A stretch of DNA of 63,013 nt, filler included, from Octopus bimaculoides (taxonomy: Eukaryota): the NCBI RefSeq assembly GCF_001194135.2. It is 8 parts of 8 records of this genome, joined end to end, with 100 filler letters (N's around TTAATTAATTAA, not from the genome) between each part and the next. Parts side by side here need not be neighbours in the genome. Positions count along the whole stretch, not along the records: positions 39,583 to 47,017 come from NW_026356043.1; positions 47,118 to 61,439 come from NC_069007.1; 6 more parts are not named here. One strand, 5' to 3'. A model generated the notes under the pieces. It saw nothing but the letters and a program-made list of their open reading frames with translations, was not told the DNA's origin and did no database searches. Of the stretch, positions 1 through 63,013 are shown in pieces. The first letter of the stretch is position 1, and each line of letters begins with the position of its first letter. Made by a program: the position numbers and the translations under genes.

Positions 1-26
1 GATGGCTTTCGTTTTCACAAGTCCCT

Positions 27-52
27 CTTTATTATTATTATTATTATTATCA

Positions 53-134
<82 letters not shown>

Positions 135-150
135 CATCATCATCATCATC
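27..150. repeat. (ATT)n/(ATC)n microsatellite, the 3' tail/target of the adjacent R4/Dong LINE
   Basis: Direct reading of a tandem ATT tract ending in ATC repeats, abutting the 3' end of the LINE. Confidence 0.95.
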
Positions 151-3100
151 CTCATTCAATAGACTTCTATTTATCACATGCTTTCACTGCACTATTGAGC
201 ACAGCTCTGTGTACTTTAGGTATGTGCTGTGGTTTGCTTTGATGCTCTTATTGTTACTGTATTGAAAGTGTTTTACGTAGGATGTGTCCGGTGCCTAGTA
301 GTGCTATTTTCTGTATGTTATATATACTTGTTAGTTCTGGTGTTTTTGTTATATATTTGTCTGAAAGTTTTTTTTATCATACTTAATGTGCCTACTATGA
401 TAGGACTTGCTTCTGTTTTTAGACTGCACATTCGAGTTAACTCTATTACCAGGTTTTTGTATTTTGAATGTTTTTCCGTTTCTTTTAAAGAAACATTGTC
501 ATCTGTTGGCATTGATAAATCAATTAGAAAGCAATTTTTTCTTGGTGATCTCTGACAACTATATCCGGCCTATTGGCCTTAATTTGTCTATTTGTGTGTA
601 TTGACATATCCCAGAGTATGGTTGCTTTCTAGTTTCCTGTGACCTTTCTGGCGTCTGTCTATACCATCATATTTCTGTTTTTATTCCATAGTGTTGGCAT
701 AGCTTCCAGTGTATACAGATCCCAACTTTTTTTGTGTCTGCGAATATATTCCTTCCTAGCCAGGGCTGGGCAGCCAGAGATAATATGGTTTATTGTTTCT
801 TGTCCATCTCTACATATTCTGCAGTTGGTAATTTTTGGTAATTTCTGGTAGGGAGGCTTTGGTCTTGTGCGGCAATTAAAAATCCTTCAGCCCTTTTGCT
901 TTGAGTCCTGCGCCTCTTAACCATTGTTGGGATTTTGCTTTGTCTATTTCTTTTCCGCTTAGTTTAACCCAGTATCTGCCATAAAGTGGGGTTTCTTGGC
1001 ATCATGATATACTGCTGTTCCAGTTCTAGCTTGGATTTAAGTTGTTTTACAGCTTTTACTACTTCTTCTTTTTCTTCACAGTTGTTAGGTACTATGACTT
1101 CTTTTTTGTATTTGTCAACTTCCTTAAAGACTGGAAATAAATTGTTTTGTTTTGTTCGTGTTTTGTGGCTATTTGTATTAGTTTTCCTTGCTTCTGGAGT
1201 AGGTATTTTTGCAGTCCTATGGTAGTTATTTTATAATAGCTTTCTAGCTGTATAAGGCCTTTACCACCTTCAATACGCTGAATATATAACCTTTTCTAGA
1301 AAGGTTATATACATAAACTTTCTATAACAGATTTTGGGCGGGGCATCCTAAATCCTGTCATTATTTTTCTTGTTTCCTGTCTATTTTGATTAGTTCATTT
1401 AGTGTCCAGTTAAGAATATTGTAGTCGTAACTTGTAACTGGGATGACTATTATCTTGGTATATGCATTGAGCTCTGTTTTCAGTATTAATCTAACTTATC
1501 TATCGTATTCTTTTCTTATCTTCTCTTTCATTTGTGTGTGTTGTATCATACTAGTTCATTGATTCTGAAGTAATTTATGTCTGGCTTTGGTCTAATTCTC
1601 ATATTTCATTTGTTTTATCTAGTTTGATGTTGCTACTCTTATGTTAACTAGTTTTCCTCTTTTCAAGGTTGCTTGGACACATTTTTCTAAACCAAATTTC
1701 ATATTTCTTTCTTTGGTAAATCCATTTACCGTCTGTAGTAAGGTTTCCAGTTGTTTATCATTTGTAGCGTACAGTTTTACATCATCTATATATAAGAGAT
1801 GGCTGATTGTTTTGCCGTAACAGTTGTATCCACATTCAGTTCTGTTTAGCATGTCAGATAAAAGTTTCAGTAAAAGGAGTGGCGAGTGTGTCTCCCTGGA
1901 ATATTTCTCTACTAATCGAGATGGTTTTGTTTTTTATGAGTCCCTGTTTTATCTTGAGCTGTACCACTGTCTACCATTTATTTATGGAATGGTTGATATT
2001 TTATGATCATTGGTGCTACCTTGTTCATGGCTAGTATTTCTTGGCAATCGATCCAGGCGATACTCACGCCACCCTTCTTTTTGTGGCTGTCTTTAGTTAT
2101 GGCTTTATTGATCAGTAGCTGATCTTTACAGCTGTATGAGCCATTGTAGCATCCCTTCTGCTCTTCTGGAAACAGTTTGTTTTCTTGCTCATTCTCTGCG
2201 ATATTATTGCAGTAAAGGCTTTGTAAATTGCAGTAAAGGCTTTGTAAATTGTAGGCAAGTAATCGATCTGTAATTTTGTGGGTTTGCCTTTTCAGTGGAT
2301 TTGAGAATTAGGAGAGTTTTCCCTTCCGTGAGCCATTCAGGCCTTGTCTCTGGTTCTGCTTGTATTACATTAAATTCCTCAGCCAGCTTTTTATGTGCTC
2401 CTGTTAGGTATTTTTACCAGAAGTTGGGAATTTTGTCGTGTTCGGGTGCAACATGCAGTGTGATGTTGCTACTCTTAACTAGTTTTCCTCTTTTCAAGGT
2501 TGCTTGGATACATTTGTCTAAGCCAAATTTCATATTTATTTCTTTGGTAAATCCATTTACTGCCTGTAGTAAGGTTTCCAGCTGCTTATCGTTTGTAGCG
2601 TACTGTTTCTGCAGTGCCTGGTTGATCTCTTCATTTGTTACAGGGCTTCAGAACTGTTCAGGTGCTATGTTCGTTGTTTTGTTAGACCTTTTCTGAGGTT
2701 GTCTCTTCGCCGACCATATTTCTTCCCAAGATTATTCCACTTCTTCTGTTGGTGCTGCATTGATCTCTGTTTAATTTTGCCAGGTTCTTTGTAGAATCTT
2801 TTGGAGTTGGAGTTGAATTGTTTACTTTGTTCAAAGAAACGTTAGAGTTTCTCATACCGGCAGATTCTTTATGCTTTGGCGAAGATATCTTGCTTTAGCT
2901 GTTCTTTTACCTCAGATATACCTTGTTCTGTAATTTCGTATTTACATAGTATTTTCTTCACTGCTTGTTACTTAGTAATGTTGATTATCTAATTGTTTCA
3001 TTAAGGATTGACAGATCCTTTCTCTTAATTTCAATTTTTTCCTAGATATTATTTATCCATAGGGTTTTTGGGGTGGTGATACTCATGTTTGGATGGGCTT

Positions 3101-3333
3101 TAGGAGGTATCGAGCTTCTTTTGTGGCTACAGAGGCGGCTGCATATATTATATCATTTAGCCTGGTCATATTGACATTTGTATCTGTGGCTATTAGATCT
3201 CTAGGGCCTGGTACATACTATTTATTATTGGTGTTGTTTTATTATCAATTTTAATTTTTTGGAGGTACAGTCGGTGCTCCATACTGAGACCTGTGGCTTT
3301 TAATTCTTTGATTATTCTCTTTTTTAGAGTACC
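151..3333 (-). mobile_element. Degenerate R4/Dong-clade non-LTR retrotransposon (RT, CCHC knuckle, restriction-like endonuclease), subfamily A
   Basis: Minus-strand translations show RT motifs NYRSITCL, IFQGDT and HLLYIDDVKLY..KFGLEKC (ORF 1619-1852), then EGFLIAAQDQSLPTRNY, knuckle ETINHIISGCPALARKEYIRRH and RLE PTDDNVSLKETEKHSKYKNL..PIIVGTL (ORF 318-512). Many stops and frameshifts. Confidence 0.9.
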
Positions 3334-3365
3334 ATAATAACAACAACAACAACAACAATAATAAC

Positions 3366-3422
<57 letters not shown>

Positions 3423-3453
3423 TATTATTATTATTATTATTATTATCATTATT
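3334..3453. repeat. (CAA)n(AAT)n followed head-to-head by (ATT)n microsatellite
   Basis: AAT tract to about 3420 switches directly into an ATT tract. Confidence 0.95.
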
Positions 3454-3990
3454 GAGTGAGAGAGCAGTACATGCTATCAAAGTGACACTGGGGAACAAAT
3501 ATACGAAGACCAGTATACCCATCTTATATACACGTCTCATAAGGTCACGCGAGGCACATGCATCACAACCATATGTGCGCGACATGGTGATCTCATATGA
3601 AGATGATCATTGCATGACCTTGTATGTGGGGCCCATTTAGAATTTGCTTCATATCGAGTAGTTCATCCCTCTCAAATAGTTTTTGAATAAGAGTTGTTTA
3701 AGGATGTTGAACAAAAACACCCATGTTTCCATACGTGAATTATTCAAGCTCCAAAGAATTCCTCTCAACACAAGGCTATGATGCTCCCCCACTAGTTTTG
3801 TTCGTGATCAGAGATGCACATATCGTCAGCCACCAAAGGACATGGTTAAGGCCAAATATCTGACAAGGAAATCTGTGGTATTGAGCAGACTATTTGTTGT
3901 AGTCCATCTTTTATACCAAGACAAAACAATGTACATGATAACACTTCCAATCAATTAAGATCAGAAACCATGAGAGCCACTGCCTGGTAC
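3454..3990. repeat. Unclassified ~540-bp interspersed repeat, copy 1
   Basis: Collinear similarity to 50148-50652 (shared gtgacactggg, cacatgcatcacaacc, gtttaaggatgttgaa, cacccatgtttcc, atctgtggtattgagcaga, taagatcagaa). Confidence 0.8.
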
Positions 3991-4074
<84 letters not shown>

Positions 4075-4075
4075 N
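3991..4075. repeat. (ATT)n microsatellite running into an assembly gap
   Basis: Direct reading. Confidence 0.95.
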
Positions 4076-4667
4076 NNNNNNNNNNNNNNNNNNNNNNNNN
4101 NNNNNNNNNNNNNNNNNNNNNNNNNNNNNNNNNNNNNNNNNNNNNNNNNNNNNNNNNNNNNNNNNNNNNNNNNNNNNNNNNNNNNNNNNNNNNNNNNNNN
4201 NNNNNNNNNNNNNNNNNNNNNNNNNNNNNNNNNNNNNNNNNNNNNNNNNNNNNNNNNNNNNNNNNNNNNNNNNNNNNNNNNNNNNNNNNNNNNNNNNNNN
4301 NNNNNNNNNNNNNNNNNNNNNNNNNNNNNNNNNNNNNNNNNNNNNNNNNNNNNNNNNNNNNNNNNNNNNNNNNNNNNNNNNNNNNNNNNNNNNNNNNNNN
4401 NNNNNNNNNNNNNNNNNNNNNNNNNNNNNNNNNNNNNNNNNNNNNNNNNNNNNNNNNNNNNNNNNNNNNNNNNNNNNNNNNNNNNNNNNNNNNNNNNNNN
4501 NNNNNNNNNNNNNNNNNNNNNNNNNNNNNNNNNNNNNNNNNNNNNNNNNNNNNNNNNNNNNNNNNNNNNNNNNNNNNNNNNNNNNNNNNNNNNNNNNNNN
4601 NNNNNNNNNNNNNNNNNNNNNNNNNNNNNNNNNNNNNNNNNNNNNNNNNNNNNNNNNNNNNNNNNNT

Positions 4668-4843
4668 TTGAGATCACATAGACAGTATTTTACGTAGGAT
4701 ATGGGCAGTTCCCATGAGCACTATCTTTTGAACTTCAGCCATTTTGGGGTTTCCTGGTATTTGAGCTAGGTAGTAATCAGCCCGTTTCGCTGTCATTCCC
4801 AGGGCACCTATGACAATAGGTATTGTTTTCGTGTTCAGTATTG
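4668..4843 (-). mobile_element. R4/Dong-type LINE 3' coding fragment (RLE end), subfamily B
   Basis: Minus ORF reads TIPIVIGALGMTAKRADYYLAQIPGNPKMAEVQKIVLMGTAHILRKILSM*, bounded by (TAA)n at its 5' side. Confidence 0.85.
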
Positions 4844-4846
4844 TTG

Positions 4847-4914
<68 letters not shown>

Positions 4915-6042
4915 TGTTTTGACCTTTGCTTTGTATTTGTACAAGTTGTCTCCAAGTCTCACCCAGGGACCTCAAGAGACAAGTTAGAAGCTCATGTCGG
5001 TGTTATGCCTTGGGTGTTATATATTTTGTCTTGCATATAGTATTGTTCTAGAAAATGATTAGGAAAACATAAGAAAATTATGAGTTTGTTCTAAAATTTG
5101 AGATTACAGTACTTTACATAGGATATGGGCAGTTCTCATGAGGACTATCTTGAATTTCTGCTATTTGGGAGTTCGTGGTATCTGAGCTAGGTAGGAGTCA
5201 GCCCCTTTTGTTATCATTCCTAGGGCACCTATGACAACAGATATTGCTTTAGTCTTGAGGTTCCACATTTTGCTAATTTCTATTTCAAGATATTTATATT
5301 TGTTTAGTGTTTAGTAGGCCTTGGCAGATACATTTATATCTATTGGGACTGTCAAATCAATGAGGAGACACGATTTTTGTCTGAAGTCTTTCAATATAAT
5401 GTCTGGCCGATTCGCATCTATCTTTCTCTCAGTTTGAATGGTGAAGTTTCAGAGGAGTGAGATGCGGTCATTTTGAAGCACTGAATGTGGTTCGTATTCC
5501 CACCAGGTTTTATCATAGAGTAGGTCCAGGTTTTTGCAAATTACCAAGTGAATATACTGTGCTGCTCTATCGTGCCTGTTGAAATACTTTGTTGGCGCAA
5601 GAAGACTGCACATGGAGACAACATGATCAATGGTTTCACTTTGTTGTTTACATATACGACCTGTTGAGCTACAACCGTTCTTTAATATGTTGGCCTGGTA
5701 GGTAGGCATTGATCTTGGGCTGCTATAATAAACCCTTCTGTTTCTGATTTTAAGCCAGAAGACATTAACCATTGATGGGCAATGGTTTTGTCAACATCGC
5801 CATTATTAACTCTGTTTGAGTATTTTCCATTGAGAGGTCTTTCTTGCAATTTATCAGTAAGAATATATAAGGCAGCAGTTTTAGCACGGGTTTTCATAGG
5901 CTTAGCTTTTTCTGTGCTTGTTTCTAATACGTCAAATTATGGAATTTGTTGTATTTGGAATTCACTTAGATATCCCTTTGTCTGTTTTGTTACTGAGTAT
6001 GATGCTTTCTTGTTTCTTTAAGACAAGTTTTAACATCACGTC

Positions 6043-6043
<1 letters not shown>
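4915..6043 (-). mobile_element. 5'-truncated R4/Dong-type LINE with 3'UTR and (TAA)n tail, subfamily B
   Basis: ORFs 5682-5897 (LKSETEGFIIAAQDQCLPTR) and 5449-5772 (CKQQSETIDHVVSMCSLLAPTKYFNRHD). The RLE end matches 4668-4843. (ATT)n on both sides (4844-4914, 6044-6123). Confidence 0.88.
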
Positions 6044-6123
<80 letters not shown>

Positions 6124-6560
6124 GTGATCAAAACTCTCTGCTTATTTTGTTGGATATGATGGAAATTGTCAGTTGTCTACAGTCATCAGACTAAGGTGAC
6201 AATTGTGTACTGGTCATGCTTCAAGAATCCTGCAAAACATTCTTGGAGTTCCAAGCAATTGTGATTTTTGTAGGTGTTCTATCTTTACACTTGCACCAGT
6301 CTTTTTGACCGACGTTGGTAGTTGAGTGCTGATACTTCCAAGTGCGCCAATTACTATTGGCATCACGTCTGCTCTCATCATTGACCACAACCTTCGTATT
6401 TCCCACTTCAAATCGTCGTGGTTGTTCAGTTTTTCCTCTTTCTCTTTGATCCTTTTGTCACCGGGACATACTATGTCGATTATCATGCAAGTTTATGTAG
6501 GGAATCCTTATTGCAGTTGTCCGTTATTTATTTACTGTTATTGTGATTGTCTTCAGTAAA
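6124..6560 (-). mobile_element. R4/Dong-type LINE 3' fragment, subfamily C
   Basis: ORF 6214-6486 reads IIDIVCPGDKRIKEKEEK..DDLKWEIRRLW..PIVIGALGSI, a restriction-like endonuclease domain; its 3' end abuts (TAA)n. Confidence 0.85.
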
Positions 6561-6964
6561 TATGATATTAACTTCAGAATGCAACTACAAGTCAGCTGAT
6601 CTCATATTTTTAGAAGAAACACACTGGGATATTGAAGTATTTAAGCTTTTATAAACGTTGTTAGGTAGCTAAGTAAAATTTAATATCTTTTAATCTAGAA
6701 ACCGTGTAACGAAATGAAAAGAAAGTTATTTAAAGCACATCGTAATAACTTTGTTGGGAAGGCGGTGCTACTCGTTGATTACAGGACCTGCAGATATGCC
6801 TGGTACTGTTTTAGCAACCCATATTATAATAAAACGAAAGTCAAACTAGCTATGATTTGAATTACGCCTGGAAGTTTGGAAATAGCCGTTGTCGTGTACT
6901 GAATTGCCTTTTACATTTCCCTGCCATAGATATTGTTTAATGATCAGTAAAGCAAACAGTTGCA

Positions 6965-7430
6965 AGACGTACCGATTACACTGGAGTGAAAACTAATTCA
7001 GTAGAACACCCCTGACAATATATGGGATATGTGCAATCAGAAAATGGAGTATGCGAAGCAAAAATCAAAGGGAAGGAGATTGCTAGAAAGCGATTGAACA
7101 AAAGAATAAATAAAAACCAAAAATTTGGCAAATATGCAAACATCAAGAAACATTCATATCAGAACTTTAAAGGTTATTAAAGCGTAATGTATCGTCCACT
7201 CTATGGAACTGAAATACTAACATTAATAAACGTATTAACAAATAGATTAGATGGCTTTGACATGTGGACACGTAGAAGACTTCTGAGAATATCATGGACA
7301 GAAACCAACACCAATGATAAAACACAAAGGATAGCGAATTCTAAGAAAATTTTATTCGATGTCGTCAAAGAAAGAAAACTACAATATGTTGACTTATTTT
7401 CTAAAATAGCTTACAGAGAGTGTTAAAAGA
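6965..7430 (+). mobile_element. RTE-clade LINE fragment (C-terminal RT/thumb region)
   Basis: ORF 7187-7426 reads LYGTEILTL..RLDGFDMWTRRRLLRISWTE..KERKLQY, typical of RTE ORF ends. Confidence 0.75.
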
Positions 7431-7587
7431 AAAGAAATTGGATGAAGAAGCGAGAATGAGGAAAAGTAACAATTCCATTGATAGAGAGTATCATGAAGTT
7501 GACAGACATAAAATATAGTGAATGAATGAAGACACAAAGACCAAGATCGTATGCATGAGATTCGATCTGCTTGAGAGCGGTCAGTAT

Positions 7588-7805
7588 ATGTTGATGATGG
7601 TGATGATGATGATGATGACGACGACCGAGAGATGATGATGATAAAATGGAGAACGACGACGATTATGACGATGATGACGACGAAGACAAAGACGAGGACG
7701 TCGACATGGTGACGACGACGGCGAGGATGACGACGACGACGACGACGACGAAGACAAGGAAGCCGACGTGAGGACAACCACGACGACGATGATGACGGTG
7801 GCGAC

Positions 7806-7865
<60 letters not shown>

Positions 7866-7866
7866 A
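7588..7866. repeat. Compound (GAT)n/(GAC)n microsatellite
   Basis: Direct reading. Confidence 0.9.
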
Positions 7867-9032
7867 TAACGGACCCTCTAATACGATTATAAAGTATGTT
7901 TGGGATGTTGCTGCAAAACGGGTTGGATACCGTATTGTTACAAGAATTTTTGTGGTTTATTGAAAAAACAAAGCGAACACCTACTAACTTTTTTCAGGGT
8001 TTTGGTCACGACCAGAAGAAAGGAAGAAATTATTGCTCAATAGAATGGAGCCTTCGTCCGAATGTTCGCAACAAGATGGACTTGCTTAAAGTTAAAAAAC
8101 GACCAGGCAGATGGTGGTGTTAAACAGGTTGAAGGTGGTTGAAGTTTACTGTGTGTATTGTGATCAGAAATAAATCCGGTAGACATTTTAAATTCCATCA
8201 GGAATGAGAAGCTTTCACATATATTACAAAAATTATAGTGTTAACTATCATATGATAAGTAACGTAGGCAGTAACCTTTTGCTACCATGGGTAAAGTAGA
8301 ATACATGCAATAATTATAATTTCACTTTTATCATATTTCAAATGACGACATGAATGTTAATTTTCAAAAGGAAAATATTCATTCTATAAACAATTATCAA
8401 TACATTCAAATGGAAAAAACGTAATTTGGAATAAAAATTACTCTCCATGTTCATTTTATATTATTGAAGTTCACACACCACCATCACCACCAAATTTCTC
8501 TCCATCTTTATGCGTGTGTATTTGTGTTTGTTAAATCACATTGCTGCAATAATGTGTATAATATAATATAGCATAATAACATTAAGCAGTTAGTAGCTGA
8601 TAAGGACGTGCTGAAACAATTGTAGTAATTTGGAATAAATCCTGTTCATTCTATCTCTCGTGTTAAAATTATTTTATGAATACTCTACTGATAATTGCAG
8701 ATTTCCGCATGTTTATACAGTAGAAATAGAAGAGCAACTGTATAATGTAGCATTTGGCTGCTAATATCTGACGAAAAACTTTTGAAAGGACGCTGCAATG
8801 TTTATTACCCAAGAAACATTCAATTACACATACACACGCACATACACACACATTCACACACACATACTCTCACACATACGCACACGCACACATTTGTTAT
8901 TCTTTATATAATTTTACATGTTTCAGGCCTTTGACTACGGTCATGCTGTAGCACCGGGCTGAAGGGTCTTAATTGAACAAATCGATCCCAGGACTTAAAA
9001 CCGCTAAGATACAGGGAATCTTTGCAAGCATA

Positions 9033-9366
9033 GTTGTGTGGTAGGAAGCTTGTTTCCCAATCACATGGTTCCGTGTTCTGTCCCACTGCATGGAACCTTA
9101 AGCAGGTGTTTTCTACTATAGCCTCGGGCCAACCAAAGCCTTGTGAGTGGATTTAGTAGACGGAAACGGAAAGAAGCCTGTCGTATGTATGTGTATATAT
9201 ATATATATTTGTATGTGTGTCTTCTATCACCACTGGACAACCGGTGATGGTGTGTTTACAATCCCGCAACTTAGCAGTTTGGCCAAATTGACCGATAGAA
9301 TAAGTACCAGGCTTTAAAAAATAAGTACTAAGTTCGATTCATTCAAGTAAAAGAAATTAAAGGCGG
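9033..9366 (+). mobile_element. tRNA-derived SINE family B (internal microsatellite)
   Basis: Pol III-like head, ctactatagcctcgggcc..ccaaagccttgtgagtggattt..gacggaaac, then gaccgatagaataagtac; matches other copies in the window. Confidence 0.8.
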
Positions 9367-9654
9367 TGGTAACAACGAAGAGAGAAGGTGAGTAGGAGTG
9401 AACGTGGAAATCAACTCGTGATCGAGTAAGACCACTTTCTAAACTTAGTAAGTCCATGCAAACGTTCTGAGACTCCAAGAAGTTCCTGTGCGTGAACTTC
9501 TTTCGAGTGCATAAAATGCTCTACAGAATTGAACCCATTTTTCAGCGCATTCATCTATAAAACCAATGGCACAACAGAGGTTGAGATGCTCAGAAATCTC
9601 CAGTTTTTTTCCCTTTTTTATAGTTTACCTTCTACAACAGATTTTCGCAACTAT

Positions 9655-9900
9655 TTTGTTTATCGATGGACCCTTTGATTTTATTCTGGTTGAGCCCAAA
9701 GCCATTCGATATTTAAAACTAGTTTTATAGATACTTCTTTCAAAATTCCCATTTTGTTTTACACACATTAACTTGTGTGTGTTAAACTATGTAAAATGTT
9801 AAGGAAAGAAACTTAGCTGTTACCTGCAATACATACCAATACATATTTTTAGAGGAAAATCTTTTCAGGGACCCTTAAACCACTGGCCGAGTTCTAACAA
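9655..9900 (+). mobile_element. Fragment of hAT/Charlie-like MITE
   Basis: Internal sequence (aaaactagttttatagatacttctttcaaaattcc..gcaatacataccaatacata) shared with 48599-49385. Confidence 0.65.
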
Positions 9901-10157
9901 GCACTACGGGTCCTTCATTTCTTGCGATTCACGTGATAATTAACACAACACTGGGATCATTAAAGATGCTAATATTCCGAGTCAGAATAGACTTGGGAAC
10001 AATAGTGGTTAAAAATAGTTCCATTGTGAAGGAGGGTTTGTCTGTACACACACAAACACATTCCCTTCGCACTTTATGCGTAGTATTCTTTCACTGATTG
10101 CTCGCTAACAAGTCTTGCATGTGCATTCAACCTGCACCTCTTATATTTTATGTTTTA

Positions 10158-10345
10158 TCATTTACTTGTTTCAGTCATTTGACTGTAGCCATGCTGGGAC
10201 ACCGGCCTGGAAGACAAGTTTAGTTGAATGAATCCGACACCAGGAGTTACTTTTTAAGGCTGGCACTTACTCTGTCGATCTCGTATATTGAACCGCGACA
10301 TTACGGGGTCGTAAACACACCAGCATCGATTGTCAAGCGGTGTGA
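10158..10345 (-). mobile_element. SINE family B, 3' half
   Basis: tttacttgtttcagtcattttgactgtagccatgctgg..gtaaacacaccagcatcg matches the family B 3' end. Confidence 0.75.
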
Positions 10346-10350
10346 ACACA

Positions 10351-10392
<42 letters not shown>

Positions 10393-10936
10393 CACACACA
10401 CACACNNNNNNNNNNNNNNNNNNNNNNNNNNNNNNNNNNNNNNNNNNNNNNNNNNNNNNNNNNNNNNNNNNNNNNNNNNNNNNNNNNNNNNNNNNNNNNN
10501 NNNNNNNNNNNNNNNNNNNNNNNNNNNNNNNNNNNNNNNNNNNNNNNNNNNNNNNNNNNNNNNNNNNNNNNNNNNNNNNNNNNNNNNNNNNNNNNNNNNN
10601 NNNNNNNNNNNNNNNNNNNNNNNNNNNNNNNNNNNNNNNNNNNNNNNNNNNNNNNNNNNNNNNNNNNNNNNNNNNNNNNNNNNNNNNNNNNNNNNNNNNN
10701 NNNNNNNNNNATATATATATATATATATATATATAAAGTCAAGGTAGAATAGAAAATGCTAAAAGTACCAGTTTCAGTCATTGAGACTTTTTCAACTGTA
10801 AGTATGGAAAACAATTAAATTTTGGAAAAATTAAAAGAAAAGTTTTTTAAAAGAATGTTTGCATAGTGCTCAAATACAAAGAGGATTTCCTTGTTTCTGC
10901 CTGTTTCTGTCTCTCTTGTTTACTCTTGTGGGTTCG

Positions 10937-11539
10937 AGGTCGTTGTGAATTCTTGGTAGGGAAGAAGAAGCAGAAGATGAAGGAGAAGAAGGAGAAGAAG
11001 AAGAAGAAGAAGAGGAAGAGGAAGTGGAAGAGGAAGAAGAAGGAGAAGAAGAAGAACAAGAACAAGAACAAGAAGAACAAGAACAAGAACAAGAACAAGA
11101 ACAGATAGAACGAGAAGAACAAGAACAAGAACAAGAAGAACGAGAAGAAGAGAAGGAGAAGAAGAAGAAGAAGAAGAAGGAAGAGAAGGAGAAGAAGGGC
11201 TCTTCTTCGTTCTTCTTCTTCTTCTTCTTCTTCTTCTTCTTCTTCTTCGTTTTCTTCCTCTCCGCCACCTCCTTCCTAACTTTACCACTATTGCTTCTTC
11301 TTCTTCTTCTTCTTCTTCGTTTTCTTCCTCTCCGCCACCTCCTTCCTAACTTTACCACTATTGCTTCTTCTTCTTCGTTTTCTTCCTCTCCGCCACCTCC
11401 ATCCTAACTTTACCACTATTGCTTCTTCTTCTTCTTCTTCTTCTTCTTCTTCTTCTTCTTCTTCTTCTTCTTCTTCTTCTTCTTCTTCTTCTTCTTCTTC
11501 TTCTTCTTCCTCTTCCCTACTAAGAATTCACAACGACCT
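10937..11539. repeat. (GAA)n/(TTC)n fold-back with 29-bp unique inverted arms and an internal ~60-bp unit x3
   Basis: 10937-10965 is the reverse complement of 11511-11539 (28/29). A purine tract flips to a pyrimidine tract near 11199. Confidence 0.85.
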
Positions 11540-11976
11540 AGTTTGTTCAGCAGCAAATTGCAGAGCCGTCTGTTTCGGACTAGCAGAGATTACCACTATA
11601 CCCCCAAGTCGACCAGTGCTTTGTAGGTGAAATTGGCTGGCCGAAACTATGAGAAGCATGTCGTATATTGTGTACGCGCGCGCACGTGTGTTTTATGTGT
11701 GTGTGCGTTTGTTCTCAGCCTGCTGAACACGTGGTGTTGATTTGTTTACTTTCCCATAACTTAACGTATCGACAAAAGTGTGTGATAAAATAAGTCCCAG
11801 ACATTTTAAAAAATCAACCCTAGGATCAATTTGATCAAGGAAACTTTTTTAAAGACTTTGCCACAGCAACGCCTCAATCCAAAGGCTGAAACAAGTAAAA
11901 AAAAAAAAATACAAATACACACACACACATTATAATATCACTGTTTTCTTAGTGATGATATTATGGCCATCTTAAA

Positions 11977-12416
11977 GCGGCGAGCTGGCAGAGACTTTAA
12001 GACGCTGGCCGAAATGCTTAGCGCTATTTTGTCTGTCTTTATGCCCTGAGTTCAAATTTCGCAGCGGTCAGCTTGGCCTTTCAGCCTTTCGGGGTCGATA
12101 AATTAAGTACCAGTTACGCACTGGAGTCGATGTAATCGACTTAATCCGTTTGTCTGTCCTTGTTTGTCCCCTCTGTCTGTAGCCCCTTGTGGGCAGTAAA
12201 GAAATAAGAAATAAGAAACTTTAGCACGCCGGGCGAAATGCTTAGCAGTATTTCGTTTCTCTTCACTTTCTGAGTTCCAATTCTGCGGAGGGCATCTTTG
12301 CTTTTCATCATTTCTAGGTCGATAAATTAAGTACCAGTTGCGTACTGGGGTGGATCTAATCGACTTCCCCCTCCCCCAAAATTTCGGACCTTGTGCCTGG
12401 AGTAGAAAAAAATATT
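11977..12416 (+). mobile_element. Two tandem tRNA-derived SINE family A copies
   Basis: gcggcgagctggcaga..gaaatgcttagc..gagttcaaatt (A/B-box-like)..ggggtcgataaattaagtaccagtt; second copy from about 12218. Confidence 0.85.
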
Positions 12417-12949
12417 ATGGCAATCGACAGATGTTGCATTTGGTACAGTTTTCCACGATTAAGGAGTGTCGTGCTATCAGTCACTATTACTGATGTTTTT
12501 GGTTATTACATAATGTTTTTTTTTTTTTGGTGCTGTAATTCTTTGATTCGCTAGTACAATTGCTGTTGCTGCTGATGATACTACAATTACTACTTCTACT
12601 GATACTACTGTACTAATGAGTTATAGTTAGAGAAGCTAGAGGTGAAAGAAAAGTCAGTGAGAGAGAAAAAAAAAGAGAGAGGAGGAGAGAGATGGGGGAG
12701 AGAGAAAAGACGGAAATATAGAAGAAATATTTATTTTTCTATCTTTATTGTCTTTGGTGTTTTCATTCCAGAAGTGATTTAGATATTGAGCTAGAGTTTA
12801 CACATACACACGCACGCACATACCCACACACATACACACACATATATACACACACGCATATATATATTCAATATATAATCTATATAACTTTATGTGTAAA
12901 TATCTATCTACATACATGTATATATCTGCGTGTGCGAGTATATGTGGGT

Positions 12950-12988
<39 letters not shown>

Positions 12989-14988
12989 TACATCCATACA
13001 TACATAAATACATACATACATANNNNNNNNNNNNNNNNNNNNNNNNNNNNNNNNNNNNNNNNNNNNNNNNNNNNNNNNNNNNNNNNNNNNNNNNNNNNNN
13101 NNNNNNNNNNNNNNNNNNNNNNNNNNNNNNNNNNNNNNNNNNNNNNNNNNNNNNNNNNNNNNNNNNNNNNNNNNNNNNNNNNNNNNNNNNNNNNNNNNNN
13201 NNNNNNNNNNNNNNNNNNNNNNNNNNNNNNNNNNNNNNNNNNNNNNNNNNNNNNNNNNNNNNNNNNNNNNNNNNNNNNNNNNNNNNNNNNNNNNNNNNNN
13301 NNNNNNNNNNNNNNNNNNNNNNNNNNNNNNNNNNNNNNNNNNNNNNNNNNNNNNNNNNNNNNNNNNNNNNNNNNNNNNNNNNNNNNNTATATATATATAT
13401 ATATATTAAACACTCCGTTTATCTACCATATGTCTGTCTATCTATCTATCTATCTACCTATCTATCTACCTGTCTGTCTGTATATGCTTGCATGCATGTA
13501 TGCATGTATGTATGCATGTATGTATGTATGTATGTATGCATGTATGTATGTATGTATGCATGTATGTATGCATATGCGTGTGTATAGGTTTACATGCTTA
13601 TGAATATAGGAGTGTGTGTGAAAGAGAGAGAGTGTGCCTGTAAATATGTATGACTAAATATGTCACCTGTGATAACTCTCACAACAGACATTGTCATTTG
13701 TACTACCACCACCACCACCACCACCACCACTACTACTACTACTACTGGTGCTGCATCGGCATCTGCAACCAGTGCACTCTATTATGCATTGTTATAGCTT
13801 CAGTTGGAAAGATTGTTGCACCCTGCTGTCGAGAATGTGACTTGGTGTTCAGCTGTTGTTCGTTGCCGAGTAACCAACGCCGGATGATGTGGTCGCTGTG
13901 GAAGCATGACGACATAAAGCGATGCGTGTATGTTGCAAATAGCACGCGCAATATACACGTGAAGACAGGCACTGGATACATACATACATACAGACAGACA
14001 TCCATACATACATTCGAGTATATAAATATATACATACGTGTATATGTGCATATGTATAATTTTTATGTATTACAAACACACACCACACACNNNNNNNNNN
14101 NNNNNNNNNNNNNNNNNNNNNNNNNNNNNNNNNNNNNNNNNNNNNNNNNNNNNNNNNNNNNNNNNNNNNNNNNNNNNNNNNNNNNNNNNNTATATAAAGT
14201 TAATATTAACAGTTATGAAAACTAATTTGAGAAAGGAAATCAAAACTGGCCCATTGAGTAAGTCCCAATCAACAATCTCCTTCATTCCAGGAGAGCGTCT
14301 CTAACACTCTCCCTGTCTCTCACTCTCTCTCTCCTCTCTCCCTCTCTCATTCTACCTCCCTCTTATCTCTTTATCTCACTCTCTCTTCCCCCATCCCTTT
14401 CTCCAATTAGTAGACATAACTGAAAACTATAATGTAATTTGTCCGATGTCTGTTTCTAACAATACAAAGTATTATACCATTTTTCATTGGCTAAATCAAT
14501 AAATGGTCTGGACTGGTTATATATCTTTTCCATTTAGCATATATACTCATCAAGTTTTAAGTTCAAATCTAACTAAGTTCTGCATTAGAATTCTATGAAT
14601 CGTGGTCGAAGCATTAAACATTAATCAACTTCTTTCTTTGAGATTATCGATAATACCTTTCAATGTGGTACCGTAATCTAGTGATTATGACGAATCAAGG
14701 AATAAAACGCAACGCATAGATTAGTGAATTTTTCCAAATTGATCTCTTAATTAGATATTATCGATGTTTTATTGAGGTATGTTAATTATTCATGTCATCT
14801 TCCATGCAATCGGTAAGCAATAGATCTTAGGTTCGAGTAACTACAAAAATCGGTTCTCGTTTTCTGTCGTATGTCCAGCATGGTCAGGCTTACAAAGGGT
14901 TTATTTATGTAGAAAATCATAATAATCGTTTATGTATTGTGTGTGTGTGGGTGTGAGTGTGGGTGTCTAATGACTGAAACAGGTAAAA

Positions 14989-15030
<42 letters not shown>

Positions 15031-15777
15031 NNNNNNNNNNNNNNNNNNNNNNNNNNNNNNNNNNNNNNNNNNNNNNNNNNNNNNNNNNNNNNNNNNNNNN
15101 NNNNNNNNNNNNNNNNNNNNNNNNNNNNNNNNNNNNNNNNNNNNNNNNNNNNNNNNNNNNNNNNNNNNNNNNNNNNNNNNNNNNNNNNNNNNNNNNNNNN
15201 NNNNNNNNNNNNNNNNNNNNNNNNNNNNNNNNNNNNNNNNNNNNNNNNNNNNNNNNNNNNNNNNNNNNNNNNNNNNNNNNNNNNNNNNNNNNNNNNNNNN
15301 NNNNNNNNNNNNNNNNNNNNNNNNNNNNNNNNNNNNNNNNNNNNNNNNNNNNNNNNNNNNNNNNNNNNNNNNNNNNNNNNNNNNNNNNNNNNNNNNNNNN
15401 NNNNNNNNNNNNNNNNNNNNNNNNNNNNNNNNNNNNNNNNNNNNNNNNNNNNNNNNNNNNNNNNNNNNNNNNNNNNNNNNNNNNNNNNNNNNNNNNNNNN
15501 NNNNNNNNNNNNNNNNNNNNNNNNNNNNNNNNNNNNNNNNNNNNNNNNNNNNNNNNNNNNNNNNNNNNNNNNNNNNNNNNNNNNNNNNNNNNNNNNNNNN
15601 NNNNNNNNNNNNNNNNNNNNNNNNNNNNNNNNNNNNNNNNNNNNNNNNNNNNNNNNNNNNNNNNNNNNNNNNNNNNNNNNNNNNNNNNNNNNNNNNNNNN
15701 NNNNNNNNNNNNNNNNNNNNNNNNNNNNNNNNNNNNNNNNNNNNNNNNNNNNNNNNNNNNNNNNNNNNNNNNNNNNN

Positions 15778-15825
<48 letters not shown>

Positions 15826-15840
15826 GTATGTATGTATATA

Positions 15841-17121
15841 TCATGTCGTCAAGTATGAAATTTGTAGTAAGGTATATGATAAATTTTGACAGCTGCTCAT
15901 TTTGCGCCATTATTATATTTTGACAATCTGTTTTTTTTCGTTAGAAAATCGACACATCTATTTATTTATTCTAACTCATTTTGCACTTTATAAAGTATTT
16001 ATATATCGTTTATTGCTATTTTTGTTTAGAGACAGGTAAGTCGGAAATTCGTACAGTTTTGAAATATGAGTTCTTTCCTGGAAATACAGCATCACAGACA
16101 ACTGGGAATATTAACGGAGTATTTGATTCGAATGTTATTATACAGCAGACAGTAACAAACTGGTTTGCAAAATTTCCTTCTGGTAACTTTGACCTCACAG
16201 ATGAGCAATCAGAAACAAAGGGGGATAATGACGGCAAGAAAGAAAGGTCAATAATGACGAACTGAAAGCCACCATCGAGTGGCCATGAATTATCGTTGTT
16301 GTTTGCTGTTACTGAGCAAACAATATTGACTCACCTAGTTCAAATCGGTAAAGTGAAAAATTTGGATAAGTGGGTTCCACATGAACTCAATGAAAATCAG
16401 AAACAGCAACGTTTGGAAGGCTGCATTATGCTACTTTCTCGTCACAAAAATGAATAATTTTTTAATCGAATTGTAACGTGATGAGAAAGAGATCCAATAC
16501 ATCAACCGTAAACATTCAGCAAAATGGTTGGACAAAGACGAGCCACCAAAACACAGTCCAAAAATCAACATTCATCAGAAGAAGCTAATGGTGTGTGTTT
16601 GGTGGTTTGGCGCAGGTGTGATCTATTATGGTTTCATTAAAACTGGCTCATCAATCACGGCCGAATTATACTGCACCCAACTGGACCAAATGATGCAGAA
16701 ATTTACAAAAAACAGCCTTGATTAGTCAACAGATCCACTCTTATTTTATTGCAAGACAATGCAAGAACACACATCGCAAAAATGACATTGGCGAAACTAC
16801 AGGAGTTGTAATTGGAAGTACTCCATCATCCACCATACTCACCTGATCTTGCCCCCAGTGGCTACCACTTCTTCCAGAATTTGGATAATTTTTTGATTGG
16901 TAAAAAATTTAATTCCGATGATGCTGTGAAACCGGCCTTCCAAGATTTTATTGACTCTAGATTGCCAGGCTTTTACAGTTCCGGGCTGGACAAGCTACCG
17001 CTGAAATGGCAAAAGTGTATTGACAATATGGGTACATATTTTGATGAATAAACTATTCCTTGTATTTATAAAACATTAGGAAACTATCTGTTTTCTACAA
17101 ATTTCATACTTGACAACCTAA
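15841..17121 (+). mobile_element. Full-length defective mariner (D,D34D) transposon, 1281 bp
   Basis: 27-bp TIRs at 15841-15867 and 17095-17121 (24/27 identical), each flanked by TA. Transposase motifs WVPHEL, LQDNAR and HPPYSPDLAPS. Confidence 0.92.
16031..17051 (+). pseudogene. Mariner transposase pseudogene
   Basis: Pieces KSEIRTVLKYEF..WFAKF, DKWVPHEL, KKLMVCVWW, LHHPPYSPDLAPSGYHFF..GTYFDE*. Frameshifts; third catalytic Asp reads Gly (PSGYH). Confidence 0.9.
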
Positions 17122-17134
17122 TACATGTCAGCAA

Positions 17135-17181
17135 CAATTATAGTAATAATAATAATAAGAAGAAGAATGATGATGATGATG

Positions 17182-17250
<69 letters not shown>
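17135..17250. repeat. (AAT)n/(GAT)n microsatellite
   Basis: Direct reading. Confidence 0.9.
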
Positions 17251-17251
<1 letters not shown>

Positions 17252-17679
17252 GTGACAACGAATGCATGAGACCTTGATATTAGATAAATACAGGATTATT
17301 TATATATGTATAGTTTAGGNNNNNNNNNNNNNNNNNNNNNNNNNNNNNNNNNNNNNNNNNNNNTTAATTAATTAANNNNNNNNNNNNNNNNNNNNNNNNN
17401 NNNNNNNNNNNNNNNNNNNTATATATATATATATATGCATATATATGCATATATACATGTATATCCTTATGTATATGTGTGTGTGTGTACATATATATGT
17501 TTATACACACACACACACATATATATATATACATATATATATATATATGTATACATATATATGTATGTATCTATGCATGCATGTATGTTTGTATGTATGA
17601 ATGTATTTGCATACGAGCTAGGTTTCTATAAGAAGCCTACGAAACTCTAAGTCGCTTGAGGCTGACTCAAAGTGCTTTA

Positions 17680-17716
<37 letters not shown>

Positions 17717-18162
17717 TATATATATATATATATATGTATGAATGTATATATATATACTATATATTATTTACTATTTATTATTTAATTGAACGCCACACGT
17801 CCATTTCCAAATAGTTATGTATATACATTTTATGTATATATATATATACATATATAATCATGAATATGTATATATTATGTATATATATATAATTATATAT
17901 ATATGTAAGTGTGTGCGTGTGTGTGTACATTCACAATTTAACATTAATCTGAAAGCCAATTCAGTATTTTTTATTCGCGTACTTATCAATTTTTCCAAGA
18001 GAGAGGTTGTGAATATACCCACACAGATGCATAGATACATTCATACAAACACATGCGCGGGCATATAGACATTATATTCTATATATACATAGAAAAAAAT
18101 ACATTATATCACATTATTATATATATATATATGTTTATATATATATAACATCTATATATATA

Positions 18163-18195
<33 letters not shown>

Positions 18196-18302
18196 TTACC
18201 TAATATCGTGTGTGTGGTTGTGTATGTGTGCGCGTATGTGTGTTTGTGTGTGTATGTGTATATGTGTACATATTCTCATACATACACACACATGCCTTCA
18301 TG

Positions 18303-18379
<77 letters not shown>

Positions 18380-18886
18380 GTATTATACGTTACATATAAA
18401 TGCATTGCAAAATAAATATTGTGCGTGTGGGTGTCGTTTTTTCAGTGGTATTTTATATGATATATTAAATTATAATGAATGACATTTCTATGATATTGCA
18501 TTGCATGTTATATATATGTGTGATGTGCATGTGTGATGTGTGTGTGTATGTGTGTGTGATGTGTGTGTGTGATGTGTGTGTGTGCGTGTGTGTGTGTTCA
18601 TTGTTAAATATATATCGATAGGTAGTAAATCCACAGAGATACAGTAGAGTACCGGGAACGTGTTGATTATATTCTGTGTGGAAATTAAAGTTTATTACAC
18701 AGAAACTAATGAGAATGGGTCATTTGTGGATATATGCTGTCCGCCAGCAAAGGTTTTAATAAGGTTTCTTCTTTTGTAATTAGAACATCTTCTTTAAATG
18801 ACTAATGTCTGAGGTAGACATCCTAAGAAGACAACATCGGGTTGGAAATAAATGCAATTAATAGATAGGTAGGCGGGTAGGTATGT

Positions 18887-18921
<35 letters not shown>

Positions 18922-19022
18922 NNNNNNNNNNNNNNNNNNNNNNNNNNNNNNNNNNNNNNNNNNNNTTAATTAATTAANNNNNNNNNNNNNNNNNNNNNNN
19001 NNNNNNNNNNNNNNNNNNNNNG

Positions 19023-20099
19023 CTTTTCACCTGTATGAGTGTATTTGTGGCTTCTTAAGCAACTACTATGAGAGAAAGATTTACCACAGATATCACAGTG
19101 ATGTGGCTTCTCTCCCGTATGAATACGTTTGTGTGTAGTTAGGTTACCACAGGTAGTAAAAGATTTACCACAGATATCACAGTGATATGGCTTCTGTCCT
19201 GTATGAACACGTTTGTGTCTAGTTAGCTGACTATTTTCATAGAACACTTTACCACAGATATCACAATGATAAGGCATCTCTCCTGTATGAATATGTTTGT
19301 GTTTAGTTAGGTTACCACTGGACACAAAAGATTTACCACAGCTATCACAGTTATATGGCATTTCATTTGTATGAATACGTTTGTGTGTAGTTAAGTTAAT
19401 ATTTTGAGAGAATGATTTATCACAGATGTCACAGTGGTATGGCTTCTCTCCTGTATGAATACGTTTGTGTTTACTTAAATGACTATTTTGAGAAAAAACT
19501 TTACCACAGATATTACAGTGATATGGCTTCTCTCCCGTATGTGTACGTTTGTGTGCAGTTAAGTAACGATTTTGAGAGAATGATTTACCACAGATACCAC
19601 AATGAAAAGGCATCTCTCCTGTATGAATACGTTTGTGTGTACTTAAGCTATTATTTTGAGAGAACATTTTACCACAGATATCACAGTGATATGGCATCTC
19701 TCCTGTATGAATACGTTTGTGTTTGGTTAGGTTACCACTGGAAGTAAAAGATTTACCACAGATATCACATCGATATGGCTTTACACCTGTATGAATATAT
19801 TTGTGTGCAGTTAACTTACTATTTTGAGAGAATGATTTACCACAGATATCACAGCAATATGCCTTTTCACCTTTATGAATACATTTGTGTCTAGTTATGT
19901 CAGCACTGTAAGTAAAAGATTTACCACAGATATCGCAGTGACATTGTTTCTCTCCCATATGAGTATGTTTGTGAATAATTGGGTTGCTTTTATGAGAATG
20001 AGATTTCTCACAGACATCACAGTCACATGACAAATTTTGTCTCTCTTTTATAATGTCTTCATGGGAAATCAGTTCTTTAAGTTTCTCACTCTTCTCCAT
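19023..20099 (-). CDS. Tandem C2H2 zinc-finger protein (12 fingers visible, no KRAB/SCAN); 3' end lost in gap
   Basis: Uninterrupted 359-codon frame from ATG at 20099 ([10 protein letters not shown]..), with repeated [20 protein letters not shown] units. The ORF-track start at 20114 is a TTG, so 20099 is preferred. Confidence 0.93.
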
Positions 20100-20406
20100 T
20101 ATTCTTCTTCTCAAATTGCAATGTCCTGCTTTTCTTCTTAAAGTTTCCTCCTATAAATGCTTCCACTCTTGTAACTCTATCCACTGTTACCTTTCTCTAG
20201 CAATACTTATGTAAGTTTATCCATGTTTCATCAATGCACTATCTCATCTTCTTGACATTGCAGTCAGTGATGTTCAGAAGTTTTGCTAATAATCTCAGGA
20301 ATTCTATAACAGATTTAGAGAAACAATGTTATATAATTGTTTTGTATAAGATTTTCCTTTAGCTACTGAGAATGTATCTTCTGTTAAGCCAATGTTATTT
20401 GATATT

Positions 20407-20430
20407 CTGAAACAATAAAGAAATAACAGT
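20407..20430 (-). other. Probable splice acceptor of the ZNF exon (about 300 nt of 5'UTR before the ATG)
   Basis: Minus strand reads ctgttatttctttattgtttcAG, a polypyrimidine tract plus AG ending at 20407. Confidence 0.55.
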
Positions 20431-21253
20431 GTAAGACATAAAAGCTACTTAAAAAACAATACAGATTCAACAGTTAAAAAAGGACAATATTTTGGTAGAG
20501 ATATACTCTAGATATAAATATTTACCTGAACAACTGAACTTATCAATTTATTAACCTTTACATCACAGAATCTCACATGAACTTTACATATTTCTAGCCA
20601 TTCTTTAAATCAAACTACAGAATTGTGGACAATAACATTATTTTCCTTGCTGAAATATAACCCAACATGTTAAAGGTTCTACCAGCCGGCCACCTTGGAC
20701 ATGGAGAAATATTATGTTGCTTGATAGCTAGTGAGCTTTCGAGACAAGAATGGCATTTCGTCATAAAATTTCTACCTCTATGAAATTTGTTTGACCCAAG
20801 CAAGCATTCAAAATTTACTTTTCATATAACATGATATTCTGTTTATGGAGTGGTTTTTCCCATCACTGACCTCTGTTGGAGAAATGTCATCATCCTCCTT
20901 TAACTGTCCACCTTTTAATGCCTGCATGGCTCAGACCCTCACCTATTCCTTAATATTAATATTCCCATGCTTACTAGAAAGACTGGAAACGAAGGACACT
21001 GTTTGTATTATAGTGCATTCATGTACAACTGTAACATGATGCGAATGTGAGGACACAAAACACACATATATATATATACTCTTTTACTTGTTTCACTCAT
21101 TGCACTGCGGCCATGCTGGAGCACCGCCTTTAGTCGAGCAAAGCGACCCCAGGNNNNNNNNNNNNNNNNNNNNNNNNNNNNNNNNNNNNNNNNNNNNTTA
21201 ATTAATTAANNNNNNNNNNNNNNNNNNNNNNNNNNNNNNNNNNNNNNNNNNNN

Positions 21254-22150
21254 GGGTGTAAGGAACTGGATGGGGTGGAGTGGGAAGGTAGAGTAGGAGC
21301 GTGTTGGGGTGTGGTGGGATGAGCTTACGGTGACCCGTACTGGGAGTGTGTGGATGTTGCAATGCTAAGAATCGTGAGGCCGTGCAGTTACTGATGCAGG
21401 TATTTAGATCAGGACACGACGGAAAAAGAGAACAATGGAAGCTGTGAAGGCTGTAGAGTCGTGAATAAGACACGGAGATACTCATGTGTGTTGCACTATG
21501 TCGAGATGCAAGGAAAGGACAGGAGGTCACTAACCCGAAACGAAGTGCAAGTGCAAGCTCTGATGTAAAGGAACGAACTAGCAGGTGTGTTGGGCTGAGG
21601 CGTCTGACAGCTTAAATTAAGTTGGGTCCAAACGGTAACCCCTTGTGTCTCAAGGCCTGGCCGTTGGAAATGGAAGCCCTTCCGATAAAATTCCTAATTC
21701 AGGCAGATTACAATGCCTTATTTCACCCATGAAACTGCTACCCCCTGTACCTGAAGAGACGAATTCCGGGGAATATTCTCATTAACTGTCCAAAAGTTCT
21801 GGGAGAGAGTCGTTACGGATGGTGGTAAGATCAGATTGTGTACATCATAACCGACATCATCAGACGTGAATAGATGACTTACACGCATATAGTGTGAAAA
21901 CCATGAGCTGGTATGCCCGGACAATGCATACCTAAGAATAAATTCAAATACGAAATAGAAGCCGTTTGATTCAGTTCGAGTAGGTGATATTAATAAGCCT
22001 CAAAAATGGCGAAACATCGATGTCTATCACTCTTGAATGGGGATTGGGGTGAGTTGTCTCACCTGTACATCACTTTCAGGTGTTATAAACCCAGTGCTTC
22101 GAAGCGCCAGTGTTTTAATGGTGGCAGCTGATGAAGGATATGTTATCTAT
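21254..22150. mobile_element. Probable Penelope-like element remnant
   Basis: Weak minus-strand similarity (FLASRHSATHMSISVSYSRLYSLHSFHCS versus the PLE motif YL...S.HP..CK.SIPYSQFLRLRRICS). Adjacent decayed hammerhead, and a 26-nt motif shared with 47309-47335. Confidence 0.35.
21984..22030 (+). ncRNA. Decayed type I hammerhead ribozyme fold (core mutated to UUAAUAA)
   Basis: Stem I gtgata/tatcac, stem II gcc/ggc, GAAA, palindromic stem III acatcgatgt, GUC triplet; the core differs from CUGAUGA at 3 positions. Confidence 0.6.
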
Positions 22151-22293
22151 GTGGCCTGCTTGTTTTTTGTACCTTGTTTATCATTTTGTCTATGTTTTTT
22201 TGCAACGTCATGTACCCAGATATGTATCTATATGTACATGTAGATGAAGGTATGTACATACATGTATATATATATGCATATACTCATATATTG

Positions 22294-22324
<31 letters not shown>

Positions 22325-22780
22325 NNNNNNNNNNNNNNNNNNNNNNNNNNNNNNNNNNNNNNNNNNNNNNNNNNNNNNNNNNNNNNNNNNNNNNNNNNNN
22401 NNNNNNNNNNNNNNNNNNNNNNNNNNNNNNNNNNNNNNNNNNNNNNNNNNNNNNNNNNNNNNNNNNNNNNNNNNNNNNNNNNNNNNNNNNNNNNNNNNNN
22501 NNNNNNNNNNNNNNNNNNNNNNNNNNNNNNNNNNNNNNNNNNNNNNNNNNNNNNNNNNNNNNNNNNNNNNNNNNNNNNNNNNNNNNNNNNNNNNNNNNNN
22601 NNNNNNNNNNNNNNNNNNNNNNNNNNNNNNNNNNNNNNNNNNNNNNNNNNNNNNNNNNNNNNNNNNNNNNNNNNNNNNNNNNNNNNNNNNNNNNNNNNNN
22701 NNNNNNNNNNNNNNNNNNNNNNNNNNNNNNNNNNNNNNNNNNNNNNNNNNNNNNNNNNNNNNNNNNNNNNNNNNNNNATA

Positions 22781-22811
<31 letters not shown>

Positions 22812-23515
22812 CATAGACGGACGGATAGGCGGAGGCACAGACAGACACACAGAAAAAAGAGAGAAATATGAATTTGTATGTGTATATGTGTCTGTGTGAG
22901 CCATTGTCTATATGTTTGTATGTATGTGTGTGTGTGTATGTGTGTCTGTGTGTACTGAACCAACACCCAGATGTTACATCCTTTATACACTCGCGCGCAC
23001 CCACATCCCTACCCCCACCGCCCAACAGGCGCACACATACTCAAACGCACACGCACACACACATACATTTTATTGAAACCCCAGGTTACTTGTTATGCTA
23101 TCATATATACATGACAACAACAACAGCAACAACAACAACGTCTACAACTATAACAACAAAACTAACAACAATAGCAATGACACTTTCCTCCCCCACCCCA
23201 CCCCGTCAACAAGCTGTAAACATGAAATTAACTTCTACCAAGATAACAAAAATGTTTTTCGTTGTGTCTACATATTGTTCGGCTGCTGCTACTGCTGCTG
23301 CTGCAACTACTACTACTGCTGCAGTTGTTGTTGTTGCTTTTGTTGTTGTTCTTTATATTGTCTACGTTTTTGATGAAGGAAAAGAAAGGAAGCGATAGTG
23401 ACATGTTTGAAATAAGCAATTGCTTTCTTGGTGTATATATTATTCAAAACTGTTTTCAGAGCTTTTTTATACGTAATTGTTATTATTATAATTGTTATTA
23501 TTATCATTTTTATCA

Positions 23516-23559
<44 letters not shown>

Positions 23560-24612
23560 ATTATTATTATTATTATGTAATAATTACATATGTATATGTC
23601 TGTATGTACGTATATGTGTGCGCGTATACATATATATAATGTATGTGATTGTGACATTATATACGCATATATGTATAATTGTGCGTAAGTACGTACGTAC
23701 GTATGTATGTATGTACGTATGTAGCTATGTTCTTATCTATATATGTACGTAATGTAAGTATGTGATTGTGACTTTATATACCCATATATGTAATGATGGA
23801 GGCGTATATACTCGTATCTGTATGTTTATATTCATATATATGTAATATATATTATATATTATACGGATATAAGCAGTACGTATACACGCACATACACTCT
23901 CACAGGTATAGCAATGAAATGAATGATTCCCTCGAATTCAACTTATGAGAGTCTAACTGTTTTTCTTTTTTTCTTTTTAACTTTGTTCTCCATGACTCTT
24001 CTGAGACTTGAATCCAGCAAACGATCTACAAACGATTTTTTCTAATCCTTTAATTCCGCTGCCCACTACCCATCTCTCCTCCTTCCACGTGACCGGTGTC
24101 CGGCCAGCCATCATCTTTCTTTCTTGGTCAGACTGCCGACCGCCAACACCTCTCATGTTCATCTCCTATGTTCCTACCTGTAAGCTTTCACTTCATACAC
24201 GCGAGCTCAATTTGATTCGTTCTCAGTCGATAGACGCCTGTTGTTATTTCTTGTTTGTATTCCTAACTGTGTACAATGTTGTACGATTTTTGTTTGCTTG
24301 TTTATTGCTTTGTCTTTGTTGCCGTACATATTCACTAGCTTTCTTACAAAGGGGTTTAATGCTCTTAGCTTAGACTTTTTAGGAAACAACCAGATCAAAG
24401 CATCTCAAGTGTAACTGCCAGAAATGGTCGTAACTTCTGGAACTTGACTGAGGAAAGAAAGCCACTTGGCTGAGCAAAGAAAGTCTTTTTTTTTGCCTGT
24501 TCTTCTAATTCTTGTTTCTCGTGTCCACATTTGCATTGTCTATCTGTCCAAATGTTTTAATGTCCTCTATTGCGTTTTTCTTCCATTTTCATATTTATAT
24601 ACTCTTTTACTC

Positions 24613-25003
24613 TTTTACATGTTTCAGTCATTTTGACTGTGGCCATGCTGCAGCACCACCTTTTAGTCGAGCAAATCGACCCCAGGACTTATTTTCTGAA
24701 AGCCTAGTACTTATTCTATCGGTATCTTTAGCCGAACCGCTAGATTATGTGGACGTAAACACACCAGCATCGGTTGTCAAGCGATGTTGGGGGGACAAAC
24801 ACAGACACACAAACATACACACACACACACATACACATATATATATGCATATATACGACAGGCTTCTTTCAGTTTCCGTCTACCAAATACACTCACAAGG
24901 TTTTGGTCGGCCCGAGACTATAGCTTAAGACACTTGCTCGGGACTGAACCCAAAACCATGGCGTTCATAAGCAAGCTACTTACCACACAGCCACTTCTAC
25001 GCC
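24613..25003 (-). mobile_element. Near full-length SINE family B
   Basis: Minus head gtggctgtgtggtaagtagcttgc..gggttcagtccc (A/B-box-like), internal (CA)/(TA) tract, conserved 3' end. Confidence 0.85.
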
Positions 25004-25126
25004 TATATATGTATATTATATATACATACATATATATATATATAAATATAAATATATGTAAATATATGCATATATATATACATGCAAAAATATATATGTA
25101 TGTATATATATAAACATATATATATG

Positions 25127-25158
<32 letters not shown>

Positions 25159-25545
25159 TACACAACGATATTAAAGTCATCAGCTATTGTAAAGGAAACA
25201 ATATTTTTACGATGCATTCATTATATCGCCAAGAGTTCATAAGAGTTCTCTTTTATTATTAAAGCAATATTGAAATATTGAATTTATGATTTTGAATTTT
25301 TGTAATACATAAAAGATTTTGATTTCTGCTATGCCAGAAAATAAAAATTTTAAATTTTTAGAAATGCTTAGATAAATTCTTGTATTTTAATAATTTGCAT
25401 CAATAAACAGAGAAAGTAATAATTTGTTATTCATTTGCATAAAAAAAAATATAAGAAAAGAAATTCAATGATTATAATCATTGTTATATGGATTGGTAGC
25501 ATTCTCAATATAACATTTATGAAATAGTATATGAAATAATATATG

Positions 25546-25597
<52 letters not shown>

Positions 25598-26231
25598 NNN
25601 NNNNNNNNNNNNNNNNNNNNNNNNNNNNNNNNNNNNNNNNNNNNNNNNNNNNNNNNNNNNNNNNNNNNNNNNNNNNNNNNNNNNNNNNNNNNNNNNNNNN
25701 NNNNNNNNNNNNNNNNNNNNNNNNNNNNNNNNNNNNNNNNNNNNNNNNNNNNNNNNNNNNNNNNNNNNNNNNNNNNNNNNNNNNNNNNNNNNNNNNNNNN
25801 NNNNNNNNNNNNNNNNNNNNNNNNNNNNNNNNNNNNNNNNNNNNNNNNNNNNNNNNNNNNNNNNNNNNNNNNNNNNNNNNNNNNNNNNNNNNNNNNNNNN
25901 NNNNNNNNNNNNNNNNNNNNNNNNNNNNNNNNNNNNNNNNNNNNNNNNNNNNNNNNNNNNNNNNNNNNNNNNNNNNNNNNNNNNNNNNNNNNNNNNNNNN
26001 NNNNNNNNNNNNNNNNNNNNNNNNNNNNNNNNNNNNNNNNNNNNNNNNNNNNNNNNNNNNNNNNNNNNNNNNNNNNNNNNNNNNNNNNNNNNNNNNNNNN
26101 NNNNNNNNNNNNNNNNNNNNNNNNNNNNNNNNNNNNNNNNNNNNNNNNNNNNNNNNNNNNNNNNNNNNNNNNNNNNNNNNNNNNNNNNNNNNNNNNNNNN
26201 NNNNNNNNNNNNNNNNNNNNNNNNNNNNNNN

Positions 26232-26266
<35 letters not shown>

Positions 26267-26656
26267 CTTACAAACATACATACATACTTCAGATCCTAAC
26301 CTCCTATAAAGTGTATATTGATAAAATTATATATTGTCATTGTGGAAAATCTATTAAAGGCACGGTGTTCAGAAACTATTTCAAAACCAAACAGACAATT
26401 AAAATCTTATTATTGTCTTTTAATACAAAACTCCGAAGAAATTGATTCCATTATAATGGTAAAGTATATTGTTTGGTTTGGGGTGAGAGAGTGAGTCGTT
26501 GAAATTATTGTCGAATTTAATCTTGCTTGTGTCTTGAAAATGGGAAAATAATAAGTATATAAAGAATCTACTAAATAGACGTTTGAAAACTTAAAATAAT
26601 ACACACGCACTCACACACACACACATACACACACACATACGCACATACACACAGAT

Positions 26657-26747
26657 CGTGGCACTCCGTCAGTTTCGACGACGAGTGTTCCAGTTGATCC
26701 GATCAACGGAACAGCCTGCTTGTGAAATTAACGTGCAATTGGCTGAG

Positions 26748-26748
<1 letters not shown>
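26657..26748 (-). mobile_element. SINE family C 3' end
   Basis: Reverse complement of 46615-46700 (gcaggctgttccgttgatcggatcaactggaac..gacggagtgcc). Confidence 0.75.
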
Positions 26749-26795
<47 letters not shown>

Positions 26796-26877
26796 TGCCC
26801 CCCACTACTGCTTGACAACTTGTTTTGTTGTCCACCCCCACACGTAATTTAGCAGTTCGAATAAACTGACCAATAGA

Positions 26878-27195
26878 AAGTGTCTTCTACTATAGCCTCG
26901 GGCCGACCAAAGCCTTGTGAGTGGATTAGGTAAACGGAAACTGAAAGAATCCCGTCGTATATATGTATATATATATATGTATGTATGTGTATATGTTTGT
27001 GTGCCTATGTTTCTCCCCCAACATCGCTTGACAACCGATGCTGGTGTGTTTACGTCCCCGTAACTTTGCGGTTCGGCAAGATAGACCGATAGAATAAGTA
27101 CTAGGCTTACAAAAAATAAGTACTGGGGTCGATTTGCTCGACTAAAGGCGGTGCTCCAGCATGGCCGCAGTCAAATGACTGAAAGAAGTAAAAGA
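26878..27195 (+). mobile_element. SINE family B (5'-truncated)
   Basis: gtgtcttctactatagcctcgggccgaccaaagccttgtgag..gaccgatagaataagtactaggc..gcagtcaaatgactgaaa. Confidence 0.85.
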
Positions 27196-28240
27196 GTAAG
27201 ATATATGAAACGTCTAGATAGAATAGAGACAGNNNNNNNNNNNNNNNNNNNNNNNNNNNNNNNNNNNNNNNNNNNNNNNNNNNNNNNNNNNNNNNNNNNN
27301 NNNNNNNNNNNNNNNNNNNNNNNNNNNNNNNNNNNNNNNNNNNNNNNNNNNNNNNNNNNNNNNNNNNNNNNNNNNNNNNNNNNNNNNNNNNNNNNNNNNN
27401 NNNNNNNNNNNNNNNNNNNNNNNNNNNNNNNNNNNNNNNNNNNNNNNNNNNNNNNNNNNNNNNNNNNNNNNNNNNNNNNNNNNNNNNNNNNNNNNNNNNN
27501 NNNNNNNNNNNNNNNNNNNNNNNNNNNNNNNNNNNNNNNNNNNNNNNNNNNNNNNNNNNNNNNNNNNNNNNNNNNNNNNNNNNNNNNNNNNNNNNNNNNN
27601 NNNNNNNNNNNNNNNNNNNNNNNNNNNNNNNNNNNNNNNNNNNNNNNNNNNNNNNNNNNNNNNNNNNNNNNNNNNNNNNNNNNNNNNNNNNNNNNNNNNN
27701 NNNNNNNNNNNNNNNNNNNNNNNNNNNNNNNNNNNNNNNNNNNNNNNNNNNNNNNNNNNNNNNNNNNNNNNNNNNNNNNNNNNNNNNNNNNNNNNNNNNN
27801 NNNNNNNNNNNNNNNNNNNNNNNNNNNNNNNNNNNNNNNNNNNNNNNNNNNNNNNNNNNNNNNNNNNNNNNNNNNNNNNNNNNNNNNNNNNNNNNNNNNN
27901 NNNNNNNNNNNNNNNNNNNNNNNNNNNNNNNNNNNNNNNNNNNNNNNNNNNNNNNNNNNNNNNNNNNNNNNNNNNNNNNNNNNNNNNNNNNNNNNNNNNN
28001 NNNNNNNNNNNNNNNNNNNNNNNNNNNNNNNNNNNNNNNNNNNNNNNNNNNNNNNNNNNNNNNNNNNNNNNNNNNNNNNNNNNNNNNNNNNNNNNNNNNN
28101 NNNNNNNNNNNNNNNNNNNNNNNNNNNNNNNNNNNNNNNNNNNNNGATGATGATGATATTGAAACTTCTTCGTATATTTATCTTCGTGTGAAGATGCTAC
28201 AAAAATGTTTGTGAATATAAACATACATTTATATATACAG

Positions 28241-28286
<46 letters not shown>

Positions 28287-28527
28287 TACATACATACATA
28301 AGTATATTTATATACATCCATGCGTATACCCTCGCGCATCTGTATTATCATTAGTATGTAGGTATGTATAAGTGGGTTGGGTGAACCACCATGTCTTAGT
28401 AGCTACATGTGAAGTTAATTAACATTCTTCAGCTTGCTTCTGAAGAAGCGAATAATATGTTCAATAAAATTCTCATCTTAACTGAGTAATAATAAATAAA
28501 TATTGCATATACATATCTATGCACCTC

Positions 28528-28559
<32 letters not shown>

Positions 28560-29248
28560 CATATATATATATNNNNNNNNNNNNNNNNNNNNNNNNNNNN
28601 NNNNNNNNNNNNNNNNNNNNNNNNNNNNNNNNNNNNNNNNNNNNNNNNNNNNNNNNNNNNNNNNNNNNNNNNGTGTGTGTGTGTGTGTGTGTGTGTGTGG
28701 ACGTAAATATGTTCGTTGGTATACATACATTTGTGTGTGCCTCTGCCAGTGCGAATGAAAGCGCATAATAAAAAAAAACATCAGTAGGATTAAACAATTA
28801 AAAAGTCACATGGCCACGCCAAAATATTAATTAAGGAAAAGTACATCCCAATAGAGAAAGAGAGACGAGAGAAAAGAAACAAAGGAACAACAGAAGAGAA
28901 TAAAGAAAGCAAAAACAAGCAAAAAAGGGGGGAATTTAAATTAAAAAGGTAAGGACAGGTGGTTGGAGTTTGTGTAGGCATTTGCCAATTCCTGCCATTG
29001 CTCTGTTGTAGCACTTCTCAAAGAATCTTGAACAGTTCGGTTAGTAATTTCCTGCTGCCGTATCAGAGGAAGTATAGTTACAGCTGCATTCTTTGAAAGA
29101 TGTTGACATTAGATAACTGAAAGAGAAGAATATTTTTGTATTTGCATTTCTTTAATAAATCATGGAATATGGTTTTACAGAATGGCTCAACATCGAAACA
29201 GAGCACACGCATGCAAACACTACTCACACAAACGCATGCAAACACACG

Positions 29249-29286
<38 letters not shown>

Positions 29287-29340
29287 TGCATAGTTTTAAA
29301 CAGGCATTCACTATTTTACATACATATTTATATGCAGTGA

Positions 29341-29665
29341 AGGCGCATGGCTTAGTGGTTAGGGTACTCGGCTCTGGATTGTGAGACTGTGAGTTCGATG
29401 TCCTGTGGCGCGTTGTGTCCTTCAGCAATACACTTTATTTCACGTTGAAGTAATCCATTCAATCGGCAGAAACGATTGGTATCTGTATTTCAAAGGATCA
29501 GTCTTGTGATATTCGGGTGCCACACTGAATCTGCCTGACAGCTACGTTAAGGATACATGTGTCTGTGGAGTGCTCAGCCACTTGCACGTTAATTTGACGA
29601 CCTACCTGTTCCCTTGATCAGACCAAATGGAGCACACACATCATCGCAACCGGTGGAGTACCAAT
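29341..29665 (+). mobile_element. tRNA-derived SINE family C
   Basis: Head tggcttagtggttagggt..gagttcgat; 3' part tacgttaagg..gtgtctgtggagtgctcagccacttgcacgttaattt shared with 46401-46705. Confidence 0.75.
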
Positions 29666-29869
29666 TCATATATANNNNNNNNNNNNNNNNNNNNNNNNNN
29701 NNNNNNNNNNNNNNNNNNTTAATTAATTAANNNNNNNNNNNNNNNNNNNNNNNNNNNNNNNNNNNNNNNNNNNNATATCCACTCACAAGGCTTTGGTCGG
29801 CTCGACGCAGTGGGACTGAACCCCAAATCATGTGAGTCGGGAAGCAAAATTCTTACCACACATTCACGC

Positions 29870-30120
29870 CTTCTTCTTCTTCTTCTTCTTCTTCTTCTTC
29901 TTCTTCTTCTTCTTCAGCCCTTGACTCCCTTCAGAGCCTAACCCATTGACGACTTTTCTCCACTGATCTTAATCCCAAGTTTTCTGTCTGCTGCTCTCCG
30001 TCTGGACCTCATATATTTCCCTGGTGGAAGCCCTTCCTCTTTCCATAGTCTTTTTGGTCATGAATTGTCATCTGTGATTTGATCTCAGCCATTGTTTTAG
30101 ATAGGGATGTTGACCGTAAA
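29870..30120 (-). mobile_element. Possible LINE (RTE-like) 3' end with (GAA)n tail
   Basis: Basic RKG.PPGKY-like end on the minus strand followed by (GAA)n; similarity is weak. Confidence 0.3.
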
Positions 30121-30170
30121 CAATCCTATTTTTACCTCTAGGAAGAGGTAAGTCACATTAGTCTGGTCTT

Positions 30171-30378
30171 GGCGTGCTGGCAGAATCATTAGCACGCCGG
30201 ACAAAGTACTTAGCGGTATTTCGTCCGTCTTCACATTCTGAGTTCAAATTCCGCTGAGGTCGACTTTGCCTTCCATCCTTTCGGGATCGATAAATTAAGT
30301 ACCAGTTGAGTACTGGGTCGATGTAATCCACTAGCCCTGTCCACTGAATTTTCAGGCGTTGTGCCTATAGTAGAAAAG

Positions 30379-30380
<2 letters not shown>
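30171..30380 (+). mobile_element. SINE family A with (ATT)n tail (30381-30590)
   Basis: ctggcagaatc A-box-like and gagttcaaattcc B-box-like motifs; ends gtagaaaag then ATT repeats. Confidence 0.88.
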
Positions 30381-30434
<54 letters not shown>

Positions 30435-30442
30435 CATCATCA

Positions 30443-30512
<70 letters not shown>

Positions 30513-30556
30513 CATTATTATTATTATTATTATTATAATTATTATTATTATTATTA

Positions 30557-30591
<35 letters not shown>

Positions 30592-31466
30592 TATGTGTCA
30601 TTATTATTACCACTATGCTAAACTAGAATGTTACTCATGGTACAACGAATAATGCTGTGAATATACTTTTGTCACTATTGGTAATGATATCAGATAACAT
30701 TATTACATAAGAATAATAATTACAAATTTCAATTTTTTTCAAAAAAAAAAACAAAAAAAAACTAACAAACAAATTCACCGTGCTTTTACACAAAATAACG
30801 AAATAAATATTAATTTTTCTAAATAAAAATATTTATTAAATTAAAATAAATTTGAATAAAAACAAATTTCTCATTTGTATATTTGCAACGAATATACACA
30901 ATCAATAACAATAATGCTGTTTAACTATCTCTTAATTACAGATGTAAGATATTGATTATTTCCATATAAGGTAGCGTGATATATTTAGCATGAGCAAGCA
31001 ACGAACAACGAGTGTTAGTATTTATGATGATGATTAGTATATTATATTATACTCTTTCTCCCTCCACGCCCCTTGTACGTCCACAGACCCTACACACGCC
31101 TGCGCATACCCGTATCCACGCCTACACACGCACTTAAAATTTATATTCATGCATATACGTATCTTAATGTCACTATATGCATATATATATATATATANNN
31201 NNNNNNNNNNNNNNNNNNNNNNNNNNNNNNNNNNNNNNNNNNNNNNNNNNNNNNNNNNNNNNNNNNNNNNNNNNNNNNNNNNNNNNNNNNNNNNNNNNNN
31301 NNNNNNNNNNNNNNNNNNNNNNNNNNNNNNNNNNNNNNNNNNNNNNNNNNNNNNNNNNNNNNNNNNNNNNNNNNNNNNNNNNNNNNNNNNNNNNNNNNNN
31401 NNNNNNNNNNNNNNNNNNNNNNNNNNNNNNNNNNNNNNNNNNNNNNNNNNNNNNNNNNNNNNNNNN

Positions 31467-31515
<49 letters not shown>

Positions 31516-31986
31516 GATCATGTATACATACAAGCATACATACATACATATATGCACGCATACATACATGCATGCATACATACATTTGTCCTCTTTCGCT
31601 TGTTCAGCCGTTGACATCATAGATTTACTTTCATTTATTCTGTCGTTGGGGACTTTGAATATCTTTGTTTCTTTTCGTGGTGTGCTTTTTAAATGCTCTG
31701 AGATCAGTGAGAACAGACACCCCTCTGTCAATGTTTCCACGGGAACAGTTTGGCCAGTAAATCAGCGGTTCGGGTCTTACCCTGATCATGACCGGTCGCC
31801 CAAAAGTGTGAGAACCAGTAGCTGAGGAGAGGCTATATATTGCGCGTCACTCAAATAAGAGTATTATCTTTACACAGCCTTTGAGCAGAATCTGTCTTCC
31901 TGATGGACTGGTTACGAAGGCGAAGCTCAAGTAACGACTATGTTGACGGCAGTCCATTGCATTTTCGTTGCCTGATTCTTCAAGTC

Positions 31987-32169
31987 ACATCTCAGATGAT
32001 GTGCCGCATAGAATGTCTTCGAGACTACAGTGTTTAGTTCACTTCTTGTATGTTGGTATCCACCACAATCAAATACTTGATATTTGATTGTGGTGGATAC
32101 CAACATACAAGAAGTGAACTAAGCACTGTAGTCTCGAAGACATTCTCTGCGGCACATCATCTGAGATGT
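31987..32169. repeat. Near-perfect inverted repeat: 89-bp arms, 5-nt loop
   Basis: 31987-32075 versus reverse complement of 32081-32169 shows 2 mismatches; loop CTTGA. Confidence 0.95.
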
Positions 32170-32368
32170 AAAATGCAGAGCAATTCTCAGCTGCACAAAG
32201 ATATAAAAATTTACTGAAATTTCATTTCAACAGAAGGACATATTGTAACTACATTTAAACTCTCCAAGTAGAGAAGAATACAAAACAAAGCCATTTTGAC
32301 TTAGCCATACTATACAGGCTAGTCTTTCTATACCTTTCTGCAGCTGAAGATTGCTCTGCATTTTACAT
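32166..32368. repeat. Second inverted repeat (30-44-bp arms), MITE-like
   Basis: 32166-32195 versus reverse complement of 32339-32368 shows 2 mismatches, extending inward imperfectly. Confidence 0.75.
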
Positions 32369-32899
32369 TTACTGTAATGCTCACATTGCTTAAATAAATG
32401 GAGTTGCATGAAACGATCGTACTGCATTAACTTTGGATATCCTTGTTGCTTATTTTGATTTTAATCACCTTATTTTGGAATTGTTTGGATAATACCATAC
32501 TTAATTCTGGTGCCTAAACTTGAGTACCATATTCACCTTGAATCTATATATATATATATATATATACAAAGAATATATATACATGTATACACACATATAT
32601 GTACATACTTACATCTATATGTGTATATATATGCATATCAGGGTACAGGANNNNNNNNNNNNNNNNNNNNNNNNNNNNNNNNNNNNNNNNNNNNNNNNNN
32701 NNNNNNNNNNNNNNNNNNNNNNNNNNNNNNNNNNNNNNNNNNNNNNNNNNNNNNNNNNNNNNNNNNNNNNNNNNNNNNNNNNNNNNNNNNNNNNNNNNNN
32801 NNNNNNNNNNNNNNNNNNNNNNNNNNNNNNNNNNNNNNNNNNNNNNNNNNNNNNNNNNNNNNNNNNNNNNNNNNNNNNNNNNNNNNNNNNNNNNNNNNN

Positions 32900-32974
<75 letters not shown>

Positions 32975-35012
32975 TAAGACAGGCTTTTTTCAGTTTCCGT
33001 CAACCAAATGATTTCGTTTTTCGTATAACTTAATTCGGTTTTCGTATAATTCTCAGCTCATTCAGAACAGTACGATAGTTTGTATACTTAACATCAGCAT
33101 AGTTTGTGAAAGAACAAAATTTAAGAGGAGTAAATAGTCTTTATTTTGTTTATCTATCGTAAATAATTTGCTGGATTTCGGGAGGATTATTAAGCCAGTC
33201 TTTTTTTTGTTTGTTTGTTTGTTTTTTCATTTCTTTCATCGCCATTCGCGATTTGATCAATGCCATGTTCTCTATACTCCAAGGCTGACCCTTTCAAGAT
33301 ACAACAAAAAATGTTTTATCGAATGAGTTCACGTAAAGAATCTTACAAACCAAACACAAAAACGAAATAATCATTTATATAAATGTAGCTTCCGATATAC
33401 CATGGCTAGACACCCACTCAAGCAATCCAGCAAGCAAACACCTGAATAGCTGTGGCACCTAATATTTTGATGGTTCGGTATATCAAGATTTGTGAGTTGT
33501 GGGTTGTTGTGGTAACAAGCGACCGCGTTGACAATGGCAGCGTTAATGAATTACTCTTCCCTCGCGTTTAGCTATTTATTTTTTTCCATATTTCTGATAG
33601 TTGGTTAAACTTAATATCCAAAAGGTAGGTGGAATAATTTTAATGAATAATTGTTCAATGGTATAATAATTATTTCTGGAAACTTCTTTTAATTTTATAT
33701 TGCCTCACGTTTGCCTCACACGTTAAAATTAAACCAAGTCTATAATTAAATTGACATACGATTAATAATAATAAAAATAATAACAACCATGCTCTTCCTT
33801 TGTAAGATATATAATTAACTATGGATTTACGATATCATGTACATTATTAATAACAATAAATATAACTAAGACCTTATATATATATATATATATATATNNN
33901 NNNNNNNNNNNNNNNNNNNNNNNNNNNNNNNNNNNNNNNNNNNNNNNNNNNNNNNNNNNNNNNNNNNNNNNNNNNNNNNNNNNNNNNNNNNNNNNNNNNN
34001 NNNNNNNNNNNNNNNNNNNNNNNNNNNNNNNNNNNNNNNNNNNNNNNNNNNNNNNNNNNNNNNNNNNNNNNNNNNNNNNNNNNNNNNNNNNNNNNNNNNN
34101 NNNNNNNNNNNNNNNNNNNNNNNNNNNNNNNNNNNNNNNNNNNNNNNNNNNNNNNNNNNNNNNNNNNNNNNNNNNNNNNNNNNNNNNNNNNNNNNNNNNN
34201 NNNNNNNNNNATATATACATATGTGTGTGTCCATATTTAGATACACATGCGTACGCACACATACATATGCGCACACACCTATATGTATGTGTATATGCAT
34301 GTATGTATGCGTATATATATATATATTCATATATATATATATGTAAATGTATGTATATATATGTACATATATATATATGTAATGTATATATATATATATA
34401 TATATATATAGATAGATAGATATAGATATAGATATGTATGTATGTATATATATATGTATGTATATATGTATTTACGTATGTATGTATATCGTGAGCATAT
34501 ATACTTGTATAAGTAATATAAACAAGGCATATAAGCGTATATAAGTATTGTAAGAATAGGTAATGTTATAAAAGAAGAAGAAAAAAATATGTTGAGAATA
34601 TAATAAACCAATGTAATTAACCATTGATTCATTCGGTATAGAGATGTGTATATATTATGAACTCGGTGAATGTATACAAGTAACACCAAGCGTTCCCATG
34701 TGATAAGAAGAAGAAAAAAAGGAAAATAAATGAAAAGAGATGTTTTTGAGCTGAATACCAATTCTCAAGTATGCGGCTGGCTCCAACATATATGAATATG
34801 TATTGTGATTGGTATGTCCTTGATGAAAACATGTGATAAAAATAATAAGTCTAACGAATTAAGTAGAAAACGGGCCCCAAAAATTGAAAACAGAAAAGCG
34901 AACGAAAATATATATTTTATATCATTTATCTTTTACTTGTTTCAGTCATTCGATGGCGGCCATGATGGGGTACCGCTTTGAATTGTTTAGTTGAACAAAT
35001 CAAACACGTTAC

Positions 35013-35255
35013 TATTATTATTATTGTTCAGTAGTTTTATTTTTATAACGTGCTTTCACTTCACTACCGAGCGCAGCTCTGTGCGCCTTGGGTATGTGCT
35101 GTGGTTTGCTGTGGTGCTCTTATGTTTACTGTATTGAAAGTGTTTTGCGTAGAATGTGTGCAGTATCCAGTAGTGCAATTTTCTGTATGTTATATATATT
35201 TGTAAGTCCTGGTGTTTTTGTTATGTATTTGTCTGAATATTTTTTTATTATACCT
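35013..35255 (-). mobile_element. R4/Dong LINE subfamily A 3' end
   Basis: DKYITKTPGLTNIYNIQKIALLDTAHILRKTLSIQ* plus a 3'UTR matching 151-370; ATT tracts on both sides. Confidence 0.85.
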
Positions 35256-35274
35256 ATTATTATTATTATTATTA

Positions 35275-35384
35275 TTTTATGTTTGACTTTTGCTTTGCAT
35301 TTGTACAAGTTCGATCCAAGTCTCACCCAGAGACCTCAAGAGACAAGTTAGAAGTTCATGTAGGTGTTATGCCTAGGGTACCAT
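35275..35384 (-). mobile_element. R4/Dong LINE subfamily B 3'UTR with (TAA)n tail, cut by gap
   Basis: tttgacttttgctttgcatttgtacaagtt..ccaagtctcacccagagacctcaagagacaagttagaag matches 4915-5010. Confidence 0.85.
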
Positions 35385-36267
35385 NNNNNNNNNNNNNNNN
35401 NNNNNNNNNNNNNNNNNNNNNNNNNNNNNNNNNNNNNNNNNNNNNNNNNNNNNNNNNNNNNNNNNNNNNNNNNNNNNNNNNNNNNNNNNNNNNNNNNNNN
35501 NNNNNNNNNNNNNNNNNNNNNNNNNNNNNNNNNNNNNNNNNNNNNNNNNNNNNNNNNNNNNNNNNNNNNNNNNNNNNNNNNNNNNNNNNNNNNNNNNNNN
35601 NNNNNNNNNNNNNNNNNNNNNNNNNNNNNNNNNNNNNNNNNNNNNNNNNNNNNNNNNNNNNNNNNNNNNNNNNNNNNNNNNNNNNNNNNNNNNNNNNNNN
35701 NNNNNNNNNNNNNNNNNNNNNNNNNNNNNNNNNNNNNNNNNNNNNNNNNNNNNNNNNNNNNNNNNNNNNNNNNNNNNNNNNNNNNNNNNNNNNNNNNNNN
35801 NNNNNNNNNNNNNNNNNNNNNNNNNNNNNNNNNNNNNNNNNNNNNNNNNNNNNNNNNNNNNNNNNNNNNNNNNNNNNNNNNNNNNNNNNNNNNNNNNNNN
35901 NNNNNNNNNNNNNNNNNNNNNNNNNNNNNNNNNNNNNNNNNNNNNNNNNNNNNNNNNNNNNNNNNNNNNNNNNNNNNNNNNNNNNNNNNNNNNNNNNNNN
36001 NNNNNNNNNNNNNNNNNNNNNNNNNNNNNNNNNNNNNNNNNNNNNNNNNNNNNNNNNNNNNNNNNNNNNNNNNNNNNNNNNNNNNNNNNNNNNNNNNNNN
36101 NNNNNNNNNNNNNNNNNNNNNNNNNNNNNNNNNNNNNNNNNNNNNNNNNNNNNNNNNNNNNNNNNNNNNNNNNNNNNNNNNNNNNNNNNNNNNNNNNNNN
36201 NNNNNNNNNNNNNNNNNNNNNNNNNNNNNNNNNNNNNNNNNNNNNNNNNNNNNNNNNNNNNNNNNNN

Positions 36268-36337
<70 letters not shown>

Positions 36338-36589
36338 ATTGAGGTGGCTATTCGCACTTTAGAACCGATAGGCAACAAGTACAGTTGTCATAAAGGGATG
36401 ATGATGATGATGATGATGAAAATGAAGCCGCGTTGCCTAGTGTTTAGAGTGTTGTACTCACGACCGCAACATCGTGGGTTCGATTTCCGGACCAGCCAAC
36501 TCCGTCCAACTCGCTTCTTCACCAAAAACAGTACAGAAAGGAGACCCCCAAAACACTGAAAGGCTGTACTCCAGTGTGGCCTTTGCTTC

Positions 36590-36779
36590 TGGCTAAAATG
36601 CTTAGCGGTATTTCGTCTGTCTTTACATTCTGTGTTCAAATTCAGCCAAGGTCGACTTTGCCTTTCATCCTTTCGGGGTCGTTAAATTAAGTACCAGTTG
36701 CGTATTGGAGTCGATCTAATCGAATGGCCCCCCCTCCCCATCAATTTCAGGCCTTGTACCTAGAGTAGAAAGGAATATT
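36590..36779 (+). mobile_element. SINE family A
   Basis: aaatgcttagcggtatttcgtc..gttcaaattc..ggtcgactttgcctttcatcctttcgggg..gtagaaag. Confidence 0.85.
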
Positions 36780-38023
36780 GCATACATACATATCTTCTAC
36801 CATAATACCCGTCTCAAATATGACGGAGTATATCTTCTGAGAATGAAATATATTAGACAAAATGATATTTAAAAAAATATTAAATGTAATTATTCGTTGA
36901 ATGCTGCATTCTTTTGTAAAGATGCGTGATTCCATGTTTTAAAATTACAAAAGAATATATTTTTTCGCATAGAATGGTAAAAAATCGACTATGGGGCAAA
37001 TAACTAAACAAGGTAATATTCCAATAACTTGATTCATTGAAAAATTGGTAAATCGGTAGAATAAATTGGGAGACTCTACTAGAAATGTGAATGTTATATT
37101 ATCAATATCGTTTAAAGAATGACAGAATGAACAAACAAAAATCAAAACGAAGTTGGAAGGACGATAGTGAATAAAAGACTTCGAAATGGAAGTGTGTATT
37201 GTGAGTTAAGAGAATCGAGAAAATTGTGGTCGCTATAAGAAGCGACGTTCGAAATGGATAATAAAAGCACAATTTCTAATGAGCACCGTAGTTTCAGAGT
37301 TGTATATTTTGTCTGGAAACTCGCCAATTACTTTTGCCCTTGTTATGTTTTAATGCACTCCTTCTTCCCCCATCTCTCACTCTCTTCTGTTCAATGCTAC
37401 ACCTCATCTTTCGACTGACATTCTTGAGACATGAGAGAATCAATCAACAAAGTGACAGTTAACTCGGCCTTTTAGATATAAAGATACAAAATAGTGGTGG
37501 AAAATTATGGCACGCAGCCAACAGTTTTAAGTGGAGAGTTAAGTCGATTTCATCGATCCCAGCATAAAACTGGTACTCATTTTATTAACTTCGAAAGGAT
37601 AAAAGGCAAAGTCGACTTCGGTGGAGATATAAAATAGTATAAAGCCAAAGCTATGTGACCGATAAAAGGTTAAATATAAATTTAAACATTTTACCATAAA
37701 ACCTTAATAAACCGATATTTCGAGTGAAAATGTCCTTTCTCAATGAATGATGCAGACTGGAGGATGTGTCTAAGGTTGTGGCAACTCAAGTCTATAGTTT
37801 ATAGATATAAAACCGTCACGAACTTAGAGGTGTACTCCTGTTCCCATTACTCTTTGAGAAGGGTATTTCACCCCCAAAATATCAGATTCTTAAGGATTTC
37901 ATGATGGTTAGTCTACATTACTTCGTAAGAGGTGCATAGGACCGGCTTCTGGTTTCTCTAGCGTATATATTACATTACTTCGTAAGAGGTNNNNNNNNNN
38001 GACCGGCTTCTGGTTTCTCTAGC

Positions 38024-38067
<44 letters not shown>

Positions 38068-38100
38068 CTCCCTGGACAGAAGTCCAATTTGTTTATAAAC

Positions 38101-38356
38101 CTGTGGTTCTCAACCACTGTTTTACCTATGGGCACCTTTGATACCTATTCTATTCTACTGGACCCCCGTAGCCATTCAATGTTTTAAAAACCCTGTTATA
38201 TTTTTATAATTAAATATTATTAAGAATTGTATAAAAAAAGCTGTTGAAGTATTTTGTGTATTGCGGAAGTATAACCAATTTATTGCAGGTAAATTTTAAC
38301 AATAAAGTCTTATATGGACCCTTAAGGGCCATGTGAACCCCGGTCGAGTACTACTG
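38101..38356 (+). mobile_element. hAT/Charlie-like MITE
   Basis: Termini ctgtggttctcaacc and ggtcgagtactactg resemble CAGTGGTTCTCAACC TIRs; 8-bp flanks ttataaac/ttacaaaa (6/8) fit a decayed hAT TSD. Confidence 0.65.
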
Positions 38357-39246
38357 TTACAAAAGGTCGAAAAAGAAAACGAACTCGGGTACTGACTACT
38401 TCTAAAATTGATTACGAAATCCAGCATCGGTTGTATTATACAGCAAGTGATTTCGGGACCTTTCGAATCCGGATTTTTCAGAGCCGGGACACATAGACCG
38501 ATAAGTTATACAGCGTGTAAGACAGTTGTCATTCTCGCACACCTGTAAAAAGCTCACTTGGAGTGGAGTTCTGATCGATTTGGAGGGCTTCTTTCGGTAT
38601 TAACTACGTGGCAACCTGAAGGGCTGATGGAAAGACTACTGGTTAAACAATAGGGATCTTGAAAAGGCAAAGCCTCCCAGCATCGAAAGAACGTCCACCA
38701 AGAACCGCGTTCAGTAGGCAGGATAATTGCAGCAGACAGACAACCGATTCCCCAAGTAAATCTCAAACGGAGAATTGAAACGCTTCTAGGCCGTCCTAAA
38801 GCCAATCTTCAACAATAGCAGCATGAGCATCAACAATTGGAAAACTTCCCAGTTGTTCATCTGTGGCATTGATTTTACTATACTAACCGTCACCTCTGAG
38901 AAGCTTCACTATACAGAAAGCCTCATCTGCTTCGCCATGACTATAATGTACTTACAATAACATCTGAGACATGTTGGGGCAAACTCATAATGAGACACAA
39001 ATACTCAATCGAAGACGTTTCACCAGAATTTTTTAAAGTATCTTGGAGAAATAATTCGCTAGTTTTAGTTACATCACTTTTTGGTTTTGATGTAAGGTTT
39101 CCATTCTAAGTTCTTATCGATAATAATTCCGGTGCTTCAGGGAATTTGCCAGAAGGAAAAATGAGGGGAAAATGTAGAATTTCTTTATCTTATCCCACCA
39201 AAAGATACGCAAACATACACTTGCACATACACGTATTCATACGCGT

Positions 39247-39290
<44 letters not shown>

Positions 39291-40067
39291 TATATTTATG
39301 TGTGTATATATAAATACATACATATACGTAGATAAATGTACGTGTATATAAAGATACATACACGTATATGTAGATATGTATATATACAAGGTGCGTAAGA
39401 TATTTGAGGACAGATTTATGTTTATAAAAAAAAACAGATATATAATAACAGATAATAACTTTATTTATCAAAAATGCTATGANNNNNNNNNNNNNNNNNN
39501 NNNNNNNNNNNNNNNNNNNNNNNNNNTTAATTAATTAANNNNNNNNNNNNNNNNNNNNNNNNNNNNNNNNNNNNNNNNNNNNATCTCTGTCTATCTATCT
39601 ATCTATCTCTGTCTATCTATCTATCTATCTCTCTATCAACCAACCAACCAGCCGAAACCAGTCTGACTGCTTGAAAATGTTCTATTTTATTTGTCAAAGC
39701 AATCTATAACAGCGTTTCTCAACCTTATCATTTCGGGTCCCCTGTTTCGATTGGAGCCTCCAGCTGTCTGAAAATTTCCGGACTCACCGCCCCCTGTCAG
39801 AAAACAGCTTCAGGAGTTGTGAAGAACGAATTTGTACGTAGTCTGTTTCTGAGAGCTATTCTATTGGACCTCTGTCAAATCATTATTGATTAGACATTGG
39901 TTTAATTATTGGTTTAATCAACATTGATTTAATTATGAACGTAGAAAGAAATTATACATTAATCCCTATTTTTGTCAGCAGTTGTATCCGTAAAAATTTT
40001 ATTTGCCGAGAGCAGAAATTGAAAGAAGATATATGAAATGGACGTGTGTGTGTGTGTGTGCGTGCAT

Positions 40068-40136
40068 TGGGAATCGAAACCGCGATCCTACGACCGCGAG
40101 TCCGCTGCCCTAACCACTGGGCCATTGCGCCTCCAC
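40068..40136 (-). mobile_element. tRNA(Arg)-like SINE head
   Basis: Minus strand gtggaggcgcaatggcccagtggttagggcagcggactcgcggtcgtaggatcgcggtttcgattccca has A/B boxes but no acceptor stem; the same start recurs near 45836. Confidence 0.7.
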
Positions 40137-40296
40137 GGAAGGAGCACTACAACATTGTAAACTACCTGAAAATTATCAAGTCCATGCGACTCAGAGTTAC
40201 GATGGAGGTATTAACGATCTCCTGCAACATGTTTCTGAATTTGTAAGAAATTGTTCTTCCTGAAGTCTTAATGGAAGGAAATTCTCCCTGTCTCCC

Positions 40297-40335
<39 letters not shown>

Positions 40336-41788
40336 ATGTATGATATTTCCAAATTGGACAAAGGACCTCAGGTTCTAAAGTCATTAGTACCAGATGATAA
40401 CACCGCAGAAACCAAAGTTTGATCTTTGATTCCAAAATAGAAATTACAACAACTATCACAACCAAAAAGACAACTCTCTTTTAGCTATGCTTTAAGTAAT
40501 TGCTTTTAGTTGTGAAATGGTCTTAATTTTTAATGCCTGTGGAAACTATGAATTAGTTTCAATTAAATGCAACCCATTTGAGATAATCTCTGAAACTAGG
40601 GATTGTCTTGGAGATAGATCTTACTTTAACAGGGATCATTAAAATGACAGCCCCTATATGTATATATATATATATGTTAGAGGGAGCGAGAAACTATAAA
40701 TCAGTTTCTCTGTTTGGGCCATTATGAAAACTGTTTTTGTATGTATGTATGTATGTATGTATGTATGTATAAATGTATAAAGCCACCGAAATCGGTCTGA
40801 CTGCTTGAAAATGTTCTATTTTATTTAGTTGTCAAAGCAATATCTTCTTTCATTTTTATTTGTATAAATATGGGTTTGTGTATGCGCGTGTGCTTGTATG
40901 TATGAGTGCGCGCGCGCGTTTGCGAGTGTATGTGCGTCAGAGTGTGTGAAGGTTCCCATGTCAACTATAAAGAAGTATCTTTGACGTCATGAGAAAGAAT
41001 TATATATTTAGTCTATTATTGAACTCGTAATCTAATGCATGTCACATATATGTTACGGGAAAGCCCTTTTAACAGTGCATATTTACGTATGGCTGACGTC
41101 ATAAAGACTATTTTTATGTGTGTATGTATGTATATATATATATATATAGATGGATTTGTGCGTGTGTATGTATGCCTGCATATGTGTGCTTGTCAATGTA
41201 AGCTCCTAATATATATATATATANNNNNNNNNNNNNNNNNNNNNNNNNNNNNNNNNNNNNNNNNNNNNNNNNNNNNNNNNNNNNNNNNNNNNNNNNNNNN
41301 NNNNNNNNNNNNNNNNNNNNNNNNNNNNNNNNNNNNNNNNNNNNNNNNNNNNNNNNNNNNNNNNNNNNNNNNNNNNNNNNNNNNNNNNNNNNNNNNNNNN
41401 NNNNNNNNNNNNNNNNNNNNNNNNNNNNNNNNNNNNNNNNNNNNNNNNNNNNNNNNNNNNNNNNNNNNNNNNNNNNNNNNNNNNNNNNNNNNNNNNNNNN
41501 NNNNNNNNNNNNNNNNNNNNNNNNNNNNNNNNNNNNNNNNNNNNNNNNNNNNNNNNNNNNNNNNNNNNNNNNNNNNNNNNNNNNNNNNNNNNNNNNNNNN
41601 NNNNNNNNNNNNNNNNNNNNNNNNNNNNNNNNNNNNNNNNNNNNNNNNNNNNNNNNNNNNNNNNNNNNNNNNNNNNNNNNNNNTATATAATGTCAAAGGA
41701 ATTCCACTTAAGTCGGAAATCTAGGCATATGCACTTGACGTCATAATGCATACATTATGAAGAGCCGTGACCTGGTGGTTACGCTGTA

Positions 41789-42140
41789 TGGAGGAAACTG
41801 TGGCCTGACTGCGTATGCGAAAACATGTTCAAGGGGCTTGAGTCCGACACTCCTGTAGTTGAGTAGATAGTGTCTTTTGGCAAGTCCATGGGCCACAAAG
41901 TTGACGAGGAACACTTAGAGGAGCTAACGACTGATGAACTCCTGCATCTTCAGCAGCAGCAGCAGCAACATTCTAGTGATGTGGGAGAGATTGGTTCCCC
42001 GGAAGAGGACAATGTAGCGGAGAGGGCCATCTCTACGAGTGACATAAAGGCAGTGTTGGCAAAGTGGAAGTTATGTTTCTGAATTTGTAGAGAAATATCG
42101 TCCGTAAAAAGTAGCTACAGGTCGTGCATCTGATTTATTT
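41789..42140 (+). mobile_element. Tigger/pogo transposase C-terminal fragment
   Basis: WRKLWPDCV..VVE*IVSFGKSMG..EELTTDELLHLQ..ISTSDIKAVLAKW..SEFVEKYRP*KVATGRASDLF resembles Tigger1-type C-termini. Confidence 0.75.
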
Positions 42141-42144
42141 AGTA

Positions 42145-42180
42145 ACTAGCAGAAATACCCGGCCTTGCTCGGGATTAAAA
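42145..42180. mobile_element. Possible Helitron/Helentron-type non-autonomous terminus
   Basis: actagc followed by a cccg..cggg hairpin, the shape of such termini; short, so weak. Confidence 0.3.
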
Positions 42181-42911
42181 TAGCATAGATTTTTTATTGC
42201 TTTACTTGTTTCAGTCATGTGACTGCGGCCGTGTTGGAGCACCGCTGTTGGTAGAAGAAATCAACCACAGGATTTATTAAATATCATCTGTAAAATGTAG
42301 CTGCCGGTCGTGCGTCTGCTGTATTTAATAATACTGATCTGACGCATTTTCGTAACAGTTTGAACGGCCAGAGAAAGCAGACGTCTGCGAGTGTATGTGC
42401 GTCAAAATAAGTATCTTTGACGTCATGAGAAAGAATTATATATTTAGTCTGTTATTGAACTCGTAATCTAATGCATATCACATATATGTTACGGGAAAGC
42501 CCTTTTAACAATGCATATTTACGTATGGCTGACGTCATAAAGACTATTTTTATGTGTGTATGTATGTATATATATATATATATAGATGGATATGTGCGTG
42601 TGTGTGTGTGTGGCTACATATTTGTACATATTTGTGCGTGTCAGTGTAAGCTCCTAATATATATATATATATATGTCAAAGGAATTCCACTTAAGTCGGA
42701 AATCTAGGCATATGCACTTGACGTCATAATGCATACATTATGAAGAGCCCGTGATCTGGTAGTTACGCTGTTGCTCTGACGACTGCAGGTTCGATCCTGA
42801 GAGTGGGCAGTGCCTATATCTCTCCTATAATAACAAAGATAAAATCTAACGAAATCCTAAGGATTTAATAATAGTTATGTATGTGTTTTTTCGTGTTTTG
42901 TTCGAAAGGTA

Positions 42912-42997
42912 ACCACTCCTGAAGAAGTGCCAAATGTCTAAATCCAATGGACCAGTCACTGGATAAGTTTGGCACAGAAATGTTAACATAGAGTGGT
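42912..42997 (+). ncRNA. Type I hammerhead ribozyme (CUGAAGA core, AUA site)
   Basis: Stem I accactc/gagtggt, core 42919-42925, stem II gtgccaaa/tttggcac, GAAA 42977-42980, palindromic stem III atgttaacat; A.A mismatch at the base of stem II. Confidence 0.75.
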
Positions 42998-43372
42998 GAA
43001 TAAATCGATATATCGAATTTGAAGTCTCTGTCTCTTTTAAATATGAAAATTTAAAAGTTAAAAACTTTATAATATAAATATAAACTGTGAGAACGACCCT
43101 TANNNNNNNNNNNNNNNNNNNNNNNNNNNNNNNNNNNNNNNNNNNNNNNNNNNNNNNNNNNNNNNNNNNNNNNNNNNNNNNNNNNNNNNNNNNNNNNNNN
43201 NNNNNNNNNNNNNNNNNNNNNNNNNNNNNNNNNNNNNNNNNNNNNNNNNNNNNNNNNNNNNNNNNNNNNNNNNNNNNNNNNNNNNNNNNNNNNNNNNNNN
43301 NNNNNNNNNNNNNNNNNNNNNNNNNTATATATATATATTCGGTTAAAATGTCTTACGTTTAAGCTGGTTCCC

Positions 43373-43477
43373 ATGCATTTTCCTGAAGAGAAGATTACAT
43401 TCTTATCAACATCACCTATTCCTATGGAAGGTATAATTTGTAATCTTCGAAACATATGTTGGAAATAAAAGTATGCA
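43373..43477 (+). ncRNA. Type I hammerhead ribozyme (CUGAAGA core, GUU site)
   Basis: Stem I attttc/ggaaat, core 43383-43389, 10-bp stem II gaagattaca/tgtaatcttc closed by G-C, GAAA 43449-43452, palindromic stem III acatatgt. Confidence 0.8.
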
Positions 43478-43687
43478 GTTAACATATACGTTTTACTCCA
43501 TTTACTAAATATATATATAAAAACATACCATTGTTTGTGTATGTTTATGTTTGTGTGCGTGCATATGTGTGTTGTCGACGCCTAATGAAATTTATAAATA
43601 AAGGTCTAGACGGTAGGATGTAAAAACTGTACTGAAACCCCTTCCACAAAGGAAGGATCGAATGCTGTATGTATGTGTGTCCTCTGT

Positions 43688-44068
43688 AGGGTAATGCTGG
43701 ATAGATTGCTTCTGCACATTGCTGATGAGGTTCTACCAGAATCGCAATGTGGGTTTAGGGATAGTAGGAGTACTGTGGATATGATATTTTCGGCTACACA
43801 CTTGCGAGAGAAGTGCATCGAACAGGATATGGTCTTATACCAGGTTTTCATCGACCTAACAAAAGCGTTTGATTCTATCAATAGAATTGCACTTTGGGAG
43901 ATCCTAAAAAAGCTAGGATGCCCTGAAAAAATTTGTAAGAATGCTTAGACAGTTTCATGACAAGAGTTAATGTTGGAGGTACCTTATCAGATCCAATTTC
44001 TGTAGAAAATGGTGTAAAGCAAGGTGATATTCCTGCTCCTACACTGTTTGCTATATATTTCGCAGTAC
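43688..44068 (+). mobile_element. RTE (BovB-like) LINE reverse transcriptase fragment
   Basis: LPESQCGFRDSRSTVDMIF..FIDLTKAFDSINR..LWEILKKLGCPEK..NGVKQGDIPAPTLF. Confidence 0.9.
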
Positions 44069-44589
44069 GTATGAATGTGCGTATGTATGTATGTGTGTGG
44101 GTGTATATATACGCGCGTAACTGTGTCAAGAGTACCTCCTATGTGCTATAAATAAATATCGTTGACGTCATAAGACACTATATATAAATCTATATACTTA
44201 TATATTTCTAAAGAAATCGTGACATCTTTCTTACTGCTAACCATTCAACTTCAAATTACAATTGTTAATTGTTGAAAATCAAGAAGACTGAGATGTACTG
44301 AGATGTTATCGTAAAGTGTACAAGTTCAATACGAAATGTTGAATTCGTTATTTTGTGGTTAGTAATTCATTACCTTAAATTTGAAGCCTTTAGGTCTTTA
44401 AACATTATTTTACTAGGTTTTGGCTTTCGACTGTCGCCATGATGGCGTATCAATCGCCTTCAAGAATTTAATTGATCATACTGACCTCAGTCCGTATTTC
44501 AATCTGGCATTTATTTTATAGATCTCTACTTGATGAACTGCTAACTTTGAGACATAGTGGGACACAATATTCGATTTAACAACAGATGT

Positions 44590-44645
<56 letters not shown>

Positions 44646-45506
44646 TAGGGCCATGTACGACTGTATGGTTGAGAAGTCTGCTTCCTAACCACATGGTTTC
44701 ACGTTCAGTTCCTCTGCATGGTACCTTGGGCTTCATACACTCGCGCGCCGATTCTGCCTATAAGAAAGGAAAGAACGATACAATGTAGCCGTAGGTCCAT
44801 AACACTCTGGCAACGCCGGGGTGCATTGCTTCTGTGTGTGTGTGTGTATTTGTGTGTATATATGTAAGTGCGTGTGTGTATGTATTTGTGAGAGTGTGCA
44901 CCCATGCTTGTATGTATATGTATGTTGAACAAGCAGTATCCTTGGGTGGAAGGTGCCTGTCTTGTTTTATGTTCTTGTGTCTCCTCTGCCTTCGCCATCT
45001 TGTGCACCCAGTTGACCCGTCACATGTAACCCTAACCCTAATGTCTTCGTACCATTGTACGTCTGTCTTCCCGTCCGTCCGTCCGTCCGTTCGTCTGTCT
45101 GCCTTTCTGCCGGTGAATTTTTATGTCCAACACGGCTTGAACACCACGTCAGAGATCCTCTCCAACCTATTGACATGATCCACAGACATGGCAAGATACT
45201 CAGTGATAATATGACTACTTGCAGGCTTAGGAGTGTGAGTGCGCCATGATCTCAAGTGCAAGCTAATGGCGCCCGAAATGTCCAAGGTCATTCCTTGCAC
45301 GTCTGGCTTTATATTGGAGTGGCCTTCTCCGAGAGACATGCTTTAGCAACAGCTGAGGAGTGCTTCATCCTCAGCGGTCTTATTGCACGCACGCACGCAC
45401 GCACGCACACATACATACATACAAAGGTTTGGTTGAAGCAACAACATAAGTAGAACTCAGAATATGAGTGTGTGAATATATTTTCTATTATTCTGAATCA
45501 GCAGAA

Positions 45507-45571
45507 ACTTAGAAAAGTCACGCATTGACCGAGTGTTTCGTGTGTGGCACTCATCAGACTGTTTTCTAAGT
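45507..45571 (-). ncRNA. Type I hammerhead ribozyme (canonical CUGAUGA/GAAA/GUC)
   Basis: Minus strand reads acttagaaaa-cagt CTGATGA gtg-ccaca-cac GAAA c-actcg-GTC aatg-cgtgac-ttttctaagt; 10-bp distal stem I with a 6-nt bulge. Confidence 0.8.
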
Positions 45572-45675
45572 CCCATACAAATACTCTCGACTGTTGTGTC
45601 AATGGTTGCTTTCTGTTATGTCGCAACCTGTGTCACCAAGACAGCTCTAGCATTGTCAAAACAAACTCGCCGATC

Positions 45676-45790
45676 TTTGCTCGAGATAATAAACTAAAGG
45701 ATATAATCACGGATCGAGCTATGATTCTAAGTAAAAGACAGCCGGAAAATCCTGAAACAATTATTAACAAAGGCAATGTTTGACATAAGC
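45676..45790 (+). mobile_element. Penelope-like element coding fragment (linker before GIY-YIG)
   Basis: With one frameshift reads FARDNKLKDIITDRAMILSKRQPENLKQLLTKAMF, resembling the PLE motif SKRQP.NLK.LLT.A.F; lies beside a hammerhead. Confidence 0.45.
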
Positions 45791-46400
45791 AACAATGACG
45801 AATCATTCATTGTACCTAAATACAATGATAACTTGTGGAGGCGCAATGGCCCACTTGAATACTGGGGTCAATGCAATCGACATACCCCCTTCCACCAAAT
45901 TGCTGGCCTTGTGCCAAAATTTGAAATCATTATCATTATTATCATTATTATTATTATTATTATTATTGTTAGGGCGGCGAGCTGGTAGAATGGTTNNNNN
46001 NNNNNNNNNNNNNNNNNNNNNNNNNNNNNNNNNNNNNNNNNNNNNNNNNNNNNNNNNNNNNNNNNNNNNNNNNNNNNNNNNNNNNNNNNNNNNNNNNNNN
46101 NNNNNNNNNNNNNNNNNNNNNNNNNNNNNNNNNNNNNNNNNNNNNNNNNNNNNNNNNNNNNNNNNNNNNNNNNNNNNNNNNNNNNNNNNNNNNNNNNNNN
46201 NNNNNNNNNNNNNNNNNNNNNNNNNNNNNNNNNNNNNNNNNNNNNNNNNNNNNNNNNNNNNNNNNNNNNNNNNNNNNNNNNNNNNNNNNNNNNNNNNNNN
46301 NNNNNNNNNNNNNNNNNNNNNNNNNNNNNNNNNNNNNNNNNNNNNNNNNNNNNNNNNNNNNNNNNNNNNNNNNNNNNNNNNNNNNNNNNNNNNNNNNNNN

Positions 46401-46705
46401 GGGTGTTTATTGAGCGAAAACACTTAAAGCTCCACGAGGCTCCGGCAGGGGATGGTGGCGAACCCTGCTGTACTCTTCCACCACAACTTTCTCTCACTCT
46501 TACTTCCTGTTTCTGTTGTGCCTGTAATTCAAAGGGGCCAGCCTTGTCACACTCTGTGTCACGCTGAATATCCCCGAGAACTACGTTAAGGGTACACGTG
46601 TCTGTGGAGTGCTCAGCCAGTTGCACGTTAATTTCACGAGCAGGCTGTTCCGTTGATCGGATCAACTGGAACCCTCGACGTCGTAAGCGACGGAGTGCCA
46701 ACAAC
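46401..46705 (+). mobile_element. SINE family C
   Basis: Matches 29500-29665 and the reverse complement of 26657-26748. Confidence 0.8.
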
Positions 46706-47355
46706 AATGATAATTTAAACTAAATATATTTATGGTAATAGCTCAAACCTACACAGAATACAAAAGACCTTTAAACTTCTCTATGTCACGATGTAAGATT
46801 TTTTTTCTACCCTGACGTCAGAGGCTCAATTTATCCACTGTTTATTTGCTTCCTTTACTAGCTGCATATTTTGGTGATATACATCTACCAACATTATGAA
46901 GCATCTCTGACACCCCAGAAACAGCTGTTGGACTTATAACACCTTAATTCTTCCTCTTTAATTTTCTCTGTCGTTTATACTCCGTGTAAGTTCGATCTAT
47001 GTGTGTGTGTATATATANNNNNNNNNNNNNNNNNNNNNNNNNNNNNNNNNNNNNNNNNNNNTTAATTAATTAANNNNNNNNNNNNNNNNNNNNNNNNNNN
47101 NNNNNNNNNNNNNNNNNAATAGCATAAAAAAAACAAAAATTAAAATGTACCAGTGTACCCGGATGATGCATACGTAAGAACAAATTCAAATATGAACGAG
47201 AAACAGTACTAGTGGTGTAAACATTATCAAACACACAGACTCGATATATGTGCTTTGCTTGTTTGCCGGTATGCTGCGATTTGATGTGGTGGAGACGACT
47301 CCATCAATGCACTGGGTGTTAAAACACCTGAAAGTCAAAGACTGGTTTGGGTACA

Positions 47356-47400
47356 TGATGTTGATGAGCCACGAAAAGGGTGAAACATCGATGTCCATTA
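47356..47400 (+). ncRNA. Slightly decayed type I hammerhead (core UUGAUGA, GUC site)
   Basis: Stem I tgatg/catta, stem II gcc/ggt, GAAA 47382-47385, palindromic stem III acatcgatgt identical to the 21984 copy. Confidence 0.65.
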
Positions 47401-48311
47401 CTGCCAAATGGGATTTGTGGGGGGGGGTTGTCTCGCCCGTCTTCTCTGAGTACTCACCAGTTCCTAATTAATTATATTAAAAAAGAAAAATTTAAAAATT
47501 GGAAAATATAAATTTAAAAAAAAAACATGAACATAGTCATATATTTAATGAAACATGCATAAAAGCAAAATGTATATTTTTATACATATACACATATACA
47601 TACATACACACACTCACTTCTCTGGTTATTGGCTAATTGCTATTCAAGCATGAAACCTACTGTCAGCCCACCCATATACCTGCATGCCTGCCTGTCTGTC
47701 TGACTCTAATGTCTGTCCACCTCTCTCCCAATTAGTACAAGGTTATTCATATTTAACAACTGCTGTCTTTCAATCAATGGAGAAGGCTCTGCCAACTAGA
47801 AATAGTTTAACCACATTCCTACTTTATACCTTCTCTCTCTCTCTCTCCCTTTCTCTCTCTTTCCCCTCCCTCCCCCTCTCACAAACACACACACACACAC
47901 ACTTTGCCATGTGGTACGAGCTCCACACCTCACTCCTTTCCACTCAATTGTTCCCGATCTTTTATGTACATATATCTTTTTTTTTACAAATTATGCTCGA
48001 GAAACTAAACTAGTATTACAAGCTAGATAGTCATCAAAATATCAAATATCGAAGCTATTTAATCAAGAATGCCATGTGTGTGTGTGTGTGTGTATGTGTA
48101 CATGTGTGTGTGTGTGCATACGTGTGTTTAGTCACAGAGTCTAGGAAAAAAAAAAGCAAAAACAACTTTTTTGTTATCATCGATGGCGCCATTTTGCTTC
48201 AGTGTTTTAGCATTTACTAATCACTTTAAACTCCATACACCCAGTTTTTTTCTTACTTTCTTTGGCCTTTTTCTCTTCTAATGAAGATTACACATACACA
48301 CATGCATGTGT

Positions 48312-48560
48312 GTGGTTAAGAAGCTTGCCTAGTAACCATCTAGTTTCAGGTTCAGTTCCACTCTGTGGCACCTTGGGGTGTATATCTTTTACTATAACCT
48401 CAGACAGACCAATTTCATGTGAGTGAATTTGGTAGACAGAAACTGTGTGTAAGCCCATTGTGTGTGTGTGTGTGTGTTTTACCTACCCATACTACTTAAC
48501 CTGTGTTGGTTTGTGCTCATCCCTTAAACTCAGCAGAAGAGACCGATAGAATAAGTATCA
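48312..48560 (+). mobile_element. SINE family B (diverged)
   Basis: gtgtggttaagaagcttg..ggttcagttcca..ggcaccttgg..gaccgatagaataagta. Confidence 0.7.
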
Positions 48561-48598
48561 AACATGAAAAGCACCAGGGAAAATTTGCTCCACTAAAT

Positions 48599-49385
48599 CA
48601 GGGATTCTCAACCATTTTTTTTATTATGGACCCCTTCAATTACTACTTTATTCTGGTGGCCCCCTATAGTCATTCAATGCTTAAAAACTAGTTTTATAGA
48701 AACTTTTCAAAATCCCTATTTTTTTTTTTTGTCACACATTCACTTGTATAGATTGAACTTTGTAAAATGTTAGAGAAAGAAACCTAGCTGTTTCTTGCAA
48801 TACATACCAACACATACATCTAAATCAGGGGTTCTCAACCATTTTTATTCTATGAACCCTCTTTGATTACTATTTTATTCTGGCGGACCCTGCTATAGCC
48901 ATTCAGTATTTAAAAACTAGTTTTATAGATACTTCTTTCAAAATACCTATTTTGTTATTCAAACATTAACTTGTGTTGGTTGAATTATGTATAATGTTAG
49001 AGAAAGAATCCTAATTGTTCCTTGCAATACATACCAATACATACATCTAAAACAAAATTTTTTCAGGGGCCCTTAAAATGCTACAGTAGGTCCCCAATTT
49101 AATATTTTGCTTGCTTGGACCCCCTTTGATTACTTTTCTATTCTGGTGAACCCTTCTTTCAAAATTCCTATTTTGGTTTTTCGCACATTAACTTGGGTAG
49201 CTTGAATTATGTCAAATGTTAGAGAAACAAGCTTAGCTGTTTCTTGTAATACATACCAATACATACATCAAAATCAGGGGTTTTCAACTATTTTTTTTAT
49301 CTATGAATCCCCTTTGATTACTATTTTATTCTGGTAGGTGCCCATAGCTATTCTATGTTTAAAGACTAGTTTTATAGATGCTTCT
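48599..49385 (+). mobile_element. Nested/tandem array of hAT/Charlie-like MITE units (~227 bp)
   Basis: TIR-like caggg(a/g)tt(c/t)tcaac at 48599, 48826 and 49275; internal sequence repeated about 3.5 times. Confidence 0.8.
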
Positions 49386-49712
49386 GTAGTGGTTATATAT
49401 AGTCAGCACAAGGTGTTGATGTGGTTGTGTGTATGTTATAACAATAGTTCATAAAGAGGTGAAAGAATAAATTCAAGATCTATATATTTACATAAAAATA
49501 TATTTTATTTACTGGTCAATGATGATACATAGAATCAAAATGTAGAATGTAGTTGAATGAAATAATCTCTGCAAGAAAGTTTAGAGGTAGAAAATGTAGA
49601 AATAACAGCTAAGTGGTGGTTTTCAGTCATGTGGTGTAGAGAAATAGATGGACATAGCAATAACATGAATGGCTTTAAGTCTAATTGACTAAGAAGTGAA
49701 GAGCTGGGTTTT

Positions 49713-49990
49713 GATCGTTACCAGCCTTACTGGCACTTGTGCCGGTGGTACATGGAAAACACCATTTGAGCATGGCTGTTGCCAGTACCACGTGACTGGC
49801 CCTCATGCCGGTGGCGCATAAAAGCACCCACTACACTCTTGGAGTGGTTGGCATTAGGAAGGGCATCCGGCTGTAGAGACTCTGTCAGATCAGATTGGAG
49901 CCTGGCGCAGCCATCGGGCTCACTAGTCCCCAGTCAAACCGTCCAACCCATACCAGCATGGAAAGTGGGTGTTAAACGATGATGATGATG
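49713..49990 (+). mobile_element. RTE LINE 3'UTR with (GAT)n tail
   Basis: aaaagcacccactacactcttggagtggttggcattaggaagggcatcc..ccagcatggaaag..gttaaacgatgatgat matches 56820-57010. Confidence 0.8.
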
Positions 49991-50089
49991 CTAATGATGA
50001 TTTACCTGTCAGTAAATGTTCAGCTTTTATCTTTAAAATTCTGTTATTCAAGCAACCCCTCCAAATTATTATTTATACATATATATAAC

Positions 50090-50121
<32 letters not shown>

Positions 50122-50147
50122 CAACAGCAATTATCATTATTATTGTT

Positions 50148-50652
50148 GACTGAGAGAGCATTGCATACCATCAATGTGACACTGGGATAAAACATATGAA
50201 GCCCAGTATACCTGTCATGATGACCCGTCTGATAAGGGTACACCAGGCACATGCATCACAACCCTATTCGTGTGACATGGTGATCTTGTATCAAGATAAA
50301 CAGTGCATGACATTGCAGGTGGGGCTCAATTAGAATTTTCTTCTGATTGAGTAGCCCCTCCAGCTCAAAAGGTCCCTGAATAAGGGTTGTTTAAGGATGT
50401 TGAATGAAACACCCATGTTTCCAGAGGTGAATTATTCAAACCCCAAACAGTTCCTCCACTACCTCTGCTTGTTATCAGAGATGCACATATCAGCCATCAA
50501 GGGACATGCTCAACTGATTAAGGTCAAACAACTGACAAGTAAATTTGTGGTATTGAGCAGAATATTTGCTGTAGCCCATTTTTATAACAAGACAAAACAT
50601 GTAACTACCAATCAGTTAAGATCAGAAGCCATGTGAGTCAGTACCTGATATT
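50148..50652. repeat. Unclassified ~540-bp interspersed repeat, copy 2
   Basis: Collinear with 3454-3990. Confidence 0.8.
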
Positions 50653-50667
50653 GCATCAGGGCATTTA

Positions 50668-50862
50668 TCTGGCAGAATCGTTAGCACACCAAGTGAAATG
50701 CTTAGCGATATTTCGTCTGCAGCTACATTCTGAGTTCAAAGTTCACTTTGTCTTTCATCCTTTCAGGGTTAGTAAAATAAGTACCAGTGAAACACTGGGG
50801 TCGATGTAAGCAACTAGCCTCCTCCCCAAAATTTCAGGCTTTGTGCCTATAGTAGAAAGGAT
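50668..50862 (+). mobile_element. SINE family A with long (ATT)n tail (50863-51022)
   Basis: ctggcagaatcgttagcac..gagttcaaa..gtagaaaggattatt. Confidence 0.85.
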
Positions 50863-50864
50863 TA

Positions 50865-50950
<86 letters not shown>

Positions 50951-50972
50951 CATTATGATTATTATTATTTAT

Positions 50973-51024
<52 letters not shown>

Positions 51025-51090
51025 CTGTATTAAACTGTATGAAATATCTTTGAGGCCAATTAACAAAGTTTTGTATCTGTATTTTCACAG

Positions 51091-51530
51091 GTAACATGGA
51101 ACTGGCAAATATACTTGAAAATTTTTATGGAGATGTGGAAGCTGTGGAGATGTATGTTGGAATGATTGCTGAGAAACGCCAACACAAATCATTGTTTGGA
51201 CAAACCATTATCGAAATGGGAGCCCCTTTCTCTGTGAAGGGTCTTATGTCGAATCCTATCTGTAGTCCCGGATGGTGGAAGCCGTCCACGTTTGGTGGTG
51301 ATGTAGGTTTCAACATTGTCAAGACACAAACTTTCAAGAAACTGTTTTGTCAAAACATGAAAGACGGTTGTGGATTGGTTAGTTTACGGATACCCGAATG
51401 GACGGAAGAATATGAAGAATCTCGGCGTAAAATTGAAAATGAAGCTATGTACAGGATGCCATCAACAAAGGAATCAACTTCAGAGAAGCCCCTAATGTCA
51501 AACAGTAAACCACAATCGAACGAATTATGA
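51091..51530 (+). CDS. PTGS: Last coding exon of cyclooxygenase / prostaglandin G/H synthase
   Basis: Acceptor attttcacAG at 51090. Translation (G)NMELANILENFYGDVEAVEMYVGMIAEK..FGQTIIEMGAPFSVKGLMSNPICSPGWWKPSTFGGDVGFNIVKT..SNEL* aligns to the vertebrate PTGS final exon, including the phase-1 intron before the Gly and the Ser530 motif GAPFS. Confidence 0.95.
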
Positions 51531-51673
51531 ATCACTACAGAATAAAAATTATTAGCCTCACTCCTGAATATACACCCAGACACATGTGTACATGTCACTG
51601 AAACTCATACACAAATACATACATCTGCACATATACACATTTTTGAAAAATTTAAAATTTTAAATACATAAGT

Positions 51674-51721
51674 GTTTCTTGGAAAATGGGTTTCTTGGAA
51701 AATGGGTTTCTTGGAAAATGA
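51674..51721. repeat. 16-bp unit x3 (gtttcttggaaaatgg), each containing TTCN3GAA
   Basis: Direct reading; TTCTTGGAA at 51676, 51692 and 51708. Confidence 0.9.
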
Positions 51722-52216
51722 TCATCAGACATGTTCACTGATTGTCAATATTTAAAGATTGACCATTTCCATTCACTAAATTTTTTCTAGCTGTAGTAAC
51801 AGTGACTACCCTGTGTCTGTATGTGTAAATGTGCATGCAAAACAGAATGATTGCGTCTATATGTGGTGTATGTGTATATATATATATGTATATATGTATA
51901 TGTGCATGTAAATGTATGTATATATACATATGTGCATACATACATATATGTGTGTGTGTGTGCATACACAAAATATCTGTGTGTGTGTGTGTGTGCACGT
52001 ATACATATATATGTGTGTGTGTGTGCGTATACATACATACATACATATATATATGTTCGAAAAAAGTTCATTTTATGTTTTCGTTTTCCGTTTCCCATTG
52101 TGTTTAATGTTTTTTTTTTTATGTCCTGTACCCATATATGCATGTATGTATACATATAGATGTAGGTACGTACATATATGTATGGATATATGCATATATC
52201 TATATATTTATATTAT

Positions 52217-52258
<42 letters not shown>

Positions 52259-52476
52259 ATTTATATATATATGTGTGTATTTATATATATATATATGTGT
52301 ATTTATATATATATATATATGTATTTATATATATATATATATGTATTTATATAATCAGGGACATATATTCCAGGTGTGCTGCACGCTCATCAAGAATGGC
52401 AAATTCATTATAAATACTAACCCTAAGATTCCGAGTTCGATTCCAAACAGTGACCTGAATAATAATAATAATAGTA

Positions 52477-52528
<52 letters not shown>

Positions 52529-53160
52529 TAAAATCGAGAAAAAAAAATCTGTACGTTTAAATTAATTTAAAATTCCTAAACTAAAATTAAGAAACTTTGG
52601 TTTACTTACAATTGAAAAAAGTTGGAGCAAAGTGGTTTATTGAACGATGAGCTTATCAAGCATTTTAGTCTCAAAGAAGAAGAATGGAACTTAAACCTAA
52701 GTAATTTAAATAAATAAAATTATTTGGGTTTTTTTATTTTTCTGTGTGCGTACCTAAGAAAATTATGGCTTATTTTAGAATGCTTACAATTCATAGAGTA
52801 TTATTAATTCAGTTTATTTAGAGTCATAAATTTATATTGCAATTAAATTAAGTTTACATTATTTACATTTTGGAGCCTGCATTTTGAATAGAAATACACA
52901 GATTATATGCCTAATTTGAGTATTACTAATGTTAGCCATAGTATGGTCAGTGTGGCAGCACATTCAATGACAACAACCACCATATGCCACTGATATATAA
53001 GTATATATATATATATAGAAATACAATATCAATATATTATAAATTAACTACCAACAAAAATAATTGGTAAGCTAACTCAAAAAATCATCACCAAAATAGC
53101 AGAAAAAAACGACAGTGAAAGTATGCAGACTCTTCAAGAATCGATCCTTTTGGTTATATT

Positions 53161-53487
53161 AATAATAATAAAGGAGTTACGACGCAAAAACGTTTAAATT
53201 CAAATGAACATATTTATCTTCTTCAATATATATTTCAGTATAAAGAATTCATTAAGAGAGACTTAAATCAAAATTTCTTTACAAAAAATTTTTTTGGCCA
53301 TGAACGGTTTGTGTTTTTAAACGGAATGTATTTTTTCTGATGTTATATTTATTCCTGAATGATGTGTAAAGAAATTTTGATTTAAGTCTCTCTTAATGAA
53401 TTCTTTATACTGAAATATATATTGAAGAAGATAAATATGTTCATTTGAATTTATACGTTTTTGCGTCGTAACTCCTTTATTATTATT
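53161..53487. repeat. Fold-back/MITE-like element: 123-bp inverted arms, 81-bp spacer
   Basis: 53161-53283 versus reverse complement of 53365-53487 shows 1 mismatch. Confidence 0.92.
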
Positions 53488-54324
53488 TATATATAGAAAT
53501 ATTAATATTTCTAAGTCTCTCTAAAGGAGACTACAGCAGCGATACTGGATATTAATAGTTATCGCCAAGCCAACATGGCAGTTCAAAAAATAGGATGAAT
53601 GCTGCCGTTGATTAGCTCCAAGAGGCCATTGCCTCTAGCTAGCTATGTGCTTCACGAATCTGTGTCCATTATAACCTTCGAACAGGGGAGGTCAGCCACT
53701 TCCCCTTGCTGGTCTGGCATCTACAGACTAGTATATATATATACAGAGAGAAAGAGAGAATTTAGTGTATATATTTATATGAAGCTGGTGGTGTGCTGAA
53801 TCACTTCTCAGAGTTTCTTGTTTCATGAGATCTTTCAAACAGCAACACCTGAAGATGTGTGACTGTTACAGATATGTATATAAATGAATATTTGTGTTTG
53901 TGTGTGTTTGTAAACATATACACATGTATATGTCCACATGAAATATAATCTATGAGCATGTATCTGATGCCATTGTAAAGCAGTAATGTGAAAATAGAAA
54001 TGGTCAAAGAAAACCTTGAGTGAATATTTGATACTTGATGAAATAAAATAAAAGTGAGAGGCAGTATGAAGTACTTATGATTCGTGCTTGACTGGTTTAG
54101 CAAACAAATAGAGAGTGAGCAAGAGAATCAAAATGAAAATGGGTTGAAGTAAGACAGCAGTTGGAGTAGTAGGTATTACTGACACAAAAGTACACATATA
54201 TAGCAATTTAGGTGATCCAAACAAGATAACATGTGTTATACCTCTTACATTATATATACCATGCTTTTAAGGATCACATCTTAAGTATATCTTCAAAATG
54301 ATCTTTGTGGGTGTTACAGGGGTG

Positions 54325-54655
54325 AGGGTTGAGGTGGTGAAGCATGATCTTTGAATGTGGGGTCTCATGGATGCATTAATATGTGACCGAGACCTTAGTG
54401 ATGTGCTCTCCTTGCGAAAACTTGTCGAGCCAAGTGAAACAATAGTCATGGCCATTGCAAGTGTCATGTAAATGGCACGTAAAAAGCACCCATTACACTC
54501 TCAGAGTGGTTGGCCTTAGGAAGGGCATCTAGCCATAGAAACCATGCCAAGCTAGACTGGAACCTGGTGCAGCTCTCTGGTTTTCCAGTTCCAGTCAAAT
54601 CGTCTAACCCATGCCGACATGGAAAGTGGACGTTAAATGATAATGATGGTGATGC
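54325..54655 (+). mobile_element. RTE LINE 3' end
   Basis: gaggtggtgaagcatgatct coding end and aaaaagcaccc..aggaagggcatc..gttaaatgataatgat tail, matching 56335-57010. Confidence 0.8.
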
Positions 54656-54818
54656 TGATATATATATTGATTTTTATGATATATTTATTTTCTAGAGAGT
54701 ATGAATTACATTCTTCATTATTGAATTGTTTAATAGTGGTTTTTCTCTAAATTATATACATATATATACACACATATATATATAGATATATATAAATAAA
54801 TATATATATATATGTTTT

Positions 54819-55036
54819 GAGCGGGACGGGATCGTTGCCAGTGCCCCTGGACTGGCTCATGTGAGGGCGACACATGAAATCTTTCGAGCGGGATCGTTGC
54901 CGGTGCCCCTGGGCAGGCTCTTGTGCGGGCGACACATGAGGTTTTTCGAGTGAGATCGTTGCCAGTGCCCCTGGACTGGCTCTTGTGCTGGTGACACATG
55001 AAATTTCTTCGAGTGAGATTGTTGCCGGTGCCCCTG
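54819..55036 (+). repeat. 62-63-bp GC-rich minisatellite (at least 3.5 units, cut by gap)
   Basis: gat(c/t)gttgcc recurs at 54830, 54892, 54954 and 55017. Confidence 0.9.
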
Positions 55037-55418
55037 NNNNNNNNNNNNNNNNNNNNNNNNNNNNNNNNNNNNNNNNNNNNNNNNNNNNNNNNNNNNNNNN
55101 NNNNNNNNNNNNNNNNNNNNNNNNNNNNNNNNNNNNNNNNNNNNNNNNNNNNNNNNNNNNNNNNNNNNNNNNNNNNNNNNNNNNNNNNNNNNNNNNNNNN
55201 NNNNNNNNNNNNNNNNNNNNNNNNNNNNNNNNNNNNNNNNNNNNNNNNNNNNNNNNNNNNNNNNNNNNNNNNNNNNNNNNNNNNNNNNNNNNNNNNNNNN
55301 NNNNNNNNNNNNNNNNNNNNNNNNNNNNNNNNNNNNNNNNNNNNNNNNNNNNNNNNNNNNNNNNNNNNNNNNNNNNNNNNNNNNNNNNNNNNNNNNNNNN
55401 NNNNNNNNNNNNNNNNNN

Positions 55419-55467
<49 letters not shown>

Positions 55468-56334
55468 GCAATAATAATGGGACCCCAAGGAGATGGAGTA
55501 TCCTATATTTTATAATATTTTATAATATGTATTAATCATTCTGGATGTTCCATCGAAATGTTCATAGGTCAATTTCATTATTATTATTATAATTATAATA
55601 ATAAAGTATTTTCAATGGATTAGTTTTGAGCTCTATTTAAAGTTGATATATATATATATACAAAAACTCAACTGTGAGTATTTTGCTAAGATTGTTAACA
55701 GATACTATATTCCTTTGCCAAATTTTTGGTGTAAAAAAATATTTAAACATATATATATATATATATATACACACATACATACATACATACATACATACTT
55801 AAGCACATTGACAGTGTGGTATTCTGTCTAATTGCTTTGGTATGAAAATTAACTAATCAAGAATGTGACAAAATAATTATAAATTATAATAATAATAATT
55901 ATTATTATTATTTATGTATCCTGATTTAATGTTGTTTGGCACAGGATTTCTCCTCTTCATTTGTTGATATTTTTCAGGCAGAGAAATAAAACAGAAATGA
56001 TATCATTATCAATTTAGGAATGAAATATAATTCTTCTTGAATGGTGATGCACCAGCATAGCTGCAGCGTCTGGCTGAAACCCGTAAAAGAATATGAAATG
56101 GGTTCTGTGTCCCAGAACCTTCAGTTTTCAACTGTCATTTATAATTTTTAAATGCTTGAATGTTACCAATGATTGTGAGAATGAATGTAAAAACTTCTTG
56201 TTGGTGTGTTACGCTACCATCATCTTCATCGCCATCACTATCACCATGATGATGATGATGTTCATTGTCATTGCATTGTTGTCCTCATATCATTGTCATC
56301 ATTATCATCATCACAACATATGGATTTGGACTTC

Positions 56335-57010
56335 TGTGTGAAGAAGTGTTGCACTCTAACGGTGGTGGGAACCTGTGGAAGAGTTAGAGCCAAGAAGACA
56401 TTGGATGAGGTGGTGAAGCATGATCTTCGAATGCTGGGCCTCACAGAGGCAATGACAAGTGACCGAGACCATTGGAGATATGCCGTGCTTGAGAAAACCC
56501 ATCAAGCCAAGTGAGATCGTAGTCGTGGCCGATGCCTGTCGCATAATTGGCCTGTTACATGCACCCTTCAGTTGTTGGGTGATATGCTGTGCTTGTGAAG
56601 ACCTGTTGAACCGAGTAAAATCATAGTCGTAGCCAATGCCTGTGCTGTCTGACTGGCACCCAAGCTGGTGGCTCGTAAAGAGCACCGTTTGAGTGTTGGA
56701 CCTTATGGAGGTAGTGACAGATGACCAAGATCTTTGGTGATATACTGTGCTTGTGTAGACCTGTGATGTCAAGTGAGACTGTAGTTGTGGCTGATGCCGG
56801 TGTCAGGTTAATGGCACACCCATGTCGGTGGCATATAAAAAACACCCACTACACTCTTGGAGTGGTTGGCGTTAGGAAGGGCTTCCAGTCATAGAAGCCT
56901 TACCAAATCAGATCAGAACCTGGTACAGCTCCTCGGCTTACCAGTTTTCAGTCAAACCATTCAACCCATGCCAGCATGGAAAGCAGACATTAAACAATGA
57001 GAATGATGAC
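56335..57010 (+). mobile_element. RTE LINE 3' coding end plus repetitive 3'UTR
   Basis: CVKKCCTLTVVGTCGRVRAKKTLDEVVKHDLRMLGLTEAMTSDRDHWRYAVLEKTHQAK*, then the conserved tail ending in (GAT)-type repeats. Confidence 0.85.
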
Positions 57011-57451
57011 GATGACATCATCATCATCATCATCATCATCAGTTATCCTAGCAGCATTGTCATCATCGTCACCTTTACTGTCATCTTCATCAACATCACC
57101 CCTTCCTTTGCTACAATACAGTAAGCTAGCTGTGTAAATGTAAAATTCTTCATAAGAATCATTGATTCCTCTCAGAAGCATTTCAAAGAGAACTTATCAC
57201 TGAAATTCTTGGCAGAGGTGACTGACCCCTATAGCAGCACCTTTATACATACTGTCCCCTAACCAATATGGTAGAGTCCAGAACATATTTGACAAATTAA
57301 TACAGATGCTCATTTATTGTGAAATTTATATTTTTATACGTTTTCATTCATGTCTTTTTTATATTTTGTATATTTGATGTAAGCCCTCCATATTTTGCAC
57401 TTTAACACACTAATGTTTCTTTATCTGTCACCTTGTGCCAAATAAAAGAAC

Positions 57452-57890
57452 TATTATTATTATTATTATTATTATTATTGTGTTTTTTTCTTCTTTCAAT
57501 TTTGTTACCATTTCTTGCCAAGTGTCTTCCCAACACTTAGGACAAAGAAACTCACTGCATGCATTAGCAGGCCATTAAAATAAAAGCATCAGATTTACAA
57601 AGTCATGTATGTGATACAAAAAGAAAAAGGAAGAAAGGTAAGAAAAGGAAAAAAAGTAGAAAAAAAGAAAAGATGAAAAAAGAAAAAACAGAAAAGGAAA
57701 ATGAAAAAAAAAAAATTCACAACGACAATTCTCTTCTCAATACCTGTGATGTACCAGTTAAAACAATCTTTTGCACTTCTTGCAGGTATGCTAATCCAGG
57801 AATCATTCTCAAATAATGTTCAGTTACTTTTTTGATCATTCCAAGTGCTCCTATAATCACTGGTATTGTAACCGCCTTGACATGACATAT
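57452..57890 (-). mobile_element. R4/Dong LINE 3' end, subfamily D, with (TAA)n tail
   Basis: Minus strand reads AVTIPVIIGALGMIKKVTEHYLRMIPGLAYLQEVQKIVLTGTSQVLRRELSL* (stop at 57717-57719); the UTR ends in (TAA)n at 57452-57479. Confidence 0.8.
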
Positions 57891-58099
57891 TTAAAAACAA
57901 ATTTCAATGAGCAAATCATTATATTTTATGAGATTATCATTCATTATTGTAAATATCATAAATAAAGTGTGTTTATTTTGGAATATCAGTTCAAGATCAG
58001 AGATACAAAACCACAACTTCCAGTTTTCAAATGAAATTCTTTCTCCATTAGAGTTATTTGTATACAACCAGTTACCTCAATCAGGTCTATTATTATTCA

Positions 58100-58313
58100 G
58101 GCAGTGAGCTACCAGAATTGTGAGCATGCTGGGCAAAATGCTTAGCGGCATTTCATCCATCCTTATGTTCTGAGTTCAAATTCCACCAAGGTCAACTTTG
58201 CCTTTCATCATTTCAGGGTCTATAAATTAAGTACCAGTTGAGTATTGGGGTCAATGTAATTGACTTAACCCCTCCTCCAAAATCTCAAGCCTTGCGCCTA
58301 TAATAGGAAGGAT
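58100..58313 (+). mobile_element. SINE family A
   Basis: ggcagtgagct..aaatgcttagcggc..gagttcaaattcc..aggaaggattatt. Confidence 0.85.
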
Positions 58314-59349
58314 TATTATCAATAATATTAATACGCTTAGTTCTGTTTGTTTTTGTGCGTACCTGTGGTGTGTGTCACACTTACTTCAAAGGAAGAAGTG
58401 AGTAGCAAAGCAAGAGAGAGAAGAACAGAGAAGAAGTAAGAGAGACAGAGAGTGAGAGAGAAAGAGACAGTGAGAGGTGACGGCGTTCGTTGTGTTTTTA
58501 AATGTTTCAGAGAGAGAGAAGAGAGTGAGAGTGAAAGAGAGGGAGAGTGAAAGAGACAGTGAGTGGTGACGGCATTCGATTTGTGTTTTTGAAATGTTTA
58601 TCACATCGCAAGAAAAGTAGATACATAGATCGAAAGAAAAGTTGATACATAGATACATACACACATTGTTAAATTAAAAACGGGAGAGAGAAGGGACAGA
58701 GGATTTCAACCTTTTTCGTAGTCCACATGGTAAACATCATATTTATGAATATATATATTTATATAAATAAGGATAAGATCGTTAAAAAAAATACCGATCA
58801 TATCAAGTGGCTAGCATGGGAATAAAATCCTCATAGGTAATAATTATTACTAAAATTATAATTAAGGGTATCTAAACGATCCCATCATGCTACATATAGC
58901 AGTCAAAACTTGATTCTAAAACCCACATCAAATATTCATACAGCACCAGAAGAGAAGACAAAGAGACAAAATAAACTAGCAAAAAATTATTGGATAATTC
59001 CAGATCCCGGATTTCTGGCTTTGCATATGAATTGCTTTGCCTCATCATTTATTAACGATCTTATTCTTATTTATATAAATTTATATATTTACTTTGTCAT
59101 TATATTCACTGCGGTGGTATTTTGACCATATCGCACAAGGAGTTTAGGCGGGCAATTTCAACTGGTCCTGTGCATACGTGCATATCTATGTGTGTATACG
59201 TAAGTATTCGTATGTTGTATGACACGTTTAAATAAAAGGAGTCCTCTGTTTTTCCATTCGTCACCATTTCTCCTTTTTGAGTTCGCACGGTCGTCCCTTA
59301 CAACGACAGTAGCGAACTTTAGTTTGTATCTGGACGGCCTCGGTCCCAG

Positions 59350-59510
59350 GGCATTTTTTGCATACCACCCTAATCTGTTTTCCTCTGCTTCAATACAATC
59401 CTGGCAACTGCTCAAACCCCTCCCACCCTTTCTTCTCGACAAGTACAGCCTTTCGGTATCACTCTTAGGGTGGAAGGCTCCGTGCACTGTCAATAATTTT
59501 TTTTCTGCAA
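59350..59510 (-). mobile_element. R4/Dong LINE internal fragment
   Basis: TVHGAFHPKSDTERLYLSRRKGGRGL, the conserved post-RT motif of R4-clade elements. Confidence 0.8.
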
Positions 59511-60288
59511 TGTTACTTGACAGTAACTTCTACATTAATAGAAGGATAGAAATTGGCTCAAAAATTCCAACCTAGCAGAAAGAACAAGATCCATCATGTT
59601 AGCAAATCGGTTCTGATTTCGAAAACAGGGCGATTGTAATGAGTACTAGAGAACAACAGTTCAAGGAAAGACATTATTACAGTAAAAGGACTCATGATTT
59701 ACAGAAAGTTCAAGAGAGAAATGATGCGCCTAAAAAGAGATGCGGGCTACGTGTTTAAAGCTTTTGACCTGGTACTAAACCAGAAAGTTCATCAAAACAA
59801 TGGCAACGGAAATGCTGATAGTTATTTACTGGATTTTTCGAATGCGCCAATGTAGTTTGTCTTATACAATCTACCATCTTATTATTATTATTATTTTAAA
59901 TATACATTGAAAAGCGTAGTCTAAGGTACATGACAAGATGATGACAAAAGAATTTTGACAAACACAACAGATGTTTGATTAACCGAAAGACGGATAATAA
60001 TAAAGTGAAATGAACCAGTGCGTGTGTCTACTATTGACGTAGTGGCCCTCCTAAAATACAGCAAAATCTGTTTCAATACATGAGTTCACATCAAGGATCT
60101 TGCAAACCAAATACAAAACCGAAATAATTGTCTTATCTTATACTTGTTTTAACCATCTGACGACTGTTTCTGATAGGACGCAATAGAGAAGGTACCCGAG
60201 GTCATTACCCCACCAACTTCCCAGAAACTGGACGGAATGGATGAATAAAGGAATATCATGGAATGATTATGTCTTGAATGCCTTCAAT

Positions 60289-60481
60289 GGTACTACTAAA
60301 GCAGCACGGTCCCGAACGCGCAGTCGCACTAGCTAGTCTTGAGTGGTCGATCCTAACCCTAACGCGCGTGTGCAAATGAATACGTGTTTAGGGTTAGGGT
60401 TAGGGTTAGGCTCGACCACTCACGACTAGCTAGCGCGGACGCGCGACTGCGCGTTCGGGACCGTGCTGCTTTAGTAGTAAC
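60289..60481. mobile_element. 193-bp palindromic Mutator-like MITE with internal telomere-like repeats
   Basis: 39-bp TIRs (38/39), exact 9-bp TSD gccttcaat at 60280-60288 and 60482-60490, inner inverted arms, cctaaccctaa on the left and (ttaggg)3ttagg on the right. Confidence 0.85.
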
Positions 60482-60884
60482 GCCTTCAATCAAATGTCTT
60501 TTAGAAAAAGAGCTAATTTTAGGTTATTCGGCAACAATGACAAGCGCAAAAACAACGGCAGCAACAATTACAACACCAACAAGACTAAAAACAAAGACAA
60601 CAACTGCATCATCAACAATGATACCAGCAATAACATCGACATCAACACTAAAAACAACAGATACGACAATGAGGAAAAGAAAAGGCAGAAAAAGGAAAAA
60701 CCTCAACAAATTTGTTAATAAATGAAACAACGCTTTTCGAAACAAATAGCGATCAGATCACGTGACAGCCCTCCCCCTCTAATTTCAAATATTCTTCAGC
60801 GGGAAGAACGCCACTAAAAGGACCGCCGTCTTGTTTTGTGGCAAGTATCTTCGTAATTTTTCTCCATTACTATTGTTATTATTA

Positions 60885-61277
60885 AGGCAGCGAGCTGGCA
60901 GAATCGTTAGCGGTATTTCGCCCGTCGCTGCGTTCCCAGTTCAAATTCTGTCGAGGTCGGCTTTGCCTTTCATTCTTTCAGAGTCTGGAATCGATGTAAT
61001 CGGTTCATCCCCCTCCTCCAAAACTGCTGCCCTTGGGACAAAATATGAAGCCATTATTAAGGCGTTGAGCTGGAAGAATCGTTAACACGTCGGGCAAAAT
61101 GCTTAGCGGTATTTCGTCTGTCTTTACGTTCTGAGTTTAAATTCCGCCGAGGTCGACTTTACCTTTCATCCTTTCAGGGTCGATAAGTTAAGCACCAGTT
61201 GCGTACTGGGGTCGATTTAATCGACTGGTCCTCTTCCCGAATATTTCTGGCCTTATGCCTGGAGTAGAAAGAATTAT
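60885..61277 (+). mobile_element. Two tandem SINE family A copies
   Basis: Heads ggcagcgagctggcagaatcg (60885) and ggcgttgagctggaagaatcg (about 61060), each preceded by attattaa. Confidence 0.85.
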
Positions 61278-61702
61278 TTTTATACACTAAAATGTTTTCA
61301 TTTAATTTGTGTCTTTCTTTATTCATTGCAGACGTTGTATAAACTTGTAATTGTGTGAAGTTAAGAAAACATAACATTGTTTATATGACTTAAATTAATA
61401 TCTAATTTCTATCTGTGTGTGTGTGTGTATATATACATANNNNNNNNNNNNNNNNNNNNNNNNNNNNNNNNNNNNNNNNNNNNTTAATTAATTAANNNNN
61501 NNNNNNNNNNNNNNNNNNNNNNNNNNNNNNNNNNNNNNNGAGCAGCCCTCGAACGTCTCCTCCCTATTAAAATTTTGTTAGTCTTGTTTACGCGCAAAAC
61601 CCTTACAATAACACACACACATTCTTTGTTTTGTCCTGTGCTGTCCATATTTTTTTCCTACTTTAAACCTTTGTGATCAATAAAGAAATTATTATTATTA
61701 TT

Positions 61703-61926
61703 AGGGCGGTGAGCTGGCAGGATCGTTAGGACACCGGGCGAAATGCTTAGCGATATTTCGGCCGCCGTTACGTTCTGAGTTCAAATTCCGCCGAGGTCAG
61801 GCTTTTCCTTTAATCCTTTCGGCGTCGATTAAATAAGTACCAGTTATGCACTGGGGTCCATGTAATCGACTTAATCCCTTTGTCTGACCCTGCTTCCCTC
61901 TATGTTTAGGCCTCTGTGAGCAAGAA
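61703..61926 (+). mobile_element. SINE family A (variant tail)
   Basis: gggcggtgagctggcagg..gagttcaaattccgccgagg; tail like the 11977 copy. Confidence 0.85.
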
Positions 61927-62058
61927 ATAATAATAATAATAATAATAATTATTATTATTATTGTTTTTTATATTAACAATAATGATTTCATTTATTTGCT
62001 ACAAGAGCAAATAATAATAATAATAATATTTAGAGTAAATATCATTACAGTCAATGCT

Positions 62059-62104
<46 letters not shown>

Positions 62105-62564
62105 CAGGTTTCATTTCAGTGACGTGTTTCTATAAGTTTTACCACCGTAGATCTCTTTCAGTTAATATTAAATGAAGCCGTGAATTGACTCTATAAAGGC
62201 AATTATGTGACTGTCATTATTTAACACGTTTTCATACGTTCTTTTCGGTATTCTCGTTGCTGCTGTTGTTGTTGTTCTGTTTGTTATTGTTGTTGTTGTT
62301 GCTGTCGTTGTTTTTATTGCTTCTGTTGGTTTTTGTTGTTGTCGCTGTCGAAATGTAACAACGATACAGCCCATTCAAGAATGTTTGAATGAAAGACGAA
62401 GAGAAAAAAAAAACACTGCTCCGAATCAAAAATTCCCACGTAATTCTTTAAATCTGAGCATAATGTCAATACCGAATAACACCAAGATAAGAATCCTTAG
62501 AATGGGGGGGAGCGGGGAGTATTGGTGGCACCGAGCAAAGGTCATTGAAGTTCATGTTAAGTTC

Positions 62565-62645
62565 ACTGCAGAAGTACAGTGGATTGGCAGATTCTGTAGA
62601 ACTGCAGAAGTACAGTGGATTGGCAGATTCTGTAGAACTGCAGAA
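62565..62645. repeat. 36-bp perfect tandem repeat x2.25
   Basis: actgcagaagtacagtggattggcagattctgtaga at 62565 and 62601, with a partial third unit. Confidence 0.9.
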
Positions 62646-63013
62646 CAAAGTGTCAGGCGTGCCTTTGATTACGTCGCCTTAAGATCTGAGTTCGATTTAT
62701 ACTTAAGTCAACTCTCATCGTTTCGGATGTTGATAACATAAGTGGATATATTTATGGAGGTAATAGCGATGTCATTAGTTCATAGCTTATACACGCAAAA
62801 CGAAGATGTGAGAGTGTGAGAGCTTGTGAGCAAACGTGTGTGTGCTTATGTATATATGCATGTATGTATGTATGTACGCATGTATGTACACACTCGCATA
62901 CAAATATACACAACACACACACACACATGTATATATATATACATATATAAATGTGTGTATATACATATAATAGATATTGGCAAGCAATTATATATATATA
63001 TATATATATATAT

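Follow-up and report, generated by a model that had tools for sequence, protein, structure and literature searches.

Several hammerhead-shaped sequences lie upstream of the last exon of a cyclooxygenase (COX) gene in Octopus bimaculoides. Do they act on the transcripts of this gene, or were they left behind by mobile elements? An earlier note on this DNA described a ribozyme hotspot with four type I folds. We analyzed the whole stretch in which they lie (63,013 nucleotides, hereafter the window).

Hammerhead motifs in the window

Scanning the full window on both strands with a descriptor detected 5 distinct type I cores; the baseline for this main descriptor, 100 local dinucleotide shuffles, had a mean of 0.61 and a maximum of 3. 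The four full topologies of the earlier note (HH1 to HH4) were all recovered at their positions, with HH1, HH2, and HH4 sense to COX (+) and HH3 antisense (−), as it described. HH5 and HH6, at 32.3 and 22.0 kb, are additional motifs in the window. With a looser descriptor, there were 7 hits, compared with a mean of 3.05 in shuffles, and only well-paired motifs were, therefore, counted; its extra hits with covariant cores (25468 on the + strand and 10795 on the − strand) were at chance level and were dropped. The total was six motifs in five families per 55 kb of called bases (Table 1).

Table 1. Features of the window, with positions along its full length
Feature	Position	Strand	Basis or description
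HH6	21974..22066 (motif also given as 21990-22024)	+	Second copy of the HH4 family
HH5	32335..32430 (motif also given as 32344-32421)	+	Fifth family
High-copy repeat carrying HH1	~42830..43102	+	Contig depth; runs into N gap
HH1	42912..42997	+	Type I hammerhead; descriptor scan and folding
223-N gap between HH1 and HH2, then (TA)n	43103..43325	.	Sequence
High-copy repeat carrying HH2	~43340..43510	+	Contig depth; (TA)n on both sides
HH2	43373..43477	+	Type I hammerhead; descriptor scan
Reverse-transcriptase fragment, LINE-like, unrelated to hammerheads	43610..43945	+	PF00078, E 2.4e-10
HH3	45507..45571	−	Damaged type I hammerhead
Assembly spacer of 100 bp, with 12 fixed bases between two runs of 44 N	47018..47117	.	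One of seven identical
HH4	47356..47400	+	Short type I hammerhead; gap-free sequence up to COX acceptor
COX (prostaglandin G/H synthase), last coding exon	51091..51530	+	Protein match; TTTTCACAG acceptor before exon

The CUGANGA, GAAA, and UH elements of the three-helix fold, open at helix I, were exact in HH1, HH2, and HH3, and HH2 and HH3 had both the Watson-Crick 3-8 pair and G10.1-C11.1. HH1 has a CUGAAGA core (C3 at 42919), a 7-bp stem I, a 9-bp stem II with a long loop, the stem III palindrome UGUUAACA, and a predicted cut after 42990 (AUA). An unpaired A lies on either side of the base of its stem II, giving A.A at 10.1/11.1 with the G-C pair one step out. The hammerhead was the predicted minimum-energy fold of HH1, with approximately half of the ensemble and a z of −2.75. 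HH2 has the same core (C3 at 43383), a perfect 10-bp stem II with a long loop, the stem III palindrome CAUAUG, and a predicted cut after 43460 (GUU). HH3 (CUGAUGA, C3 at 45557, H17 at 45527, GUC) is damaged, with a 3-bp stem II and a stem I mismatched beside the junction. The core of HH4 is non-standard (UUGAUGA), with U at position 3 (47361) giving U3.G8, and this motif also has G10.1.U11.1, the stem III palindrome CAUCGAUG, and a predicted cut after 47395 (GUC). HH4 is predicted to misfold, with its active fold 11.6 kcal/mol above the ensemble. HH6 has an eroded core (UUAAUAA). HH5 has CUGAAGA at 32344, a CGAUCG palindrome, GUA, and a degenerate stem II. A palindromic stem III was present in HH1, HH2, and HH4, and also in HH5 and HH6; the exception is HH3, the loop III of which is not palindromic.

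All six pairwise local scores among HH1 to HH4 were at the shuffle level. The four motifs consequently represent four families rather than the three proposed in the earlier note, which was correct that the stems are unrelated; one duplicated copy is ruled out. In contrast, HH4 and HH6 are paralogues, with 73% identity over 96 bp and 84% over 45 bp upstream. None of the motifs matched the Rfam hammerhead models at the gathering threshold, the check that the earlier note had proposed, and HH9 matched HH4 and HH6 weakly at 23.8 and 28.7 bits, far below its 52-bit threshold. The Rfam models probably represent long-loop or minimal hammerhead variants poorly. A literature search found no paper on octopus hammerheads, and the accessible part of PMC4209133 does not name octopus among its species.

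Repeats carrying HH1 and HH2

Genomic contigs piled up on HH1 and HH2. Summed depth in run X1 was 18.5 in bin 42616-42773 and rose in the HH1 repeat to 55,450 at 42840, 546,777 at 42939, and 196,990 at 43066; in the HH2 repeat it was 249,254 at 43488 and 2,439 one bin on. Against a single-copy reference of ~37-58 in X1, repeat depth is ~9,400-15,700-fold at HH1 and ~3,800-6,700-fold at HH2, with summed depth being a rough index and not a copy number. In a second species, the ratio between the two was reversed (~280 at 42939 vs ~6,800 at 43488). Since the proportions of these pile-ups differ by species, the two motifs do not belong to a single element, but to separate dispersed repeats flanking the (TA)n gap. 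The HH1 insertion appears to be recent and lineage-biased. Membership of a dispersed multi-copy family was indicated by depth for HH1 and HH2 and by the 22-kb paralogue for HH4. HH3 was near-unique at 80% likeness (bin depth 115.8 in X1 and 46.7 in X14), and a repeat origin for this motif is, therefore, not supported. Its region is also present in the second species (X14 record 13 spans 45476-45852), in which it is ~8% substituted, as is the neighboring region.

Reads were mapped to 42300-47017, with HH4 and the COX exon lying outside, and RNA evidence came from two of three raw runs assigned by species label, ~6% of each being read. Differences and indels are from the 40 of 381 and the 12 of 33 listed, respectively. 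RNA at HH1 and HH2 carried alleles other than those of the locus (75/77 reads at 43066 in X21; 82/85 at 43488). RNA depth in the mapped region was 0 in the near-unique bins 42458-42773 and 45460-45617; since the COX exon is outside this region, the zero depth is weak evidence. Read beginnings or ends did not pile up at 42990 or 43460 in either run, a weak test with fragmented cDNA.

The earlier note suggested that HH1 and HH2 could release an RNA of approximately 470 nt. The distance between the predicted cuts is indeed 470, of which 223 are N, and the two motifs share a strand, the CUGAAGA core, and a long stem II, as might be expected of a composite unit releasing an RNA that circularizes and retrotransposes. 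However, HH1 and HH2 have no sequence similarity, the ratio of their depths varies 10- to 50-fold from one species to the other, and a TA tract and the N gap separate them. Furthermore, none of the 15 joints listed (of 434; library selection unspecified) ran from 43460 to 42991, and the reads there derive from other repeat copies. We rejected the composite element and regard its probability as very low. The retrozyme-like release was not supported: the motifs belong to different repeat families, with no tandem unit and no locus-specific RNA seen.

Among the 8 repeat bins compared, those of HH1 and HH2 had the least RNA per unit of DNA depth (33 and 79 vs 123-1175). Conceivably, the HH1 family is a young octopus expansion, on the order of 10,000 copies, of a long-loop hammerhead that folds and cuts in monomeric form. 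Sense copies within introns, including that of COX, would then sever pre-mRNAs and be under-represented in RNA. We consider this to be very improbable. If true, ribozyme breakpoints would number in the thousands across the octopus genome, and some would have been recruited to control genes. Monomeric cutting by the HH1 family would matter more because its thousands of intronic copies would reveal whether host pre-mRNAs purge, tolerate, or use transposon ribozymes.

Position relative to the COX gene

The COX last exon in the earlier note is real. It encodes residues 466-612 of a 612-aa prostaglandin-endoperoxide synthase labelled O. vulgaris, with 98-99% identity. A search of the window for other COX exons (tblastn and 5-mer) gave only chance matches with E above 1; no second COX exon was found, including in the 51 kb upstream. 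The distances of 3.7-8.2 kb between the motifs and the exon hold nominally, but include two N gaps and the 100-bp spacer of arbitrary size. HH1 to HH3 are on the far side of this spacer. HH4 is contained in a gap-free stretch of at least 3,973 intron bases that runs up to the acceptor and, from the gene structure, only HH4 must necessarily lie within the last COX intron.

The earlier note raised the possibility that the sense copies cut COX pre-mRNA co-transcriptionally. One or more of them, with HH1 as the best candidate, would then tune COX expression as co-opted intronic ribozymes. The intronic position of HH4, the sense orientation of three of the four motifs, and the predicted fold of HH1 are consistent with this, and intronic ribozymes with effects exist, as described for CPEB3 (PMC10919898). 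However, HH4 has U3.G8 and an unfavorable predicted active fold, and HH1 has an AUA cut site and A.A where stem II begins. HH1 also seems to have inserted recently and with a lineage bias, and it lies with HH2 and HH3 beyond the spacer, with no upstream COX exon in 51 kb. The lack of pile-ups at the HH1 and HH2 cut sites in the two RNA runs also argues against it, as does the report that metazoan minimal hammerheads lacked monomer cleavage in vitro (PMC4209133). HH4 resembles the amniote ultraconserved intronic HH9 and HH10 and the CPEB3 ribozyme in being a sense motif in or upstream of a gene intron, and HH9 is the model that it and HH6 weakly match. Unlike these ribozymes, the octopus motifs are carried by repeats or have decayed, and nothing points to their conservation. 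No motif was single-copy, intact in its core, and conserved: HH1 and HH2 are high-copy, HH4 is altered, and HH3 is antisense and damaged. We, therefore, consider cutting of COX pre-mRNA to be highly improbable.

Origin and clustering of the motifs

We propose, with a probability of roughly 0.75, that HH1 to HH4 are unrelated hammerhead-shaped sequences, likely short ends derived from separate Penelope-like retroelements (PLEs), and likely have no role in COX. Target-primed reverse transcription at AT-rich DNA would have produced each piece as a 5'-truncated pseudo-LTR of ~170-300 bp. The copies with HH1 and HH2, young and near-majority, would have inserted at a shared (TA)n tract, those with HH3 and HH4 would be old and decaying, and the insertions would have landed in one AT-rich, repeat-filled stretch. 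The ribozymes may have worked for the parent elements, either as dimers or together with the protein of the element, and would have no matching partner here. The previous assignment to type I hammerheads of the Penelope or retrozyme kind with unrelated origins is supported.

In Cervera and de la Pena 2014 (PMC4209133), PLE hammerheads are type I, form many unrelated families, and are mostly dispersed solitary motifs with a short palindromic helix III (3 of HH1 to HH4 here) and an enlarged helix II (HH1 and HH2); its variants also include the unpaired base after position 9 seen in HH1 and the U3 of HH4 and HH6. The octopus motifs differ from those described there in the very long stem II loops of HH1, HH2, and HH5, with 51-59 nt between the core halves, the lack of a G10.1-C11.1 pair in HH1 and HH4, and the absence of a PLE ORF next to any motif. 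In O. vulgaris, PLEs cover 191 Mb (6.83%) in 190 families (PMC13282606 supplement). One PLE nicks AT-rich DNA, has copies ending ~111-118 bp past the start of the hammerhead-proximal ORF, and carries a hammerhead that cuts only with the protein of the element (PMC11167929). Inverted partial copies are typical of PLEs (PMC8557442); one adjoins HH5 (32166-32209) and no other motif. (TA)n lies on both sides of HH2. The nearest called (TA)5+ tract is 2.0 kb from HH3 and 3.9 kb from HH4, and TA targeting thus explains HH1 and HH2 only.

Pfam searches of 109 reading frames around the six motifs found no Penelope reverse transcriptase or GIY-YIG remnant; truncated PLE copies are expected to lack these ORFs. 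The Penelope membership of the motifs is, therefore, putative. Sets of 15 and of 109 frames gave only the LINE-like reverse-transcriptase fragment, which looks RTE-like, mariner pieces, and zinc fingers. The exact patterns of HH1, HH2, and HH4/HH6 had no match in two metagenome and two viral collections. The predicted correct folding of HH1 as a monomer argues against strict dimer dependence. Computed stem III self-duplexes of HH1, HH2, and HH4 were −7.0 to −12.9 kcal/mol. Hetero-duplexes within the cluster were weak (0.2 to −4.5 kcal/mol). Heterodimer cleavage within the cluster was rejected, and no matching dimer partner for HH1 to HH4 was found within the cluster.

Alternatively, each motif may be a dispersed monomer of a non-autonomous element, either a non-LTR retrozyme or a SINE-like repeat with a hammerhead. 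The copies here would then be inert offspring of active masters in tandem arrays elsewhere. Retrozymes exist in mussels (PMC7229834) and, like the octopus motifs, are type I and carried by short, low-GC, non-coding repeats (Cervera and de la Pena 2020, PMC7229834; Li et al. 2026 preprint). The element sizes of ~170-300 bp and the lack of a nearby ORF fit, and solo monomers are common and often intronic (PMC7229834; Li et al. 2026 preprint), with 42-44% being intronic in Xenopus (bioRxiv 10.64898/2026.07.22.740005). However, no tandem 150-450-bp unit sharing one hammerhead occurs at any of the six motifs, neighboring ribozymes belong to different families, and no joint of a unit-length circular RNA was seen among those listed. 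Retrozymes are also reported to be highly expressed, whereas RNA per DNA depth was lowest at HH1 and HH2, and an elongated helix II with a palindromic stem III is in keeping with the PLE variant. We consider this origin to be unlikely. Since the preprint 10.64898/2026.07.22.740005 derives retrozymes from PLE ends, this reading differs from the Penelope-like origin only in the parent. With the latter, octopus would join the animals with genome-wide Penelope-type hammerheads. One window alone contains at least five families, two of which have thousands of copies, a result that is useful for repeat annotation rather than surprising.

The motifs show modest local clustering. Four of the six lie within 4.5 of 63 kb (P 0.018; 0.006-0.018 across calculations with uniform placement within the window), and P is 0.05-0.12 if HH1 and HH2, on either side of one TA gap, are counted as one site. 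The region may be a genuine hotspot at which several hammerhead-bearing families insert, with no RNA function, through a shared target preference or the re-targeting of earlier insertions. However, the window was chosen because of the cluster, which contains a spacer of arbitrary size, and ~44 such clusters are expected per 2.4 Gb at the density outside the cluster; ~2,200 are expected at the window density, although the two measured families would by themselves account for only 0.1. We see very little chance of a true hotspot. The previous description of a special feature was not upheld, given six motifs per 55 kb and the very abundant repeats to which HH1 and HH2 belong. A hotspot would be compatible with the Penelope-like ends proposed above.

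Hammerhead motifs and their families

Scanning the entire window on both strands with a descriptor identified five distinct type I hammerhead cores, namely HH1–HH4, which cluster upstream of the last coding exon of the cyclooxygenase gene (COX), and HH5, which lies elsewhere (see the table below), whereas 100 local dinucleotide shuffles gave a mean of 0.61 and a maximum of 3 cores. All four hammerheads of the earlier note were borne out at their positions; they are real hammerhead motifs, of an already known kind. A further motif, HH6, was recognized by palindrome-anchored inspection and self-BLAST as an eroded-core copy of the HH4 family. The Rfam check proposed in the note yielded no hammerhead match at the gathering score in the window; the HH9 matches were weak (HH6, 28.7 bits; HH4, 23.8 bits) against a threshold of 52.

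Only one of the 15 pairs among the six elements, HH4–HH6, aligned locally above shuffles, and the cluster therefore comprises four families and the window five. The unrelated stems described earlier were thus upheld, but the count of three families was not. Core position 3 is U in both copies of the HH4/HH6 family (47361 and 21990). Since HH6 has A8 beside U3, this family may carry a U3-A8 covariant core, as reported for Schistosoma Penelope-like elements (PLEs).

The cluster had been called a hotspot of four hammerheads in 4.5 kb. Under uniform placement on 54,994 called bases, four motifs in 4,489 bp had P 0.006 (five motifs) or 0.018 (six motifs), and P 0.05–0.12 when HH1 and HH2, lying on either side of a single (TA)n gap, were taken as one site. 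In an assumed 2.4-Gb genome, ~44 similar clusters are expected from the density outside the cluster, ~2,200 from the window density, and 0.1 from the two measured families alone. This is a modest enrichment, in a window that was itself chosen for the cluster; the motifs stand, but a special clustering is not supported.

Features in the window
Feature	Position (strand)	Motif position or core departures
HH1	42912-42997 (+)	A on either side at stem II base; AUA triplet
HH2	43373-43477 (+)	GUU triplet
HH3	45507-45571 (-)	stem I mismatch adjoining junction; loop III non-palindromic
HH4	47356-47400 (+)	U3 facing G8; G10.1.U11.1
HH5	32335-32430 (+)	motif 32344-32421
HH6	21974-22066 (+)	motif 21990-22024; core eroded
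COX last coding exon	51091-51530	
Spacers, 100 bp (44 N, 12 fixed bases, 44 N)	17320, 18922, 21154, 29675, 39483, 47018, 61440	
Zinc-finger ORF	18978-20150 (-)	
227-bp unit, tandem array	48593-49385	
227-bp unit, dispersed copies	9644-9879; 38096-38189	
Inverted repeat	~53150-53500	
Hairpin and inverted partial HH5 copy	31977-32209	
SINE-like repeat	46403-46707	
Direct duplication	40969-41787 / 42405-42771	
Presumed tRNA B-box-like stretch	42745-42810	
Mariner transposase remnants	15975-16722	

Position relative to the COX gene

The COX exon codes for residues 466–612 of cyclooxygenase and is preceded by a clear acceptor; its product shares 98–99% identity with a cluster that bears the label Octopus vulgaris. 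No further COX exons turned up among the window's called bases. HH4 is located in the gap-free stretch 47118–51090, which reaches the acceptor, and must be inside the last COX intron provided that the contig is correct. HH1–HH3 are separated from HH4 and the COX side by one of seven identical spacers. These spacers look like assembly joins, which makes any distance measured across them unreliable. For HH1–HH3 to be intronic the last intron would have to be longer than 51 kb, unless exons are hidden in gaps or the join is incorrect. The note's condition that this region be COX intron would thus hold for HH4; HH1–HH3, beyond the spacer, may or may not be intronic. Lying in an intron is nothing special: in two Xenopus species, 42–44% of the copies of retrozymes overlap with introns (excerpts of bioRxiv 10.64898/2026.07.22.740005).

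If the last intron truly spans the window, a 391-aa ORF for an array of C2H2 zinc fingers, running antisense to COX, would be nested in it. The intron also contains 3.5 tandem copies (70%) of a 227-bp unit, an array in which no hammerhead core was found; this unit has dispersed copies elsewhere. An inverted repeat with arms of roughly 120–140 bp is present 3′ of the COX stop codon.

Repeat copies and a probable Penelope-like origin

The motifs are likely to represent truncated pseudo-LTR ends of PLEs. Against this reading, the 109 reading frames around the six motifs contained no PLE protein remnant, and no parent element was recovered. PLE hammerheads are mostly solitary and fall into many families; their helix II is enlarged and their helix III palindromic, and as monomers they do not cleave in vitro (excerpts of PMC4209133). 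The motifs of the cluster are unrelated to one another: two lie in abundant short repeats, one has a decayed paralogue, and one is near-unique and damaged. No tandem units were found at the motifs. For PLEs, (TA)n targets and inverted truncated copies have been described (excerpts of PMC8557442); (TA)n flanks the HH2 element on both sides, and an inverted partial copy accompanies HH5. The HH2 and HH4 elements terminate ~105–125 bp past the core start. An Anolis PLE nicks AT-rich DNA, its ribozyme depends on the element's protein, and its reverse transcription starts 111–118 bp into the ORF beginning at the hammerhead (excerpts of PMC11167929). In the O. vulgaris genome, PLEs occupy 191 Mb (6.83%) in 190 families; there is an ancient peak of expansion, and 31 families have been active recently (excerpts of PMC13282606; also PMC8967140). 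A near-perfect hairpin with 99-bp arms (94%, 5-nt spacer), immediately followed by the inverted partial copy of the 5′ side of HH5, resembles an inverted junction of a PLE.

Two DNA contig sets (X1, and X14 from a second species) and two raw RNA runs were aligned to 42300–47017 at 80% likeness. Single-copy depth was ~37–58 in X1, from one unique bin and two contigs without differences, and ~15 in X14. Summed X1 depth, which differs from copy number and gives an order of magnitude only, was 546,777 at 42939 (HH1) and 249,254 at 43488 (HH2), or ~9,400–14,800 and ~4,300–6,700 times single copy. The corresponding X14 values were ~280 and ~6,800 times. Since the proportions differ, the HH1 and HH2 repeats have separate histories and do not form a single element. 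There were no near-fixed differences within HH1 or HH2 among the 40 of 381 differences and 12 of 33 indels listed; the old repeat at 44275–44492 had at least 17 among those listed. The sequence comparison suggests that both motifs lie near the majority sequence of their families, with their odd positions as family traits.

HH3 was at 2–3 times single-copy depth. An X14 contig of single-copy depth covers 45476–45852 around it (31 substitutions, 27 gap letters), and the region is therefore older than the species split. The neighbouring segment 45089–45473 had 26 substitutions and 11 gap letters; judged by region-wide differences, the HH3 region appears to lack extra conservation.

Other repeats were also noted. 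A SINE-like repeat was extremely abundant (~135,000–210,000 times single-copy depth); its RNA depth was thousands-fold, in both directions. A local direct duplication (90–96%) holds several TGACGTCA motifs, and its part within the aligned region had single-copy-level DNA depth and no RNA. What we take to be a tRNA B-box-like stretch lies just 5′ of the HH1 element, and mariner transposase remnants (PF17906, PF01359) occur elsewhere.

Folding, RNA and predicted activity

HH1–HH4 folded more stably than the majority of their shuffles (z −1.45 to −2.75), and the hammerhead was the predicted minimum-energy fold for HH1 only. When the core was constrained to stay open, the energy of the active topology exceeded that of the ensemble by 0.4 (HH1), 4.9 (HH2), 17 (HH3), and 11.6 (HH4) kcal/mol, in secondary-structure terms only. 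Core changes of the kinds found in HH1–HH4 slow hammerhead cleavage. The 3-8 pair is required by the hammerhead (excerpts of PMC11167929), and our literature search turned up no usable paper on a U3.G8 core. As to the note's idea that sense copies cut the COX pre-mRNA, HH4, the necessarily intronic copy, is predicted to be inactive, and HH1, the best-folded copy but only possibly intronic, may cut occasionally. Predicted stem III self-duplexes of HH1, HH2, and HH4 had energies of −7.0 to −12.9 kcal/mol versus 0.2 to −4.5 for hetero-duplexes, which argues against a double-hammerhead partner in the cluster.

The earlier note had also envisaged a retrozyme-like RNA of ~470 nt between the HH1 and HH2 cuts. 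The interval between the predicted cuts (after 42990 and 43460) does span 470 bases (223 N). However, the ribozymes at its two ends belong to different families, whereas retrozymes repeat one unit in tandem (excerpts of PMC7229834 and PMC7761336).

The RNA results come from approximately 6% of each run. Reads covered the HH1 and HH2 elements in both directions; because X21 RNA reads carried non-locus alleles (75 of 77 at 43066, 82 of 85 at 43488), this RNA comes from other copies. The RNA-seq and back-splice check suggested previously gave weak negatives at this sampling: no pile-up of read starts or ends at 42990 or 43460 was listed, and none of the 15 joints listed out of 434 led from 43460 back to 42991. 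RNA depth was also zero in the near-unique bins 42458–42773 and 45460–45617, a similarly weak result. Across the eight repeat bins compared, RNA per unit DNA depth was lowest for HH1 and HH2 (33 and 79 versus 123–1175); silencing, intergenic bias, or cleavage could each account for this.

No octopus hammerheads were reported in the titles and abstract openings of mostly open-access literature on cephalopod hammerheads and retrozymes, or in the main texts, as available, of PMC7229834, PMC13282606, PMC7761336, and bioRxiv 10.64898/2026.07.22.740005; the supplementary alignments of PMC4209133 could list cephalopods. The long-loop HH1 family, predicted to fold as a monomer, is the single item meriting an assay.
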